A DNA stretch of 48,664 nt, taken from the IMG/VR virus record IMGVR_UViG_3300029686_000225; one strand, given 5' to 3'. Below are positions 1-48,664 of the stretch, one piece after another (positions within the stretch are counted from its first letter, which is position 1; every line of letters starts with the position of its first letter). Source of the stretch: a virus. Its lineage: Duplodnaviria > Heunggongvirae > Uroviricota > Caudoviricetes. Below the pieces are notes generated by a model. That model did no database searches and was not told the DNA's origin. It was given only the letters and a program-made list of their open reading frames with translations. The position numbers and the translations under genes were made by a program.

Positions 1-699
1 TTACTGCGAAAGTTTGTTGATGGAAAGGTAGCCGCCAAAGTTGCCGACGTTATTGCGAAACTTACAGCCACTCAGGCATTTGCTGCATTTATCTTTCGTG
101 ATATCGGACGTCGGCTGGTCATATTCATCCGCGACAGCCGGACCGCTATAACCGCACTCATCACCGCGATAGGTCCAGGTACAGGTGTTGGCCAGCATGA
201 TGCGCCCCGGAAAAACCGCACCATCCGTTTCCGTCGGCGTGGACAGTACAAAAGAAGCACTGACCGCACTCAGTTCGCTGCACTGCTCGATGCGCCAGCG
301 GCTGATCACCTCCTGCTCCGGGTCGGCGTCACTGTTTCCGTTGACGAAGTTCACCGCATCCAGAAAACGGGCGTAAACCTTACGCCGGACCACCGTTCCG
401 CCGACCAGACTCTGCAGATCTTCCGCCATCCCGGTGACCATGCCGTGCAGATTAGAGACTTTCAGCGTTGGCCTTGCACTGGCTCCTTTGCCGTTCATCT
501 CAAATCCACTTCCCTGAATGGGATAGGCCTGATACTGCCGCCCCTGCCAGGTGACTGGTTCACCTTTTTCGTTCTGCTCATTACAGAAGAAATAACGATC
601 TCCGCCGACCTCTGTCAGATCAATTTCCCAGAGCACGACCAGCGCGGATTGCTCCGTTTTAGTGCACTCATTGAGTGTTTCCTGCTGTATATCCTGCAT
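1..699 (-). CDS. phage minor tail protein L (lambda gpL-like)
   Basis: 232-aa ORF matching lambda gpL in length and sequence pattern (MQDI.QETLNEC...SINKLSQ); last gene of the tail block. Confidence 0.9.
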   Translation of the reverse strand: MQDIQQETLNECTKTEQSALVVLWEIDLTEVGGDRYFFCNEQNEKGEPVTWQGRQYQAYPIQGSGFEMNGKGASARPTLKVSNLHGMVTGMAEDLQSLVGGTVVRRKVYARFLDAVNFVNGNSDADPEQEVISRWRIEQCSELSAVSASFVLSTPTETDGAVFPGRIMLANTCTWTYRGDECGYSGPAVADEYDQPTSDITKDKCSKCLSGCKFRNNVGNFGGYLSINKLSQ

Positions 700-1055
700 C
701 AGTGAGTGACCTCTTCAAAGGTACAGTTAAAATCGGTATACATGGCATTATCCGAAATGCTCCACTCCCTGCAGACAACCCGGACAGTCCTGTTGTGTTT
801 TGGCGGACGCCACAAAAAAGCACGAATCCCGGCATGACGGGATAAAAAACTGTCCAGCGCGGCACGGGAGTATTCATCTGTGACACGAAATACCGGTTTA
901 AACGTTTTCAGATCCGCATTCAGACCACCAGCCCGTCGCTGTTCATATCCGTCACCAAACTTTACCGTAATAACTGATGGCTTTCGTGTCGTCTCCATCC
1001 CCTCACGGGGGATCCAGTTAAAAACTTCAGGCTCAGGCACTGTATAATCCTCCAT
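699..1055 (-). CDS. phage minor tail protein M (lambda gpM-like)
   Basis: VKFGDGYEQRRAGGLNADLKT motif matches lambda gpM VRFGDGYSQRAPAGLNANLKT; ATG at 1055 chosen, 998 and 1085 are alternatives. Confidence 0.7.
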   Translation of the reverse strand: MEDYTVPEPEVFNWIPREGMETTRKPSVITVKFGDGYEQRRAGGLNADLKTFKPVFRVTDEYSRAALDSFLSRHAGIRAFLWRPPKHNRTVRVVCREWSISDNAMYTDFNCTFEEVTH

Positions 1056-4000
1056 CCCGACGCGATGACTGCATAATTGACACAACCCTGCTGTCGATCA
1101 GATCCACCAGTCCCCTGGCTGAGCGCGTATCTATCTCGCCATTGCTCCCTTGATTCTGAATGCTGATGTGATACACGGGAGAATAAACAAATCCACCGCC
1201 ACCATTCACATTGCCAATGGCTCTGACCCCAAGAGAGCCGTCCGCTGCCCGTGTCAGTGGCATGATAGCTTCAGGCCCGGCCTCGCCCATCAGCCCGGCA
1301 CCTTTCGCAAAAGCAAAATACGTCGGTGTATCCACAATAGTGTTACTGTAAGCACTCAGATTTGCCGATGTGTAAACACCACCTTTTGCGTTTGCCACCG
1401 CCCCCGAAATCCATCCGCCGACCGTACCAAGCCACCCTCCGGCACCGGAGAGTGACTTCAGTCCGTTAACAATGGCCGCATTCATCAGAATTTTTGAAAC
1501 TTCCCGGAGAACTGAACTCCCCCAGTTCCTCCACTCCACAACATTCCCGGCCAGTGCATCGGAAATATTTGATACCAGCCCGTCCATCGTGGAAACGACA
1601 GCATCTGCCGCCTGTGAAGCATAATCGGTGGCACTGTCTGCCCAGTTGGTCAGTCCCTCCTGGAGTCCGGCATTCCAGTTATTACGTAAAGCATCGGCCT
1701 TTGCATAATAATCCTGCTGATCGCTGAGACGCTCTTCCAGATATTTTTTATTCAGTTCTTTCTCCTGTTTCCACAGGGCTTCTTCAATTTCTCCGGCCTG
1801 ATACTGTCTCAGCAGCTCGTTATTTTTCTGCTCAAACTCATGCCGGATACTCCACATTTCCTGGAGTCGTTCACGCATCCGTGAGCCTTCACCATATCCC
1901 AGCAACTGCGCGTCGTCAGATGCCCGGGCACTGGCATTACTGTCCGCCAGACTGCTTTCATACGCGGCAAACTGCTCACGAATCTTTTTCTGGTCGATGA
2001 GTGCTGCATTCTGCAAAAGCGTTTTTTTCTGCGCTTCTGACAGGGTTGATAATTCGCCCTGACTGACCTGATATTTCATCTTAGCCAGTTCAGTATTCTG
2101 CCCTGCCAGTGCTATCTGTTCTTTTTGCTGTTTAATCAGCCGTTTATAAATATCTTCTGTTTTTTCCGCTTCGGTCTTTTTATGCGCTTTGGGTTTATTT
2201 GCCTGGTTATTTCGCCAGGCATCCAGTGAGTTATTGATATAATTCTGTCTGGCTGTCTGATACACCTCCCCCACAAAGCCGAGATCATCCGCAGCATAGC
2301 CCAGTCGGGCACGCTCACGCGCTTCCCCCTTAAGGCGGGACAGAGCCAGTTCGCGCTTGCTGTTATTCAGTGCGGTCTGCTGTTTATCATCCAGAGTTGC
2401 CTGTGGTAGCCGTAACGGTACATTCACCAGCCCCTGTCGCTGCTGAAGTAATTCATTACCAAGCCCGAGAAGGCGATTAAACTCGGTATGCTGCCCATTC
2501 ATGATCAACAGGGACTGATACGCTTTATTTTGTTCCGCCGCCTGTTGACGGATCAACGCCACCCGTCGCTCCTCCAGCCCGGCAAGCACATCCTGAATGG
2601 ATTGCGCTTTGCCCTGCATTTGAGTGAGACGGGATTGTTCAACTGCCAGTTGATTTGTTGCTTCGGCAAGCCCTTTAAGGATGATTTCAGCACCCGAACC
2701 ACTCTGCGAACTTTCATCAAGCCAACGTTGATAATCAGCAATTTGATTTTTCAGTCCGCGAATTTTTCCTTCCTGTTCGCTAATCAGGCGATTTTGTTCC
2801 TCCAGTGCCTGCCGCGTCTTTTCCTCATTATCTGACGCTTCAGGAAGCGACATTGCCGACGTTTTCTGGCGAATTTCGTCGATTGTTGCGGCATACTGGC
2901 GTGCAGATTCTCTGGCCTGCTCCTGATTCTGATACATCGTGTACCAGGCCGCGGCCCCCAGCATGACAAGCCCCGGCACCCCACCAACCAGTCCCAGTGC
3001 TCCACTTAACAGACGACTTCCCACTGACGTGACAGTATTCAGCATTGTCTGTGCTGCTGTTCTGGCCGCAATATTACGGGTAAGTGATGCCTGGGCAGCA
3101 GCCAGTTTCGCTTCTGCGGCTGCCTGCCTTTCGGTACCGCGAGCAGCAACAACCGCCTGTTGCGCACGATAAACCGCCGCACGCGCCCTGGCTGTTGCTA
3201 TCTGTGTCCCCCGGAGCTGCGCTTCCGCAAGAGCCACTTCGTTTCTGGCTGCAGTAATTAATCCGGCAGTTGCAGATCCAGCAGAAGACGCCATATTGCC
3301 AAAATATCGGGCTACCCCGACGGCAACCAGAGCACCGGCAGCGGTTGCCACAGTGTCAATATTGCCTGCAATACCATTCAGCACACCGGAGAGCGTCTTC
3401 GTCACTCCGCTTGCCTCGTTCGCACCACCAACCCAGGCCATAAAGGCGTTTTCAACTTTGGTTGCAGAGGATGAAACCGTATCAGGCATTGCCGCATATT
3501 CATCACGTAATGCCCCAAGCTGACTAATCAGTGCAGGAACAACCTTATCGGCGGTCAACTTTCCGTTATCCGCCATGGCCTTCAGATCCTTACGGGCAAC
3601 CCCCATTCCCGCAGCCAGCGCACGAATAACACGATCGCCGTTCTCATTCACCGAGTTAAACTCTTCACCGCGCAGCACTCCCTGCGCCAGTGCCTGACTG
3701 AACTGCGTGATCACCGAACTGGCTTCTGCTGTACTGGCACCGGATAATTTCAGGCCCGTGGAGATCGCCTCGGTGACTTTCAGTACCTCCTCAGAACTGT
3801 AACCATACTCCCGCATGGAAGCTGCAGAACGGGCAAAAAGGCTGGCGTTATCAGAAAACGCCGTCCCCGTTCTCTGGCTGATCGCCATTAATTCACGCTG
3901 TGATGCCTGAAAATCATCACTGGACTGTGAGGCCTGCTTCAGACGGGCATTTACTGAATTCCACTCATCGGCGAGAGAAATAAGATGACCGGTAGCAAAA

Positions 4001-4239
4001 GCCCCGGCAAATGCCCCCGCCATATTCAGTGCCGAAGATTTAGCTGTATTTATCTGATCCGTCACTTCTGCCAGTGCACGCCGCATTTCACGGGATGCAG
4101 CAGCGGACTGCCGGCTTCCGTTCTGCATGGTACGGTAGTAATCCTGCCCCATACGCGAAGCCCGGGAGATCTCTGACTGGAATGACCGGGAATTTGCCGA
4201 GATTTTAATAATCAGTTCACGTAATGTCGCCACACTCAT
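1033..4239 (-). CDS. tail tape measure protein (lambda gpH-like)
   Basis: 1068-aa Ala/Gln-rich, coiled-coil-rich ORF between the G/GT chaperone and gpM; ATG at 4239 preceded by GGAG. Confidence 0.9.
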   Translation of the reverse strand: MSVATLRELIIKISANSRSFQSEISRASRMGQDYYRTMQNGSRQSAAASREMRRALAEVTDQINTAKSSALNMAGAFAGAFATGHLISLADEWNSVNARLKQASQSSDDFQASQRELMAISQRTGTAFSDNASLFARSAASMREYGYSSEEVLKVTEAISTGLKLSGASTAEASSVITQFSQALAQGVLRGEEFNSVNENGDRVIRALAAGMGVARKDLKAMADNGKLTADKVVPALISQLGALRDEYAAMPDTVSSSATKVENAFMAWVGGANEASGVTKTLSGVLNGIAGNIDTVATAAGALVAVGVARYFGNMASSAGSATAGLITAARNEVALAEAQLRGTQIATARARAAVYRAQQAVVAARGTERQAAAEAKLAAAQASLTRNIAARTAAQTMLNTVTSVGSRLLSGALGLVGGVPGLVMLGAAAWYTMYQNQEQARESARQYAATIDEIRQKTSAMSLPEASDNEEKTRQALEEQNRLISEQEGKIRGLKNQIADYQRWLDESSQSGSGAEIILKGLAEATNQLAVEQSRLTQMQGKAQSIQDVLAGLEERRVALIRQQAAEQNKAYQSLLIMNGQHTEFNRLLGLGNELLQQRQGLVNVPLRLPQATLDDKQQTALNNSKRELALSRLKGEARERARLGYAADDLGFVGEVYQTARQNYINNSLDAWRNNQANKPKAHKKTEAEKTEDIYKRLIKQQKEQIALAGQNTELAKMKYQVSQGELSTLSEAQKKTLLQNAALIDQKKIREQFAAYESSLADSNASARASDDAQLLGYGEGSRMRERLQEMWSIRHEFEQKNNELLRQYQAGEIEEALWKQEKELNKKYLEERLSDQQDYYAKADALRNNWNAGLQEGLTNWADSATDYASQAADAVVSTMDGLVSNISDALAGNVVEWRNWGSSVLREVSKILMNAAIVNGLKSLSGAGGWLGTVGGWISGAVANAKGGVYTSANLSAYSNTIVDTPTYFAFAKGAGLMGEAGPEAIMPLTRAADGSLGVRAIGNVNGGGGFVYSPVYHISIQNQGSNGEIDTRSARGLVDLIDSRVVSIMQSSRRDGGLYSA

Positions 4240-4279
4240 TCTCCGGACGAAAAAAAACCGCCGAAGCGGTTATGTTGAC

Positions 4280-4591
4280 TCACTGAGACACTATTAAAAG
4301 CGCGTTTTCCAGTCCGGCAAATGGATCTGATACGCCTTCTATCTGCTCCTTCTCCCACTGAAGAAGCGCATCATTCAGTGGCACTTTGACCCCCTGCGCA
4401 CCGTAAACAGCTGAAACAATCTGGGCAGCCCGGATATCAGCCCGTTCGTCTCCCAGCGGGCTGAACCTGTCAAATTCTGCCCACATCATGATTTCTGATG
4501 CGGACATTTCCCGGCGTAACTCTGACAATGTGCGCCCCATCCTGAGCGCCAGCATCATCAGAAAACGCATCCCCGGAAGCGCTACTTTTTT
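4280..4591 (-). CDS. tail assembly chaperone T-like extension, made as a -1 frameshift fusion with the upstream G ORF
   Basis: ORF in the -1 frame relative to G, starting inside the G 3' end; slippery A AAA AAG at 4585-4591 just before the G stop. Confidence 0.6.
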   Translation of the reverse strand, partial: KKVALPGMRFLMMLALRMGRTLSELRREMSASEIMMWAEFDRFSPLGDERADIRAAQIVSAVYGAQGVKVPLNDALLQWEKEQIEGVSDPFAGLENALLIVSQ

Positions 4592-4968
4592 TTAACCTCT
4601 CCGGCATCACTGATCAGTTCCAGAGACTGCCGAAGAAGCCGCGCATGCACCGGGCCATACACGGCAATCACCTGTTCACGATCATCCTCTGAAAATACAG
4701 GTTGCAGTCCGGTATCACACAGAACATCAATGAACAGTTCAACGTCCGCCTCCAGATTTCGGCGGGCACGCTCTGCAACAGATGGCGATGTATCATCTTC
4801 CCTGGCTTTAACGATCTCCTGCCAGCGCAACCAGGCTTCTGCAGAAGGTTCCCGTAATACAACCGTTGCTCCCTCCCATTCAGGCACATCAACGGTTTTA
4901 TGGCGAAACCCCGACATCGTTGCCAGTGCCAGATTACGGATATTTTTAGTCATCACATCCATCCTCAT
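4582..4968 (-). CDS. tail assembly chaperone (lambda gpG-like)
   Basis: 128-aa acidic ORF between major tail and tape measure genes ending ...GEVKKK*; start overlaps the major tail stop as TAATG. Confidence 0.75.
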   Translation of the reverse strand: MRMDVMTKNIRNLALATMSGFRHKTVDVPEWEGATVVLREPSAEAWLRWQEIVKAREDDTSPSVAERARRNLEADVELFIDVLCDTGLQPVFSEDDREQVIAVYGPVHARLLRQSLELISDAGEVKKK

Positions 4969-5672
4969 TAACTGACGGTTACAGTGCAGGAAGTGGAGGT
5001 CACTTTGTTAACCGGGCTTGCTGAATCAGAAATCTCGCAGGTATACGCACCGGCATCACCAGATGCTGCTGATGCCTTACTGAACGTTGCCGCCGTCTGT
5101 CCGGAAACAGGAGAACTACCTTTCTTCCAGACATAAGAATAAGGCGGCACACCACCGGCAGCCTCAACCACCATTTCGAGTTTCGCTCCGGCAGAAACCT
5201 GCAGCGTGCTGTTTAAATCGACCTTCACTTTCAGCGGCTCTGTCGTCAGCACAGGTTTACCTTTCAGGCGCAGGGAAAACGTTGCAGCCACAACACCATT
5301 GGTTCCTGCAGACCAGGTATGCTGACGCACCTCTGCCATAAAGGTAAATCCGTTTCCTGACGGAAAAATAACTTTAAAGCCATACGTGGTGTCATTGTCA
5401 TAGGCACTGCGCAACGCGTTCTGGGCAGCATTGAGGTAAAAGTTGCCTGACATGGAAATCTCTGACGCGGCACCAAGACCGTTAATATTTTCCTGCTCAA
5501 CAGAACACAGCGTGGTGACATCAATATCCTGCTTTTGTCCTGCGGTAAACTGCACCTCTTTGATTGTACAGCTCAGGCCAAGATAGCTGGCAGAATCCAG
5601 GGTTTCTGCTGTTACCGGTGCAGACGAAATCATAATTTTCGTCAGTTGCGAACGCTCAAAATTAGAGGACAT
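4968..5672 (-). CDS. major tail protein with C-terminal Ig-like domain
   Basis: Position upstream of G/GT and tape measure; ATG at 5672 preceded by AGGAG with 6-nt spacer; Ig-like C-terminus (GGVPPYSYVWKK...YTCEISD). Confidence 0.8.
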   Translation of the reverse strand: MSSNFERSQLTKIMISSAPVTAETLDSASYLGLSCTIKEVQFTAGQKQDIDVTTLCSVEQENINGLGAASEISMSGNFYLNAAQNALRSAYDNDTTYGFKVIFPSGNGFTFMAEVRQHTWSAGTNGVVAATFSLRLKGKPVLTTEPLKVKVDLNSTLQVSAGAKLEMVVEAAGGVPPYSYVWKKGSSPVSGQTAATFSKASAASGDAGAYTCEISDSASPVNKVTSTSCTVTVS

Positions 5673-5684
5673 ACTCGTCTCCTG

Positions 5685-5710
5685 AAAATAAAAAACCCGC
5701 CAGCGGCGGG
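5685..5710 (-). terminator. GC hairpin plus U-run immediately upstream of the major tail gene RBS (possible attenuator)
   Basis: Minus strand reads CCCGCCGCTGGCGGG then TTTTTTATTTT. Confidence 0.35.
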
Positions 5711-5731
5711 TGGGTAAAATCATTAACGACC

Positions 5732-6076
5732 TCAGGCTATTACCTGAAATTCAAGCGTGGCTCTGCTCAGACGGGAGTCAGGATCATACCCCTGCGTTTT
5801 AGAAATAACGGAGGGTGCCAGTTTCCTTACTGCATCAAGCGCCTGCTCACGAATATCATCTGCGTCATCAGGTACTGTTGCCCAGACATCGATCTGCACG
5901 ACAATTCTGGATTCAGCCTGACCATCAAGCACATCAGACGCCGTGTCAGACACCACAGAAAACACCAGCCACGGCGGAGATACCGCAGGCTTTCCCTCCG
6001 TCAGCGGGACCACATAAGGATATACCTGTCCTCCGGCCAGCTGAGACAGCAGGGAATACAGTGTGGCCTCCCTCAT
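5732..6076 (-). CDS. tail completion / tail terminator-like protein
   Basis: 114-aa ORF between neck genes and major tail gene; start overlaps upstream stop (ATGA). Confidence 0.55.
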   Translation of the reverse strand: MREATLYSLLSQLAGGQVYPYVVPLTEGKPAVSPPWLVFSVVSDTASDVLDGQAESRIVVQIDVWATVPDDADDIREQALDAVRKLAPSVISKTQGYDPDSRLSRATLEFQVIA

Positions 6077-6519
6077 TTACTTAAGACCTCATCAATAGCC
6101 TGATTCATTCGCTGTATGGCAACCTGCGCCGCCAGCTCCTCTGTCGTATCGAAAGCCGGGCGAATGAATGGATGCGCGGGCATGTTTATCGTTCCCAGCT
6201 CCACAAAGCGCCAGTAAAACGCATTTCGGGGATCGCTGGCTTTCATGCTGTTATCACTGTTTCCGGTTCGCAGGTTCCGTCCGCGAATGTGGACACCCGA
6301 GATAATTTCTCCCCGACGCTTTGAACGCTGCGTGAGAACAACCACATTTTTCTTCAGTTTCCCGGTTCGCTCCGGCGCACGTTCAACAACTGCATCCCGC
6401 ATAACTTCAGCACCGGCACGGGTGGCATCGCGCAGAACCTTATTGTTTTCTGCCCTGCTGAGCGTCTCCAGATCCCGTGCAATATCCGCCAGGCCGGAAA
6501 AATCAAGACTGAAATCCAT
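6073..6519 (-). CDS. HK97 gp10-family head-tail joining protein
   Basis: About 149 aa, basic, in the neck gene position; start overlaps upstream stop (TGATG). Confidence 0.6.
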   Translation of the reverse strand: MDFSLDFSGLADIARDLETLSRAENNKVLRDATRAGAEVMRDAVVERAPERTGKLKKNVVVLTQRSKRRGEIISGVHIRGRNLRTGNSDNSMKASDPRNAFYWRFVELGTINMPAHPFIRPAFDTTEELAAQVAIQRMNQAIDEVLSK

Positions 6520-6857
6520 CACACATTCCCCTTCAGGCTGCAGAGTATTTCAAGCCGGGTAGCGCGTGCATCCGGTATTGGTGGACCTTCTATACCCAGA
6601 ATGGCCCCTTTAAATGCACCGGTCAGCACTTTCAGACGTGAAGTCGCTGTCACATCGCGCCGGAATCTCATCCAGACTCTGACCGTAGCCTGAGCGGTTT
6701 CTGCTCCGCCTGAGATTATCTCCCTCCCGCTGATACCCTTAACTTCTGCCCATACGGTAGCTCCCTCCGTCACCGTCTCCACCGGATGCCCTGACGGAGA
6801 GCGGGCGGTGGTGACATTCAGAATAATTACGCGATCACGTAATCTGCCCGCCTGCAT
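6519..6857 (-). CDS. head closure / head-tail adaptor protein
   Basis: 112-aa ORF downstream of the gp6-like connector in HK97-like order. Confidence 0.6.
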   Translation of the reverse strand: MQAGRLRDRVIILNVTTARSPSGHPVETVTEGATVWAEVKGISGREIISGGAETAQATVRVWMRFRRDVTATSRLKVLTGAFKGAILGIEGPPIPDARATRLEILCSLKGNV

Positions 6858-6865
6858 GCTTCCTC

Positions 6866-7183
6866 CTACACAGGAATAAAACGATAAGGCTCCAGCAGAG
6901 AAGAAAAACCAAACGGGATTGGTGCCTTGCTGACATCTGAGGAATTTTCCCGGTTTTCGTACCAGTGCCCGACCAGCAACATAAGCGCCAGCAAAACATC
7001 ATCAGCTATAAGCACCCCTTCTGGATCCCCCTCCGGCACCGTCTCCTCATAAAGCTTACGGTTGATAAAATTTTCTGCCTTGCGGCAGGCAGCCCGGAAA
7101 TACAGCATCAGTAACTCATCATCAGTTGCATCATCTGTATCAATACGGCACTGCGCCCTGAGTTTTTCCACTATTGCTGCCAT
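6866..7183 (-). CDS. gp6-like head-tail connector protein
   Basis: ATG at 7183 with GGAG 7 nt upstream; acidic N-terminus with aromatic C-terminus typical of gp6-like connectors; directly follows the capsid gene. Confidence 0.6.
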   Translation of the reverse strand: MAAIVEKLRAQCRIDTDDATDDELLMLYFRAACRKAENFINRKLYEETVPEGDPEGVLIADDVLLALMLLVGHWYENRENSSDVSKAPIPFGFSSLLEPYRFIPV

Positions 7184-7227
7184 CAGAAACTCCTGCCCGC
7201 AACACTGTGCGGGCATAAAAAACTGCA

Positions 7228-8454
7228 TTACGCAGCGGCTTTCTGGCGGACCGCAGCGCCGATCTTCATCAGCTTAATCGCCTGAGAATCCACCAGCATA
7301 CCGCCGGTTCGTTTGGTGGTATAAAAGCCCACAAACGGTTTGTTTGTGTACGGATCGCGCAGGATACGGGTGCCGATACGATCAACGATGGTATAGCCGC
7401 GTTTGAAGTTACCAAACGCAATGGCTTTTGCATCGGCAGCAATATCCGGCATCTGCTCATTCTCAACGATGCCATACCCCGCCAGTGAAGAAGGCTGACC
7501 CAGCTCAATGCCCGGACGCCACAGATAATTTCCGTCGTTATCCTTCAGCAGGCGAATGGCAAACAGGCTGCTGTTATTCATCATGAACTTCGCGCCGCTA
7601 CGGTGCGCCTTGCGCAGGGTGTAAATCAGTTTAATGATCGCATCAGCGGTCACGCCAGAAGCCGAACCGGAAGCGATGTGCTGAAGTTTGCCAAACGCAC
7701 GGGTCTTGTCATCTTCATCGGTGGACTCATAAGCCAGAAAACCTTTTGGTTTTTTGCTGCCGTCGCCACTGGTAAAGGCAATTTCTTCCTGTTCGGCAAA
7801 TTCCAGCGCCAGTTCACTGTTGATCCAGTCTTCCACATTGAAAAAAGCATCATCGAGCATTTTCTGGGTAGCCTGCGGGTTGCCGTAGATTTCCCCCATA
7901 AAAGGTTCAATCAGCCCCAGTTTTGAGGTGGCGGTTTCCGGACGCGTATCCGTTTCCCCCACCCATCCGGACTTAGTGCCGCCCAGATTCACCAGTTTTT
8001 TATAATCCGAGCCACCGAGGGTGATCACAGTGGCTTCCTGGCGCATCACCACCTCATCTTTCAGCAGCGTCAGGATGGTACGATCCAGTTCTTCCGGAAT
8101 GGCATAACCACCATCTTCATCATTACCTACCTGAAGCGCCTTACGTTCAAGTTCACGCAGACCGTCTTCACGCCCCTTGCGCATAAATCCGATAAACGCT
8201 TCTTTGTGTTCACCGGCAACTTTATTTTGCGTGCCGCCTGCCGGACGCTTGATGTCTGCCAGCTCTTTTTCCAGGTCGCTTTTCAGGTTCTCCAGCTCGC
8301 TGATTTGCCCGTTCAGGCTTTCCACCTGTTCGGCCAGCTTGCTTTTTTCCTGTTCGATCGCGTCAATGCGCTTGTCGTTTTTTGCCTTAAAATCGTCAAA
8401 CTTCTGCTGCAAATCCTGCGCGACCTGTTCAACGTCTTTAATATCAACAGCCAT
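7228..8454 (-). CDS. major capsid protein, HK97 family
   Basis: 408 aa with N-terminal coiled-coil delta region and HK97-fold body; AGGAG RBS. Confidence 0.9.
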   Translation of the reverse strand: MAVDIKDVEQVAQDLQQKFDDFKAKNDKRIDAIEQEKSKLAEQVESLNGQISELENLKSDLEKELADIKRPAGGTQNKVAGEHKEAFIGFMRKGREDGLRELERKALQVGNDEDGGYAIPEELDRTILTLLKDEVVMRQEATVITLGGSDYKKLVNLGGTKSGWVGETDTRPETATSKLGLIEPFMGEIYGNPQATQKMLDDAFFNVEDWINSELALEFAEQEEIAFTSGDGSKKPKGFLAYESTDEDDKTRAFGKLQHIASGSASGVTADAIIKLIYTLRKAHRSGAKFMMNNSSLFAIRLLKDNDGNYLWRPGIELGQPSSLAGYGIVENEQMPDIAADAKAIAFGNFKRGYTIVDRIGTRILRDPYTNKPFVGFYTTKRTGGMLVDSQAIKLMKIGAAVRQKAAA

Positions 8455-8467
8455 TATTTACTCCTGG

Positions 8468-9118
8468 TTAAAATTTAAGATTTTTCAGTGCATTCAGTGC
8501 GGCATCCACATCCTCAGCATCACGCAGGGATAAAGCGCCGTATCCCCCGGCCATGAATGCTTTGGCCTGGGTTCGCGAAAGTCCAACATCGCGCAGGACC
8601 CGCTCAATGATTTTCTGATCAGGGATCTCCCCACGCGCCAGCGCATTTTTCACATCGCTGATGCGAGCCTCATCATTGGAAGGAAACGTCACCAGACTGA
8701 CCTCCCACAGGTCGATCTCTTTCAGCAGGAATACCCCTTTTTCACGGTCGTACTCCCAGTCTTTCAGGATGTAGCCAATAGAAAGGCCGGTTAAAGAACC
8801 GGCCTTCATATGGGCATGTGCACGTTTTGCCAGGGGATCATCATCAATGAGTAATCGTCCCCTGACATAAAGCCCGACATCATCTTCTTTCATTTCGGTG
8901 TACACACCGATGGGCTCATCTATGCGGTGCTGCCAGAGCAACGCAGGCAGCGCCTTTTTTTCGCTCCATTTCTGGAGTGTTGTGGTAAAGGCTCCGGGGA
9001 CCACCACATCATCGTGGCTGTCCTTAACACCAAAAACAGAACCGTAACCTTCAAATTCCCCGGAATCACTGACGGATTTCAGGTTCAGCGGTATATCAAG
9101 ACGCTGTTTTGTCTGCAT
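8468..9118 (-). CDS. prohead protease, HK97 family
   Basis: Between portal and capsid genes; ATG at 9118 with AGGAG 7 nt upstream. Confidence 0.85.
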   Translation of the reverse strand: MQTKQRLDIPLNLKSVSDSGEFEGYGSVFGVKDSHDDVVVPGAFTTTLQKWSEKKALPALLWQHRIDEPIGVYTEMKEDDVGLYVRGRLLIDDDPLAKRAHAHMKAGSLTGLSIGYILKDWEYDREKGVFLLKEIDLWEVSLVTFPSNDEARISDVKNALARGEIPDQKIIERVLRDVGLSRTQAKAFMAGGYGALSLRDAEDVDAALNALKNLKF

Positions 9119-10337
9119 CTCCACTCTCCTTTTTCTTACCGTTGTCATCGCCAGCAGAGGGACTGGTGGTCATGTTCATCGGTGTCAGATACACATCACC
9201 GCCCGGTCGGGGATTCATATCTTCCAGATCACGGCAGTCATTAGGGGAATAAATCCCCCAGTTGATCCCCGTGGCATACGCTTCAAAGCGGGATTTCATG
9301 TCGCCACGCAACAATGCTCCGGCATTAAATTTGGCGTAAAACTTCCCCTGCTTGCTCTCCCTGACCAGCCCTGTATTGATCCGCTGCTCAATACGGGTCA
9401 GATACGGCACAAGGGAATAGTTAATGAAACCAAGCCCCAGCTCTTCAATATTGTTGAAGGTGGCGCGGTCAGTGTTCTGCACCATATGCAGTGGCACGCG
9501 GAAAAGACGACAGATTTCTTCCAACTGAAACTTGCGGGTTTCCAGGAACTGGCTGTCCTCGGCATTCAGTGCCACCGGCTTCCAGTCCAGCCCCATTTCC
9601 AGAATCATCGGACGATGAGAATTTCCCAGCCCGACATGCCGTTCCTCAAAGTCCTTTTTGATACGCGCATAAGCCTGATCAGAAAGTTGTTGATCCGTAC
9701 GCAACACACCGGATGTCACAGCGCCGTTACCAAACAGCCTGGCGCCGTGCTCCTCGGTTGCCGCTGCCAGTGAAATGGCCTCACGCGCATACGCAATGGG
9801 ATTCAGCCCGACCAGTCCGTTCAGCGTCAGGGTGCGCACATGCCAGATTTCATCCTGGGTCAACACATCCACGGAACCATCCGGAAACGTCACCTGATAA
9901 ACCGGCTGCCACTGGCTGTTCAGCTTCGGTTCCACACAGCCCGGATCTATCGGGAGAAGCTCCACCACTTCCCCCAGTGCCTTTACCTTGTAGGCGTAAA
10001 AATTACCCTGCAGACACAGGCAGACAATGACCAGTTCCCAGAATTCCTGCGGCGTCATGTAGCCATTGGGTTTTGCCGAAATCAGCTTATGCAGTCGTTC
10101 ATCCACCGCCCGTGTTTTCAGGGTGCCGGTGATTTTGTAGAGGCTGCAGGGCAGCATACCAACAGACTCTGCCAGCACCCTGACGCAGGAATACACTGCC
10201 GTCAGCCGCATGGCCCGCTTACTGCTGATCCGCTTTCCGGTATAGGTGTCATATGACAACCCAAGTTCTTCCGCAAGCATCCCGGGCGTTGTGGCGGGGG
10301 GATTATTTTTACGTTGAAAAAGCCCCTGGAAAAACAT
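9096..10337 (-). CDS. portal protein, HK97 family
   Basis: 413-aa ORF with portal-family pattern; GGAGGTGA RBS. Confidence 0.9.
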   Translation of the reverse strand: MFFQGLFQRKNNPPATTPGMLAEELGLSYDTYTGKRISSKRAMRLTAVYSCVRVLAESVGMLPCSLYKITGTLKTRAVDERLHKLISAKPNGYMTPQEFWELVIVCLCLQGNFYAYKVKALGEVVELLPIDPGCVEPKLNSQWQPVYQVTFPDGSVDVLTQDEIWHVRTLTLNGLVGLNPIAYAREAISLAAATEEHGARLFGNGAVTSGVLRTDQQLSDQAYARIKKDFEERHVGLGNSHRPMILEMGLDWKPVALNAEDSQFLETRKFQLEEICRLFRVPLHMVQNTDRATFNNIEELGLGFINYSLVPYLTRIEQRINTGLVRESKQGKFYAKFNAGALLRGDMKSRFEAYATGINWGIYSPNDCRDLEDMNPRPGGDVYLTPMNMTTSPSAGDDNGKKKESGDADKTAS

Positions 10338-10519
10338 TACTCACCTCCGGAGGCACCCCAGTGACCGCGATCGAGATAACGCGCAACCAGCCACGACCAG
10401 CACAGGCACAGCACCCCGGCAACAACAAAACCTGCCGGGGGATAAATCAGCCATGCGCCATACGACAGCAAAAGCGCCCCCAGCACGCCCACCAGTGGCG
10501 TGAGAATTATCAGAAACAT
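10337..10519 (-). CDS. small membrane protein (hypothetical)
   Basis: 60-aa ORF with two hydrophobic segments between terL and portal; GAGGT RBS; stop overlaps portal start. Confidence 0.4.
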
Positions 10520-10530
10520 AATGACCTCGG

Positions 10531-11256
10531 TTAAAGCGAGCGGATACCAACACTGATCAGGTGTTCAGACAGATCCGGCTCCGGTTCACCGCCATTGACC
10601 AGCATCCGGCTCATTGCTGTAAACATCGCAACAGGGCCGTCGATTTTGGCTTCAGGCGTGGATTTATTCGGGAAGATATTGTCGTTTTTGTCCGGTTTTA
10701 CCGTAACGTTAGACATCATCCAGTTCATGACCGGGTGATTACTGTGATGGAAACGTCCGGCATAGACCAGTGATTCCGTTTCCTTCATGGCCTCTGACAG
10801 ATTGCGGACCGTCTGCGGAACTTCCACCAGCGGTATACCTTCTTCAGCCAGCGCCAGACTGAACTGCATTGCACTCCACGGGTCAAATCCCAGTTCCCTG
10901 AGGTTTTCACCACCAATCCATTCCAGTAAGTCACTTTTTATCTGAGCATGATCGATAACATCACCATCCGTCAGGATGAGCTTATCCATCTCCGCCCATT
11001 TCCGGTAAAGTTCTGCCTGCTGCCGCGAGCACCGCTCCAGCCGTCCTTCCGGGAGCCAGAATTTAAAATCAGCATGAACATGTCCGTTATCGGTTCGCCA
11101 GAGTTTTGCCGCCGCACAGATATCAATCTTATGAGCAAGGTCGACGCCGACCCACATGGGATACGTTTTCAGCTCATGTCGTGGGGCAATATATTCGCAT
11201 TTCTCCCACTTAATCATGTCCATCCAGGCAGACTCTGCTGTTACCCACACATTCAT
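10531..11256 (-). CDS. terL: terminase large subunit, C-terminal nuclease part of a gene interrupted by the inserted element
   Basis: Colinear with the C-terminal 240 aa of the intact satellite TerL ([13 protein letters not shown] vs NIWCQGATPWMGN); no N-terminal ATPase domain in this ORF; upstream in frame reads LTKH then a stop. Confidence 0.85.
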
Positions 11257-11260
11257 GTGT

Positions 11261-11274
11261 TTGGTAAGAATATT
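11261..11274. repeat. left junction repeat of inserted element (att core TTGGTAAGAATATT)
   Basis: 12 of 14 identical to 26211-26224; 7-bp perfect core TTGGTAA; lies in terL codons L-T-K. Confidence 0.7.
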
Positions 11275-11520
11275 TCAAGTTTTTTAAAATCACCTGTATA
11301 TCAATCGTTTAACATGAAAAAACAGTCTTTATAAATCATCAAGCAATACACAGCGCAATACACGTATCTGTATTGTTTTAATGCTGATACACACCGTTTT
11401 TTGATATAGTGATTCGACCTACCATCGCGAAGCATTTTTTATTTCTTGTGTGTAACAATCTGACGAGGTGAGCACTCAAAGAGATAAGAGGCAGTAGAAA
11501 TTTCGATCCCCCCCTGAATG

Positions 11521-11701
11521 CAATTTTTCGTATATATATACAAAACAGCGCGGGTTATGCGGGTTAGCGGGTTATCTTCGCGTGCTAAGTATTTTTACTC
11601 TTTAATATCAATGCGTTAAAAAACAACGTATTTAAATATCAGCCAGAATGTAACCCGCAAGACATTCAAAATAACCCGCAAACACCCCTCAAATAACCCG
11701 C
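11521..11701. repeat. iteron cluster (GCGGGTTA x3 direct, TAACCCGC x3 inverted) with adjacent (TA)n tract
   Basis: Direct copies at 11550, 11559, 11567; inverted at 11651, 11672, 11694; alternating TATATATATA at 11531-11545. Confidence 0.7.
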
Positions 11702-11782
11702 AAAAACATCCCTGAAAGTGGGTACCGGTAATACTGAAAATTTATTCCATTAAATGAGCATTGTCCTCTCTCATCCATTCCG

Positions 11783-13444
11783 TTACACACCATCAAACGC
11801 CGCAAGCCGCTCTTTGTGGCTGTCGCTCATATCGAATGCAAATTCCTCATGCTCTGCCTGGAATGTGCCAAACGCCATCAGCGCCGCAACGCTCGGGTCT
11901 ATCTTGTTGGATGATTTTTTCTTGTTCGGCTTGATATTGGCGTTCGCGTCACTCTGCATCACAACATTACTCATTGACCAGGCCAGCACCGGATCACCAC
12001 GATGCACAATCACCTTCCGGTTAACAAAAACTTCGAACGATTTCGCCGCCGGACTGAAACGAAGGTATGTTTGCGGGAACGGCTCCACCTCAAATCCTGC
12101 GCCCTGTAGCTGCGTCCTCAGGTGCGTGGCGTTCCATGTATCGAAACCCACCAGCCTGATATTGAAATTCTCTGCATCCGCCATGATGTCATCACGGATA
12201 CGGTCATAATCAATGCAGTCACCCGGTGTTGTGCGTATCCAGCCCGCCTTTACCCACTGGCGATAGATGGCGCGGTTTTTATTGGCGGGGTTCTGTAGCT
12301 GAAATTCCGGCAGATAGTGACGGGAAACCAGCATAATCTTTTTACCGACCGGAAAGGCATAGCACACGCTGGAAATATCGCTGGTTGATGATAAGTCCAG
12401 CCCCGCGTAGCACTCCTGCCCGTATAAATCCGCCTCCGCGAACGTTCCGGCGCACTCCGCCCATGCACCATTACCCATCCACGGCGTAGCCCCCTGACAC
12501 CAGATATTGAATCGCTTGGTGAGCATTTCCACCCACTGCGACGGAATACCCCGCGCTTTCTGGATGGTTGAGGCCAGTTTTTCACGATCGACGGAAACAT
12601 CGATATTGGGATTCGCCTTTATCCACATCTCCGGATCGTCAACCTCGCTTTCATCATCCAGCTCGTAAATCAGCACGAACATGGATTCGTTCACCTCTTC
12701 ACCATCCAGTATCTGGCAGCAATAGTCGTAGTGTTGTTTACAGGCTGAAACAACGTTGCTCCCCGATGTGGTGATGGCAAATAATAACCCCTCCGGGCGT
12801 GCCCCCATTCCCAGTTCAAGCGCGGAATAAACCCCGTTGTCAGGGTGCAGGTGATATTCATCCACAATGGCAAGACTCGGGTTTGTACCTTCAATGGTTG
12901 CCGCTTTTGCTGCCAGCGGCTTTAACAGGCTGTTGGTTTTTGGGTGTATCACCTTGTGTGCCTGAATATTTACCCGCTTTCGTAACGGTCGGGATAAAAG
13001 GCACATCTGACGCGCATCATCAAACACGATCCGCGCCTGATCACGACTCACGGCGGCGGTGTAAATATCCTGCTGCCCGTTTTCCATAACCAGAAACCAG
13101 TTAGCCAGGATAGCGGCGACCGTGGATTTGGCATTTTTTCGCGGTACTTCAATGAATGCGCTGGTGTATTTGCGCCGCCCGGTGGCCTTAACCTTAAAGC
13201 CCAGGATGCACGCAAAGGCGAACTGCTGCCACGGCTCCAGTTTAATTGGGCTACCGCGCATTGCGCCTTTTACGTGCGGACACACCCTGGAAAAGGCAAT
13301 AAACCGCTCCACGACCTCCGGATCGAACGTGTAAAGGGGGTTTTCAAGGTCATAAAAATACCGTTTAACGGCCTGTTTCAGTCGTTTACAGGCCGTAATT
13401 TTGCCGTTTTTTACGCCTTCTGCGTACTCATGCCAGGCGGTCAA
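11783..13444 (-). CDS. terL: terminase large subunit (satellite copy, intact)
   Basis: 553 aa; P-loop-like region RKNAKST, Walker B IVDEYH, C-terminal nuclease domain; TTG start with GAGGA RBS, overlapping terS end. Confidence 0.9.
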   Translation of the reverse strand: MTAWHEYAEGVKNGKITACKRLKQAVKRYFYDLENPLYTFDPEVVERFIAFSRVCPHVKGAMRGSPIKLEPWQQFAFACILGFKVKATGRRKYTSAFIEVPRKNAKSTVAAILANWFLVMENGQQDIYTAAVSRDQARIVFDDARQMCLLSRPLRKRVNIQAHKVIHPKTNSLLKPLAAKAATIEGTNPSLAIVDEYHLHPDNGVYSALELGMGARPEGLLFAITTSGSNVVSACKQHYDYCCQILDGEEVNESMFVLIYELDDESEVDDPEMWIKANPNIDVSVDREKLASTIQKARGIPSQWVEMLTKRFNIWCQGATPWMGNGAWAECAGTFAEADLYGQECYAGLDLSSTSDISSVCYAFPVGKKIMLVSRHYLPEFQLQNPANKNRAIYRQWVKAGWIRTTPGDCIDYDRIRDDIMADAENFNIRLVGFDTWNATHLRTQLQGAGFEVEPFPQTYLRFSPAAKSFEVFVNRKVIVHRGDPVLAWSMSNVVMQSDANANIKPNKKKSSNKIDPSVAALMAFGTFQAEHEEFAFDMSDSHKERLAAFDGV

Positions 13445-13784
13445 GCTCGTCCTCTTCCTCTGTTTCCGGTGGATTTCTGCGGCGGCTTACCGGGTCAAAA
13501 CCCAGCAAAGAAGCCATTTTGATCATTATTCTTTCTGCGTCAGCCTTTGCGCTCAGAGCGGGGTTTCTGCTTTCGCTGCCCTGACTGTTAACAATGCTGA
13601 AGCCGCGCGTCGCAAGGTCTTCGACGGCTTTGCGGTATATGGAGTAGTTAACGCAATACAGTTCCAGATTGCTCCAGTCGGCGGGGGTAAGGTCTTCCCG
13701 CCCGGAAAGCTGGCGCGATTTTTCCTTCCACTGCCTGACCGCGATTTCATCCAGGTAAGCGGGGGCTTTTGGTGGTCTTGCCAT
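13428..13784 (-). CDS. terS: terminase small subunit (P27 family)
   Basis: Starts MARPPKAPAYLDE; homologous to the prophage TerS (MSGPPKTPPRL...); immediately upstream of terL. Confidence 0.8.
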   Translation of the reverse strand: MARPPKAPAYLDEIAVRQWKEKSRQLSGREDLTPADWSNLELYCVNYSIYRKAVEDLATRGFSIVNSQGSESRNPALSAKADAERIMIKMASLLGFDPVSRRRNPPETEEEDELDRLA

Positions 13785-14072
13785 GTTCTTTTTTCGCCCA
13801 ATTATTTTCAAAAAAATTTCCGTGCACAAAAATTTGAGGAGGCGGTCGGTGTCCGGCAGGGACGGTTTTGTCCTGAAAACCTCCCCCACCCCCTCTGACG
13901 GCCTCACCAGCGATTGCGAAAACATTCCATGACCTCGCGGTCACGGTCGGTTAATCGCTTCGCTGTGGTGCGTTCTGTGCGCCCTGTCCTGTTGGCTTTG
14001 TGCCCTGTCTCCTGTGTCTTCCATAAGTCACGCTGCCTTATCAGTCCACGTATCAGCCTGTTTTGCTCCTGT

Positions 14073-14513
14073 TCAGTCATCATCGCCATACATCCAGTCG
14101 TTACGGTGTGCCGCCCGTTCTTCCTGCTCGCGATACATACCCGCCTTACGGTTCGCTTTCGTGGCTGGATCTTCCCGTGTTGTCTTACGGTTATGGCACG
14201 TCTGGCACAATGCCTGGTGGTTCCACTCAGGCCAGAAGAGAACATCACCGCCGCCATTGATGGGAATGATGTGATCCACCACAAGAGCTGGCGTATAAAT
14301 CCCCTTAGCCAGACAACGCACGCATAACGGATTTTTGCTCAGGTACAGGGCGCGGTATTTGTCCCACTGTCGGGAATACCCGCGCGCGCGGCGGTGTCCC
14401 CGTCTGGCATCCTCTGCACGCCATGCAGCCCGCCTGTGATCTTCGCACTTGCCGGACTTCACGCGCTTATTACAGCCCGGCTCAGTGCATCGCCTTAATG
14501 GTTGCCACGGCAT
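14073..14513 (-). CDS. HNH endonuclease (packaging-associated)
   Basis: Cys-rich Zn motifs and HNH core (DHIIPINGGG ... CQTCHNRK); located upstream of terS. Confidence 0.85.
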   Translation of the reverse strand: MPWQPLRRCTEPGCNKRVKSGKCEDHRRAAWRAEDARRGHRRARGYSRQWDKYRALYLSKNPLCVRCLAKGIYTPALVVDHIIPINGGGDVLFWPEWNHQALCQTCHNRKTTREDPATKANRKAGMYREQEERAAHRNDWMYGDDD

Positions 14514-14812
14514 CAGTACACCCCTACATCACGATAAACCGACCAGAGCGCAGAAATAGCCATAGGCAGTTCAGACTGCTCCACAGGTGAAACCGCTTCC
14601 CTGTTCTCGTACAGGAAAGCGATGTACATCAGGCAACCAACACGTATTGCCGGGGTAAATTCCAGCCCGTCTTCAAAACGTTTCCCGATATGCTTCTGGC
14701 AGGCTTCCAGCGCCGCATCGGTATACATTTTCAGAAGTTCGCCTTCTCCGGAAAAGTCATCAAGGCGAAGATGTGCCCTGACTTCATCAGGTGTAATTTT
14801 TTCTTCACTCAT
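14513..14812 (-). CDS. gp6-like head-tail connector protein
   Basis: Starts MSEEKITPDEVRAHLRLDD, the gp6-like signature; GGTGA RBS. Confidence 0.65.
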   Translation of the reverse strand: MSEEKITPDEVRAHLRLDDFSGEGELLKMYTDAALEACQKHIGKRFEDGLEFTPAIRVGCLMYIAFLYENREAVSPVEQSELPMAISALWSVYRDVGVY

Positions 14813-16019
14813 CTTTTTCACCTTTAATTTCCACCGTCTGCTTCCATGCCTGGCTGAATTCGTCGCCACCTTCACGCGGCGGCATCCCCTCACGTTCGCG
14901 GGCTTCGTTCGGATTCATGATCCCGTTCTTAATCCCTTTCTCATACGTGGCGTAACGTTCGGTAGGGGTGGCGCGTAATAAATCGGCTGAATCAAACTCA
15001 ACCAGATAACGGGTACCAGGTACGGGAGAAGCCACCAGCAAAGCGGCCTTAATTTGCTGTTCGAAGTTCGCCAGCCATGGGCGCATTGTCATGGTCAGAA
15101 ACGCGCGGCTTGCCTCGCTGAAATTGCTGTAGGTGCTGTTGCTGTATTCCTGCAGAAAAATAGGCGATACGTTGAACATCCGGGCGATGTCTTCAATGGA
15201 GAAGCGACGGGAGGCCAGCCATTCCGCATCCTGGTTACTCATCCCCAGTTGCTTGTAATCCATGCCCCCTTCAAGGATTGGCGTTTTTCCGGCATTTTTC
15301 GCCCCCTTGTAGCGTTCCAGGGCGTCTAATGCCTGTTTACCTTTCACGCCGTCCAGCCATTCGCCTGACGTGATAATCCCTGCCGCCATCATGCCATCTT
15401 TCATAATGCTGGCTCCGTGACGCTGTTGAGCAAGGCCAAGCCCCAGCGCCTCACGGCAAATCGTGACGGGGGAACGTCCCAGAAAGCCATCATCCGAGGC
15501 ATAGCGGAGATGCAGGACTTCTTCCTGTAAATACGTGCGTACCGTTCCTGTATAGGGTTCGGTGATGGTATAGCGGTATTTGTGTGCGCCTGTGCGTTCC
15601 GGTACAACACACCCCGGCGCATAAGGATGAAGTGATTTTGGCTGACCGTCCCGCCCCCATTCAATAACCGCATAGGCGTTACCGTTCAGCAGGCAGTGAC
15701 GCATCATTGTGCGTTTAAACTGGTAAGGTGTCTGGCACGAATTAGGCTGCTCATTCAGCAGAATATCTACCGGATGACTGTCCAGCCATTCCCGCGCCTC
15801 CCTGCCCTTGTCATTACGTACCAGATACAGATAACACGGCATCGTGGCCACCGCCTCAGCGATGACGGAAACCGCGTTCATCACAGCAGGCAATGATTCA
15901 GCCGTCCCGGCAGAAACATATTCTCCGGATCCGGTATTCGGTACGCCGGACAGCGCCAGAAAATCATCAATGGACAGGTTACGCAGATCGCTTTTTTTAC
16001 GACTAAAAGGCCACCACAT
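14805..16019 (-). CDS. portal protein, HK97 family (satellite)
   Basis: About 404 aa with portal-family pattern; start directly after protease stop. Confidence 0.85.
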   Translation of the reverse strand: MWWPFSRKKSDLRNLSIDDFLALSGVPNTGSGEYVSAGTAESLPAVMNAVSVIAEAVATMPCYLYLVRNDKGREAREWLDSHPVDILLNEQPNSCQTPYQFKRTMMRHCLLNGNAYAVIEWGRDGQPKSLHPYAPGCVVPERTGAHKYRYTITEPYTGTVRTYLQEEVLHLRYASDDGFLGRSPVTICREALGLGLAQQRHGASIMKDGMMAAGIITSGEWLDGVKGKQALDALERYKGAKNAGKTPILEGGMDYKQLGMSNQDAEWLASRRFSIEDIARMFNVSPIFLQEYSNSTYSNFSEASRAFLTMTMRPWLANFEQQIKAALLVASPVPGTRYLVEFDSADLLRATPTERYATYEKGIKNGIMNPNEAREREGMPPREGGDEFSQAWKQTVEIKGEKDE

Positions 16020-16020
16020 A

Positions 16021-16581
16021 TCACAACCCCGCCAGTTCAGCCCAGCGATGACGATTATTTCCTGTCGGGCGTAATTCAGGGTGCTGTGCAAACAACGAAC
16101 GGTGGGCAATCTCCACGCCGGATTCGGGATAAGCAGGCATCGACGTTATCGTGATTTCACGGAGTTCTGCGGCGGTAACAGTGCGCAGATACGGTTTTTG
16201 CGCGATATTCCATTCTTCGCATAATGCGCGAAAGCCAAAGCTCATTCCTGTAATGTCGCCACGCTCCACCAGCGTAAGCACATCTTTTCCAAGCTGGGTA
16301 TCAGGCGGTGTCAGTTCAAAACGTAGCCCGGTGTTGTCCTCAGTCAGTACCAGTGTTCCGGATTTGGTGCGCCCCAGCAGTCGGGTATAGTCATGCTCAT
16401 ACAGGCAGCGCACATCATTACCCGCCGCCAGATAGTCAGCAAAAGCCCCCGGCGTGAACTGTTCGCGGAATTCGTCCCAGATAATTTCTGAAAGGCTGTT
16501 CCAGCGAACGGCATAACCCACCAGTTTTTTATCGCTGGCGGTCAGTTCAGATGTACGGATTTCAAAATCGGTATTTTTCAT
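16021..16581 (-). CDS. prohead protease, HK97 family (satellite)
   Basis: About 186 aa; GGAG RBS; motifs LGRTKSGTL and MSFGF typical of the prohead protease family. Confidence 0.8.
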   Translation of the reverse strand: MKNTDFEIRTSELTASDKKLVGYAVRWNSLSEIIWDEFREQFTPGAFADYLAAGNDVRCLYEHDYTRLLGRTKSGTLVLTEDNTGLRFELTPPDTQLGKDVLTLVERGDITGMSFGFRALCEEWNIAQKPYLRTVTAAELREITITSMPAYPESGVEIAHRSLFAQHPELRPTGNNRHRWAELAGL

Positions 16582-16630
16582 CGGTGTACTCCATAAAGCT
16601 GAAAAAGGAGGCCGAAGCCCCCTTTGCTCA

Positions 16631-17776
16631 TTACTTGCCAGCCTGAATTTCCAGAATCTTGATGGCGTTCGAATCCACCACACCACCGCCCAGATATTTC
16701 TGGGTATAGATGTTAATGAATCCGGGTTCGCTGAAATCCGGACGGGTTCGCGTACCGGTTTCATGGTCAACGATGAAATAACCGCGCTTAAAGTCACCTA
16801 CTGCAATCACACCGTCCGGCATAAATTCCAGATATTCAACCGGAAGCCCCAGCAGAGAATCAGGATCACCAGCCTGTAAACGATCGCGCCAGATGTAATC
16901 ACCAGTGGCATTTTTCAGTTTTTGTGCGGAGGCGGCTGTATTTGAGTTCATCACCCATACAGCTTTTTTGCGGTACTTATTGCGTAGCGTAAATTTCAGG
17001 TCAATCAGCATGTCGGCGCTGAGACTGCCAGTCACTTTTTTCGTCTGGAGCGTACCGAAAGGACGGGTTTTGTCGTTATCCGCAGTGCGCGGAAAAGCCA
17101 GGAAACCTTTAGCTTTTTTCTCGCCATCACCAGAAACCAGATCCGTTTCTTCGGTATCAACGAAAGTGTCGCCAATTTCAGAAGATAACCAGCTCATAAT
17201 ATCGACTTCGGAAAAATCGATAATTTCCTGAGTGGTTTTTGGGTAAGCGTAGATCGGATACAGGCGGATACTGACTTCATTCAGTTTTGGGGTTGCCGTC
17301 TGGTTACGTGTAGTGCCTTCTTCACCGTGTTCAACGACCGCGCCCCCGGCAGAAACCAGTTGCTTAAATTCATTGCTGTGAATGGTTTTAACGGTACAGA
17401 TTTTACGCATCACCGATTCATCAGAAAGCTGACGCATAATTTCTCTGTTCAGTTCCGGGATAACCGTATAACCACCATCAGCCGGGACACTGCCAGACAG
17501 GTTGCGGGTTTCCCCGGTCAGAATGTAAGAGCGCAGTTCGTCTTTGGTTATTTTCTCTTCGACGGAAACACCAGGCTGGTTACGTTCTTCATCAGCCACA
17601 GATTCGAGGCGGGAAATTTCTGTGTCGAGGGAATCGGCTTTTGCACGCAGTTCATCAAACTGTTTGCCCTCGTCATCGTTCAGGCTGCGGTTTTCACTGT
17701 CGGCTTTTTCCAGCAGGGATCGCATCTGGTTTTTCAGGGCGGTTTTTTGCTGGCGGAGTTCGATTAATTTCTTCAT
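16631..17776 (-). CDS. major capsid protein, HK97 family (satellite)
   Basis: 381 aa with N-terminal coiled coil and HK97-like core. Confidence 0.9.
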   Translation of the reverse strand: MKKLIELRQQKTALKNQMRSLLEKADSENRSLNDDEGKQFDELRAKADSLDTEISRLESVADEERNQPGVSVEEKITKDELRSYILTGETRNLSGSVPADGGYTVIPELNREIMRQLSDESVMRKICTVKTIHSNEFKQLVSAGGAVVEHGEEGTTRNQTATPKLNEVSIRLYPIYAYPKTTQEIIDFSEVDIMSWLSSEIGDTFVDTEETDLVSGDGEKKAKGFLAFPRTADNDKTRPFGTLQTKKVTGSLSADMLIDLKFTLRNKYRKKAVWVMNSNTAASAQKLKNATGDYIWRDRLQAGDPDSLLGLPVEYLEFMPDGVIAVGDFKRGYFIVDHETGTRTRPDFSEPGFINIYTQKYLGGGVVDSNAIKILEIQAGK

Positions 17777-18013
17777 GAAGGTTTTCTCGTATTGGTTAAG
17801 ATTCAGGACGTGAAACCAACACGGAGGGAGCGCCGCCCGACACTCTCGGCATCTCGCAGATCAACCCGGCATCGCGCAGGGGGTCAGGCGGCATTGTGGC
17901 GGCTCACGTCTGAGTGCCACACGCCAACATATACATAAAAATCAGTATGTAAACATCAGCCAGAATCACCGAACAACCTGGAACAACCACGAACAAATAA
18001 TTTACAAAACCTG

Positions 18014-18040
18014 AAAAAAAGACCCGGAAAAATCCGGGCC
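18014..18040 (-). terminator. intrinsic terminator
   Basis: Hairpin CCCGGAAAAATCCGGG flanked by A-run and T-run; minus strand reads hairpin then TCTTTTTTTC. Confidence 0.5.
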
Positions 18041-18049
18041 TTTATCGCT

Positions 18050-18298
18050 TTATTGTTTCACTGGATCCCGCATTCTGCGTCTTATTTTCCACAGATATTC
18101 GATCATCGCTTCCACCTGCTCACGGTTGGTTGCGAAAATTTCCCCGGTCAGTGAGCTACGCAGAAAATCATGATGATCCACAACAAACAACGCATCGGAA
18201 GAAAGCAGACGGCGATATTTTTTTGCTGTCGTGGTTTCCAGATCATCAAAACCATGAAATTTTTTATGTTGCTGGACTTCTTCAAATGTCACTGGCAT
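18050..18298 (-). CDS. hypothetical protein
   Basis: 82-aa ORF with AAGGGGG RBS; no recognisable motif. Confidence 0.5.
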   Translation of the reverse strand: MPVTFEEVQQHKKFHGFDDLETTTAKKYRRLLSSDALFVVDHHDFLRSSLTGEIFATNREQVEAMIEYLWKIRRRMRDPVKQ

Positions 18299-18831
18299 GT
18301 ATCCCCCTTTACTGCCCGGCGCTGGCGCTTGTGCTTCTCATTCAGCGCCATCAGCCGCGTTTCTGCCTCCTGCTGTTCCTGTGGTGTCACCTCGCCGCAC
18401 GGCTGGCCTTTCAGGTCGTAACGTGCACCACCAGCCATTAAGGCGCGGTAATAGCGCGGAGACTGCGCATAGGATGCCAGCGTCGCACGTAATGCCCCCG
18501 GCCCGAATGTCAGCCCCCTGGCGGCGATATCCTGCATCAGGTCGTCGCATATCCCCACCTTAAGCGGCTTCGGTGCTTCCCGGCTGAATAAGTCAGGCCA
18601 CATCTCTGTGAGGCGGTTAACGCGCCTGCGGTTTTTGCGCTGGCGTTTGGTCATATGCCGCCACGGTGTCGCCTCTGTGGGCTTCTGTTTGCGGCTCTGC
18701 TGTGCGTTCTGATTGCCGGGCATCACTTTATGCGCCGATGTGGCTTTATCCTGCTGCTGTGCCGTCTGCGTTGTTTTCTGCGGCGTGCCGTAAATGCCTT
18801 TCGGTTTTCGGTTAATGGTCAGCGTTGTCAT
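18289..18831 (-). CDS. ProQ/FinO-family RNA-binding protein
   Basis: C-terminal region PLKVGICDDLMQD...LRATLASYAQSPRYYRALMAGGARYDLKGQPCGEV resembles the ProQ/FinO domain; basic N-terminus. Confidence 0.65.
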   Translation of the reverse strand: MTTLTINRKPKGIYGTPQKTTQTAQQQDKATSAHKVMPGNQNAQQSRKQKPTEATPWRHMTKRQRKNRRRVNRLTEMWPDLFSREAPKPLKVGICDDLMQDIAARGLTFGPGALRATLASYAQSPRYYRALMAGGARYDLKGQPCGEVTPQEQQEAETRLMALNEKHKRQRRAVKGDTCQ

Positions 18832-18867
18832 GCTTTCCCCTGTAATAACTCTGTTCGCTGTTGTGAA

Positions 18868-19293
18868 TTAAAACGGTATGTTATCCCCGTACGGGTCATC
18901 GTGCTGGCTTGTCTGTTGTTTTGCCCTGTTCAGTGCGTCAGTGGCCTGGCCCTGCTGGCCTTTTTTGCCGCCCGGTCGCGCCGTTCGCGCACTGATTACG
19001 CTGTCTGCGATAACCTGCCAGCCCTGTCGCGTTTCCCCGTTCTGGCCTGTCCACTGGCTTACCTGCATGTTACCCGCCACGCTCACCAGTTCGCCTTTGC
19101 GGTGTTTTGCCAGTGCGTCGGCCTGTCTGCCAAACGCCAGGACAGATAACCACATCGTCGCCGTTCCGTCATCTGCCTGGCTGCACGGCAGGGGAACCGC
19201 CATACTCGCCATAGCCATTTGTGTCCCCTTGCTGGTGGTCTTTAACTGCGGGTCAGCCACCAGCCGCCCGTAAGCCGCTATCTGTGCTGTCAT
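18868..19293 (-). CDS. ssb: single-stranded DNA-binding protein
   Basis: OB-fold pattern and acidic C-terminal tail ...DDPYGDNIPF. Confidence 0.8.
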   Translation of the reverse strand: MTAQIAAYGRLVADPQLKTTSKGTQMAMASMAVPLPCSQADDGTATMWLSVLAFGRQADALAKHRKGELVSVAGNMQVSQWTGQNGETRQGWQVIADSVISARTARPGGKKGQQGQATDALNRAKQQTSQHDDPYGDNIPF

Positions 19294-19357
19294 GCTGTCT
19301 GTTCTCCGGTTTTAACGTTGATTGTTACGCTTGTTTACACCCTTACGGTGAAATTCT

Positions 19358-19480
19358 GCGGGTTATAATCGCACTTTTGCGGGTTATAACTGCCGTTTTG
19401 CGGGTTACGTGCGGGTTATTGATTTCCTTTTTATTCATACAGTTAATGCACTTATGCACAGGATAACCCGCATAACCCGC
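19358..19480. repeat. candidate replication origin iterons (GCGGGTTA x4 direct, TAACCCGC x2 inverted)
   Basis: Direct copies at 19358, 19379, 19400, 19411 (21, 21, 11 bp spacing); inverted at 19464, 19473; immediately 3' of the primase-helicase gene. Confidence 0.7.
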
Positions 19481-19503
19481 AACTTTTCACCTCACACAGG
19501 GGG

Positions 19504-21627
19504 TTAATCTTCTGCCTCAGGCTGGAACATCAGCACGTAAAAAACATGCTGCTTCCCCCCAATTTTGCCGAGCGCCTTTTTCTTGTAACGGCGATCGTTA
19601 CCCGCTTCCAGCATTCCGGCAGCACTCAACGCGCGGGCAAAGTGAGACGGATTAAATCCCTGTGCTATCTCACCCTCAAATACATGCGGGAACGTGTAAA
19701 AACGGAACTCGTCATCTTCGTTTCTGATACACCCCTTTCTGTATCCGGCAAGCTCTTTAATCGGTAAATCACGCTCGTCGGTGTTGGGCCACGGAAGGTA
19801 TCTGCTGAATCCGAACGACGCTAAAAAAGCCTCTGCCTGTTCAACCATCTGTTTAAACTCCCTGTTACCCGTGCCGAACTCCTTCACCCAGGCATTAAAA
19901 TTATGCTGAATGGCATCGCGGCACGCCTGAACATCCCAACCAGTAATATGGACGGAAAGCACCAGCGCCGACTCCAGCATGGCGAATCGTTCCCCCACAC
20001 GGTGAACCTGTTCGCCGTAACTCTCCGGTATCAGGTTGCGCCACCGTTCACGGCATGCCCTTACCGTATCCTTTGCCTCCTGCTGGTGGTCTGCCAGCCA
20101 TTTAACCCATTCACGCCCCGCCGCCCCGTGATTTTCTGTCCAGGCATCCTTTAACGCGTCTGCGTGTGCCTTTCCGGTGCTGTATTCGTGAAACTGCGTG
20201 GCTTTTTCCATTGGCACGTTAAGCAGGCGGACAAGCTGCCCCGCCTTGACTTTTATCCCCTCCGTTTTGAGGAATGTCTCAACGTCCATTTCTCCGGTGC
20301 TGATTGCCACCGTGCGCCAGTGTTTGATCTCCCTGTTGCCGCCGTCCTTCGCCCCCTGTAATTTCCCCGAACCGTTAAACAGCGTATAAGCCGACGTGGA
20401 CACTTCCCGCGCGTTTCCGGCCTGGCCTATTTCATCCAGGGGTAAAAGCCCGTCATTGTGTGCCTCTGCTTCGTTGGCGATACCTAACGCTGTGCCGTAC
20501 CAGGTCAGCCGCTGCGCGTCCGGCTCTCCCCATAAACTTGATGCGATGTTCTGCGTTGTGGTCTTACCTGCCGATGACTGTTCGAAAAGATGTACCCCGA
20601 AGCCGTCAGCACCCACCAGCCCGATTAATGGTGCGGATAGCGATACCGCCACACCCAGCATCATGGACGGATTACCACCAGCCAGTCGCGCCACACTGTC
20701 GCGCCAGCCCTCCGCCGTTCCTGCCACGGAATAACCATTAACGGCAGCCGTTTTTCCGGTAAACAGGACTGGCTTTTCGCAATCACCAATGACCGAACCG
20801 TCCGGCATGATGTACGCGCCAAAATGCCAGCCCGTTGTTGTGCTTAACTGCCATTCCTCATGGTTTCCGCTTAACTGCATCCAGTCAGCCAGGATAGCCC
20901 TGTATTTACCGTTGGTTGTCACGTTCAGTCCGTGGTCTTTCAGCAGCCGCCAGCCGTCACGGTCGCCAATGCCACCGCACGGAACCGCCATCGTGATGAC
21001 TTCATGGTTTGCTGGCTTTTTCCAGCGCATCACGCGGTAATGCTCTTTGCCGATTGTCCCCGTTCCCAGTAGCTCAAGCGGGGAGCATAACCACGTTTCA
21101 GGCCGGATAATTTCGCCTGACTGCTTATCCACTTTTGGCGTTACCCAGAAAACACCATCGGCGCGGCTTTCAACGCGGGGCTTTAATTCATCATCACCCG
21201 GGCTTTCTGTGATTTTTTTCTTTAAGGGCAACACCAGACTTTCCCCGCGCTCGTATTCGTCTTTGAGGCGAGGCAACTGGTCGGATAAATCCGCCGGGCT
21301 GGTGTCAGTTATCCCCGCGTATTCGTATACGGTCTTCACGCCAGCCACAGCCAGCAACGTGACGATCTGTGTGAGGCTACGTTCAGTGATGTGCCCTGCG
21401 CGGTAAATACGCACACACTGACGGCTATCATCAATAATTTGATAACCGGTAATATCTTTCAGGTGTTCATCTGACAGAACGACAGGCGGCACATTGTCGG
21501 CGGCAATATGCTTACCTGCCCATTCCTGCCACTCTTTCGCATGGCTCCACGCATCACTACCCGCAAAGATGATAACCTCCGTCATTTTGTCGGCTGGCTG
21601 GTGCTTTAAGTTTGGTGCGCGCTTCAT
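19504..21627 (-). CDS. replication initiator, putative primase/helicase
   Basis: 707 aa with Walker A-like SSAGKTT; sits next to the iteron cluster as PICI/P4 replication genes do. Confidence 0.7.
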   Translation of the reverse strand: MKRAPNLKHQPADKMTEVIIFAGSDAWSHAKEWQEWAGKHIAADNVPPVVLSDEHLKDITGYQIIDDSRQCVRIYRAGHITERSLTQIVTLLAVAGVKTVYEYAGITDTSPADLSDQLPRLKDEYERGESLVLPLKKKITESPGDDELKPRVESRADGVFWVTPKVDKQSGEIIRPETWLCSPLELLGTGTIGKEHYRVMRWKKPANHEVITMAVPCGGIGDRDGWRLLKDHGLNVTTNGKYRAILADWMQLSGNHEEWQLSTTTGWHFGAYIMPDGSVIGDCEKPVLFTGKTAAVNGYSVAGTAEGWRDSVARLAGGNPSMMLGVAVSLSAPLIGLVGADGFGVHLFEQSSAGKTTTQNIASSLWGEPDAQRLTWYGTALGIANEAEAHNDGLLPLDEIGQAGNAREVSTSAYTLFNGSGKLQGAKDGGNREIKHWRTVAISTGEMDVETFLKTEGIKVKAGQLVRLLNVPMEKATQFHEYSTGKAHADALKDAWTENHGAAGREWVKWLADHQQEAKDTVRACRERWRNLIPESYGEQVHRVGERFAMLESALVLSVHITGWDVQACRDAIQHNFNAWVKEFGTGNREFKQMVEQAEAFLASFGFSRYLPWPNTDERDLPIKELAGYRKGCIRNEDDEFRFYTFPHVFEGEIAQGFNPSHFARALSAAGMLEAGNDRRYKKKALGKIGGKQHVFYVLMFQPEAED

Positions 21628-21938
21628 TTTGCCTTTCCCCGTTCACGAATAATTTCACGTACTGCCTTAATGCGTTCCATTCCTGTAACGCGCATGATTC
21701 TGTCGATGTCGCTTAATTCTGCTGGTGGTGCTTTGCTTACCAGGGTGAACTCCCTGTCAAAGCGCATATGTGACGACACGCAGGGATGCGCATAACCTTC
21801 GCGGATATAGGTCACACGAAAATCATCGACGGTTTTAATCGTTATCGTGCTGCCGTATTTATCCCGGAAAATATCACCGGGGCGGATTTCAGGCCGAGCG
21901 TGACCGCTGGCAGTAAAGCCAGAATTTTTCTTTTTCAT
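21624..21938 (-). CDS. hypothetical protein
   Basis: 104-aa ORF; stop overlaps primase start (ATGA). Confidence 0.5.
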   Translation of the reverse strand: MKKKNSGFTASGHARPEIRPGDIFRDKYGSTITIKTVDDFRVTYIREGYAHPCVSSHMRFDREFTLVSKAPPAELSDIDRIMRVTGMERIKAVREIIRERGKAK

Positions 21939-21944
21939 GTTTTT

Positions 21945-22163
21945 TTACTCCAGAGGCAGCTTTTTAGCGGCGAGCTCAATATCAGATGTCAGAGAAACCT
22001 GTGTATTTGCCAGGTCTAACAACAAAGAAATAAGAATTTCTTCTCTGCTATCGGATTTATCGGTGCTAAGGCTGTTCATCCACATATTGACGACTTCCCT
22101 GATTTTTTTCGCAGAGTGCAGGGCTTCAAATGCCAGGTCTTCAATATCATGTTTATTTCGCAT
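21945..22163 (-). CDS. hypothetical protein
   Basis: ATG at 22163 with G-rich RBS; 72 aa. Confidence 0.4.
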   Translation of the reverse strand: MRNKHDIEDLAFEALHSAKKIREVVNMWMNSLSTDKSDSREEILISLLLDLANTQVSLTSDIELAAKKLPLE

Positions 22164-22398
22164 AATCGCCCCCGCCATTTTCACAATCAGCAATCAGGAT
22201 GGCTTTAGCCTCATTCAGCGCCATATCAGCGGTAAGCTGTGCGTAAGCCAGCGAATGCGGGATTATCGCCCCTGTATATTCCGTCTCTCTGGTAATGTGT
22301 TTTTCTGCGGTTGCTGCCGTGCATGAAATATCAATCAGCGCGTGCATTAGCGTTTTGATGGCTTCGGCGGCTGCGTCCGGACGGGTGTTATTGCACAT
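22153..22398 (-). CDS. hypothetical protein
   Basis: 81-aa ORF with AGGGGG RBS. Confidence 0.45.
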   Translation of the reverse strand: MCNNTRPDAAAEAIKTLMHALIDISCTAATAEKHITRETEYTGAIIPHSLAYAQLTADMALNEAKAILIADCENGGGDYAK

Positions 22399-22594
22399 GG
22401 CGTACCCCCTGACGAATACGGGCGGCGAATACCATCACGCAACCAGCCGGGGATTGCTGGCGTGCTTCCTGTTCGCTGGTGGCCTCAATGGTAATCACGC
22501 GCGGTTGTGCCGTGCTCAGGGCGATAAAACGCCAGATGTATTTATTCAGGTTGTGCGAGTCCCGCCCTTGCGGGTGTGTGGTATGATTTCTCAT
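22388..22594 (-). CDS. hypothetical small protein (first gene of leftward operon)
   Basis: 68 aa; ATG at 22594 with GAGGT RBS; only the 3' 207 nt of the 363-aa track ORF is taken as real. Confidence 0.4.
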   Translation of the reverse strand: MRNHTTHPQGRDSHNLNKYIWRFIALSTAQPRVITIEATSEQEARQQSPAGCVMVFAARIRQGVRHVQ

Positions 22595-22691
22595 AGCTAC
22601 CTCGATACTTCTGCTATCGTTGGTGGTTAGAAGCCCTGCGAGTGGTAACGACACTTGCGGGGCTTTGCATTTATGCGCCTTGATAATTTTA

Positions 22692-22727
22692 AGGTGTGGC
22701 CCACTATATGTTTTAGGTGTGGCCCAC
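22692..22727. promoter_or_regulatory. two 13-bp direct repeats AGGTGTGGCCCAC in a divergent promoter region (candidate operator)
   Basis: Repeats at 22692-22704 and 22715-22727, 23 bp apart, followed by TATACT and the RHH gene RBS. Confidence 0.45.
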
Positions 22728-22793
22728 GTCAAGAGTTTTATTTGTGCTTTTTCTGTGTATACTGTCCCCCACCAATCCACCAGAGGAATAGAA

Positions 22794-22973
22794 ATGGCAA
22801 CGGGTACAACAAACGCAAAATCACAAGCTCTAAAGGCTCGTGTACCACACGAAATAGTAAACGCCATGGAATCAGTGAAAGAATCAGGCGAAAGCACATC
22901 ACAATTCATCATTACGTCAATGCAAGGCGAGATCAAACGCCGCCAGCGTCGCAAGGCCAAAGAGCAGGAGTAA
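22794..22973 (+). CDS. putative ribbon-helix-helix-type regulator
   Basis: 59-aa ORF with AGGA RBS; only plus-strand gene in the element. Confidence 0.45.
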   Translation: MATGTTNAKSQALKARVPHEIVNAMESVKESGESTSQFIITSMQGEIKRRQRRKAKEQE

Positions 22974-23310
22974 CCATCACCAGCGCCGTGGTGTGAGGAA
23001 TCACGGCGGCAACCATAGGAGTAAAAGATGCCAAAACTTAAAAATTGTGCACTCTGTGCGATTGTTCTAATTGTCGCCGCCTTTATCTTAAAATCATGCT
23101 TCGAGAAAAAGAATCTTTGCGGAAGCAATGAAGGCGATATATTACGGCGTGCTTGCGATATAGAGTTGAAAAAAAGTTGAGCATAACCTAACCGCGACAA
23201 TGCCGTAGTTCCTGTAATTACAGAACAGCTCAGGATTTGCCCACCAGCCGCAAATGTGGCATTGTTGGTTATGCTCATGCGTTGGGGATAACGTGTAGCT
23301 TGTGTCAAGG

Positions 23311-23339
23311 GGCCACCGTAGCGGGTGGCCTTTGTTTTG
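23311..23339 (+). terminator. intrinsic terminator (plus strand)
   Basis: GGCCACC-GTAGCG-GGTGGCC then TTTGTTTTG. Confidence 0.5.
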
Positions 23340-23376
23340 CCTGTTATCCTGCAACTATGGTCATTTCGACCACGGT

Positions 23377-23465
23377 TGATATAATCCCCCCGCACAGATT
23401 CATTTTTTGCGCAGTAGGTTAATTGTTCGCAAGGGCGCTCCGGTAACGGGGCGCTTTTTGTTTTT
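23377..23465 (+). ncRNA. candidate small RNA (extended -10 promoter to intrinsic terminator)
   Basis: TGATATAAT at 23377-23385; hairpin GCGCTCCGGTAACGGGGCGC plus T-run at 23435-23465; no ORF. Confidence 0.3.
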
Positions 23466-23623
23466 ACCCACCAGCACAATAAAAATCTTCATTTTCCATT
23501 TTTGTAAAATTTCATGCTTTCCGGACGACTGGTAATATGTCATTTTTTAGCAGAAGATTTTGCCTTGCTGGTGGGTAGCTTCCCGGTCAACACGATGTAC
23601 CGTATAATCAACACCGCGTGTGG

Positions 23624-24217
23624 TTACTGAATACGCTCACCAAAGTAAAACTCAGGCTGGTATTCACGTATCAGCCTTTTTTCTTCTTCCTCCAGTTCAC
23701 GCTTTTTGCGCTTACATGCCTGTAGCTCCCTCCCCTTCTCGCTGGCACTTATCTGGTATTGCTCTTTGCGGCGGGAAAAATCCTGTAATGCGCCCCACGG
23801 GATACCATAAGCCCCCGTTTTTCTGATACCCGGTATCACATTTCTGAATACCCAATTACTGAAACGATGGGCGAACGTGCCAGGATTAACAGCTTTGCGA
23901 CTTCTGGCGATCAACTTGTAAAAACCTGATTCTGATACAACATTCCAACTTCTGGCACCACCACGCTTACCTGAATGACCCTCGGTTAAAGCTAGGGTCA
24001 TTACCTCATCGCTATCCAGAACTGAAACAGCATCGGTAACGTTGCTAATTTCCAGCGCCGCACACACATCAGCGCCAACAAACCACGGATCGCCGTTCAG
24101 ATACACCACGCGAACGTTCACACTATCAAAGCGCAGAACGACCAGATCGCGAATATCACAGAATTTTTTCACATGACGTGCGTCACCCTTGCCCGTCGCG
24201 GCAATATTTTTATTCAT
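23624..24217 (-). CDS. Bro-N domain protein (antirepressor-like)
   Basis: N-terminal pattern VRVVYLNGDPWFVGADVCAALEI typical of Bro-N/KilA-N; GAGGT RBS. Confidence 0.65.
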   Translation of the reverse strand: MNKNIAATGKGDARHVKKFCDIRDLVVLRFDSVNVRVVYLNGDPWFVGADVCAALEISNVTDAVSVLDSDEVMTLALTEGHSGKRGGARSWNVVSESGFYKLIARSRKAVNPGTFAHRFSNWVFRNVIPGIRKTGAYGIPWGALQDFSRRKEQYQISASEKGRELQACKRKKRELEEEEKRLIREYQPEFYFGERIQ

Positions 24218-24232
24218 CACTTTCTACCTCAC

Positions 24233-24264
24233 ATACAAAAAACCCCGCATTGCGTGGTGCGGGG
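24233..24264 (-). terminator. intrinsic terminator after alpA
   Basis: Minus strand CCCCGCACCACGCAATGCGGGG then TTTTTTGT. Confidence 0.55.
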
Positions 24265-24274
24265 TTGTCGGTAA

Positions 24275-24553
24275 TTACTTATTGGCGTTTTTGTATGGGC
24301 TGTTTACTTCCTTTACTCCTGGCGGATGCATAACCCACCAGAGCACATCAGAGAGCAACCAGGAAACAGACACTTTCCCTAAATGAGCACGAGCAGGAAA
24401 TGCTCCCTCCTGTTCAAGTACCCAACGTCTGCTTCTTGAAAGCCCGGTACGATTGGCACACTCATGTTCGCGTATACGGCGATCATACGGTTCGCCATGT
24501 TCTTTCAGAATCTGAATGCGTTCTTCGGGTGTAGGATAAATAAATTTTTGCAT
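24275..24553 (-). CDS. alpA: AlpA-family transcriptional regulator
   Basis: HTH_17-like segment TGLSRSRRWVLEQEGAFPARAHLGKVSVSW; GGTGA RBS. Confidence 0.75.
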   Translation of the reverse strand: MQKFIYPTPEERIQILKEHGEPYDRRIREHECANRTGLSRSRRWVLEQEGAFPARAHLGKVSVSWLLSDVLWWVMHPPGVKEVNSPYKNANK

Positions 24554-24566
24554 AAAAATATCACCT

Positions 24567-24592
24567 ATAAAAAAACCCGCCAAAAGACGGGT
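24567..24592 (-). terminator. intrinsic terminator
   Basis: Minus strand AACCCGTCTTTTGGCGGGTT then TTTTTTAT. Confidence 0.45.
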
Positions 24593-24616
24593 TGATTATA
24601 TCTCATTTAATTTAGT

Positions 24617-24838
24617 TCAGGGTTTCCATTCACCCTTTACCCATTCCAGCACCTCAGATAAGCGCCAGACTTTTGTTTGTGGGCCAATACATATTTTCCG
24701 TGGAAATTTTCCTTCCTTTTCAAGTAATGCTCTGTGTCTCCTGCCAAGAGCTGTTAACCATGCACATTCATCTTCCTTAATCATCCTGTCGATTGTTTTA
24801 TCATTTTCAAGTTCTTCACGCGTAACTATTTCAATCAT
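24617..24838 (-). CDS. alpA: AlpA-family transcriptional regulator (second copy)
   Basis: HTH_17-like segment AWLTALGRRHRALLEKEGKFPRKICIGPQTKVWRLSEV; GGTGA RBS. Confidence 0.7.
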   Translation of the reverse strand: MIEIVTREELENDKTIDRMIKEDECAWLTALGRRHRALLEKEGKFPRKICIGPQTKVWRLSEVLEWVKGEWKP

Positions 24839-26039
24839 TACCGTCACCACTAATTAGCTTATTCAGATAGTCGTACCACCAGTTCATAGCTTCTTTTTTT
24901 CTGTCCATATACTGACTTCTGTTATAAACCCCGGCAACACCGCCTAATGTGTGCCCAAGCAACTGTTCAACCACATTATGTTCAAAACCATGATCACTTA
25001 GCTTTGTGGCAAACACTCTTCGCATATCATGCGCCGTCCATTTTTCCGAGTGTTTCATCCTTTTCCATGTCTTACCGATAGTTACGCTTGCCGTACACTG
25101 ACGCATATCAAACCCAATCACATTTTCTTTGTTACCTGTTATTTTTTTTAACGTAACTAACCAGTTAAACATGCCATCAGGAATCGGTCTGATTATTTCC
25201 CTGCCATTTTTGCTATGATCAGCGGGAACGCGCCATAATTTCTTATCAAAATCCCACTCTACCCAGGACGACAGTAATACTTCTGACAGTCGACAACCAA
25301 AAACTACCAGGAAACGTAAAATAATTCGGTTTTCATATGATAATTCGTGATTGTCATAATCAGTATTAATACTTCGCCATAAATCTCTGATTTCATCATC
25401 TGTTAAAACCCTGCTTCTTCGCGCAGACTTTTTTCCCACATCACAGACCTCAAGATCATCAATTTCATGACTAATCGCGTATTTTCTTACCCTACAAAAT
25501 TTAAGCGCCTGTTTTGATATACGCAACAAAGCTCCGGCCTGTACAGGTGCTACTTTTTTTATTTTGTCAAAACACTTGATCCACATAGATATAGAGCAAT
25601 CACTAAGTGGTACATGACCAATCACCGGATAAATATGTTTACCAAAGCACTGCCTGATATGTTCTGCTCCCCTACGCTTATCCATTGCATAATTATCAAG
25701 CCAGTATTCAAGTGCCTCACGAACGGTAACAGGTTGCAAGGTGGCTTCCCGTTCAATTTTTATCTGAATCCGTGGATCTCTGCCCTCCGCAAGCCAGGTT
25801 CGACACTGATCGCGCATCTCTCTCGCTGATTTGAGACTCAGATCAGGATATTTTCCAAGTGTCAGCCAGATGGGCGCGGTTCCCCTTCCCGCCAGTCTGT
25901 AAAAGAAAACAAAACTAACACATCCGTATTTACTGACCCGTACCGAAAGCCCGTTACCATCAGCGATGGTTTCCTGCCTCTCACTCCTGCGCCCAAGCAG
26001 GGAACGAAGTTTTTTATCGCTCAGTTTGTTTAGCGCCAT
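24831..26039 (-). CDS. int: tyrosine integrase (P4/PICI-type) of the inserted element
   Basis: About 402 aa; C-terminal catalytic region with R...H..R and HDMRR...LLGH...Y; adjacent to the element junction. Confidence 0.85.
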   Translation of the reverse strand: MALNKLSDKKLRSLLGRRSERQETIADGNGLSVRVSKYGCVSFVFFYRLAGRGTAPIWLTLGKYPDLSLKSAREMRDQCRTWLAEGRDPRIQIKIEREATLQPVTVREALEYWLDNYAMDKRRGAEHIRQCFGKHIYPVIGHVPLSDCSISMWIKCFDKIKKVAPVQAGALLRISKQALKFCRVRKYAISHEIDDLEVCDVGKKSARRSRVLTDDEIRDLWRSINTDYDNHELSYENRIILRFLVVFGCRLSEVLLSSWVEWDFDKKLWRVPADHSKNGREIIRPIPDGMFNWLVTLKKITGNKENVIGFDMRQCTASVTIGKTWKRMKHSEKWTAHDMRRVFATKLSDHGFEHNVVEQLLGHTLGGVAGVYNRSQYMDRKKEAMNWWYDYLNKLISGDGND

Positions 26040-26210
26040 GTGATTTATAACCCGTTTTTGCAATACACAGTGCAATACACAAATGATGAAAACAGCCAGA
26101 ACCTTCCAGAAAAAACAAAAACGACGAACAAGAAAAAATCTTTTTCTTTCATTTGGTTACTAAAAAAATCAGGACAGGTCGCACTGTTGTTACGGCGTGA
26201 TGTTACTTTC

Positions 26211-26224
26211 TTGGTAAAAAAATT
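26211..26224. repeat. right junction repeat of inserted element (TTGGTAAAAAAATT)
   Basis: Partner of 11261-11274; lies in terL codons F-T-K. Confidence 0.7.
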
Positions 26225-35553: not shown

Positions 35554-35832
35554 TTACCTCCAAATCCGTTGCTGGAATGTGCGGGACGGACGCGGTGGGC
35601 GTTCGGAGTAAGGGAGTCTGACTGAGATTATCCAGTGACGATAGTCGAGACTAAGAGCTTTCTTAACCTCGTATCCACGCCTGCGGTAACACTGAATTAT
35701 CCATTCAGCCTGCTCTTCAGTGCATGGAGGATGGTGGAACCAGTCTGATTTGAATGCGTGAAAACGCCGTCCGCACCTGCTGGCAAAGACGGCAGAATCA
35801 TTAGAATTGTGTAATTTGGTATCGTGCGCCAT
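35554..35832 (-). CDS. hypothetical phage protein
   Basis: About 92 aa from ATG at 35832. Confidence 0.4.
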   Translation of the reverse strand: MAHDTKLHNSNDSAVFASRCGRRFHAFKSDWFHHPPCTEEQAEWIIQCYRRRGYEVKKALSLDYRHWIISVRLPYSERPPRPSRTFQQRIWR

Positions 35833-35904
35833 CGGTTGTCTCTGCTGGCGCAGCAGGTGCCAGTTGTTCAGGCTGGCGTGCGAATTGTAAACCAGAATGC
35901 CAGG

Positions 35905-35936
35905 AAAAAACAAAACCCGCCGAAGCGGGTTTTTTG
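35905..35936. terminator. bidirectional intrinsic terminator after the methyltransferase gene
   Basis: CCCGCCGAAGCGGG hairpin flanked by A-run and T-run. Confidence 0.6.
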
Positions 35937-35947
35937 TACATATAGAA

Positions 35948-37045
35948 TTATGGTATTAATCCAGCTGTTCTTGCTTTATTAATATAATTTTTACAGTGGT
36001 TAGCCAAATACTCTGCAAACTTGCATGGAAGTGCATTTCCTATTATGACGCATACTTTATCCATCAAGGCTGTATCAAACACATAGTTATCAGGAAAAGT
36101 CTGTAGTCTAGCAGCTTCTCGAACAGAAATAGTACGCGTATCCTCAGGATGTCCATATCGCCCACGGCTTAAAGTTGTGCACCCACCTGTAATCGTAGGC
36201 GATACGTCATCCCAAAGCATACGACCATAAACATTACTAAATCCTTTATAGTCGCCTTTATGGCAATCTGGACGGAGTTCTTCGGGAATACACTCCCAAG
36301 ACATCCCTGGAACAGCCGCTTGTAACCGCTTTATATTGATCTCAGACAAATCCCTAACAATATGCCAACTCGACAATGGAAACTTCCCTTGCTTCTTAGC
36401 CTGTGAAAGGGTTAAGGGTTTTGGCATATCTCCAATAGCTTCTTTAACAGTTACCCATTTGGGTTTCTCTCTTCCATCCTTAGAGTGTGATCCATCAGGC
36501 AATGGGATGGCAAATCCTTTTCCTGCCAACAGAACAAGTCTTTTTCTGAACTGTGGTACACCAAAGTCAGCTACTTGCAAAACTCCATAATTAACTATGT
36601 AACCAAGTTTTTTCAATCTCTCAATTACTGGCGAAAGAAGATGATTTCCCCGGGAAGCTAATCCAGGAACATTTTCCATCATGATTGCTGATGGATTGGT
36701 TTCTTCAACCAACCGTAACATCTCGTTAATCAATAAATTACGAGGGTCCTCCCTTTTATACTTGGCAGTGAGACTAGTAAATCCTTGACATGGCGGGCAC
36801 GCAGATAAAAGATCTAAATGTTGCTCAGGGATAAGATTTAGGATATCACTCCCCTTTACAAACCGAATATCTTGAACAAAGAGTTTTGTCTCACGATGAT
36901 TTGCTTGGAAAGTAGCGGCGGCATGTGCGTCCAGTTCAACGGCAGCTTTGACATCAAACCCGGCCATTTTTAGTCCCATGGTTAGTCCCCCACCACCGCT
37001 AAATAGGTCAACTGCATTCAAACTGGTCACTGTTTTCTCACTCAT
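35948..37045 (-). CDS. DNA (cytosine-5)-methyltransferase
   Basis: Motif I DLFSGGGG, motif IV PPCQGFT, ENV, C-terminal GNALP. Confidence 0.85.
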   Translation of the reverse strand: MSEKTVTSLNAVDLFSGGGGLTMGLKMAGFDVKAAVELDAHAAATFQANHRETKLFVQDIRFVKGSDILNLIPEQHLDLLSACPPCQGFTSLTAKYKREDPRNLLINEMLRLVEETNPSAIMMENVPGLASRGNHLLSPVIERLKKLGYIVNYGVLQVADFGVPQFRKRLVLLAGKGFAIPLPDGSHSKDGREKPKWVTVKEAIGDMPKPLTLSQAKKQGKFPLSSWHIVRDLSEINIKRLQAAVPGMSWECIPEELRPDCHKGDYKGFSNVYGRMLWDDVSPTITGGCTTLSRGRYGHPEDTRTISVREAARLQTFPDNYVFDTALMDKVCVIIGNALPCKFAEYLANHCKNYINKARTAGLIP

Positions 37046-39149
37046 TATTTCCCAACTTCAACTGTTCTGCCTCATCCAAGAATTCTTGGTGAGTTTGAGT
37101 TGTCCTCAGCAAGAACCCTGCCCAATCAACGGGTGTTAGGCGTTTTTCTTCGATGTATGCAGTATAAGCTTTACGACGTGCCCCACTCAAGCGCTCCCCA
37201 TCACTTACCAGCGTAACGTGAAAATCAGATGCTATTGATTTAAAATCATTATGTCTCTCATCGTTCAAAAATTCCTCGAATGTTTCGAAGTAATTAATAA
37301 TACGATCCATTTCATCATTGGAAATATAATGATGTGGCTTTTTTATTTCAATTATTTGTAATTTTCCATCCTGACTAAACAATACAAAGTCTGGTCTTTT
37401 ATTTTTTTTATCAAAATCTATAAGAAATATCTCCTCACCAGTTTTCTTTTTATAAAATTTTTGAAACTCCCTTTTAAGCGTGGACAACGTTTTATTTGCT
37501 GTAACTGGGACCCATTGAGGGTTAACTAGCCACGGAGCGGATGCAATTAGATCTTGTAACTCATCTTCTGCTGTATCCTTTGCGTCTTTTAAAGACTCGA
37601 GACGCTCAATAATCTGAAGACGCTTTTTGACCTTTTGACCAAAACTAACGGTTTCAGCTAGTTGAGCCGTTGCTAAAATATCATTGAGAACATTGAGCGG
37701 TGTATCCGCTTTACTGGAAGCTTCTATTAACTTCTCATCTAAGGATTGTAATGGTGCTAACATAATACTTAACTGCACTAAATTCTCGAGTGCATCAGGA
37801 TCATGTAATTCATCACCTCGTAAAGATTTACCCAACAACTTGGCTATTTTTTTAGCCTGTGCTCGCATATCCTTTTGACTGGCTCCAGGGTATGCTTGCT
37901 CGACCTTATCCTCCACTTGCGCTAATTCGAAGAATTGATTCATCATATTATTTCTAAGGGGGTCGCGAGTTATTTTACCCACAAGTAAAATAACTTCTTG
38001 CCCCCAATTCTGAAATTGCGTTCCTAAATCATCAGACCATAGAATATCCCTTCTATCAGTTTGGATAAGATCTTCTTTTTCGTCTAACCAGTCAGCATGC
38101 AACTCACCTACCAAATATGAACGTATAGAGTGCTCTCCAGTAAAACCAGCTTTTCTATTAAAAACTGCTGTTTGCGCAGCAAACTTACCTCGGCAATAAA
38201 TTCTAACACCTGCCATTAACTCGTCCTTATAAGGCTCTTTTGCGTATGCAATCCAACCTAATATCGGGTAAGCTTTCCCTTCATGTTCAAAACCGGCCTT
38301 AACAATTGATGAACGCGTGCCGTCAGGATTAAAAGCCGCATAATCACTTAAATCCGTACAAGAATCCGTCGCAATACTTCCACTCATGGAACGAAATTCA
38401 ATTTTAGAGTTAGGCATAACAGGAACAGTAAACTCTCCGACCTCAACTTCATAGTCAGGATTAGATTTTGTTTTCGAAGTATCAATCAGTTTAATATTCC
38501 AGTTTTTACTCTTCACTCCAAAACGTTGTGAAAGCTGCCGAGATAAATCTTTTATTTCGCTAATTTTTCTATATTCAAAATCACTTAATATTATTTTAGT
38601 ATAGGTCCTGTCACTTAGTGTGCCGTCTAAATCCCCAGTTTCCGGTTTATAAGACACTGCAGTATCATCCATTATTTTTTCTTTATCTAGCCGAATATGA
38701 GCAACCTCATACCCTTCCTTTCCATCACGACTGATTTTTTCCCCACCGGCACTTATAATCTCGACCCTTTTACAAACACCAAAAGGTGCTAATTTCCCAA
38801 CGCCTTTCCGTCCCATGACTTTGCGGTGAAACACCTTCGAGGTTTCACCTCTTTTTGGATCCTTACGTCTTTCTTTGCCAACAACCAAATAAAAGTTCTG
38901 TAGTTCATCAGGCGCCATTCCGACGCCATTATCTTCTACTTCTATTGTGACATTTTTTGACCTGACAACACCATCCTGTCTAACAGCCAAGTATTGGCCC
39001 ATAGGTGCTTTTATAGTGACATTAGTCGCATCTGCATCGTAACTGTTAGATACTAATTCGGCTATAACAGCATAAGCCCTGTCATATAATTTCACACCTA
39101 ATTTATCTACTGTCATCCTTGATATCTGCATTTCATATTGACGCGCCAT
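37038..39149 (-). CDS. GHKL-type ATPase fused to a PD-(D/E)xK-like nuclease domain (candidate restriction/defence enzyme)
   Basis: N-terminal Bergerat motifs ELVSNSYDA, EDNGVGM, GRKGVGK; C-terminal RPDFVLF...LQIIEIKK; overlaps the methyltransferase start by 8 nt. Confidence 0.65.
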   Translation of the reverse strand: MARQYEMQISRMTVDKLGVKLYDRAYAVIAELVSNSYDADATNVTIKAPMGQYLAVRQDGVVRSKNVTIEVEDNGVGMAPDELQNFYLVVGKERRKDPKRGETSKVFHRKVMGRKGVGKLAPFGVCKRVEIISAGGEKISRDGKEGYEVAHIRLDKEKIMDDTAVSYKPETGDLDGTLSDRTYTKIILSDFEYRKISEIKDLSRQLSQRFGVKSKNWNIKLIDTSKTKSNPDYEVEVGEFTVPVMPNSKIEFRSMSGSIATDSCTDLSDYAAFNPDGTRSSIVKAGFEHEGKAYPILGWIAYAKEPYKDELMAGVRIYCRGKFAAQTAVFNRKAGFTGEHSIRSYLVGELHADWLDEKEDLIQTDRRDILWSDDLGTQFQNWGQEVILLVGKITRDPLRNNMMNQFFELAQVEDKVEQAYPGASQKDMRAQAKKIAKLLGKSLRGDELHDPDALENLVQLSIMLAPLQSLDEKLIEASSKADTPLNVLNDILATAQLAETVSFGQKVKKRLQIIERLESLKDAKDTAEDELQDLIASAPWLVNPQWVPVTANKTLSTLKREFQKFYKKKTGEEIFLIDFDKKNKRPDFVLFSQDGKLQIIEIKKPHHYISNDEMDRIINYFETFEEFLNDERHNDFKSIASDFHVTLVSDGERLSGARRKAYTAYIEEKRLTPVDWAGFLLRTTQTHQEFLDEAEQLKLGNNE

Positions 39150-39413
39150 TTAAATATCCTTCTAAAAGAGTATTTTTTGCTCAAAAAGGGGAAGTTTATG
39201 TTTGACTAACATAGCAAAAAAACTTTCATCTTCAAGAGGTTCACACCAAAAGAATTTACCTGGTTCACATAACCAACTGGATTAGTGTTGAGTTTTGGGT
39301 AAACCTGAGGATTGAGAAACCAGTACTGATAAATGGGTATCCGCTGTTTTCGTCCCTCTCCTGAGTTACCGTGTATTGGAATGGCATCGACACTATTACA
39401 TGGTAGGAGGTTG

Positions 39414-39548
39414 TATGTATGGTTTAGATATTTTGCATCTTTCACAGACACTTTTTACCTTTGCCATCTCTTTCCACATTGTTTCTCCGGAAATCACTAA
39501 CGGTTTGGCATTTGCAGAACCATTATCAGCCATAGCTTCTTGCCGTTA
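39414..39548 (+). CDS. small ORF (44 aa) with consensus RBS, hypothetical
   Basis: TAGGAGG 4 nt before ATG; MYGLDILHLSQTLFTFAISFHIVSPEITNGLAFAEPLSAIASCR; AT-rich surroundings. Confidence 0.3.
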
Positions 39549-39725
39549 ACTTCGGTTGCACCTGATTGTTGCTCACCTTCAGGCAATGATGGGTTATATA
39601 CACGGACTGAGCTCACTGCAGTAACAACCTTCCCAGTCAACTTACCTATGCTTTCAACCATCATCGTAGCGGCATACTTCCGAATTGCTATTATTTCAAT
39701 TCTGCACCGTTTGCTCAATGTAACG

Positions 39726-40136
39726 CTACCTAAAACGTCGCCGATAGAACGCCAGCACGCGCTGCATAACCTCACTCTTCCGGCACTCGCGACAGATTAT
39801 GTTCAGACGCCTGTCGTAACGACGTATTTCTCCGTCTGGTAATGACCAGATAAGGTCCGGATCAACCGCAGATGGTTTCTTCGGCTTTGCCCTTGAGAGC
39901 TTTTTACGGGCATTTTGCCAGTCCTTACGCGCCTGTTCAGACGGGAATAACCCGTAACCAGAGTTGTATACATCGCCACTGGCAACCAGCTCTCTGGCCA
40001 GAACGCTCATCAGATATCTTGTTGCCCCAGTTTTAGTTTCCAGTTGTCGTAACGTCTCGCGCCCACTCTGGCGTACGAGTTCAACAACCTGCCCTTTAAT
40101 TTTTTCCCGCTCTTCTTGTGTAAAAACTTTTGCCAC
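39726..40136 (-). CDS. hypothetical phage protein (basic, possibly DNA-binding)
   Basis: 136 aa, GTG start; downstream of the replication gene. Confidence 0.5.
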   Translation of the reverse strand: MAKVFTQEEREKIKGQVVELVRQSGRETLRQLETKTGATRYLMSVLARELVASGDVYNSGYGLFPSEQARKDWQNARKKLSRAKPKKPSAVDPDLIWSLPDGEIRRYDRRLNIICRECRKSEVMQRVLAFYRRRFR

Positions 40137-40176
40137 AAGCCCTCCTGAAAATTACCTCATGACCAGAAATTAACAC

Positions 40177-41124
40177 TTACCCCCTGAAGCCCGGCGGAAT
40201 TTCGGTGTCCGGCTCGGAAATATGATTCACGCAACGCTGTACAGGCGAACGCCCCAGACGAATAACCAGCTCATCCCATTTTTCGCGAAGCTTTGACGGG
40301 CTCATGACGTTTTTTACCCAGAAGGGATCCCGCTGTACCCGACCAAACATTTCGCAAATTTGTCTGTGAGTTCTGCCATCCAGCATCCGCATTGTGCGCA
40401 CATCATTGGCCCATGCAGTCCAGTTTGGTTCTTTCGGTCGCGTGATCTCACCATCATCGCTGGCAGCCTGTTCGTAAAGACTCACGATTCGTCCCCAGAT
40501 CCACTGCGCACACGCTAAATCCTCCTGGTTGCCCCACTGGCGTTTTTTCGCACTGAACACAACCGCGTCAGGGTGTCGGGTTAAAAAATCCTGTTCAGCC
40601 GCCTGCAGGTCCGGTTGCGAAGCTTCCGGACGAGAAGATCTTTTATCTGACGGATCAGGTTTTAATACTGACAGATCGGGGCCAACCATCGCCCCCCTAA
40701 CCGGCTGTTTTTTATCAACAGTTGGTCCATCAAAATTTGACGGGTCAACCGTTGAGGGGGCAATATTTGACGGGTCATTTTTTACCGGGTTAATTTTTCT
40801 TTTCGGTTTATATGCCTCACGCGCCGCCGCTGCTGCTGCTTCGAGTTTTTCCACATTAAGACGGTAGATATTGCTTTCATTACGCCCACCGACCTTACGT
40901 TCCTCCTTCGTCAGCCAGCCGTTCTTTTCCAGTTCCGCTATCGCAGCTTTAACCGTTGATTCACTCTTTGCCCCAATCTGACGACGAATGGTCTCCACTG
41001 CAGGCCATGACACACCTTCGTCATTGCTGTAATCTGCAAGGCGAGCCATTACTGCCACCCGGGATAAGATCATGCCGGTGAAGGCACACCCTTCCCAGAC
41101 AAGACCATGAAGCTTGCTGCTCAT
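40177..41124 (-). CDS. replication initiation protein (O-like, winged-helix N-terminal domain)
   Basis: 315 aa; N-terminal HTH pattern; Pro/Asp-rich linker; position after cro/ydaT. Confidence 0.6.
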   Translation of the reverse strand: MSSKLHGLVWEGCAFTGMILSRVAVMARLADYSNDEGVSWPAVETIRRQIGAKSESTVKAAIAELEKNGWLTKEERKVGGRNESNIYRLNVEKLEAAAAAAREAYKPKRKINPVKNDPSNIAPSTVDPSNFDGPTVDKKQPVRGAMVGPDLSVLKPDPSDKRSSRPEASQPDLQAAEQDFLTRHPDAVVFSAKKRQWGNQEDLACAQWIWGRIVSLYEQAASDDGEITRPKEPNWTAWANDVRTMRMLDGRTHRQICEMFGRVQRDPFWVKNVMSPSKLREKWDELVIRLGRSPVQRCVNHISEPDTEIPPGFRG

Positions 41125-41147
41125 AAAAAACTCCGAACACCGTGATT

Positions 41148-41573
41148 TTAGTGCATCACCAGGGCATTTCCCGCCGGACCACCACGATTCATCTGATTGA
41201 AACCAGCGATCGCCACAGCGACAAAATCATCAGCGTCTCTCACCAGTCGTTCCCGCGTCTCCACCAGCTCCCGAAAATAGTCTGAACTGTGGCTGCGCAT
41301 TCGGGCCACCAGCAGAGGTGGCATTGCTTTTTCGATCGCTGGTAACAACGCCTGAATTTTTTTAACCGCATCAGGGGTGTCTTTCTCTACCCAGCGGAAA
41401 ATTTTCTGAGTATTACGAACCAGGGCTTCCGGATGGCTGTCGTCATACAGTTCCGGGAACGTCATTCCCAGTTCGAAATACGCTTTGGTAATTTTCGCAG
41501 CCGGTACTTTTTCGCCGTCCGGATGCGCCCAGGCATCCATCGCCATGCGGATGTGTTCATGCTTGATTTTCAT
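41148..41573 (-). CDS. ydaT: YdaT-like (cII-position) protein
   Basis: Starts MKIKHEHI like E. coli Rac YdaT; AAAGGGGG RBS. Confidence 0.7.
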   Translation of the reverse strand: MKIKHEHIRMAMDAWAHPDGEKVPAAKITKAYFELGMTFPELYDDSHPEALVRNTQKIFRWVEKDTPDAVKKIQALLPAIEKAMPPLLVARMRSHSSDYFRELVETRERLVRDADDFVAVAIAGFNQMNRGGPAGNALVMH

Positions 41574-41799
41574 GAATCCCCCTTTGGTTAGAAGGCGGAT
41601 TATGATCAGAACCGGGAATGACAACCGTCGGTATGTGTAACTCATATTTGAGCGCCCCGGCAGTGACTGCCTGAATTAGCAACGCCCATTTCCACGGAAC
41701 CTCTTCCCCCCACATGCTGACTGTGGTTTTTGACGTTCCTAGAGCTGCGGCTGTTTTAACAACTCCGCCAAAATAGCCTAATACTTCTGATTTTTTCAT
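41557..41799 (-). CDS. Cro/YdaS-like HTH regulator
   Basis: About 80 aa, MKKSEVLGYFGGVVKTAAALGTSKTTVSMW; divergent from cI. Confidence 0.7.
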   Translation of the reverse strand: MKKSEVLGYFGGVVKTAAALGTSKTTVSMWGEEVPWKWALLIQAVTAGALKYELHIPTVVIPGSDHNPPSNQRGIHENQA

Positions 41800-41890
41800 G
41801 AGTCGCTCCATAAAACTGAACGCCAAAAGTTTAATAATCAAAACCAAAGAAAGTCAAGAAACAAAACCATCTGTGTTTTAAAATCAAAAC
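41800..41890. promoter_or_regulatory. immunity-region divergent promoter/operator interval between cro-like and cI genes
   Basis: 91-bp AT-rich intergenic region with repeated ATCAAAAC motifs. Confidence 0.5.
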
Positions 41891-42529
41891 ATGAGCAAGC
41901 AAACAATATCTGAACGCATAACCCAACGTATGCATGCGCTAAACCTGAAAGGCAAAGACCTTGTCAATGCCACTGGCGCATCAAAAGGCTCCGTAAGTCA
42001 ATGGATGAACGGTGGAGGAGCGCCGTCCTCGCGTTACATAAGTTCACTGGCAAAGATATTGAAAGTAAACGAAAATTGGCTTCTTAATGGAGGAGAGTTA
42101 AATACAGGTGATTCGCTTGATCTATCTTTACCGCCGATAAAAACGGTTCCGCTACTATCACTTCAGCAGGCAGCAAGCTGGAGTGATTATATGAAAAATT
42201 CCTCAATAACCTCTTGTGTGCAGCTTGTCGGAGAAATCCCGGCCAATACCTTTGCAGTTGTTCTAGAGAGTGACAGTATGTCAACATCTGGTGGGGGAGT
42301 TTCCATCCCAAATGGATCAACAGTTTTTGTTGATCCCGATCGAACCGCACAACCAGGAAATATTGTCCTTGCCTTACCCAAAGGGACCACAACACCTGTC
42401 ATTCGTAAACTGGAGATAGAAGGGCCGGATATTCTTTTAGTCCCCACGAATCCTCGCTACCCTTCAATTATGCTGGATGATCTATCTTGCATATTGGGTG
42501 TATGCTTTAAAATTCAACAAGATATTTAA
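41891..42529 (+). CDS. CI-like repressor (HTH plus S24 LexA-like peptidase domain)
   Basis: 212 aa; N-terminal HTH (LKGKDLVNATGASKGSVSQW), C-terminal S24 motifs (LESDSM, K in VIRKLEIEG). Confidence 0.85.
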   Translation: MSKQTISERITQRMHALNLKGKDLVNATGASKGSVSQWMNGGGAPSSRYISSLAKILKVNENWLLNGGELNTGDSLDLSLPPIKTVPLLSLQQAASWSDYMKNSSITSCVQLVGEIPANTFAVVLESDSMSTSGGGVSIPNGSTVFVDPDRTAQPGNIVLALPKGTTTPVIRKLEIEGPDILLVPTNPRYPSIMLDDLSCILGVCFKIQQDI

Positions 42530-42819
42530 CCGACCTCATCTATTTGATTAACTGTATGCCATCGTGGTGATGGCTTAACAGCTGCCTGCTCAAAATGTTT
42601 TGATAAAAAAACATTGACCTGAAAAGTTCATTTTTCTAAACTTAATTCATTCCCTCACCCCACCCCACAAAATGCAGGGCAATACTTCGAGTTACCAGGC
42701 AGTGGTCAGGGGGGTAAGTAGCCAGCCCGAGGCGTAAGAACATGACGGCAGGGTTCAACTTTAACTATGCAGCAGGTTTTTGTTCCGCTACCCCGGCGTT
42801 AAGGGGAAATGAGGTCAGC

Positions 42820-42975
42820 ATGGATACTATCGATCTTGGCAACAACGAATCTCTGGTATACGGCGTGTTTCCCAACCAGGACGGCACATTCACCGCGATG
42901 ACGTATACCAAAAGCAAAACGTTTAAAACCGAATCTGGCGCACGTCGCTGGCTGGAAAGAAATTCAGGTGAGTGA
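42820..42975 (+). CDS. ydfA: YdfA-like small protein (DUF1391)
   Basis: 51 aa from MDTIDLGNNESLVYG with strong RBS. Confidence 0.6.
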   Translation: MDTIDLGNNESLVYGVFPNQDGTFTAMTYTKSKTFKTESGARRWLERNSGE

Positions 42976-42976
42976 T

Positions 42977-43105
42977 ATGGATTTCGACGCAATCATGGAA
43001 AAGGCTTACGAAGAATACTTCGAAGGCCTTGCCGAAGGCGAAGAAGCTCTCAGCTTCAGTGAGTTTAAACAGGCGCTTTCCAGTTCGGCAAAATCTAACG
43101 GCTGA
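42977..43105 (+). CDS. ydfB: YdfB-like small protein (42 aa)
   Basis: Hand-translated MDFDAIMEKAYEEYFEGLAEGEEALSFSEFKQALSSSAKSNG; AGGTGA RBS; not in the ORF track. Confidence 0.5.
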   Translation: MDFDAIMEKAYEEYFEGLAEGEEALSFSEFKQALSSSAKSNG

Positions 43106-43134
43106 TAAGCGAAACTGCACCGCGAGGAATCAGT

Positions 43135-43353
43135 ATGCAGAAACGAGAACCCGTCATCATCGCGCCAGACTATACCGATGATGAACTTTATGAGTGGATG
43201 CGCCAGAAAATTAAGGCAGCGCAGGACCTGAAATGGGCCAATGAAGCCAGGGCTAAGCAAGCTGAAAATCTGTCCGCTCTGGAGCAGGATATCACCAATC
43301 TGGAAAAAGCAGCGGCATTAAGCATTGCCAGAATGATTACATACCCGCGTTAA
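43135..43353 (+). CDS. ydfC: YdfC-like protein
   Basis: 72 aa; GAGGAAT RBS; same position as ydfC in the Qin dicB operon. Confidence 0.6.
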   Translation: MQKREPVIIAPDYTDDELYEWMRQKIKAAQDLKWANEARAKQAENLSALEQDITNLEKAAALSIARMITYPR

Positions 43354-43488
43354 TAGTTAACCAACGAGACTAAGGTTGATAATTAAGGAGTTCTCCACGA
43401 GGCAGGTGGAGTGCGTGCGCCGGACACGGGTGAGCATCCGGCACGTTCTTTAAAAATCTGGATAGTCCCAACTTATTTAAACAGTTAA

Positions 43489-43920
43489 TTATCTTGAGTT
43501 CATCCAGAACTTATTATTACAGGCGGGGCAAAAAGTACGAAAATGAGCATCAAGGCGCATTATTTCCATTGGCTGCAGTACAGATATTACCTTTTTTCCA
43601 AAACATTGTGGGCAAAGATGCACTGTTATCTCAGTATCGCCTATAAATTGCTTCTTGGAATACACAAGAGTTCCAGAATCAAGCTTGTTAAGTTTGTAAC
43701 CTTCCGCCTGTTGCTGAAAGTCTTCTATCTCTGCAATTTTTGCTTTGAGAGATGCGGCTTCTTCCTGATAAGAGCGCACCATCTCAATGAGCGATACGCA
43801 TTCAAACTGAACAGACGTAAGTTTTGAAAGCATATCGCTGACAGCGGAATTTATCTCAGTTTGAGTTTTGGCATTCAGAATACCCTTTGCCATTACCGCA
43901 GTTTCTTTGATTGCCGACAT
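43489..43920 (-). CDS. hypothetical coiled-coil protein with C-terminal zinc ribbon
   Basis: About 143 aa from ATG at 43920; CPQC...CPAC; antisense insert between ydfC and dicF/dicB. Confidence 0.45.
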   Translation of the reverse strand: MSAIKETAVMAKGILNAKTQTEINSAVSDMLSKLTSVQFECVSLIEMVRSYQEEAASLKAKIAEIEDFQQQAEGYKLNKLDSGTLVYSKKQFIGDTEITVHLCPQCFGKKVISVLQPMEIMRLDAHFRTFCPACNNKFWMNSR

Positions 43921-44235
43921 TGCTGCTGAGAACTCAACTATCACGTTACATACTCTTCTCGTTGTTGGGGATATCCGGATTATACAAATTTCTTGTTGTT
44001 GGGGAATAACAGGAACCACCTCGCCTGACGTGGTTAAAAGCAGGCACACAACACGAAAGCGCACGGCGAAGTTCGTCTCACTGTACGGTGTCGTTAAATT
44101 TAATTCGACCGTGCGCTTCCGGTTGTGGCACTCCGCGAAATGGCGCGGCGATAAGTATGGCGAAGCTATCCTTTCCTCGAGATAACACCGGGTTGTCAGG
44201 TTGACCATACGCCTTAGTGACAACCCCGCTGCAAC

Positions 44236-44300
44236 AACCCATGTTGATTACCTTTTGGCGGGTATCCGTTCTTTGTTCCCTTGTGATACCCGCCCTTTTT
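44236..44300 (+). ncRNA. dicF: DicF-like small RNA candidate ending in intrinsic terminator
   Basis: UUUUGGCGGGUAUC...GAUACCCGCC then U5, just upstream of dicB; shares the UUUGGCGG(G)UAUC core with E. coli DicF. Confidence 0.4.
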
Positions 44301-44483
44301 AAAGTGAATTTTGTGATGCGGTGAATGCGGCTCAGCGCACGCGGAACAGTTAAAAAGGCCAGTTGACTTCCGTATTGGTTCTTATGGGTGGGTTCTCTGT
44401 ATCCGGCGTTAATTGTTAACTGGTTAACGTCACCTGGAGGCACCAGGCACCGTATCACAAAATTCATTGTTGAGGACGCGATA

Positions 44484-44672
44484 ATGGAAACGTTATTACC
44501 AAACGTTAATACGTCTGAAGGTTGTTTTGAAATTGGTGTCACTATCAGTAACCCTGTATTTACTGAAGATGCCATTAACAAGAGAAAACACGAACGGGAG
44601 TTATTAAATAAAATATGCATTCTTTCAATGCTGGCCCGTTTACGTCCGATACAAAAAGGATGCTGGCAATGA
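44484..44672 (+). CDS. dicB: cell division inhibitor DicB
   Basis: 62 aa from METLLPNVNTSEGCFEIGVTISNPVFTEDAINKRK, matching E. coli DicB; GAGGA RBS. Confidence 0.85.
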   Translation: METLLPNVNTSEGCFEIGVTISNPVFTEDAINKRKHERELLNKICILSMLARLRPIQKGCWQ

Positions 44673-44872
44673 ATACAGCATTTGCACTTGTTCTGACAGT
44701 TTTTCTTGTTTCCGGTGAACCGGTTGACATGGTTACTGGCGTATACAGCTCAATGAAAGAATGCACGGCTGCCGCAGCGGAACAGAAAATTCCCGGTAAC
44801 TGTTATCCGGTCGATAAAGTTATTCACATGGACAATAACGAAATCCCGGCAGGACTTAAAACAGCACCGTAA
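44669..44872 (+). CDS. ydfD: YdfD-like small membrane/lysis protein
   Basis: 67 aa from MNTAFALVLTVFLVSGEPVD; ATGA overlap with dicB. Confidence 0.75.
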   Translation: MNTAFALVLTVFLVSGEPVDMVTGVYSSMKECTAAAAEQKIPGNCYPVDKVIHMDNNEIPAGLKTAP

Positions 44873-44952
44873 TTAATATCCGGTTTCATTTTTAGATGCC
44901 AGCAATGGCAGGGATTTGTTCACCCTTAAATCTGTAATGAGGTTAAAACAAA

Positions 44953-48664: not shown

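Follow-up and report, generated by a model that had tools for sequence, protein, structure and literature searches.

The window, a 48,664-nucleotide stretch of viral DNA from the IMG/VR record IMGVR_UViG_3300029686_000225, carries on its minus strand, at positions 21624-22594, four open reading frames (A, B, C, and D) arranged head to tail and followed by the gene for a DUF927 primase-helicase (Table 1). Shine-Dalgarno-like motifs are found 4-9 nt upstream of the starts (GAGG, AGGGGG, GGGGG, and GGAG, with AAGG for the primase gene), and the genes are closely packed: A and B overlap by 11 nt, as do B and C, a gap of 6 nt separates C from D, and D shares an ATGA overlap with the primase gene. 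For C, a mechanical alternative is a TTG start at 22193, which would give a product of 82 aa. The same four coding sequences are annotated by PGAP/RefSeq in a 99.9% identical E. coli locus; along with the coordinates, motifs, and overlaps, this confirms the description in an earlier note on this DNA of four consecutive small ORFs with their own ribosome-binding sites, some of them overlapping. Pairwise dN/dS values indicate purifying selection on A, B, and D and, given these low values, the PGAP annotation, and the existence of relatives of C of similar size, the four ORFs go beyond what chance would produce.

That note had also proposed transcription from a divergent regulatory region towards the replication gene, which is borne out by the common direction of the ORFs, a predicted sigma-70 promoter, and the ATGA coupling of D to the primase gene. 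These features support a co-directional, translationally coupled operon that runs from a divergent promoter/operator region into the satellite primase-helicase. The four ORFs are an ordinary, already annotated PICI cassette, which forms the usual start of the replication operon in E. coli satellites.

Table 1. Features of the operon, its control region, and a nearby RNA chaperone gene, by position in the window.
Feature	Position	Strand	Description
ProQ/FinO-family RNA chaperone gene	18289-18831	-	Pfam ProQ, E 7e-24; NCBIfam FinO, E 4.8e-19, below the model cut-off
DUF927 primase-helicase gene	19504-21627	-	Downstream gene in the same operon; Pfam DUF927, E 5.8e-46; phrog_1139 DNA primase, E 2e-174
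ORF D	21624-21938	-	104 aa; DUF4222 / RgdR-family protein
ORF C	21945-22163	-	72 aa from the ATG used by RefSeq/PGAP; divergent phrog_2196-type helical protein
ORF B	22153-22398	-	81 aa; phrog_5146 family
ORF A	22388-22594	-	68 aa, ATG start; first cistron of the operon; Icd-like protein
Predicted extended -10 promoter (TGgTATGAT) of the antisense RNA	22579-22587	+	Inside codons 3-5 of ORF A
Predicted cis-antisense RNA	22592-22680	+	~80 nt; comparative structure analysis
Stem-loop I of the predicted antisense RNA	22596-22627	+	Complementary to the SD and spacer of A
Stem-loop II of the predicted antisense RNA	22630-22666	+	Terminator, then T-rich tail
Putative operator	22683-22727	.	Two direct repeats AGGTGTGGCCCAC around the -10 box; repeat family D1
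Predicted sigma-70 promoter of the operon	22703-22732	-	-35 TTGACG at 22732-22727; -10 TATAGT at 22708-22703; consensus scan 10/12
Divergent YlcI/YnfO-family gene	22794-22973	+	59 aa; NCBIfam NF041551, E 5e-19

The satellite element and the spread of the cassette

In the 99.9% identical locus, the RefSeq annotation of the satellite includes an integrase, two AlpA-like regulators, Bro-N, primase, SSB, capsid, protease, portal, HNH, TerS, and TerL. The genes that characterize cf-PICIs are present (int, alpA, pri-rep, and the element's own capsid, protease, portal, connector, HNH, TerS, and TerL) and tail and lysis genes are absent; a size of about 10-15 kb also belongs to the definition, and here the att cores, at 11261-11267 and 26211-26217, lie ~15 kb apart. 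The core is only 7 bp, and the satellite ends lack direct repeats of 12 bp or longer. By its gene content, the element is a capsid-forming satellite (cf-PICI) within a prophage terL gene. This is a known configuration: helper-embedded PICIs (HE-PICI) of the site A:Terminase_1 likewise lie inside the prophage large terminase gene, in the same orientation and with a 7-bp att core (PMC10111431).

The cassette was surveyed in 99 satellite contigs, all of which carry the leader described below. A occurs in all but one of them (98), D in 85, B in 50, and C in 11, and in most related satellites across Enterobacterales A and D flank a slot for middle genes. The order YlcI > A > (B) > (C) > D > replicase is also found in other genera, the cassette occurs upstream of three different replicase types, and it is carried by classical PICIs as well as cf-PICIs, the packaging strategies of which differ. 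Lack of conservation in related elements had been named in the earlier note as grounds for abandoning its reading; A, B, and D proved to be conserved, whereas C qualifies only weakly. Early regions of E. coli PICIs, such as EcCICFT073, CP-933C (O-island 51 of O157:H7), and the cf-PICI EcCIEDL933, show the same order of Icd-like gene, small hypothetical genes, DUF4222/RgdR, replicase, and SSB. The present element differs from them in having only two middle genes, with C a rare divergent variant, in the C-terminal half of D and its PGD in place of RGD, and in a replicase of the DUF927 type.

Families and predicted folds of the four small proteins

The claim that none of the four genes is recognizable turned out to be wrong. 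Profile searches, which the earlier note had suggested, assign A (NCBIfam Icd-like) and D (Pfam DUF4222) to families above curated cut-offs and B and C to PHROG families, and these assignments keep the four genes from being flagged as orphans. ORF A matches NCBIfam NF033153 (phage_ICD_like) over residues 19-62 with E 1.5e-19 and 69.8 bits, the cut-off being 25, and phrog_6196 with E 1e-46. It aligns with P1 Icd over 49 aa at 33% identity (E 1e-6), the motifs IWRF and EAR..P.G being common to both, and its pairwise dN/dS is 0.06-0.29. By sequence, ORF A is an Icd-like protein, with inhibition of cell division as the predicted family function, taken from P1 Icd. Searching the PDB with its sequence gave no match. 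When 50,697 phage genomes were searched by tblastn, B gave no match and A a single one, to a 16.5-kb record labelled ‘phage’ that could in fact represent a satellite; P1 was not recovered with A at E 1e-3. This near-absence from phage genomes indicates that A and B are not phage genes.

ORF D matches Pfam DUF4222 (PF13973) over residues 16-67 (67.2 bits; gathering score 27), and its residues 1-71 are 54% identical, over 71 residues, to RgdR (ECs1581), a 99-aa O157:H7 protein with RGD at positions 20-22. Pairwise dN/dS values of 0.11-0.28 were obtained for D, which lies directly upstream of the PICI replicase. RgdR has been characterized in O157:H7 as a pleiotropic regulator affecting type III secretion and motility, and its RGD at residues 20-22 is important for LEE activation (PMC3378721); it has been reported from all analysed E. 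coli PICIs (PMC6092414). D is thereby tied to a regulator of EHEC virulence genes. At the RGD position it has P20-G21-D22, without the tripeptide, and therefore the LEE-related activity of RgdR is not to be assumed for it; RPGD is the majority form in the DUF4222/RgdR family alignment. A PDB sequence search with D gave two matches only, at E about 0.3. Structure prediction, also proposed in the earlier note, yielded a two-helix hairpin for B and a Tudor/KOW-like barrel for D, a predicted fold that suggests contact with RNA polymerase. For DUF4222, this would be a first structural lead on how RgdR-type regulators might act.

The cassette could be mainly an anti-phage module, working by abortive infection or superinfection exclusion: a phage protein would trigger expression or activity of the locus, and the Icd-like product would then halt or kill the cell. 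A precedent is known from ECOR61, where the phage accessory gene orf24 triggered cell death via a mobile-element locus of six genes, including a primase, with an Icd-like protein as the likely cell-death effector (bioRxiv 10.1101/2023.04.06.535777), and variable genes such as B and C are usual for defence or counter-defence cargo. However, the long N-terminal extension of the ECOR61 Icd-like protein is absent from A, and PADLOC returned no match for ten proteins (the four and their neighbours). Furthermore, A and D occur almost universally, in tight coupling to the replicase, which fits a core role in the life cycle better than cargo. An anti-phage module is thus an unlikely description, and an early replication operon is preferred.

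The proteins encoded between A and D are more variable. B matches phrog_5146 with E 2e-27 and phrog_2512 with E 1.3e-25, and its homologues form 175 clusters, nearly all from E. coli and every one named hypothetical. It is carried by ~950 of 5426 E. coli genomes and shares 76% identity with the N-terminal half of a protein from an O157 island. The dN/dS of B is 0.12-0.31 (0.24-0.26 where dS is 0.5-0.67), the exception being a value of 0.92 in one pair with four differences only. In its AlphaFold model (pLDDT 83), helices 9-37 and 39-73 form the predicted hairpin, for which Foldseek gave no significant fold match in the PDB; the matches returned, to helical hairpins of a generic kind, ATP synthase c subunits among them, had E above 0.3 and were set aside as uninformative. 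C matches phrog_2196 weakly (E 1.8e-4), as it does phrog_5796, and in the O157 and Nissle islands its position is taken by a 77-aa gene that matches phrog_2196 with E 8e-42. Neither protein matched anything in sequence searches of the PDB or, at E up to 10, of Pfam. The two were ruled out as paralogues of each other, BLASTP similarity being absent. Both are small, acidic, helical proteins.

The distribution of C raises the suggestion that it, and possibly B, does not work as a gene in this element and instead represents filler, either newly spread or in decay. At the DNA level C is almost invariant in all copies found, even beside a B diverged to 83% amino-acid identity, and selection on it is not measurable for this reason; one locus (L025) has a truncated copy, and only ~70 of the 5426 E. 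coli genomes (~1%) carry the gene. Set against this, the frame of C is intact in the window, with its Shine-Dalgarno motif and overlap coupling, and full-length relatives of 72-75 aa are known at 85%, 50%, and 37% identity, an exhaustive HMMER search having yielded only 9 relatives, those at 50% and 37% included. C is also linked to phrog_2196, the gene at this position in other PICIs, and B is under purifying selection, which together make a filler segment improbable.

In the left operon of P4, epsilon lies upstream of alpha. The position of the cassette matches that of epsilon, and its genes might be directed at the helper, derepressing the helper prophage or interfering with helper reproduction, the functions that the earlier note associated with this position in satellites; the acidic helical build of B and C is a common form of protein inhibitors. 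Profile searches and PADLOC, however, revealed no sequence similarity to known derepressors, P4 epsilon included, or to interference proteins. The presence of the cassette in both classical PICIs and cf-PICIs, with three replicase types, argues against helper-specific roles for A and D, and RgdR acts on host transcription. Helper-directed functions seem rather doubtful, and we retain the early replication operon as the preferred reading.

The divergent control region and a predicted antisense RNA

The predicted promoter of the operon is conserved in position across related loci. In loci with different YlcI/YnfO variants, the direct repeats of the putative operator occur at the same positions with another sequence, and a YlcI/YnfO gene is the divergent partner of A in 81 of the 99 satellite contigs. 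Its position, and repeats that differ between variants, point to the YlcI/YnfO protein as the probable repressor of the operon. Neither Pfam (E up to 10) nor PDB sequence searches provided a DNA-binding assignment for it; a Lyase_1 match in Pfam was dismissed as chance.

Comparative analysis of the leader predicts a so far unannotated, highly conserved plus-strand RNA that would be antisense to the ribosome-binding site and start codon of A. Its stems consist of 96.9% standard pairs, compared with 31-49% in slid controls, and covariation is 0.173 versus 0.109, with an equally high value in 0 of 500 shuffles. A covariance model of the leader scores 83.4 bits on the plus strand and 13.3 bits on the opposite strand. 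The RNA is found in 17 of 20 related loci of other genera and in about a quarter (~26%) of complete E. coli genomes, with PICIs of CFT073 and Nissle 1917 among the carriers of the leader. It is of more importance than the four genes as listed. Rfam at gathering score over the whole window returned no C4/isrK match and no family for the leader RNA; C4/isrK models run at E up to 1 over 21400-24400 also gave no match, and weak matches nearby were terminator look-alikes. A second match of the covariance model, at 29688-29762, was rejected as a copy of the RNA because only the terminator half aligned, as expected of a generic prophage terminator.

The structure could instead act in the mRNA, as a 5' stabilizer or translational operator, or be only a terminator insulating the divergent promoters from each other, with no regulatory antisense RNA involved. 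The upper stems are indeed possible on the mRNA strand too, with 80% standard pair cells, and no -35 match accompanies the predicted antisense promoter. The strand preference nevertheless favours the plus strand: 168 cells are G·U there, compared with a single cell that would be G·U in the mRNA, and the lower stem of stem-loop I, whose G·U and U·G pairs are invariant, is not possible in mRNA. In 84 of 85 variants it is also the plus strand that folds more stably (mean MFE -36.2 versus -23.1 kcal/mol), and only on this strand does a T-rich tail follow the hairpin. In addition, the -10 hexamer lies exactly 4 nt from the complement of the start codon in 46 of 58 unique variants, with the extended TG in 37 of the 58 (64%), and this distance is fixed although the overlapping codons change amino acid. 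Codon 4 of A, for example, may encode H, Y, or N, but the base in its third position, corresponding to A2 of the antisense -10, is retained. Action in the mRNA or as an insulator thus appears to be the less likely explanation, albeit one that keeps some weight, and an antisense RNA is favoured. The idea is open to mutational test, since a single synonymous base change abolishes the -10 box.

The predicted antisense RNA probably silences the operon, and the satellite ProQ/FinO protein is a possible partner for it. A dedicated, obligatory pair is ruled out, as the ProQ/FinO gene occurs in only 22 of the 99 satellites with the leader. We lean slightly towards a wider proposal, that many Gram-negative PICIs, cf-PICIs, and related satellites silence their replication operon by an undescribed two-stem-loop cis-antisense RNA over the Icd-like ribosome-binding site, together with a YlcI/YnfO repressor of variable specificity and sometimes a FinO-domain chaperone. 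It is unclear whether Gram-negative PICIs possess a global repressor, according to Fillol-Salom et al. (PMC6092414), and in the published model of their induction activation by AlpA is central, with no repressor and no RNA (PMC6092414). The antisense RNA, and operator-like repeats that change along with YlcI/YnfO, provide a concrete repressor hypothesis. If true, it would supply the ‘missing repressor’ of Gram-negative PICIs, add a third kind of RNA immunity in satellites alongside P4 CI and P1 C4, and account both for the silence of very common elements and for their sharp induction.

Proposed working of the operon and similarities to known systems

In our estimate there is a probability of about 0.7 that the four ORFs make up the promoter-proximal portion of an early (replication) operon belonging to a capsid-forming, helper-embedded E. 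coli PICI, a conserved cassette coupled into the primase-helicase, SSB, and ProQ/FinO genes and working in the following way. In the integrated state, the promoter would be held down by a repressor, probably YlcI/YnfO, on the two direct repeats around the -10 box. Residual mRNA would be silenced by the constitutive cis-antisense RNA, the structure, strand, and promoter motif of which come from comparative analysis, through base-pairing with the Shine-Dalgarno site and start codon of A. A block to translation of the first cistron would turn off the coupled cistrons downstream, on the model of c4-icd-ant in P1 and sar-ant in P22. On helper induction, transcription would outrun the antisense RNA. 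A could then arrest cell division, as its family relationship to P1 Icd suggests, and D could modulate transcription, as expected from the pleiotropic regulator RgdR and a Tudor/KOW-like fold that may contact RNA polymerase. B and C may serve as small protein-binding accessories, and the primase-helicase would replicate the element.

Parts of this scheme resemble known RNA-controlled systems. In P1 immI (c4 RNA - icd - ant), as here, an Icd-family ORF is the first translated cistron; in P1, downstream genes depend on it and a small antisense RNA targets its ribosome-binding site, and both are predicted for the present operon. P1 C4 derives from an upstream part of the operon transcript itself and reaches its target in trans via short a/b sites, whereas the RNA predicted here is on the opposite strand and fully complementary; the downstream payload is an antirepressor in P1 immI and a primase here. 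The predicted RNA is also like FinP of the F plasmid in being a cis-antisense RNA of ~70-80 nt with two stem-loops and a terminator end over the first ribosome-binding site of an operon, and in both cases the element also codes for a FinO-domain protein. It has no sequence relationship to FinP or to P22 sar RNA and, in contrast to FinP/FinO, does not require a dedicated chaperone. RNA-based silencing of a satellite operon leading to primase, as proposed here, is shared with P4 CI and with the C4/isrK-type RNAs described in Bro zones of some Gram-negative PICIs (PMC10111431). P4 CI is a sense-strand RNA processed from the leader that causes premature termination through seqA/seqC, and the RNA here is on the opposite strand. 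The C4/isrK-type RNAs are placed in a Bro gene (PMC10111431), whereas the present RNA, which Rfam models miss, lies at the icd ribosome-binding site.

The four-gene cassette

The four small genes upstream of the primase-helicase, A to D, are arranged as the earlier note had described, namely consecutive ORFs with their own ribosome-binding sites, some overlapping, that lead from the divergent regulatory region to the replication gene. Each is preceded by a Shine-Dalgarno-like motif, and the junctions are 11-nt overlaps (A/B and B/C), a 6-nt gap (C/D), and an ATGA overlap (D/primase). The intergenic region between A and a divergent YlcI/YnfO-family gene, a candidate repressor, contains a sigma-70-like promoter. 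The note had found nothing recognizable among the four products. Profile searches identify A as phage_ICD_like, D as DUF4222, and B and C as members of PHROG families, and these are known, annotated genes that belong to a known kind of module.

A scores 69.8 bits against the NCBIfam model (cut-off 25), and P1 Icd aligns to it with 33% identity over 49 residues (E 1e-6). D matches Pfam DUF4222 and is 54% identical, over residues 1-71, to a DUF4222 protein of 99 aa encoded on the O157:H7 island that lies between roxA and phoQ. That protein carries RGD at residues 20-22 and fits what has been published on RgdR (ECs1581), which controls type III secretion and motility as a pleiotropic regulator (PMC3378721); all analysed E. 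coli PICIs are reported to encode RgdR (PMC6092414). D has PGD where the O157:H7 protein has RGD, and PGD is the majority form in the family. Since small-barrel matches at D's score level are common, the contact with RNA polymerase that its predicted Tudor/KOW-like fold might imply is a lead and not a result. B belongs to phrog_5146/phrog_2512 and shares 76% identity with the N-terminal half of an O157 island protein of 154 aa; its predicted two-helix hairpin (pLDDT 83) gave no significant fold match. C matches phrog_2196 weakly; in the O157 and Nissle 1917 islands, the corresponding position is taken by a gene of 77 aa that matches this family with E 8e-42, and an exhaustive HMMER search found relatives of equal size at 50% and 37% identity.

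Variants of these genes occur elsewhere. In O157:H7 strain SS17 (L022:8772-9236), the B homologue and the small gene that follows it (phrog_24341 type) form one in-frame fusion of 154 aa, beside a frameshifted RepA helicase gene. Some E. coli satellites carry an Icd-like ORF with an N-terminal extension (116 aa; the group of L027:3594-3944, L030:3611-3928, and L022:9782-10375), and in others of this group an ‘ash family’ or second Icd-like pseudogene precedes the Icd-like ORF.

Conservation in related elements holds for A and D, found in 98 and 85 of 99 satellite-sized IMG/VR contigs anchored on the leader (the region 5' of A), and extends to B in 50; it is weak for C, found in 11. The YlcI/YnfO gene is present in 81, and the gene order is invariably YlcI, A, (B), (C), D, replicase. 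Of 20 primase-anchored loci of other genera, 15 have A upstream, 13 have D, one has B, and none has C. Values of dN/dS are 0.06-0.29 for A, 0.11-0.28 for D, and 0.12-0.31 for B, with an exception of 0.92 in one pair with only four differences; C is almost invariant among its copies, so that the ratio is uninformative. A and D thus form the conserved frame of the slot, with variable genes in the middle. B occurs in ∼950 and C in ∼70 of 5426 complete E. coli genomes, and within this species the A-B-C-D cassette precedes three types of replicase (DUF927, ‘DNA primase family’, and RepA helicase).

Positions of the cassette, its control elements, and landmarks of the satellite
Feature	Position	Strand	Detail
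A	22388-22594	minus	68 aa
B	22153-22398	minus	81 aa
C	21945-22163	minus	72 aa from PGAP's ATG
D	21624-21938	minus	104 aa
Sigma-70-like promoter	-35 22732-22727; -10 22708-22703	minus	shared region with YlcI/YnfO gene
Two direct repeats	22683-22727		flank -10 box of operon promoter
YlcI/YnfO-family gene	22794-22973		divergent
Candidate -10 hexamer TATGAT	22582-22587	plus	TG at 22579-22580
Stem-loop I	22596-22627	plus	complementary to SD and spacer of A
Stem-loop II	22630-22666	plus	T-rich tail after hairpin on plus strand only
ProQ/FinO-family protein	18289-18831	minus	180 aa, basic N-terminal extension
DUF927 primase-helicase	19504-21627
Integrase	24831-26075
att cores TTGGTAA	11261-11267; 26211-26217	plus	7 bp
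Prophage terL fragments	26218-27238; 10531-11260		flank satellite

A predicted antisense RNA in the leader

Intergenic comparison showed that the 100-nt leader is better conserved across genera than the surrounding proteins. When both strands of 85 unique leader variants were folded, the antisense strand was the more stable in 84 (mean -36.2 vs -23.1 kcal/mol for the mRNA strand). Within a 40-sequence alignment (A3), a two-stem-loop structure has 96.9% standard pairs, compared with 31-49% for slid partners, and a covariation score of 0.173 against 0.109 in shuffles, none of 500 being as high; five pairs have changes on both sides. There are 168 G·U cells on the plus strand against a single would-be G·U on the mRNA strand, where the share of pairing cells is only 80.2% and stem-loop I cannot build its lower stem. 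A covariance model gives 83.4 bits for 22592-22680 on the plus strand, against 13.3 bits for the opposite strand, and it finds the element in 17 of the 20 loci of other genera, always opposite the primase strand. In 46 of 58 variants, the candidate -10 hexamer lies exactly 4 nt from the start-codon complement of A. Codon 4 of this gene is variable (His/Tyr/Asn), and its third base, the critical A2 of the -10 box, is kept.

By BLAST, 1405 of the 5426 complete E. coli genomes contain the leader, and in none is it annotated as an RNA. It has no match in Rfam, including C4 and isrK, and no description was found in the literature searched; RNAs of the C4/isrK type have been described from Bro zones in some PICIs (PMC10111431). 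The predicted antisense RNA appears to be new to the literature and is the part of this analysis worth following up. The satellite's ProQ/FinO-family protein could be its chaperone; the gene occurs in only 22 of the 99 satellites with the leader RNA. As a candidate second copy, 29688-29762 (+) reached 30.6 bits through the terminator half only and is not a homologue; the site is a hairpin within the lysis region of the prophage that forms a strong bidirectional terminator.

Proposed control of the early operon

Between loci with different YlcI/YnfO variants (intergenic comparison of related satellites, L006-L030), the direct repeats keep their position and change in sequence. This suggests a cognate repressor, which would act at the repeats as putative operators. 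The variation resembles the immunity specificities of phage repressors.

The analysis shows what the genes are, how they are ordered and conserved, which signals couple them, and that the RNA structure, accompanied by a promoter motif, is specific to one strand; the functional steps that follow are all inferred. The cassette would form the front of the satellite early operon, held off by repressor at the repeats and by antisense RNA over the ribosome-binding site of A. Because the cistrons are coupled, a block of A translation would also lower B, C, D, and the primase, the same logic as in P1 c4-icd-ant, where blocking the first cistron lowers the coupled downstream genes. On induction, transcription would exceed the antisense RNA; A would then stop the cell from dividing, D would adjust transcription, and replication of the element would fall to the primase. 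A toxic role of Icd-like proteins in such operons agrees with a published case, that of ECOR61, in which a phage gene provokes cell death through a locus of six genes that include a primase and encode an Icd-like protein (bioRxiv 10.1101/2023.04.06.535777).

The 650 bp between the YlcI/YnfO and Bro-N genes (22974-23623) contain no RefSeq-annotated gene. They hold a plus-strand ORF of 50 aa with a hydrophobic N-terminus (23028-23180), and plus-strand terminator-like hairpins at 23308-23333 and 23431-23458; a site at 23358-23385 resembles a promoter and has an extended -10 box. In the related locus L025, a gene of 65 aa is annotated next after the YlcI/YnfO gene.

The satellite within its prophage

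The window represents a lambdoid prophage of E. coli, inside which the att cores bound a satellite of ∼15 kb. Window ORFs, profile searches, and a RefSeq-annotated locus of strain OkiPb01701 that is 99.9% identical place nearly all satellite genes on the minus strand, in the order integrase, two AlpA-like HTH genes, Bro-N gene, the four small ORFs, DUF927 primase-helicase, SSB, ProQ/FinO-family gene, major capsid, prohead protease, portal, connector, HNH, TerS, and TerL. This architecture is that of a capsid-forming PICI (bioRxiv 10.1101/2022.09.08.507074). The whole satellite interrupts the prophage's large terminase gene and runs in the same direction as that gene, and joining the two terL halves restores a 14-residue stretch. 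The same insertion, with truncated terL adjoining related satellites, is seen in strains KFu019 and O177:H21, and this position is already known, published as the ‘helper-embedded PICI’ configuration at site A:Terminase_1 (PMC10111431).

The prophage also bears adjacent genes for tRNA-Lys (UUU) and tRNA-Met (CAU) at 31842-31995 (-), as called by ARAGORN. Four tRNAs (Gly, Thr, Lys, and Ile) are annotated there in the near-identical RefSeq locus, and given the annotation of Ile, the CAU tRNA is probably a lysidine-modified tRNA-Ile.

What the first reader, a model, noticed from the sequence alone, without database searches (positions are those of the whole stretch)
23377..23465. Candidate small RNA defined by an extended -10 promoter and a terminator
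TGATATAAT at 23377-23385 is followed about 50 nt later by hairpin GCGCTCCGGTAACGGGGCGC and a T-run, with no coding potential between. It would give a transcript of roughly 70 nt, antisense to nothing annotated.
Basis: seen in the sequence. Interest (0 to 1): 0.45.

Follow-up and report, generated by a model that had tools for sequence, protein, structure and literature searches.

The report
Conserved antisense small RNA in PICI satellites
The promoter-plus-terminator pair is very likely a real gene for a roughly 71-nt small RNA, carried by hundreds of E. coli phage-satellite islands (including the model island EcCICFT073). It lies antisense to the start of a long, stop-free leader reading frame that leads into the island's replication genes, so it is a candidate for the unknown brake on these satellites.

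Summary
TGATATAAT lies at 23377-23385, the hairpin GCGCTCCGGTAACGGGGCGC at 23435-23454 and a T-run at 23455-23465, all on the + strand.

In a single sequence the promoter match is no better than chance. Comparison makes the case. The unit from about -45 to the end of the T-run is one recombination module. It occurs once per island in 444 of 5426 complete E. coli genomes, including EcCICFT073 of CFT073. The extended -10 is kept in 52 of 53 distinct copies. A second RNA type has different sigma-70 promoters at the same place. Every terminator version still folds.

The window is a helper-embedded, capsid-encoding PICI inside a prophage terL gene. No Rfam family matches, and no paper in the searched library describes this RNA.

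"Antisense to nothing" is wrong. The RNA lies opposite the 5' part of a 290-800-codon open frame on the - strand. That frame runs from the alpA/Bro gene, across an antisense ylcI repressor gene, into icd. It is kept open in 75/84 and 35/35 islands, although its amino acids are not conserved.

My best reading (inferred) is a sar/C4/CI-like cis-antisense gate on AlpA-driven read-through into the replication genes. No expression data were available.

The parts
23358..23385 (+). sRNA promoter: weak -35 (TGGTCA, 23358-23363), 16-nt spacer, and the extended -10 TGATATAAT (23377-23385).
   Evidence: Scan. TGnTATAAT is kept in 52 of 53 distinct type-1 copies; L014 has TGATATAAC. The -35 is not conserved. 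Homology in L016/L019 begins only about 29 nt upstream of the -10, so the minimal promoter belongs to the module. Type-2 islands carry TTCACT-17-TATAAT or TTCACA-17-TAAAAT at the equivalent place.
23392..23465 (+). Predicted sRNA transcript of 71-74 nt. Its 5' part is largely unstructured and U-rich.
   Evidence: The covariance model R1 matches 23392-23462 at 100.9 bits, with exactly one copy per island locus. Fold z-score is -3.8. No Rfam family matches at E<=1.
23409..23432 (+). Candidate single-stranded recognition (seed) region, GCGCAGUAGGUUAAUUGUUCGCAA.
   Evidence: This is the part shared between RNA types. BLAST hits to type-2 islands cover only window 23409-23465. Type 2 differs at a few positions (GCAGUAGGCUAUUCGUUC, GCUGUAGGUAAUUCGUUC). 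It is unpaired in the MFE and centroid folds.
23431..23465 (+). Intrinsic terminator of the sRNA: core stem 23435-23454, loop GUAA, then UUUUUGUUUUU.
   Evidence: All 20 distinct versions fold at -14.4 to -21.7 kcal/mol. This includes a re-registered stem variant, GCGGCUCC/GGGGCCGC. Homology between islands stops right after the T-run, where four alternative flanks begin.
23237..23341 (+). Upstream half of the conserved 230-nt block. It ends in the + strand terminator T1 (hairpin 23308-23333 plus T-run), the likely 3' end of the ylcI transcript.
   Evidence: Two stem versions occur, GGCCACC/GGTGGCC and GGCGACC/GGTCGCC, which is a compensatory C-G to G-C exchange. This half is absent from L016/L019, which still keep the sRNA module.
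22388..23479 (-). Long stop-free leader frame (364 codons) opposite the sRNA gene, T1, the small ORF, ylcI and the icd promoter. It is in frame with icd (22594-22388).
   Evidence: This frame has 0 stops in 364 codons; the other two - frames have 24 and 22. The longest open run in 2000 shuffles was 230 codons. The frame is at least 200 codons long in 75 of 84 complete type-1 loci and in 35 of 35 type-2 loci, where it spans 291-606 codons and always ends in Icd. Amino acids are not conserved: variable columns by codon position are 32/36/28, with 16 synonymous against 77 non-synonymous variants and no stops. Only residues 314-357 match a protein family, phage_ICD_like.
22794..22973 (+). ylcI/ynfO-family gene for a small protein with a ribbon-helix-helix look. 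It lies on the same strand as the sRNA and is divergent from icd.
   Evidence: NCBIfam YlcI_YnfO_N, E=5e-19. PGAP annotation. Present in 71 of 88 loci that hold the sRNA.
22683..22732 (-). Internal promoter of the icd-to-primase operon (TTGACG-18-TATAGT, 22732-22703), overlapped by two direct repeats of GTGGGCCACACCT, a candidate operator.
   Evidence: Other islands have a different promoter/operator sequence together with a different YlcI allele (sequence seen). Transcripts that start here carry no sRNA target.
23624..24220 (-). BRO-N/antirepressor-like gene, the last gene of the 'Bro zone', upstream of the sRNA target on the - strand.
   Evidence: Pfam Bro-N, 2e-16. PHROG anti-repressor, 1e-77.
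24275..24850 (-). Two alpA-family regulator genes (24850-24617 and 24583-24275), each followed by a - strand intrinsic terminator (24593-24574 and 24266-24241).
   Evidence: Pfam Phage_AlpA. Terminator scan.
24831..26075 (-). Tyrosine integrase of the island. The island (about 11.26-26.2 kb) splits a prophage terL gene.
   Evidence: which show the terL halves on either side. This is the helper-embedded PICI class described in PMC10111431.

Best explanation
This is a real gene for a 71-74 nt small RNA. It belongs to the regulatory (Bro/immunity) zone of Gram-negative phage-inducible chromosomal islands.

The RNA is made on the + strand from a self-sufficient extended -10 promoter and ends at its own intrinsic terminator. 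That strand opposes the island's main direction of transcription.

I propose that it acts in cis as an antisense RNA on - strand transcripts. These start at the AlpA-activated promoter and read out of the alpA/Bro genes. Such transcripts carry a long leader reading frame. It begins next to the sRNA's 3' end, runs over the antisense ylcI gene and the internal icd promoter, and joins icd in frame.

The proposed steps are:
1. The sRNA pairs with about the first 25 codons of this frame.
2. Pairing blocks or uncouples translation of the frame, and/or draws RNase III cleavage.
3. The untranslated transcript is then exposed to Rho-dependent termination and decay, so stray read-through does not reach icd and the replication genes.
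4. When a helper phage switches alpA on, sense transcripts outnumber the sRNA. Convergent transcription may also silence its promoter.
5. The leader is then translated and the replication and packaging genes are expressed.

Shown here: the gene anatomy, its conservation as a module, the complementary long open frame and the selection that keeps it open.

Shown in the literature: AlpA-dependent expression of the ORF downstream of alpA in EcCICFT073.

Inferred: transcription of the sRNA, the pairing outcome, and the involvement of Rho or RNase III.

My confidence that a real sRNA is transcribed here is about 0.8. The confidence figure given below is for the whole statement, including the gate mechanism.
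For: Module conservation:
- The module is found in 444 of 5426 complete E. coli genomes, always on chromosomes, with up to 6 copies per genome.
- There is exactly one copy per island locus by covariance model.
- Its borders are sharp, at about -45 and at the end of the T-run, with four alternative downstream flanks and recombinants.
- The extended -10 is kept in 52 of 53 distinct copies.
- Type-2 islands have unrelated but good sigma-70 promoters at the same place.
- Every terminator version folds.

Linkage: icd is present in 83 of 88 loci and ylcI in 71 of 88. Meanwhile integrases are about 25% and primases about 50% identical between islands.

Opposite strand:
- The - frame has 0 stops in 364 codons, against 22-24 in the other - frames.
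- It is open in 75/84 type-1 loci and 35/35 type-2 loci.
- 61 of the 75 long type-1 frames, and all 35 type-2 frames, end in the Icd C-terminus.
- Substitutions show no third-position bias: 16 synonymous against 77 non-synonymous, with no stops. The frame is kept open but the protein is not conserved.

Start-codon geometry:
- In class A an SD (GAGG) and an ATG lie about 20 nt after the alpA-like stop codon. The sRNA duplex would begin at about +9 of the ORF.
- In type 2 the ATG overlaps the antA stop, as ATGTGTAA.

Other support:
- Broken frames are commoner where there is no proper start: 6 of 26 in class C against 3 of 53 elsewhere.
- A C-rich, G-poor stretch (C/G up to 2.07) lies just downstream of the target on the - strand.
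- In EcCICFT073, which holds a full copy, a reporter fused to the ORF after alpA depends on AlpA, AlpA overexpression triggers runaway replication, and no repressor is known (PMC6092414).
- P4 offers a precedent. Its immunity RNA lies inside the eta ORF, which is coupled to the alpA homologue, and translation of eta prevents termination (PMC10111431).
Against: - I could access no RNA-seq, northern or TSS data, so transcription is unproven.
- The formal covariation test on the terminator was inconclusive: 93% of cells paired, no double-sided changes in the model-fitted alignment, and no excess over shuffles.
- The geometry is not uniform. In class B (including EcCICFT073) the target lies about 85 codons into a Bro-N-like ORF. 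In type 2 the duplex would start at about +24. Simple occlusion of the ribosome site cannot be the general mechanism.
- In the window's own class C the only start is a TTG with a poor SD.
- Two - strand terminators lie upstream, after the alpA genes, and may limit read-through.
- In L016/L019 the long frame restarts downstream and does not cover the sRNA gene.
- A cis-antisense pair needs no sequence conservation, yet seed and terminator are the parts shared between RNA types. This hints at an extra constraint, such as a trans target or a protein partner.
- Rho and RNase III involvement is pure inference.
Confidence: 0.45

Rival explanations
1. A trans-acting sRNA, dependent on Hfq or ProQ. 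The conserved unpaired region GCGCAGUAGGUUAAUUGUUC pairs with mRNAs of the host, the helper phage or competing satellites. The antisense position would then be incidental.
For: The anatomy is typical of such sRNAs: an internal U-rich tract, an unstructured seed, and a GC hairpin with a long U tail. Seed and terminator are the parts shared between RNA types, while the promoter and 5' end are replaced. Cis pairing does not explain that conservation. The island also encodes a FinO/ProQ-family protein. A Vibrio satellite sRNA that acts across satellite and phage genomes has been reported (10.1101/2022.04.08.487710, listed).
Against: No outstanding complementary site was found in the 48.6-kb window outside the antisense locus. 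None stood out in phage lambda either: the best hit was -30.6 kcal/mol against -25.9 to -28.7 for five shuffled seeds. The FinO/ProQ gene accompanies the sRNA in only 11 of 88 loci. The E. coli core genome could not be scanned with these tools.
Confidence: 0.2
2. An OOP-like antisense RNA whose real target is the 3' end of the convergent alpA/Bro mRNA. Pairing just downstream of the stop codon draws RNase III and 3'-exonucleases, which lowers AlpA or antirepressor levels. The long leader frame would play no role.
For: The sRNA terminator abuts the stop codon of the upstream - strand gene: about 20-30 nt away in class A and about 14 nt from antA in L088. No - strand terminator follows BRO-N, so its mRNA must extend into the sRNA-complementary region. 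A second TATAAT-plus-terminator pair overlaps the BRO-N 3' end in the same style.
Against: This does not explain why a 290-800-codon frame is kept open from exactly this point into icd. In the window the RNA lies 160 nt from the BRO-N stop. The two readings are compatible and could both hold.
Confidence: 0.15
3. There is no RNA gene. The 230-nt block is conserved because it is coding sequence of a - strand Bro-network/Icd-like protein, and the promoter and terminator matches are by-products.
For: The - strand frame is open. PGAP calls it a protein in several genomes. In class B it is fused to a Bro-N-like N-terminus. The promoter match on its own is at chance level.
Against: Substitutions show no codon-position bias and are mostly non-synonymous. 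Amino-acid identity is lower than nucleotide identity, about 75% against 86% for the window versus L004 (one search read by eye; BLAST figure). No protein family covers this part. Both hairpins are followed by T-runs on the + strand only, and they keep pairing through changes. Homology ends exactly at the T-run. Type-2 islands replace the promoter with another promoter rather than conserving the peptide.
Confidence: 0.07
4. A transcriptional insulator. Two tandem + strand terminators (T1 and T2) stop ylcI-side transcription from running antisense into alpA and int. The RNA made between them has no function of its own.
For: Two conserved + strand terminators lie 120 nt apart at a convergent junction.
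Against: An almost invariant extended -10 sits between the terminators. L016/L019 keep the promoter, RNA and T2 but have lost T1. Type-2 islands also place a promoter before T2.
Confidence: 0.05
5. The antitoxin RNA of a type I toxin-antitoxin pair. It would control a small hydrophobic peptide encoded opposite (47-aa ORF, 23543-23400, - strand) or nearby (50-aa ORF, 23028-23180, + strand).
For: Both small ORFs have hydrophobic cores. Fully overlapping antisense RNAs are typical of some type I systems.
Against: The 47-aa ORF exists only with the window's class-C flank and is interrupted by stops in other classes. The 50-aa ORF is on the same strand as the sRNA, has no family match and occurs in 6 of 88 loci. 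There is no Rfam Sok or Sib match.
Confidence: 0.03

Closest known systems
sar RNA of phage P22 (immI region; Rfam RF00262)
   Same: Both are antisense RNAs of about 70 nt, made from their own promoter on the strand opposite an operon that includes an antirepressor (Ant/Bro-N type) gene and small ribbon-helix-helix repressors. sar pairs with the translation-start region of the downstream ORF. (The properties of sar are from my own knowledge of the P22 literature.)
   Different: There is no sequence or structure match (cmscan at E<=1). The target here is a 290-800-codon non-conserved leader frame that ends in icd, not ant itself. The host element is a satellite, not a phage.
C4 RNA of P1/P7 with icd-ant (Rfam RF01695), and the related P4 CI RNA / IsrK (RF01394)
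   Same: Both are immunity RNAs placed upstream of icd. In P1, blocking translation of the upstream ORF aborts transcription of downstream genes. In P4, the RNA lies inside the eta ORF, which is coupled to the alpA homologue, and translation of eta prevents termination (PMC10111431). Here too there are long open frames over the RNA gene, and allelic seed variants suggest specificity types.
   Different: C4 and CI are cut out of the sense leader transcript and pair with short sites on that same transcript. This RNA is on the opposite strand, has its own promoter and terminator, and is fully complementary to its target. The Rfam models do not match it. They do find genuine isrK and C4 copies elsewhere in sister islands, so it is a separate module.
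OOP RNA of phage lambda
   Same: Both are short RNAs with a terminator, made from a constitutive promoter and convergent with a regulatory gene, ending close to or over that gene's 3' end. (From my own knowledge.)
   Different: OOP overlaps the cII coding 3' end and acts through RNase III. Here the overlap with the upstream gene is absent (the window) or lies only in the untranslated spacer, and the RNA covers the beginning of the next reading frame.
sRNA of the Vibrio cholerae satellite PLE (10.1101/2022.04.08.487710)
   Same: Both are small RNAs encoded by a phage satellite and proposed to regulate satellite gene expression (abstract seen).
   Different: The element and host are unrelated. 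The PLE sRNA is reported to act in trans on both genomes. No homology was tested or is expected.

Membership tests
sar RNA (Rfam RF00262) | Match to the family covariance model | tested here: not met
   cmscan of 22300-24400 at E<=1, and of the whole window at gathering score, gave no sar hit.
sar RNA (Rfam RF00262) | Opposite-strand RNA with its own promoter, complementary to the start region of the next ORF in an Ant-type immunity region | tested here: met
   The anatomy is shown, and the Bro-N/Ant-type neighbour. This supports 'works like', not membership.
C4 / CI / IsrK immunity RNAs (RF01695, RF01394) | Match to the covariance models | tested here: not met
   No hit in the window. The same models score 63-80 bits on sister islands L005, L010, L066 and L089 at a different position, so the search has power.
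C4 / CI / IsrK immunity RNAs (RF01695, RF01394) | Encoded on the sense strand and processed from the leader of the operon it controls | tested here: not met
   The RNA is on the strand opposite the operon and has its own -10 and terminator.
Intrinsically terminated bacterial sRNA gene (general class) | Promoter, non-coding body and Rho-independent terminator conserved together as a unit | tested here: met
Intrinsically terminated bacterial sRNA gene (general class) | A discrete transcript is detected | not testable with these tools
   No transcriptome data were accessible. No paper in the library reports it.
Intrinsically terminated bacterial sRNA gene (general class) | Statistical covariation supports the structure | tested here: inconclusive
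   93% of cells are paired, but there is no excess over shuffles, and the second stem version falls out of register in the model-fitted alignment. Individual folds are all stable.
Hfq-dependent trans-acting sRNA | Terminator with a long U tail plus an upstream U-rich site | tested here: met
   UUUUUGUUUUU tail and AUUUUUUG tract.
Hfq-dependent trans-acting sRNA | Identifiable trans targets, or Hfq binding | tested here: inconclusive
   No outstanding site in the window, the island or lambda. The host genome and protein binding could not be tested.
Type I antitoxin RNA | A conserved small toxic-peptide ORF overlapped by or adjacent to the RNA | tested here: not met
   The candidate peptides are not conserved with the RNA and have no family match.
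Gram-negative PICI, helper-embedded (context of the RNA) | int, alpA and primase in one direction, a Bro zone, captured late genes, and insertion in a prophage late gene | tested here: met
   The annotation of the 99.9% identical record shows these genes and the terL halves on both sides. The definition comes from PMC10111431.

The most novel reading that the evidence does not exclude
The antisense sRNA and the long, translated but non-conserved leader frame form the missing negative control of Gram-negative PICIs. They would act as an RNA-based gate that keeps the island silent and sets the threshold at which helper-induced AlpA transcription breaks through to the replication and packaging genes. 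The allelic seed types would act as immunity or specificity groups among the several satellites that can share one cell. The requirement that the frame stay open across an antisense repressor gene and join icd in frame would then be a new case of selection for translatability without selection for the protein.
Probability: 0.3. Interest if true: 0.8.

Novelty: new variant of a known kind. Interest (0 to 1): 0.55.

Why it matters
Gram-negative PICIs are widespread phage satellites that move virulence and defence genes. AlpA is known as their activator, but the founding study states that no global repressor is known (PMC6092414).

A conserved, unannotated antisense RNA sits directly after alpA, opposite a frame that evolution keeps open for hundreds of codons into icd. 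This gives a concrete hypothesis for how these islands stay silent and how induction becomes switch-like. It can be tested directly because the model island EcCICFT073 carries the element.

There are practical consequences as well:
- Genome pipelines currently annotate the opposite strand inconsistently, as Icd-like, BRO-N pseudogene or hypothetical.
- Rfam has no model for this RNA.
- A covariance model built here finds exactly one copy per island.

Tried and rejected
- **Rfam.** Searches of the window at gathering score and of the locus at E<=1 gave only weak terminator-shaped hits to unrelated Gram-positive sRNAs.
- **Literature.** A sequence-string search and keyword searches (PICI + sRNA, AlpA, Icd, antisense; Esr41; YlcI) found no description of this RNA. 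The Pas sRNAs of EPEC were considered and set aside: PasB lies in a phage structural operon and the other Pas sRNAs in other lambdoid prophage contexts.
- **Species scans.** A scan of species-representative genomes with the seed pattern found nothing. A scan with the terminator alone mostly returned unrelated bacteria, which shows that the 23-nt hairpin is a generic terminator and not a family marker. Only Escherichia ruysiae was a true relative.
- **Trans-target scans.** Duplex-energy scans of the window, the island, a type-2 island and lambda gave nothing above the shuffled-seed background.
- **FinO/ProQ as a dedicated partner.** Rejected on co-occurrence, 11 of 88 loci.
- **Hok-like reading of the 50-aa ORF.** Not supported by any profile.
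- **A + strand promoter at 23511-23538.** Its -10 is the most variable spot of that flank, so I rejected it.
- **A CI/seqA-like role for the three CCCACCAGC/GCTGGTGGG repeats.** Considered, but they are Chi sites in a Chi-rich window, and two of the three belong only to the window's flank class.
- **MAFFT/RNAalifold consensus of the RNA.** Uninformative, because the two terminator versions are out of register.

Full report
**1. The observation.**
- The extended -10, TGATATAAT, lies at 23377-23385. The scan pairs it with a weak -35, TGGTCA, at 23358-23363.
- The hairpin GCGCTCCGGTAACGGGGCGC lies at 23435-23454.
- The T-run TTTTTGTTTTT lies at 23455-23465.

A start 7 nt after the -10 (G23392) gives an RNA of 71-74 nt.

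In the single sequence the promoter match is worth little. The 4-kb region has 4 promoter-like sites against 5.9 +/- 2.7 in shuffles. Terminator-like sites are enriched, 11 against 4.5 +/- 2.2. The 74-nt RNA folds at -25.1 kcal/mol against -15.7 +/- 2.5 for shuffles (z = -3.8). Rfam has nothing for it, either at gathering score on the window or at E<=1 on the locus.

**2. Where it lies.**
The window is E. coli DNA, 99.9% identical over the locus to strain OkiPb01701. The finding sits in a 15-kb phage satellite whose genes are almost all on the - strand. In order, these are:
- the integrase (26075-24831);
- two alpA-family regulators;
- a BRO-N/antirepressor gene (24220-23624);
- an Icd-like gene (22594-22388);
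- DUF4222 and a DUF927 primase (21627-19504);
- SSB and a FinO/ProQ-like gene;
- then capsid, protease, portal, TerS and TerL.

The island splits the terL gene of a lambdoid prophage. This is the "helper-embedded PICI" class of PMC10111431. That paper describes a Bro zone that encodes Bro-N network proteins and immunity RNAs, which its authors detected with the Rfam C4 and isrK models.

Between BRO-N and icd, three features lie on the + strand:
- a ylcI/ynfO-family gene (22794-22973);
- a 50-aa ORF (23028-23180);
- a conserved 230-nt block (23237-23466).

**3. Comparative evidence for a gene.**
A 701-nt query matched 634 of 5426 complete E. coli genomes, and the shared part is exactly 23237-23466. 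The 124-nt promoter-to-terminator stretch alone is in 444 genomes. All copies are chromosomal, with up to six per genome.

I compared seven BLAST-derived loci and 80 IMG/VR loci. The block has two halves:
- a 3' end with terminator T1 (23308-23333), probably the end of the ylcI transcript;
- the sRNA unit.

Four points support a gene.
- TGnTATAAT is kept in 52 of 53 distinct copies, while the -35 is not conserved.
- Homology between islands stops right after the T-run, where four unrelated flanks begin.
- In L016/L019 homology starts only about 29 nt before the -10. So promoter, RNA and terminator move as one recombination unit.
- A covariance model finds exactly one copy per island locus and one in the window (23392-23462, 100.9 bits).

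A second RNA type occurs in O104:H4, ABU 83972, E. ruysiae and 32 IMG/VR loci. It shares only the seed and terminator with type 1 (BLAST coverage 23409-23465). It has different, good sigma-70 promoters at the same place: TTCACT-17-TATAAT or TTCACA-17-TAAAAT.

All 20 distinct terminator versions fold, at -14.4 to -21.7 kcal/mol. This includes a stem of different sequence, GCGGCUCC/GGGGCCGC. T1 shows a C-G to G-C exchange.

There are two caveats. The formal covariation count on the model-fitted alignment was not better than shuffles. The IMG/VR sample was drawn with a pattern inside the seed, so seed invariance in that sample means nothing. Only the BLAST-derived comparisons speak to it.

**4.
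The RNA is not antisense to nothing. One - strand frame is open from 23479 to the icd stop at 22388. It has 0 stops in 364 codons, against 24 and 22 in the other two - frames. The longest open run in 2000 shuffles was 230 codons. The frame passes over the sRNA gene, T1, the antisense 50-aa ORF, the antisense ylcI gene and the icd promoter, and it joins icd in frame.

This is not peculiar to the window.
- In type-1 islands the frame is at least 200 codons long in 75 of 84 complete loci. 61 of those frames contain Icd in frame.
- In type-2 islands it is 291-606 codons long and ends in Icd in 35 of 35 loci, although the DNA in between differs.
- The rare 1-nt indel variants are exactly the ones with broken frames.

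The amino-acid sequence is not conserved.
- Variable columns fall evenly on codon positions, 32/36/28.
- Distinct codon variants are 16 synonymous against 77 non-synonymous, with no stops.
- Only the last 45 residues (Icd) match any protein family.

So the frame is selected to stay translatable, not to encode a particular protein. PGAP annotates it variously as Icd-like, BRO-N pseudogene or hypothetical.

**5. Where the frame starts.**
- Class A: an SD (GAGG) and an ATG lie about 20 nt after the stop of the alpA-like gene. The sRNA duplex would begin at about +9 of the ORF.
- Type 2: the ATG overlaps the antA stop (ATGTGTAA), and the duplex would begin at about +24.
- Class B, which includes EcCICFT073: the frame is fused to an 85-residue Bro-N-like N-terminus.
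- Class C, the window's own class: only a TTG with a poor SD is available (23479). Broken frames are commoner in this class, 6 of 26 against 3 of 53 elsewhere.

**6. Mechanism.**
In EcCICFT073, AlpA activates its own promoter. A reporter fused to the ORF after alpA depends on AlpA. AlpA overexpression causes runaway replication, and no repressor is known (PMC6092414). That island carries a complete copy of the RNA gene.

Transcripts from the internal icd promoter lack the sRNA target. That promoter (22732-22703) is overlapped by two direct repeats that look like an operator. Only read-through from the alpA/Bro side carries the target.

I therefore propose a cis-antisense gate.
- The constitutive sRNA pairs with the 5' part of the leader frame.
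- Pairing uncouples translation, or draws RNase III cleavage.
- The untranslated RNA is then exposed to Rho. A C-rich, G-poor stretch lies at 23347-23244 on the - strand.
- Strong AlpA-driven transcription titrates the sRNA and may occlude its convergent promoter.

This is the logic of three known systems. P22 sar/ant and P1 c4-icd-ant are cited from my own knowledge. P4 CI inside eta is summarised in PMC10111431. In P4, translation of eta, coupled to the alpA homologue, prevents termination. All steps after the anatomy are inference.

**7. Rivals.**
- A trans-acting Hfq/ProQ-type sRNA remains possible. The U-rich tract, the long U tail and the conservation of the seed between types all fit. 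However, scans of the window, the island, a type-2 island and lambda gave nothing above background, and the FinO/ProQ gene is present in only 11 of 88 loci.
- An OOP-like action on the alpA/Bro mRNA 3' end is compatible with the anatomy and not exclusive.
- A protein-coding explanation for the block is contradicted by the substitution pattern and by strand-specific T-runs.
- A pure insulator reading is contradicted by the conserved promoter.
- A type I antitoxin reading fails because no peptide ORF is conserved with the RNA.

**8. Relation to known families.**
The RNA works like sar, C4 and CI, but it is not a member of any of them. The covariance models do not match it. They do detect true isrK and C4 copies on the sense strand, before a second icd, in sister islands L005, L010, L066 and L089. 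So this is a separate, additional module. Unlike C4 and CI, it has its own promoter and terminator on the opposite strand.

Within the reach of the tools the family looks restricted to Escherichia: E. coli, and E. ruysiae for type 2.

**9. Verdict.**
The small-RNA interpretation is supported by comparison but remains without expression data. The claim of having no antisense partner is wrong.

The RNA is a new, unannotated family of a familiar class, set in an unusual arrangement: a long frame kept open without protein conservation, overlapping an antisense repressor gene, in frame with icd. It offers a testable candidate for the unknown negative control of Gram-negative PICIs.

I put the probability that it is a real transcribed sRNA at about 0.8, and the probability that the specific gate mechanism is right at about 0.45.

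Noticed in passing
window 22388-23479 (- strand); also L088, L102, L104-L139: A 290-800-codon frame is kept free of stop codons across an antisense ylcI gene, two + strand terminators and the icd promoter. It usually joins icd in frame, and its amino-acid sequence is not conserved. PGAP annotates it inconsistently.
   Followed up: yes
window ~11260-26200; terL halves 10531-11256 and 26045-27238: The satellite is inserted in, and co-oriented with, the large-terminase gene of a lambdoid prophage. It carries its own TerS, TerL, portal, protease and capsid genes, so it is a helper-embedded, capsid-forming PICI.
   Followed up: partly
window 23241-23248, 23468-23475 (- strand), 23567-23574 (+ strand); whole window: Chi (GCTGGTGG) occurs 31 times in 48.6 kb, against 1.8 expected from shuffles. 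Three copies lie within 340 nt, at the borders of the conserved sRNA block. Mosaic junctions between islands fall at these sites, so Chi-stimulated recombination may shape the module borders.
   Followed up: partly
window 22683-22793: This is a divergent control region between ylcI (+) and icd (-). The icd promoter TTGACG-18-TATAGT (22732-22703) is overlapped by two direct repeats of GTGGGCCACACCT, each holding the near-palindrome GTGG-N-CCAC. Other islands pair a different repeat with a different YlcI allele, which suggests YlcI is the operator-binding repressor.
   Followed up: partly
window 23603-23677 (+ strand): A second possible antisense RNA. A perfect TATAAT (23603-23608) is followed by a terminator hairpin and T-run (23654-23677) that lies inside the last codons of BRO-N, giving an OOP-like overlap of about 65 nt. 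It is invariant among the closely related class-C islands, which is not informative because the region is coding.
   Followed up: partly
window 23028-23180 (+ strand): A 50-aa ORF with an N-terminal hydrophobic segment and several cysteines (MPKLKNCALCAIVLIVAAFILKSC...). It matches no Pfam, NCBIfam or PHROG family, is not annotated in the sister record, and occurs in only 6 of 88 related loci.
   Followed up: partly
window 18289-18831 (- strand): The island encodes a FinO/ProQ-family RNA-binding protein next to SSB. It accompanies the sRNA in only 11 of 88 loci.
   Followed up: partly
window 24574-24593 and 24241-24266 (- strand): Each of the two alpA paralogues is followed by its own intrinsic terminator. 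Read-through into BRO-N and beyond must therefore pass two terminators, which hints at further attenuation or antitermination control.
   Followed up: no
L005 1921-2008; L010 9391-9576; L066 3877-4065; L089 2009-2194 (- strand of each locus); L088 5971-6038; L105 5690-5757: Some sister islands also carry Rfam isrK plus C4 RNAs on the sense strand, inside an extended 'Icd-like' ORF before a second icd copy. Others carry the int-alpA RNA motif. The window has none of these.
   Followed up: partly
L091-L101, L103: The exact 23-nt terminator GGCGCTCCGGnAACGGGGCGCTTT recurs after unrelated genes in Alphaproteobacteria, Acidobacteria, Bacteroidota, Firmicutes and other MAGs. Either it is a convergent, near-optimal terminator hairpin, or some of these contigs need checking.
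   Followed up: no
L016 ~3840-4010 and L019: In two islands the T1 half of the block is replaced by an unrelated sequence with three ACGAAAAACT repeats. The sRNA module is kept, and a new 464-codon open frame restarts just downstream and still ends in Icd.
   Followed up: partly
window 31842-31995 (- strand): The helper prophage carries tandem tRNA-Met(CAT) and tRNA-Lys(TTT) genes. The near-identical reference prophage has a different set of four tRNAs at that place.
   Followed up: no

Follow-up and report, generated by a model that had tools for sequence, protein, structure and literature searches.

What is the function of two overlapping genes that lie together on the minus strand of a 48,664-nt stretch of viral DNA (Caudoviricetes; IMG/VR record IMGVR_UViG_3300029686_000225; hereafter the window)? 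The upstream gene, R (37038..39149, minus strand), encodes a 703-aa putative restriction endonuclease of GHKL-S5-helical-PD-(D/E)xK layout, and the downstream gene, M (35948..37045, minus strand), encodes a 365-aa cytosine-C5 DNA methyltransferase; the two genes share 8 nt (ATGAGTGA). R is annotated as 'ATP-binding protein' by RefSeq/PGAP and as 'unknown function' in PHROGs. An earlier sequence-only reading had seen in the pair a restriction-modification or related anti-phage system. We here argue that R and M together make up a Type II-like module for restriction and modification, which a lambdoid E. coli prophage carries as a moron, and give this reading a probability of roughly three in four.

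The R ORF is matched by NCBIfam NF050001, by phrog_6203 over its full length and by the PADLOC REase_II model (E 1.8e-34). Its N-terminal part is a GHKL (Bergerat) ATPase domain (aa 1-210; 38520..39149, minus strand), recognized by Pfam HATPase_c_3 (E 1e-18 in a domain search) and by structural matches to HtpG, TRAP1, MutL and MORC. Motif conservation was scored over 35 homologues of 52-95% identity, and among these motif I (E31-x3-N35-x2-D38), motif II (D73-N-G75-V-G77-M), motif III (G113-R-K-G-V-G-K-L-A-P-F-G124) and motif IV (T184) are all invariant. A beta-rich S5/transducer-like domain follows (aa 217-356; 38082..38501, minus strand), in which R320-G-K322 is invariant and K322 is a candidate for the gamma-phosphate lysine. 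The next ~200 aa form a long helical linker or clamp region according to the AF2 secondary structure (aa 373-570; 37440..38033, minus strand), which may act in dimerization or DNA recognition. The C-terminal PD-(D/E)xK nuclease domain (aa 575-703; 37041..37427, minus strand) contains P586-D587...E601-I602-K603, which is invariant, as is E561 upstream, and has an SduA-like nuclease fold; it shows the E-D-ExK motifs of an RE-fold nuclease. The fusion of a GHKL ATPase to a PD-(D/E)xK nuclease that was proposed earlier is borne out by HMM and fold evidence.

The assignment of M as a Dcm-type methyltransferase is likewise supported. PF00145 (DNA_methylase) matches it with E 6e-58 across profile positions 2-323 of 324, its TIGR00675 score of 154 bits lies above the 100.65-bit cutoff, and the PADLOC MTase_II model matches with E 9e-91, so that the PADLOC search suggested with the earlier reading labels both partners, R as REase_II and M as MTase_II. 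The catalytic set is complete (FSGGGG, PPCQ, ENV, QFRKR and GNALP), and FxGxG, PCQ, ENV, QxRxR and GNxxP are invariant across the aligned M relatives. M is 33-37% identical to the methyltransferases of HgiDII-type pairs; its variable region is homologous to theirs, but with many residues changed, and the window pair may thus recognize a site other than the GTCGAC of the BbrUII/HgiDII family. For the same reason a prediction of the site from the M sequence was abandoned, and the five GTCGAC sites in the window, a count from one 48-kb window, are uninformative.

The closest named relatives of R are the restriction enzymes of the 'BbrUII/HgiDII family restriction enzyme' model NF050001, which R matches from one end to the other (residues 5-697 on model positions 1-648 of 659; 237.6 bits, E 2.9e-70). 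The architecture is collinear over the full length and the D...ExK motif is aligned. R falls far below the equivalog cutoff of 550 bits, true members scoring 749-752 bits, and so belongs to a sister subfamily (~25% identity) and is not an equivalog. By BLASTP against a true equivalog, L021 (752 bits), identity is 25% over residues 3-614, and D587, E601 and K603 of R align with the D...ELK of that protein. Only L019, L021 and PhiR44_1 scored as true equivalogs. A phage protein deposited under the name 'ParaMORC3' is an NF050001 equivalog, 23% identical to R, and so provides an indirect link to paraMORC3. The enzymes that give NF050001 its name are demonstrated site-specific restriction enzymes, and R.HgiDII carries a GHKL domain at its N-terminus (PMC2441816); the product of M.BbrUII is disputed, being reported as m5C (PMC5867850) or m6A (PMC5829577). 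A restriction function for R would be transferred across ~25% identity, and public annotation goes no further than 'ATP-binding protein'; both points count against the restriction-modification reading. The mobile PcaRCI restriction-modification system was considered as a further relative and set aside, its enzyme being McrBC-like and unrelated.

Could R instead defend on its own? As a stand-alone Shedu type I-D nuclease it would sense infection through its GHKL domain and clamp and not through missing methylation, and M would be an independent phage gene, for example for anti-restriction or for an epigenetic role. The architecture is that of the single-gene defender VcSduA (PMC12137116), stand-alone paraMORC3 genes are on record (Iyer 2008, PMC2292703), and 24 of the 35 family members match Pfam SduA_C (PF14082) at E<=0.01, the best with 27.0 bits, which just reaches the gathering score (27 bits), over profile positions 2-65 of 159. 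However, the window R itself has no SduA_C match at E<=1, and the PADLOC SduA model matches it partially (E 1.7e-5). At each of the 24 related loci examined, a C5 methyltransferase gene adjoins that for the GHKL-nuclease. These loci come from chromosomes, lambdoid prophages, P2-like phages and metagenomic viral contigs, and the pairing holds in four R subfamilies and under three gene orders. The two proteins diverge in parallel, with M identities of 87, 65, 56 and 63% where those of R are 87, 62, 54 and 61%, and of 35-39% in distant relatives where R is at 23-26%. A single gene without a cognate modification gene, as in Shedu, is not what is found here: the two genes even overlap, and the nearest family with a name consists of two classical restriction enzymes. 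We therefore regard a stand-alone Shedu nuclease as unlikely. The adjacent, co-inherited nuclease and methyltransferase genes and the complete methyltransferase motif set are those of a Type II system, and the restriction-modification reading proposed earlier is strengthened by HMM, fold, linkage, co-divergence and context evidence.

A repair role fares worse. R would then be a repair or nicking enzyme, a MutL-like ATPase with a NucS/EndoMS-like nuclease, that acts on T:G mismatches arising from deamination of the 5-methylcytosine made by M and substitutes for Vsr. There is no vsr gene beside M in the window, and occasional recruitment to repair was raised by Iyer 2008 (PMC2292703). Against this, the sister family is named for demonstrated site-specific restriction enzymes (NF050001; PMC2441816), and the cassette belongs to the mobile, low-GC cargo that phages carry in their defence hot spots. 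Similarity to NucS is common to FokI, BspD6I, BstEII, EcoT38I and SduA and so marks a fold, not a function. We consider a repair enzyme very improbable.

The genomic context is that of phage cargo. GC content is 0.38-0.43 over 36-39 kb compared with ~0.50-0.52 in the flanks, and the cassette sits in a slot with a DUF977/HTH replication-like gene on one side and DUF968, RusA and antiterminator Q on the other; the equivalent slot of a related prophage is occupied by Doc/HokD cargo. The moron status claimed for the pair thus holds. Intact cassettes, 99.5-99.6% identical, are carried by 21 of 5426 complete E. coli genomes, and the window copy differs from the common variant by three substitutions, all at non-conserved positions. 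This rarity, the truncated R variants in the protein cluster and a split M in one genome could point to an inactive remnant in which R has decayed and the methyltransferase alone works, but that is the least probable explanation of all, given that neither window ORF is shortened, no invariant residue has been lost, the three substitutions fall at variable positions and PGAP calls the cassette copies intact.

The terminator that had been described after the pair is present. A symmetrical intrinsic-terminator-like hairpin (35912..35933, no strand assigned) begins 15 nt past the M stop codon at the downstream junction; read from 35933 to 35912 it is AAAACCCGC-TTCG-GCGGGTTTT, preceded by an A-run and followed by a T-run, with a folding free energy of -14.2 kcal/mol (z = -2.6 against shuffles). 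Phages and E. coli genomes without the cassette share these 32-34 nt, and the hairpin is hence phage backbone and not cargo. In a megablast search against sequenced phages, this backbone terminator was the sole match.

At the other end, a cassette leader (39150..39265, minus strand) of which ~110 nt are conserved was delimited from alignments of the E. coli, Citrobacter and L012 cassettes. Within this leader lie a ribosome-binding site (AAGGA) and a weak element that resembles a promoter, with TTGAAG (39235..39230), a 16-nt spacer and TGC-TATGTT (39213..39208), an 8/12 match plus TGn that is absent from the output of the consensus scan; judged from its sequence, it may act as a promoter. Promoter-like sites are not in excess across the region (10 found, 9.6 expected). 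The best candidate for an internal M promoter inside R (37351..37323, 10/12) was rejected: it covers the catalytic I-E-I-K...H-Y-I codons, its promoter-likeness follows from the coding constraint on these, and its -10 is altered in Citrobacter. A search for structured RNA, inside the cassette and next to it, gave no Rfam match at the gathering score. Upstream of R, neither a controller (C) protein nor a small gene with a regulatory role was found, the conserved part being the ~110 nt only, and an 81-aa ORF (39206..39451) is not conserved among cassettes and was discarded as an upstream regulator. The gene order, R first and M second with 8 nt shared and no controller, counts against the restriction-modification reading, since methylation would have to get a head start on restriction in a newly entered host.

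As a working mechanism for the restriction-modification module, M would methylate cytosine at C5 in a short specific site of the lysogen DNA, and the R nuclease (D587/E601/K603; Shedu/NucS/FokI-like) would cut DNA without this mark. In R a MORC/MutL-like GHKL and S5 ATPase would be joined to the nuclease through the ~200-aa helical region, and if R behaves like other GHL ATPases, its N-terminal domains may dimerize upon binding ATP. The dimer would then close a clamp on DNA and pair two nuclease domains for double-strand cleavage. With its own conserved leader driving expression in the lysogen, the module would keep out superinfecting phages and plasmids that lack the modification and, as with other restriction-modification systems, penalize loss of the prophage. 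HgiDII counts as an ordinary Type IIP enzyme and is not known to require ATP, and the ATP-clamp step for R is thus an analogy only; the ATP dependence named in the sequence-only reading is a candidate feature. In its strict form, R would be an ATP-gated restriction enzyme in which a MORC-like clamp closes before a Shedu-type nuclease cuts and cytosine methylation acts as the veto, a tentative and rather doubtful proposal. If true, the family would bridge the Type II enzyme HgiDII and the methylation-independent Shedu I-D (VcSduA), stand-alone Shedu I-D systems would be restriction enzymes minus their methyltransferase, or the reverse, and the ATP gate could explain how an operon with R before M and no controller establishes itself safely in a new host.

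Systems of a GHKL-nuclease and a C5 methyltransferase have been known since 2008 (paraMORC3; HgiDII/BbrUII), and the window pair is one more member of this known class. The protein carried in databases under the two annotations above is a probable restriction enzyme, in a wider family of ~2,400 clusters at 50% identity, and GHKL-nuclease and Dcm pairs appear as recurrent cargo in the defence hot spots of lambdoid and P2-like temperate phages. The E. coli prophage copy would be a convenient biochemical model for a MORC/MutL-type ATPase in an enzyme family that was originally taken for ordinary Type II restriction, and for the relation of these enzymes to Shedu I-D.

By its published description, VcSduA of Shedu type I-D resembles R in its N-terminal GHKL ATPase, clamp-like middle and C-terminal DUF4263-like PD-(D/E)xK domain. 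Its defence is abolished by E27A in the ATPase or K557A in the nuclease (PMC12137116), and it defends as a single gene without a methyltransferase (PMC12137116; Gu et al., 10.1101/2023.08.10.552793), whereas the window R has an adjoining M. The N-terminal ATPase modules of eukaryotic MORC and MutL are 12-18% identical to R, and their C-terminal parts differ. The architecture of R is that of the paraMORC3 proteins of Iyer, Abhiman & Aravind 2008, a family defined computationally, the comparison being with its described features. As described, paraMORC3 proteins combine GHKL, S5 and an RE-fold nuclease, occur in restriction-modification operons with DCM, and, like other paraMORCs, are without the MORC-specific motif that sets MORCs apart (PMC2292703). 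R shares with them a GHKL domain at the N-terminus whose ATP-binding motifs are conserved, the S5 (transducer) domain after it, the C-terminal RE-fold nuclease with E-D-ExK and the operon with a DCM-type gene. A sporadic distribution that has its centre in the Proteobacteria and reflects lateral mobility is a further shared feature. DNA looping with helicases was proposed for paraMORC3 (PMC2292703), whereas the window pair has no helicase. The sequence-only reading, which saw no named family to which the system could be assigned, is in this respect superseded: by its architecture R can be placed in paraMORC3, as a sister of the BbrUII/HgiDII Type II enzymes. In gene order the window, with R then M, co-directional and overlapping, differs from four metagenomic viral loci and PhiR44_1, which are convergent, and R is only ~23-25% identical to the HgiDII/BbrUII enzymes. 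With these it nevertheless has in common the collinear GHKL domain, second domain, helical region and D...ExK nuclease, a homologous C5 methyltransferase as partner, and carriage by temperate phages, PhiR44_1 having a true equivalog.

We read the cassette as a Type II-like restriction-modification (R-M) module, with a probability of roughly 0.75: the methyltransferase M would mark the lysogen's DNA and the GHKL-nuclease R would cut unmarked DNA through its PD-(D/E)xK domain. A sequence-only reading had proposed such a pair or a related anti-phage system, and R-M is the best-supported interpretation given the homology, linkage and co-divergence described below. Both open reading frames lie where that reading had placed them on the minus strand, R at 37038..39149 (703 aa) and M at 35948..37045 (365 aa), with an overlap of 8 nt (ATGAGTGA). 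The surroundings mark the locus as the 'nin' region, between replication genes and Q, of a lambdoid prophage, with DUF977, an HTH_36 replication-like gene, a YdaT-like gene and an S24-peptidase repressor on the upstream side and a small ORF, then DUF968, RusA and antiterminator Q on the downstream side. GC content at 36-39 kb is 0.38-0.43 compared with approximately 0.50-0.52 in the flanks.

Of 5,426 complete E. coli genomes, 21 have the full cassette, in each case on the chromosome and at 99.5-99.6% identity. IMG/VR prophage contigs have it as well, and prophages of Citrobacter, Serratia and other enterobacteria carry versions with 87-92% identity at the same nin-region position. The DUF977 flank is also shared by more than 1,000 E. 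coli genomes that do not have the cassette. One of these, a lambdoid prophage related to the present one (E. coli NZ_LR883050.1 2689600-2691900), has Doc toxin, HokD and hypothetical genes in the DUF977/DUF968 slot and no R-M pair. Because other cargo sits at the same site, the slot is a variable moron hot spot, which together with the low GC, the position and the cassette-free flanks agrees with the earlier description of the pair as moron cargo between replication and Q genes. The DUF968 protein directly downstream of the cassette (34497-35552) has a further match, to the profile of a putative HNH nuclease (HNHc_6, E 1e-7). The prophage has one more accessory region downstream of Q, where a 237-aa AraC-family regulator adjoins tRNA-Lys(ttt) and tRNA-Met(cat) genes (31842-32735). 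In the early region, an 801-aa protein (44953-47358) ends, after an unassigned N-terminal 600 aa, in a Rv2179c-like/RNase T-type 3'-5' exonuclease domain (E 3e-69).

A terminator had been described as following the pair. A hairpin, AAAACCCGC-TTCG-GCGGGTTTT (35933..35912; -14.2 kcal/mol, z -2.6), with an A-run on its 5' and a T-run on its 3' side, does start 15 nt past the M stop codon, but it is phage backbone: the identical 32-34 nt are found in phages, and in E. coli genomes, that have no cassette. Upstream, R and M are probably expressed from a conserved leader of approximately 110 nt, in which AAGGA is the ribosome-binding site and TTGAAG-16 nt-TGC-TATGTT a weak promoter-like element. Between this leader and the DUF977 stop codon are approximately 460 nt (39265-39725) that are common to the E. 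coli copies and absent from the Citrobacter and L012 (a related locus) cassettes; we found no convincing ORF or Rfam match in them.

M is by its sequence a complete cytosine-C5 methyltransferase, in line with the Dcm-type partner first proposed. It matches PF00145 (E 6e-58, profile positions 2-323 of 324), TIGR00675 (154 bits, above the cutoff of 100.65 bits) and PADLOC MTase_II (E 9e-91), and the motif set FxGxG, PCQ, ENV, QxRxR and GNxxP is complete. A C5 methyltransferase adjoins the GHKL-nuclease gene in all 24 related loci examined (L001-L022 and two P2-like phages), a sample including a Rhizomicrobium genome, a Desulfovibrio MAG, a metagenomic contig, Citrobacter lambdoid prophages and IMG/VR contigs. 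M and R diverge in step: M identities of 87, 65, 56 and 63% accompany R identities of 87, 62, 54 and 61%, and between subfamilies M is 35-39% identical where R is 23-26%. Even the variable region of M is homologous from one subfamily to another. Strict linkage with parallel divergence is what a co-evolving R-M pair should show, and it speaks against M being a neighbour by chance or a phage methyltransferase independent of R; it also makes it improbable that R is a stand-alone Shedu I-D (GHKL-fused DUF4263) nuclease beside an unrelated methyltransferase. On the Shedu side, Pfam SduA_C gives marginal matches in 24 of 35 family members (the best, at 27.0 bits, equal to the cutoff) and no match on the window's R itself. 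PADLOC REase_II and MTase_II models match the R/M pair.

The NCBIfam model NF050001 ('BbrUII/HgiDII family restriction enzyme') aligns with R end to end (residues 5-697 against 1-648 of 659), at 237.6 bits, below the equivalog cutoff of 550. True equivalogs are L019 and L021, both from viral contigs (749-752 bits), and the protein of Escherichia phage PhiR44_1 (751 bits), whose gene the depositors named 'ParaMORC3'. R is 23-26% identical over nearly its whole length to these and to the below-cutoff proteins of Yersinia phage P37 (329 bits) and L003, a Rhizomicrobium MAG; the L021 alignment reaches the nuclease motif, whose D/E/K residues line up. Sequence comparison thus places R in a sister subfamily of the BbrUII/HgiDII equivalogs, not among them. 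Among the candidates scored, this subfamily has more than 1,600 proteins at E<=1e-5. An exhaustive search of 50%-identity representatives gave 2,394 clusters at E<=1e-3 and 217 at E<=1e-30, with full-length relatives ranging continuously from 53% down to approximately 27% identity. Public names in the cluster of R are only 'ATP-binding protein' or 'hypothetical protein', and phrog_6203 (PHROGs) is listed as 'unknown function'. The arrangement of the two genes differs between subfamilies: the window type (48-100% identity) has R first and M second, adjacent or overlapping; the HgiDII type (scored equivalogs L019, L021 and PhiR44_1, with L020 and L022 by similarity) is convergent; and P37 has M before R. 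In the P2-like temperate phages PhiR44_1 (PV340563), whose equivalog is convergent with a Dcm gene, and P37 (MT239398), the pairs adjoin the gpA replication gene. In L003 (JBBCGL010000001.1) a second, paralogous 660-aa GHKL-nuclease gene (9771-11753; NF050001 262 bits, D...VEIK motif) follows the R-M pair, so that one C5 methyltransferase is flanked by two GHKL nucleases.

The N-terminal Bergerat motifs noted from the sequence are borne out by HATPase_c_3 (E 1e-18) and by 35 homologues (52-95% identity), in which all four are invariant (E31/N35/D38, D73xG75xG77, G113-G124, T184), as are R320-G-K322, E561 and P586-D587...E601-I-K603. An AlphaFold2 model of full-length R (pLDDT 74) comprises a GHKL domain (1-210), a beta-rich second domain (217-356), a helical region of approximately 200 residues (373-570) and an alpha/beta domain (575-700). 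Structure matches of its nuclease part are N.BspD6I (8.6), Shedu SduA (6.8), FokI (6.4) and NucS (6.1). A model of residues 526-703 alone (pLDDT 77.7, pTM 0.70) matches almost only PD-(D/E)xK nucleases: NucS (6.8), N.BspD6I (6.7), FokI (6.4), E. coli SduA (6.4, 21% identity), AF1548, Cap4, LlaBIII, BstEII, EcoT38I and MspJI. The invariant PD...EIK and both predicted structures therefore uphold the proposed PD-(D/E)xK-like C-terminus. That R is a MutL/NucS-like enzyme that repairs the mismatches left by m5C deamination is very improbable, the NucS similarity being a mark of fold only. A decayed remnant is less probable still, given intact ORFs, every invariant residue in place and substitutions (R153Q, A271T, S424G) at variable positions only.

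As an R-M module, M would mark a specific site in lysogen DNA and R would cut DNA unmarked there. ATP binding may dimerise the GHKL+S5 module, by analogy with MutL, MORC, GyrB and Hsp90, and dimerisation could serve to gate two nuclease domains, or to bring them into position, on DNA that the helical clamp holds. We regard only as a tentative and rather unlikely idea that R is an ATP-gated restriction enzyme bridging Type II R-M and Shedu I-D. The weak point of the R-M reading is safe establishment in a new host, since R comes before M and the cassette has no controller gene.

Systems of this kind have been known for years, from computational work in 2008, from the biochemistry of HgiDII and BbrUII, and from functional work on the stand-alone relative VcSduA in 2025. 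R.HgiDII, listed as Type IIP, has a GHKL domain at its N-terminus and a C-terminal domain of unassigned fold, and other putative GHKL restriction enzyme subfamilies include one with a PD-(D/E)xK C-terminus (Orlowski & Bujnicki 2008, PMC2441816). M.BbrUII has been described both as an m5C methyltransferase homologous to M.HgiDII (PMC5867850) and as methylating N6-adenine (PMC5829577). GHKL-fused DUF4263 proteins are Shedu type 1D, and hundreds of Shedu genes lie within R-M loci (Gu et al., 10.1101/2023.08.10.552793). What is new here is a distinct subfamily that is poorly annotated and has a gene order of its own, and an explicit link among the labels 'paraMORC3', 'BbrUII/HgiDII family' and 'Shedu I-D-like'. 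ParaMORC3 proteins, defined by GHKL, S5 and a C-terminal RE-fold nuclease with E-D-ExK, occur in R-M operons with DCM methylases and as stand-alone genes (Iyer, Abhiman & Aravind 2008, PMC2292703); like them, the window pair combines GHKL and a predicted RE-fold nuclease with a DCM-type methylase in a probable R-M operon. Vibrio cholerae VcSduA, a GHKL domain with DUF4263 'previously annotated as paraMORC3', is a single-gene defence lost in E27A (ATPase) and in K557A (nuclease) (PMC12137116). It stands alone, whereas R has a C5 methyltransferase alongside, and where the HgiDII type has convergent genes, the window type has R then M.

Follow-up and report, generated by a model that had tools for sequence, protein, structure and literature searches.

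Rip1 proteins are reportedly described by Patel et al. 2026 (Nature 651:1060) from phage HK446 and from a Pseudomonas aeruginosa prophage. The name stands for 'ring interacting pore 1', and the structure of the HK446 protein is available as PDB 9OOX; as summarized in a review of this work, Rip1 assembles on the small terminase or portal rings of an invading phage, forms membrane pores and aborts infection (PMC13434031), and a meeting report likewise covers the mechanism of the family (PMC12908700). By the account in the review, the oligomer counts about 12 subunits, and the protein protects against phage and is not toxic unless a phage triggers it. Rip1 is encoded by a single gene of a temperate phage, antisense to its neighbors. 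HkaP of HK620, HK629 and HK630, which is annotated as 'putative superinfection exclusion protein', belongs to the same family, and in HK620 and HK630 its gene lies antisense to its neighbors between cIII and hkaQ/N.

A second line of precedent comes from the sieB/esc/sas genes of P22 and lambda. According to Ranade and Poteete 1993, sas is said to block SieB translation during lytic growth of P22. It acts jointly with Esc, an internally initiated inhibitor protein. The sequence of the P22 sas RNA is known from RNA-seq (PMC13397905). Two further systems resemble the locus described here in layout. Tab of Pseudomonas phage JBD26, an 83-aa protein, blocks tail assembly via the tape-measure protein, and self-immunity is provided by a protein, anti-Tab, and not by an RNA (Patel et al. 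2024, PMC10884400). The Tha/Ith 'noncontiguous operon' of Staphylococcus aureus prophages places a virion-protein-sensing defence antisense to lytic transcription and switches it off at induction, a precedent for an antisense architecture that balances prophage immunity against autoimmunity (PMC11087260); it differs from our locus in its unrelated HEPN effector, in an inhibitor that is mainly the protein of the antisense gene, and in its Gram-positive host.

Here, we analyzed a stretch of 48,664 nucleotides (the window), a lambdoid prophage in which a repressor, replication genes, an exonuclease and an integrase were recognized. As judged from sequence comparison and a predicted structure, a gene running antisense through its ydfA-dicB operon (rip1 below) is an intact member of the Rip1 family, that is, of the prophage-encoded pore-forming antiphage defence proteins.

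The rip1-like gene and its product

The window ORF list and the sequence contain an intact ORF on the minus strand at 43489-43920, which encodes 143 aa from an ATG and includes CPQC...CPAC, as an earlier reading made from the letters alone (the sequence-only reading) had claimed. The ORF is real, but its true extent is probably larger. GTG 43944 is the likely start, giving 151 aa and making the ATG at 43920 the ninth codon, because most homologues open with MI(A/V)E eight codons 5' of the ATG and because RefSeq has 456-bp genes for both the E21845 homologue and the KFu019 copy, the latter being 99.6% identical to the gene in the window. The RefSeq label is 'hypothetical protein'. A mechanically called 244-aa ORF with a TTG start was rejected as the gene, because its first 93 codons cover a promoter/leader module that is kept as DNA ahead of unrelated genes. 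From GTG to stop the frame is intact, and all four cysteines and every invariant position of the family are retained. In comparison with the E21845 allele dN/dS is 0.25, and by this measure the gene evolves under purifying selection.

The protein matches PHROG 1244 (E 7e-47). A profile built from 59 family members hit chain L of PDB 9OOX, which is Rip1, with E 2.8e-31 and over its full length, profile positions 4-153 pairing with residues 14-160, and the single sequence alone reached E 2.4e-7. In the AF2 model (pLDDT 86), two long N-terminal helices (2-24 and 28-80) precede a C-terminal beta-rich four-Cys domain. When this model was compared with the PDB by Foldseek, the only matches with E <= 0.001 were 9oox_L and 9oox_M, at probability 1.0 (for 9oox_M, TM 0.64 by query and 0.75 by target, rmsd 3.1 A, 119 columns), and the title of this entry is 'HK446 Rip1 in complex with T6 small terminase'. 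The residues C111, C114, C139 and C142, which form CPQC and CPAC in the window, are invariant across the 59 diverse family members. Thus, the profile search and the structure prediction that the sequence-only reading had proposed both point to Rip1, and the coiled-coil/zinc-ribbon character that it had assigned to the protein fits the predicted fold.

Identity to the solved HK446 Rip1 is ~22% (151 aa here versus 164 aa), and in the homologue alignment it is ~29% for HkaP of HK620 and ~24% for JBD30 gp30, which is joined to the protein in the window in one alignable family. HkaP aligns end to end at ~29-30% identity (alignment, tblastn). The nearest relatives are 51-76% identical and form a distinct enterobacterial subfamily; most homologues have a C-terminal tail of ~15-25 residues, which is missing here. 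The N-terminal part of the protein is helical in the AF2 model. A hydrophobic-moment scan for an amphipathic N-terminal helix gave a maximal muH of 0.39, and 493 of 1000 shuffles did as well or better. No transmembrane-like segment was seen.

Several other assignments were considered and rejected. Matches in Pfam, NCBIfam and PADLOC (2023) to SLATT_5, TerY_C, zinc ribbons and coiled-coil families were sub-threshold and were judged compositional. For a SLATT or DRT-associated effector, SLATT_5 scored 17 bits against a Pfam cut-off of 29.5, the NCBIfam score was 17.9 against 60 and the PADLOC RTasSLATT match had E 0.005; all SLATT matches were confined to the coiled-coil stretch, and a transmembrane segment is missing. 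The protein does not match PF14163, the SieB family, and the source names 'Predicted nuclease with TOPRIM domain' and 'HypA/HybF' are supported by no profile. Tab (JBD26 gp31), which occupies the same Pseudomonas slot as JBD30 gp30, has no sequence relationship to the protein.

The sequence-only reading had suspected accessory or defence cargo. The full-length homology to Rip1, an experimentally characterized prophage-encoded antiphage protein, supports this suspicion, and the cargo would be of an already known kind.

The cassette in the Qin-type operon

The gene is located between ydfC and the segment with the dicF position and dicB (Table 1). In a synteny comparison with Qin, the blastn match between the window and K-12 stops at 43444 and restarts at 44036, as also seen when the junction sequences were compared, and K-12 Qin is without the cassette in between. 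The insertion described in the sequence-only reading is therefore real, but its size of about 900 bp is not: the spacer between ydfC and the dicF position measures ~890 bp in the window, and the extra part of it is the 591 bp of the cassette. Moreover, ydfC and dicF do not follow each other directly in Qin, as had been stated, but are 340 bp apart in K-12. The dicF position holds a different allele, which the Rfam DicF model failed to match even with lax filters. The Qin-shared flank also contains a GC-rich hairpin (GCCGGA-N12-TCCGGC) that could act as a terminator or as a processing site for ydfC, rip1 or both; a terminator scan did not call it.

Table 1 Features of the rip1 locus (positions in the window; a point marks features given without a strand)
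Feature	Position	Strand	Description	Basis
ydfA	42822-42975	+	Upstream of ydfC in the early operon that runs antisense through rip1	
ydfB	42968-43105	+	Upstream of ydfC in the early operon that runs antisense through rip1	
ydfC	43135-43353	+	95.6% identity to K-12	ORF, PHROG 1744, RefSeq names
GC-rich hairpin	43419-43442	.	Qin-shared flank, directly at the cassette boundary	Read from sequence
Cassette	43445-44035	.	591 bp (3' tail, rip1, promoter/leader); K-12 Qin has 29 bp instead	
rip1-like coding sequence	43489-43944	-	151 aa counted from GTG 43944	ORF, homologue alignment, RefSeq
sas-like antisense RNA region	43950-44048	+	Same orientation as the ydfA-dicB operon	Alignment to P22 sas
Direct repeats	43956-43971 and 43990-44005	.	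16 nt, 15/16 identical, spacing 34	
Candidate extended -10 box TGTATAAT for rip1	43979-43986	-	Between the two repeats; without a good -35	Read from sequence
Hairpin of sas-like RNA	43990-44015	+	11-bp stem (two G-U pairs), GGGG loop	Fold and covariation
Conserved 32-nt element AACCACCTCGCCTGACGTGGTTAAAAGCAGGC (+ strand)	44014-44045	.	One copy in the window, 0 expected by chance	
dicF position	about 44243-44299		Divergent allele; terminator hairpin arms 44257-44266 and 44285-44294	Alignment, inverted repeat
dicB	44484-44672	+	62 aa; downstream, same operon as ydfC	PHROG 1251, E 4e-41

The gene is not a core component of the operon, because at least 80% of the 947-bp interval from ydfC to the dicF position (43354-44300) is present in 59 of 5426 complete E. 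coli genomes and any nucleotide-detectable homologue of the gene in 734 of the 5426 (~13%), O157:H7 included. Of the outcome that would have spoken against cargo, a conserved core gene with a known function, we thus found the known function and not the core gene. Homologues occur in temperate phages, and the antisense placement recurs in PhiR29, 611R5, O157:H7 and other E. coli. [quoted passage not shown] Like Rip1, Tab is a defence of the abortive type that acts late and is directed at virion assembly proteins. In comparison with the gene of HK446, rip1 stands out for its place between ydfC and dicF in an operon of the Qin type. The copy in O103:H2 12009 is frameshifted past codon 18; its annotation is a 114-aa fragment, and this form was found on 83 contigs.

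The upstream module and its sas-like strand

By sequence homology, the ~100 nt upstream of rip1 correspond to the promoter/leader module that lambda and P22 have at sieB. The module, repeats included, is present upstream of lambda sieB and HK620 hkaP, and the cargo behind it in other phages matches PF14163 (E 1e-27 and 1e-29). The likeness to P22 and lambda extends to a sas homologue on the opposite strand and to the same slot and orientation in the early-left operon. SieB, by contrast, is a membrane protein unrelated to the Rip1-type cargo found here, and we infer the action of sas on rip1. With hkaP, rip1 shares the antisense placement in the early-left operon, the two repeats, a -10-like box and the 32-nt element.

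The direct repeats reported in the sequence-only reading are present ahead of the gene. They read TTCT(C/T)GTTGTTGGGGA on the plus strand, which is TCCCCAACAAC on the strand of rip1, and both copies change in concert across variants of the module, from CCCCAACAAC in the window to CCCCTACAG in lambda, P22 and HK620, so that hkaP differs from rip1 in this repeat as well as in its neighbors. The candidate -10 box, which by its letters is a perfect extended -10, has a counterpart at the equal position in the modules of lambda sieB, HK620 hkaP and 611R5, and a weaker one in PhiR29. A consensus promoter scanner, which needs both hexamers, called no promoter on either strand, including none on the plus strand within rip1. 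We also considered the repeats of a type III toxin-antitoxin system and rejected this reading; there are just two copies, they flank the -10 box, and the cargo varies. No Rfam family covers the upstream module in the window, and the matches to ZFAT-AS1 and ZEB2-AS1 are due to chance.

Two complementary pairs, AACCAC/GTGGTT and GCCTG/CAGGC, are interleaved in the highly conserved 32-nt element. At least 120 IMG/VR contigs contain an exact copy of its 24-nt core. The search pattern biases the conservation seen inside this core; beyond it, variation in the CAGGC arm speaks weakly for pairing. The element may form the 3' structure of the sas-like RNA, serve as a DNA site upstream of the promoter, or do both.

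The plus strand from 43950 to 44048 aligns with nt 11-113 of P22 sas, with 79 of 93 ungapped columns identical. An RNA from this region would be antisense to the leader and ribosome-binding site of rip1 and to DNA upstream of its promoter; more precisely, the rip1 start (GTG 43944-43942) and leader lie opposite 43936-44052, and the homology to sas begins at 43950. No Esc-like product is evident for rip1, whose reading frame has Met codons at 18 and 38.

Within this region, a hairpin is predicted that has a folding equivalent in P22 sas. In 16 sequences, 90.8% of cells are paired and compensatory changes occur at 6 of the 11 pairs; the covariation score of 0.515 compares with <=0.17 for slid controls and was reached by none of 500 shuffles. 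Of 53 distinct versions of the hairpin, 40 are more stable in the plus (sas) orientation and 10 on the other strand, and the version in the window folds at -10.1 kcal/mol on the plus strand versus -1.4 kcal/mol on the other. The support is for the hairpin only, as the whole sas-like stretch folds no better than shuffled sequence (z = +0.28). In our reading, read-through from the early operon at prophage induction would yield a sas-like RNA and so shut rip1 off. Because no promoter was found on the plus strand inside rip1, we assume that this RNA would be processed from the operon transcript.

Alternatively, the repeats and the conserved element might work only as DNA, as a promoter/operator or as a recombination 'boundary', with no functional antisense RNA acting on rip1. 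The repeats flank the -10 box in the manner of operator half-sites and vary in concert, and in variants without the second repeat the conserved element reads as a promoter (-35 TTAACC, 17 nt, TG-n-TATCCT). Moreover, the cassette boundary seen in the comparison with K-12 falls at this element, and many unrelated cargo genes follow it, as would be expected of a recombination joint. Against this, P22 yields detectable RNA from exactly this stretch of the antisense strand (PMC13397905), and the pairing of the hairpin is kept through at least six compensatory pair changes. The orientation of the hairpin argues in the same direction, since its G-U pairs are A-C mismatches on the other strand, consistent with the greater stability of the sas orientation in 40 of the 53 versions. 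We consider a role purely as DNA unlikely. A function at the DNA level and an antisense RNA are not mutually exclusive.

Proposed action and wider meaning

Altogether, rip1 is very probably a Rip1-family moron of a Qin/Rac-like lambdoid prophage, and we propose that its defence action goes with silencing by a sas-like RNA. From this analysis, the model draws on the homology, the fold, the integrity of the gene, the boundaries of the cassette, the homology of the module to sieB and sas, and the covariation of the hairpin. The mechanism of Rip1, via the review's summary, and the function of sas in P22 are taken from the literature, and we infer the activity of this allele, its trigger, the transcription start site and the silencing of rip1.

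In our model, the cI-like repressor (41891-42529) would hold the early ydfA-dicB operon silent in the lysogen, while rip1 would be transcribed from its own promoter (TGTATAAT, 43986-43979). Once an infecting phage reaches late expression, its ring-shaped small terminase or portal oligomer would serve as a scaffold on which ~12 Rip1 subunits gather via their C-terminal four-Cys domains. The N-terminal helices would then make a membrane pore, and the cell would be permeabilized ahead of the maturation of progeny, thereby aborting the infection. At prophage induction, transcription of the early operon would cross rip1 in antisense and continue through the upstream module, and this is expected to silence rip1 in two ways, through transcriptional interference and through a sas-like RNA that, once processed, covers the ribosome-binding site and the GTG start. 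Such silencing would keep the packaging proteins of the prophage itself from readily triggering Rip1. In the carrier prophage, the large terminase is apparently truncated beside a second integrated phage, and self-immunity may therefore be moot in this strain. A TerS-like ORF (27238-27720) adjoins the truncated gene, and the second phage has its own TerS (13428-13925) and portal (9096-10337).

It is also conceivable that the prophage is cryptic and that its Rip1-type gene is decaying or has lost its function, with little or no expression and no defence activity. The broken copy in the related O103:H2 12009, the damaged look of the surrounding prophage, in which the truncated large terminase abuts the integrase of the second phage, and the complete absence of the cassette from K-12 Qin would fit such decay. 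However, active defence genes commonly persist in cryptic prophages. The frame and the invariant positions of rip1 are kept, dN/dS is 0.25, and the promoter/leader module is identical at 101 of 104 positions to that of a diverged allele; we find loss of function improbable. That the protein is instead a zinc-ribbon/coiled-coil regulator of the prophage, acting on the ydfABC-dicF-dicB operon, cell division or lysogeny and not as a defence effector, seems scarcely credible, even though the gene lies in an immunity-proximal early operon beside the cell-division inhibitor DicB and the dicF position, four-Cys ribbons are common in regulators and weak matches to zinc-ribbon families were seen, because every zinc-ribbon Pfam match is far under the cut-off, the full-length matches in sequence and fold are to Rip1 only, and homologues reside in unrelated neighborhoods, for example the space between the terminase genes in Mu-like phages of Pseudomonas, which disfavors a role tied to the dicB operon.

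We speculate that the sieB-type promoter with its sas-like strand is a portable 'self-immunity switch' carried by many unrelated defence cargos of lambdoid prophages, and that in the window it guards against the prophage's own terminase or portal; we put this forward tentatively, as plausible yet somewhat short of probable. Among the 120 listed IMG/VR loci, the 24-nt core precedes a Rip1-type gene in 12 as scored by a Rip1 HMM (16 in the blastp cluster, which includes short fragments) and SieB in ~28. The remaining cargos are uncharacterized and include a 106-aa membrane protein, zinc-ribbon proteins of 66, 61 and 68 aa and a 166-aa protein, and PADLOC confidently matched none of the cargo representatives tested. 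If the idea is true, the module is a sequence handle for new small defence genes.

Our analysis proposes a function for a gene of which ~13% of complete E. coli genomes carry a nucleotide-detectable homologue, and it adds an abortive-infection pore of the Rip1 type to the well-studied Qin/dicB operon. It also links Rip1 to the 30-year-old sieB/sas module and suggests how a prophage may escape its own assembly-sensing defence. The conserved DNA motif may be used to harvest further cargo genes in this slot, and such genes bear on host range in phage therapy and on the behavior of prophages at induction.

Identity and placement of the gene

The gene between ydfC and the dicF position is, judged from sequence and predicted fold, a divergent, previously undescribed member of the Rip1 (ring interacting pore 1) family rather than a new kind of system, and we refer to it as rip1. 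Its product had no above-threshold match in the general libraries Pfam, NCBIfam and PADLOC and falls into PHROG 1244 (E 7e-47), which is annotated as of unknown function. When a 59-member family profile was compared with the PDB, one structure was matched end to end, namely Rip1 in 9OOX chain L (E 2.8e-31), which the window protein as a single query also matched (E 2.4e-7). In the AlphaFold2 model (pLDDT 86), residues 2-24 and 28-80 form two long helices, and the beta-rich domain after them bears four cysteines that are invariant throughout the family. At E <= 0.001, Foldseek matched the model to only two PDB chains, both from 'HK446 Rip1 in complex with T6 small terminase' (TM 0.64/0.75, probability 1.0). 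Identity is about 22% to the solved HK446 Rip1, 29% to HkaP (30% by tblastn) and 24% to JBD30 gp30. Among sequenced phages, tblastn found full-length relatives in HK620, HK629 and HK630 (hkaP), PhiR29, several Klebsiella phages and the Pseudomonas Mu-like phages DMS3, JBD30 and D3112; the family comprises 3898 representatives (50% identity) at E <= 0.001 and 2582 at E <= 1e-10. JBD30 gp30 lies exactly in the Pseudomonas Rip1 slot between the terminase genes, antisense to its neighbours, and Tab of JBD26 occupies the same slot.

[quoted passage not shown] Twelve Rip1 subunits encircle the small-terminase 11-mer, which is contacted via the C-terminal half of Rip1, the N-terminal part being an amphipathic helix, and the complex forms pores that lead to premature lysis; a meeting report (PMC12908700) is concordant. 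In window Rip1, an amphipathic N-terminus was not demonstrable by a hydrophobic-moment test.

The window carries a Qin/Rac-like early operon, within which the sequence-only reading had placed a 143-aa minus-strand ORF with CPQC and CPAC motifs at 43489-43920. This ORF is present in the gap between ydfC and the dicF position, and its start has to be moved: most homologues begin with MI(A/V)E eight codons upstream of ATG 43920, where the window reads GTG-ATA-GTT-GAG, and RefSeq gives 456 bp for both the homologue in E. coli E21845 and the 99.6%-identical gene of E. coli KFu019, for which reason the coding sequence most likely begins at this GTG and encodes 151 aa. Nor does ydfC adjoin dicF in Qin, as had been assumed, since K-12 has 340 bp between them. 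By blastn, matching to K-12 Qin stops at 43444 and restarts at 44036, so that the extra DNA, put at ~900 bp in the same reading, is a compact 591-bp cassette in place of 29 bp. The 29-bp K-12 filler with its right flank (Qin locus L006 2625-2680, …GAAAGGATATTTCCCTGAAAAGTCAGACC…) resembles a collapsed end of the module described below (window 44005-44050, …AAGGATACCACC…GGTTAAAAGCAGGC…), and because of this resemblance the difference may reflect loss of a cargo cassette from K-12 Qin and not a gain in the window.

Features of the window around rip1 and of its packaging genes
Feature	Position	Strand	Remark
LexA/cI-type repressor	41891-42529		
ydfA	42822-42975	+	early operon
ydfB	42968-43105	+	early operon
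ydfC	43135-43353	+	early operon
rip1	43489-43944	-	most likely extent
dicF position	44243-44299	+	
dicF-position terminator hairpin	arms 44257-44266 and 44285-44294	+	
Rfam STnc100 match	44293-44516	+	sub-threshold
dicB	44484-44672	+	then ydfD-like gene, then 801-aa exonuclease
Tape measure	1033-4239		first phage
Major head	7228-8454		first phage
Portal	9096-10337		first phage
TerL	11783-13444		first phage, packaging
TerS	13428-13925		first phage, packaging
Primase	19504-21627		first phage
Integrase	24831-26075		first phage
Truncated TerL	26045-27238		second packaging set; N-terminal part only
160-aa ORF in TerS position	27238-27720		beside truncated TerL; assigned by position

The upstream module and a putative sas-like antisense RNA

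Over the 100 nt before its start, the rip1 strand reads GCCTGCTTTTAACCACGTCAGGCGAGGTGGTT - CCTGTTAT - TCCCCAACAAC - AAGAAATT - TGTATAAT - CCGGATA - TCCCCAACAAC - GAGAAGAGTATGTAAC - GTG. The same order of conserved 32-nt element, repeat, -10-like box and second repeat precedes far more distant homologues, and the module also lies upstream of sieB in phage lambda, with ACCCCTACAG as the repeat. A consensus promoter scanner called no promoter at the window locus. The TTGTTGGGGA direct repeats noticed from sequence alone are genuine (16 nt, 15/16 identical, spacing 34 nt). P22 sas, the antisense RNA of the sieB locus, whose sequence comes from RNA-seq and which is seen in infected cells only (PMC13397905), is the complement of the module, with GAACCACCGAGCCUGACGUGGUUAAAAGACAGGCAC coming after two CUGUAGGGG repeats; window 43950-44048 (+) aligned to sas nt 11-113 with 79/93 ungapped columns identical. 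On folding, the putative window RNA and sas share a hairpin in which the distal repeat is the 5' arm plus a GGGG loop. In an alignment of 16 variants, pairing holds in 90.8% of cells, 6 of the 11 pairs have compensatory double changes, and the covariation score is 0.515, compared with <= 0.17 for slid controls and reached by 0/500 shuffles. Of 53 distinct versions, 40 are more stable in the sas orientation and 10 on the opposite strand; the window hairpin has -10.1 kcal/mol in the sas orientation vs -1.4 kcal/mol on the rip1 strand, where two G-U pairs would become A-C mismatches. Homology to sas and the supported hairpin thus argue that the TTGTTGGGGA repeats, besides flanking the candidate -10 box of rip1, are parts of a putative sas-like RNA of the operon strand. 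According to an account citing Ranade & Poteete 1993, sas is made by lytically growing P22, blocks SieB translation and permits the shorter inhibitor Esc, which guards P22 against its own exclusion system; no Esc-like product was evident for rip1.

Scanning IMG/VR with the 24-nt module core TTTTAACCACRTCAGGCNNGGTGG (window element 44014-44045) gave at least 120 loci (L009-L128), and at each of 120 the nearest ORF of appreciable size after the module was taken as the cargo. By a Rip1 HMM, the cargo was of Rip1 type in only 12/120 loci (16 in the blastp cluster, short fragments included), while SieB (PF14163) accounted for ~28 and a 106-aa membrane protein for 12. Other cargos were a 66-aa protein (7 loci), a 68-aa zinc-ribbon protein (6) and a 61-aa protein (4), and further ones were of 92, 98, 113, 136 and 166 aa. 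Tested representatives, drawn from cargos other than SieB, Rip1 and the 92-aa cluster, had no significant Pfam match and no confident PADLOC match; the unrelated small ORFs behind the module are candidate exclusion or defence genes. The module itself varies: the long form of lambda, P22 and the window has two repeats with the -10-like box between them, and the short form has the hairpin alone, with GGTGGTATCC reading as an extended -10, 17 nt after TTAACC. That position is TTCC in the long form, which suggests that the repeat came from a ~34-nt duplication that shifted the promoter.

Distribution, alleles and neighbours

rip1 is a mobile, accessory gene. In all annotated phages and prophages inspected, the homologue runs antisense to the genes around it, be it between cIII and hkaQ/N (hkaP of HK620 and HK630), beside the repressor (PhiR29 and 611R5) or in the equivalent ydfA-exonuclease slot (O157:H7 strain 8368). 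Its occurrence in E. coli is patchy, with 59/5426 complete genomes containing >= 80% of the 947-bp interval from ydfC to the dicF position that includes the cassette (~95% identity) and 734/5426 having a homologue of the gene detectable at nucleotide level (>= 95% identity in 42); among the matches listed in E. coli genomes, all are annotated 'hypothetical protein'. In the window, the gene has an intact reading frame and evolves under purifying selection (dN/dS 0.25 vs the E21845 allele). The copy of E. coli O103:H2 12009 (L001 4136-4600) has a frameshift after codon 18; its annotated product is 114 aa long, and this truncated form (cluster P0002) occurs on 83 contigs. It would be missing 37 residues from the start of the N-terminal helical region and may be either dead or an Esc-like inhibitor.

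The window and E21845 alleles are sharply mosaic. Between window 43489-43944 and E21845 (L002 4136-4591), protein identity is 48% over residues 1-65 (nucleotide identity 56%) and 95% over residues 66-151, and the upstream module is identical at 101/104 positions; apparently, recombination exchanged only the N-terminal helical segment. At the dicF position, the window has an allele other than that of K-12 and O103:H2 and common to E21845, with 5' flank and terminator tail kept and the body replaced (GGCGGGTATCCGTTCTTTGTTCCCTTGTGATACCCGCC). This allele, which the Rfam DicF model did not recognise, may encode a DicF-like sRNA that acts on a different range of targets. From its terminator tail to the dicB start extends the STnc100 match (34 bits vs a gathering score of 47, E 8e-5). 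In KFu019, the prophage with the 99.6%-identical rip1 has its ydfA/ydfB position (L131 2354-2554) occupied by another small antisense gene, an 'ECs_2282 family putative zinc-binding protein' by annotation; this is a second slot for antisense cargo in the operon. Window 1-27720 holds two packaging-gene sets, that of a complete-looking phage and an adjoining partial one. The truncated TerL and 160-aa ORF apparently belong to the rip1-carrying prophage, which may be defective, and the arrangement looks like integration of one phage within the large terminase gene of the other.

A working model for rip1

We propose a model whereby, in the lysogen, the early operon would be silenced by repressor and rip1 transcribed from its own candidate promoter. 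When another phage superinfects, its late proteins, in the form of small-terminase or portal rings, would nucleate Rip1 rings, which would form pores and abort the infection; homology to the characterised family points to both steps. Upon induction, transcription of the early operon antisense across rip1 and the module would yield the sas-like RNA, probably by processing, as for DicF, which is reportedly processed from the same transcript (Faubladier et al. 1990), and rip1 would be silenced, as sas homology, covariation and the gene arrangement suggest. The Tha/Ith system is a conceptual precedent for antisense-wired prophage defence (PMC11087260). The annotation of HK620 hkaP as 'putative superinfection exclusion protein' suggests that the positional analogy had already been seen. 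To our knowledge, the location of rip1 in the ydfC-dicF slot has not been highlighted before. Novelty may lie in the sieB/sas-type module, which Rip1 shares with other cargos and which would act for them as a general regulatory cassette.

Follow-up and report, generated by a model that had tools for sequence, protein, structure and literature searches.

A candidate small RNA allele with replaced DicF targeting regions at the dicF position of a lambdoid prophage

We analysed a 48,664-nucleotide stretch of viral DNA (IMG/VR record IMGVR_UViG_3300029686_000225, Caudoviricetes; "the window" refers to this whole stretch) and conclude that the segment at positions 44236-44300 is probably an allele of a polymorphic small RNA (sRNA)/terminator locus, which lies in the lambdoid early-left operon directly upstream of the dicB/kil leader and includes DicF and KilS as other alleles. 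Judged from its sequence, the allele at this slot is probably a related small RNA whose targets are not those of DicF, since both DicF seeds, the 5' end that pairs with xylR and pykA and the loop that pairs with ftsZ, are absent from it. Four computed results form the basis of this assignment, namely the synteny of the locus, the conservation of its hairpin, its family relationship and the loss of complementarity to the DicF targets.

Gene content and order identify the surrounding region as the dicBF operon of a prophage of lambdoid type. A LexA-type repressor gene (41891-42529) is located upstream of ydfA, and the interval between the two contains a sigma-70-like sequence (42614-42642, plus strand; 9/12 matches in a consensus scan), positioned as in the K-12 dicA-ydfA interval, which we regard as the putative operon promoter and analogue of the dicBF promoter. 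The ydfA-like (42820-42975), ydfB-like (42977-43105) and ydfC (43135-43353) genes follow on the plus strand, and their translations match the genes annotated in two homologous loci, L001 and L003 (K-12 Qin). Between ydfC and the conserved leader lies a gene for a 151-aa protein (43489-43944, minus strand; phrog_1244, unknown function), which the alignment identifies as an insertion absent from K-12 Qin. Pfam and PADLOC searches with this gene gave no match; its product carries a C-terminal CxxC...CxxC arrangement, and a direct repeat, (C/T)GTTGTTGGGGA, is present twice upstream of it (43959-44005). A Type II restriction-modification pair, consisting of a restriction-enzyme-like gene (37038-39149) and a C5 cytosine methyltransferase gene (35948-37045), occupies 35948-39149 on the minus strand, between the prophage replication genes and Q.

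The slot lies between two untranslated regions. The conserved upstream leader (43990-44235, plus strand), the precursor region, is homologous to the K-12 ydfC-dicF untranslated region, contains a hairpin, GGGUUGUCA...UGACAACCC, at about 44190-44226 and an apical patch of variable sequence at 44068-44095, and folds with z = -3.6. Among its 120 distinct sequences from 177 loci almost no covariation was found, and a structural conclusion from covariation was dropped, because conservation is too high for almost any compensatory change. The structured dicB leader (44301-44483, plus strand; fold z = -4.5) is predicted to form a 21-bp long-range helix between 44303-44323 and 44448-44468, and it also holds a pair of conserved hairpins, together with a variable centre at 44355-44386. 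The long-range helix resembles an RNase III substrate, and its position matches the RNase III cut that gives the 72-nt form of DicF (PMC5069750). The dicB gene (44484-44672, plus strand; Pfam PF05358, 127 bits) with its Shine-Dalgarno sequence GAGGA (44472-44476, plus strand) comes next, followed by the ydfD-like DUF1482 gene (44669-44872, plus strand; Pfam PF07358, 81.5 bits), an 801-aa 3'-5' exonuclease gene, an 83-aa ORF in the excisionase position and, at the window end, a C-terminally truncated ORF in the integrase position.

The dicB leader (44293-44516) resembles the Rfam STnc100 model RF02076 in both sequence and structure, with 34.1 bits and E = 1.2e-5, below the gathering score of 47. 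Similar sub-threshold matches occur in the leaders of loci L003, L002, L227, L228 and L229 (28-39 bits overall). The match differs from STnc100/PasD in covering the leader rather than the candidate hairpin, and Pas sRNAs sit in the late (Q/holin) prophage region. Part of the dicB leader is also matched by the P1-like phages P7 and D6.

On the plus strand, the slot (44236-44300) reads AACCCATGTTGATTACCTTTT, GGCGGGTATC, CGTTCTTTGTTCCCTTGT, GATACCCGCC and C TTTTT. A 21-nt variable 5' module, designated type B in our allele survey (AACCCAUGUUGAUUACCUUUU; AACCCATGTTGATTACCTTTT), occupies 44236-44256 in place of the DicF 5' seed, as seen in the survey and the alignment; within it, GA|UUA at 44247/44248 might be cut by RNase E. 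The terminator hairpin (44257-44294; type H2), supported by the fold, by pair counts and by a covariance model, consists of a perfect GC-rich 10-bp stem, GGCGGGTATC at 44257-44266 with GATACCCGCC at 44285-44294, and an 18-nt C/U-rich apical loop, CGTTCTTTGTTCCCTTGT, at 44267-44284. The C and T5 tract at 44295-44300 (T5 at 44296-44300) would form the RNA 3' end if transcription is terminated here; it is identical to the 3' ends of DicF and KilS, and the U-tail has five U's only. The folding energy of the slot was -21.8 kcal/mol (z = -3.8; equalled by none of 200 shuffles), and the stem with T5 gave -18.6 kcal/mol, versus -15.9 for DicF. A terminator scan of the window did not report the hairpin at 44257-44294, because the scan admits loops of 3-8 nt only. 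The preliminary description of this DNA had pointed to a terminator hairpin and a divergent 5' region at these positions, with dicB and ydfD following as in Qin. Both features are present, the fold being beyond chance, and the gene order agrees as well, with ydfC upstream and the whole arrangement syntenic with dicF.

Compared with K-12 Qin, in which dicF lies at 2883-2935 of locus L003, the flanks are nearly identical and the exchange covers about 60-70 nt at the position of dicF; across canonical loci, the flanks show 89-100% identity and the slot 41%. The nearest E. coli prophage, that of strain Z1324SEC0014, is 99.6% identical in the inserted gene (43489-43944), 100% in dicB and 96.7% in the T-run and 5' arm of the leader, while the slot is 41% identical. 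Since this near-identical prophage carries canonical DicF, the alignment indicates that the slot differs by discrete patch replacement, not by general divergence. Besides the slot, two non-coding leader patches are hypervariable among near-identical prophages whose surroundings are 97-100% identical, and they are 55% (44068-44095) and 31% (44355-44386) identical to Z1324SEC0014. The patch at 44355-44386 follows the type of the 5' module, and that at 44068-44095 assorts independently. The linkage of the former, the variable centre of the leader (V3), with the slot type was set aside as uninformative evidence, as V3 goes with the 5' module (A or B), probably by physical linkage.

The slot shares with DicF its place between ydfC and dicB, the conserved upstream leader and the downstream RNase III-type leader helix, a similar predicted RNA size, and the GGCGG/CCGCC hairpin base, preceded by UUU and followed by a CUUUUU tail, so that the resemblance of the terminators, stated in the preliminary description, holds in both base and U-tail. 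In the alignment with K-12 Qin, UUUUGGCGGGUAUC in the slot corresponds to UUUGGCGGUAUC of DicF. In contrast, the DicF 5' seed UUUCUGGUGACG is missing, the apical ftsZ-pairing GUUUUACUCCG is replaced by CGUUCUUUGUUCCCUUGU, and the DicF stem is interrupted, with an inner 4-bp helix, whereas the stem of the allele is a perfect 10 bp. A search with the DicF model of Rfam release 15 (RF00039), which had been proposed as a check of the DicF likeness, gave no match at the gathering score (48 bits) in the whole window, nor even at E of 10 or less on the 701-nt piece 43900-44600. Since the K-12 dicF positive control scored 76.7 bits, the allele falls outside the DicF family as defined by this curated model. 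The Rac KilS region scored 39.1 bits, and loci with the H2 or the Stx-phage hairpin type gave nothing at E of 1 or less. The absence of an annotation in RefSeq was dropped as evidence: it means little, because PGAP leaves even canonical dicF unannotated in L001, L231 and L232.

To place the allele among its relatives, we surveyed IMG/VR, one genome per species, and metagenomes, with the conserved flanks or the 5' segment of the window as queries, and obtained about 200 loci. Across these loci the slot is a mosaic of at least three 5' modules and seven hairpin/loop types, all hairpin types having the GGCGG/CCGCC base in common. Module A is canonical and holds the DicF 5' seed, B is the type of the window, B' was seen at one locus and C belongs to the Shigella Stx phage 75/02. 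Among the hairpins, H1 is that of DicF, H2 that of the window, with loop sub-variants of 17-20 nt, and H6 that of the Stx phage; H3, H4 and H5 are further types, of which H5 is short with an 8-nt loop. The combinations observed were A+H1, A+H4, A+H5, B+H2, B+H3 and C+H6. The exact 65-nt allele of the window recurs at loci L187 and L201, and B-type alleles align with a 10-nt gap opposite DicF UUUCUGGUGAC. Among the 194 slots counted, all those with an identifiable downstream gene precede dicB or kil; in the window itself, the hairpin is followed by the AAAGUGAAUUUUGUGAUG leader helix (44303-44323/44448-44468) and then by dicB at 44484.

The hairpin is conserved as a structure. In an alignment of 11 alleles, 86.8% of the stem cells were paired, as against 37-58% in slid-partner controls, and two compensatory pair changes were found (G-C to or from A-U, and U-A to or from C-G); canonical DicF is the one that departs from the common stem. 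A covariance model, R1, built from six non-H2 alleles (DicF, KilS, H3, H3', H4 and H6), gave a sole significant match in the 48.6-kb window, at 44253-44304, with 36.6 bits (E of about 2e-7 by a rough calibration), a score that comes in part from shared flanking bases; the next match scored 12.4 bits. This model and the synteny place the allele in a broader DicF/KilS locus family. Within H2, the loop is 17, 18, 19 or 20 nt long and keeps only the 5' GUU (CCGUU) and UUYCCC, and since both length and sequence vary within the type, the H2 loop appears not to be under strict purifying selection. Loops of 12-19 nt are nevertheless kept in all alleles but one, which would be unusual for a terminator without another role and argues for more than a terminator loop.

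Several loci depart from this pattern. In phage vB_Apl-pPE4 (PP818812; L228, about 2406-2590), a tandem duplication upstream of kil covers the complete B+H2 unit, from the 5' module through the hairpin and T-run to the first 20 nt of the leader; although recorded under Actinobacillus, the phage has E. coli-type dicA/ydaT/kil genes. Two IMG/VR loci (L160 and L173) have a deletion that takes the 5' arm of the H3 hairpin and destroys the terminator. In two further loci (L106 and L124, the latter from E. albertii), most of the DicF 5' module is kept, with two differences, and is joined to the short H5 hairpin, which has an 8-nt loop in place of the ftsZ-pairing one. Among 5426 complete E. coli genomes, 150 contain an H2-type segment at 90-95.5% identity, none of them identical, and 84 contain the B+H3 type at a coverage of at least 80%; the dicBF region, taken as a whole, has matches in 4645.

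The second characterized member of this family is found in K-12 Rac, where the annotated sRNA KilS (b4833; L229 2406-2503, minus strand) lies upstream of kilR, within its 5' UTR. KilS terminates in the family hairpin, GGCGGCAUCAG...CUGAUGUCCGCC, with T5, directly followed by the AAAGUGAAUUUUGUGAUG leader, and like the allele of the window it has a large U-rich loop and a division-inhibitor gene downstream. It differs in its CAUCAG/CUGAUG stem (H3-like) and its loop, in its length of 98 nt and possibly its own promoter, in the lack of about 130 nt of the upstream leader in Rac, and in being scored by RF00039, which gives nothing for the allele. DicF (Qin) and KilS (Rac) share a hairpin family, a position, the leader that follows and a division-inhibitor gene beyond it, and they appear to be two alleles of a single locus. 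Hfq RIL-seq data led to the discovery of KilS, which was confirmed by northern blotting and may have its own promoter; the paper that describes it makes no mention of DicF (PMC8175672). Alleles of the locus other than DicF can thus be real Hfq-associated sRNAs. We found neither the allelism of DicF and KilS nor the present allele described in the literature consulted, which covers the work on DicF in part, so that an earlier mention is possible.

DicF itself is made by termination, RNase E and RNase III, its 3'/apical-loop region pairs with the ftsZ ribosome-binding site, and its 5' end pairs with xylR and pykA (PMC5069750). The preliminary description had assigned the ftsZ pairing to the 5' region of DicF; the assignment is thus reversed. 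We evaluated pairing as the cofold ddG, that is, complex minus monomers, against 100 shuffled targets. DicF gave -15.1 kcal/mol with ftsZ, reached by 0/100 shuffles, and -16.2 kcal/mol with xylR, reached by 1/100. The allele of the window gave only -1.4 to -4.2 kcal/mol with ftsZ (65-68/100 shuffles), -0.8 to -3.7 with xylR (55-59/100) and -1.1 to -2.3 with pykA (62-83/100). For the ftsZ ribosome-binding site the complementary sequence is replaced, and for xylR and pykA a 10-nt gap falls on the 5'-end seed, the ddG values being at the null level in both cases. According to these predictions, the pairing of DicF with ftsZ, xylR and pykA is lost in the allele, in which both targeting regions are replaced. 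The earlier proposal of a DicF-like sRNA candidate with differing targets accordingly stands as to the dicF position, the hairpin and the differing targeting regions, the loss of predicted pairing agreeing with other targets, and falls as to which end pairs with ftsZ and as to the Rfam match.

As for the targets of the allele itself, duplex scans of 147 kb of K-12 sequence, the known targets and the window, together with the cofold tests, yielded no convincing candidate, and near-perfect complements of the 5' module or loop, with five or fewer mismatches, were found neither in the window nor in the K-12 pieces. Plain RNAduplex scans of the 147 kb of K-12 and the known targets were rejected as not discriminative, since the pairing of DicF with ftsZ, although validated, ranked no higher than the top 2.5%, and the cofold ddG took their place.

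By analogy with DicF and KilS, we infer that the allele is terminated, processed, bound by Hfq and active in trans. Transcription would start at the repressor-controlled operon promoter, and possibly also at an internal promoter as reported for KilS, and part of the transcripts would terminate at the hairpin and U-tract of 44257-44300. An RNase E cut in the AU-rich spacer would then release an RNA of 50-65 nt, possibly one of 53 nt if the cut falls at GA|UUA (44247/44248). The product would have a short U-rich 5' tail, the 10-bp stem with its 18-nt C/U-rich loop, and a U-tail. A U-rich tail, a stem-loop and a U-tail make up the standard Hfq-binding layout. Through the loop and/or the ACCUUUU tail, the RNA may pair in trans with purine-rich, Shine-Dalgarno-like mRNA segments, presumably in targets other than those of DicF, and read-through transcripts would carry the leader helix and dicB. 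We keep the claim modest, since function is assigned here through the homology of position and architecture.

A possible, though in our judgement doubtful, alternative is that the slot acts solely as an intrinsic terminator or attenuator, which limits read-through into the toxic dicB and has no function in trans, the allele differences being neutral or tuning its strength. The perfect GC-rich 10-bp stem with T5, more stable than that of DicF (-18.6 versus -15.9 kcal/mol), would suit such a role, as would the invariance of H2 stems while the loops drift by T-run slippage, the target searches that found none and the short 8-nt loop of the E. albertii H5 allele. However, Hfq-associated sRNAs have been proven for two sister alleles, DicF and KilS; loops of 17-20 nt, which make a terminator weaker, are nevertheless kept in all H2 sub-variants, large loops also being kept in nearly all other types; and the unit is tandemly duplicated in pPE4. 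The loop drift within H2 leaves the attenuator reading some weight. A functional DicF orthologue, still repressing ftsZ and blocking division via other base pairs, is very improbable: although the allele occupies the same position beside dicB, and the raw RNAduplex score of its loop against the ftsZ upstream region is in the top 4% of background windows (DicF, 2.5%), the best duplex lies at -58 to -33 in a stable ftsA-ftsZ hairpin, off the ribosome-binding site. Moreover, the ftsZ-pairing GUUUUACUCCG is missing, and when intramolecular structure is considered the ddG of -1.4 to -4.2 is no better than shuffled, against -15.1 for DicF. That the slot encodes a small protein can practically be dismissed. 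Two plus-strand ORFs of 33-35 codons with TTG/GTG starts (44201-44302 and 44217-44324) span it, but the starts are non-ATG, the 17/18/19/20-nt loop variants of otherwise identical alleles break the reading frame, and the homologous K-12 regions are established non-coding RNA.

A further alternative concerns a mobile element resident in the same prophage. The prophage terL is split into an N-terminal (26045-27238) and a C-terminal part (10531-11256) by a 14.7-kb element (11343-26080), flanked by 21-nt direct repeats (11343-11363 and 26060-26080; 20/21 identical). Its genes include an integrase, an antirepressor, a DUF927 primase, a major capsid protein, a portal, terS and a terL of its own, tail genes being absent, and a homologous E. 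coli element (PGAP) adds a prohead protease, an HNH gene, a ProQ/FinO-family protein and an Icd-like division inhibitor. Read against this homologue, the gene order matches that of proteobacterial capsid-forming PICIs (cf-PICIs), which suggests a cf-PICI-like satellite. The same int/terL junction is present in 36 of 5426 complete E. coli genomes, and the primase fragment shares 92.7% identity with its counterpart in EDL933, which carries the prototype cf-PICI EcCIEDL933. In the parts of the cf-PICI preprint consulted, six chromosomal attB sites are given and we found no mention of a prophage terL site.

The loop of the allele might then target the mRNA of this primase, in an RNA-level conflict between phage and satellite. 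Its best complement in the window is indeed a 21-bp duplex (five G-U pairs, one bulge) with the minus-strand RNA 20363-20341, within the primase ORF (19504-21627), and the energy of -29.8 kcal/mol was reached by none of 60 shuffled loops, whose best duplexes averaged -25.4 (sd 1.7). The site is, however, in the middle of the ORF, the duplex partly uses stem nucleotides of the sRNA, and the statistic is marginal (z of about -2.6) after several searches. Furthermore, the prophages of OkiPb01701, which has an identical primase fragment, and of Z1324SEC0014 have a cf-PICI in terL but canonical DicF, so that the two do not co-occur. Since prophages with the same satellite carry canonical DicF, we retain the primase as a weak lead, with only a slim chance of being correct. 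An sRNA/terminator allele with targets other than those of DicF remains the reading we favour.

DicF is a textbook prophage sRNA, through which de-repression of the prophage is coupled to cell division, sugar metabolism and EHEC virulence. Should its locus prove polymorphic, a sister sRNA with different targets may be expressed even in strains that are negative for dicF in Rfam searches, and the separately described DicF and KilS would belong to a single locus as alleles. More tentatively, the dicF position might serve as a seed-swapping cassette, in which lambdoid prophages swap short 5' modules and hairpin loops at the conserved recombination anchors CCCGCUGCAAC, UUUGGCGG and CCGCCCUUUUUAAAG, to give a series of sRNAs (DicF, KilS, H2, H3, H4 and H6) with differing host or rival-element regulons, co-expressed with a division inhibitor. 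Were this cassette reading true, the allele of the window would be a regulator carried by about 3% of E. coli, and its regulon, differing from that of DicF, might extend to transcripts of mobile elements resident in the same cell, such as that of the cf-PICI primase. With a polymorphic locus, the annotation of prophage sRNAs would be affected, and the locus would provide a natural allelic series for the evolution of sRNA seeds by patchwise recombination.
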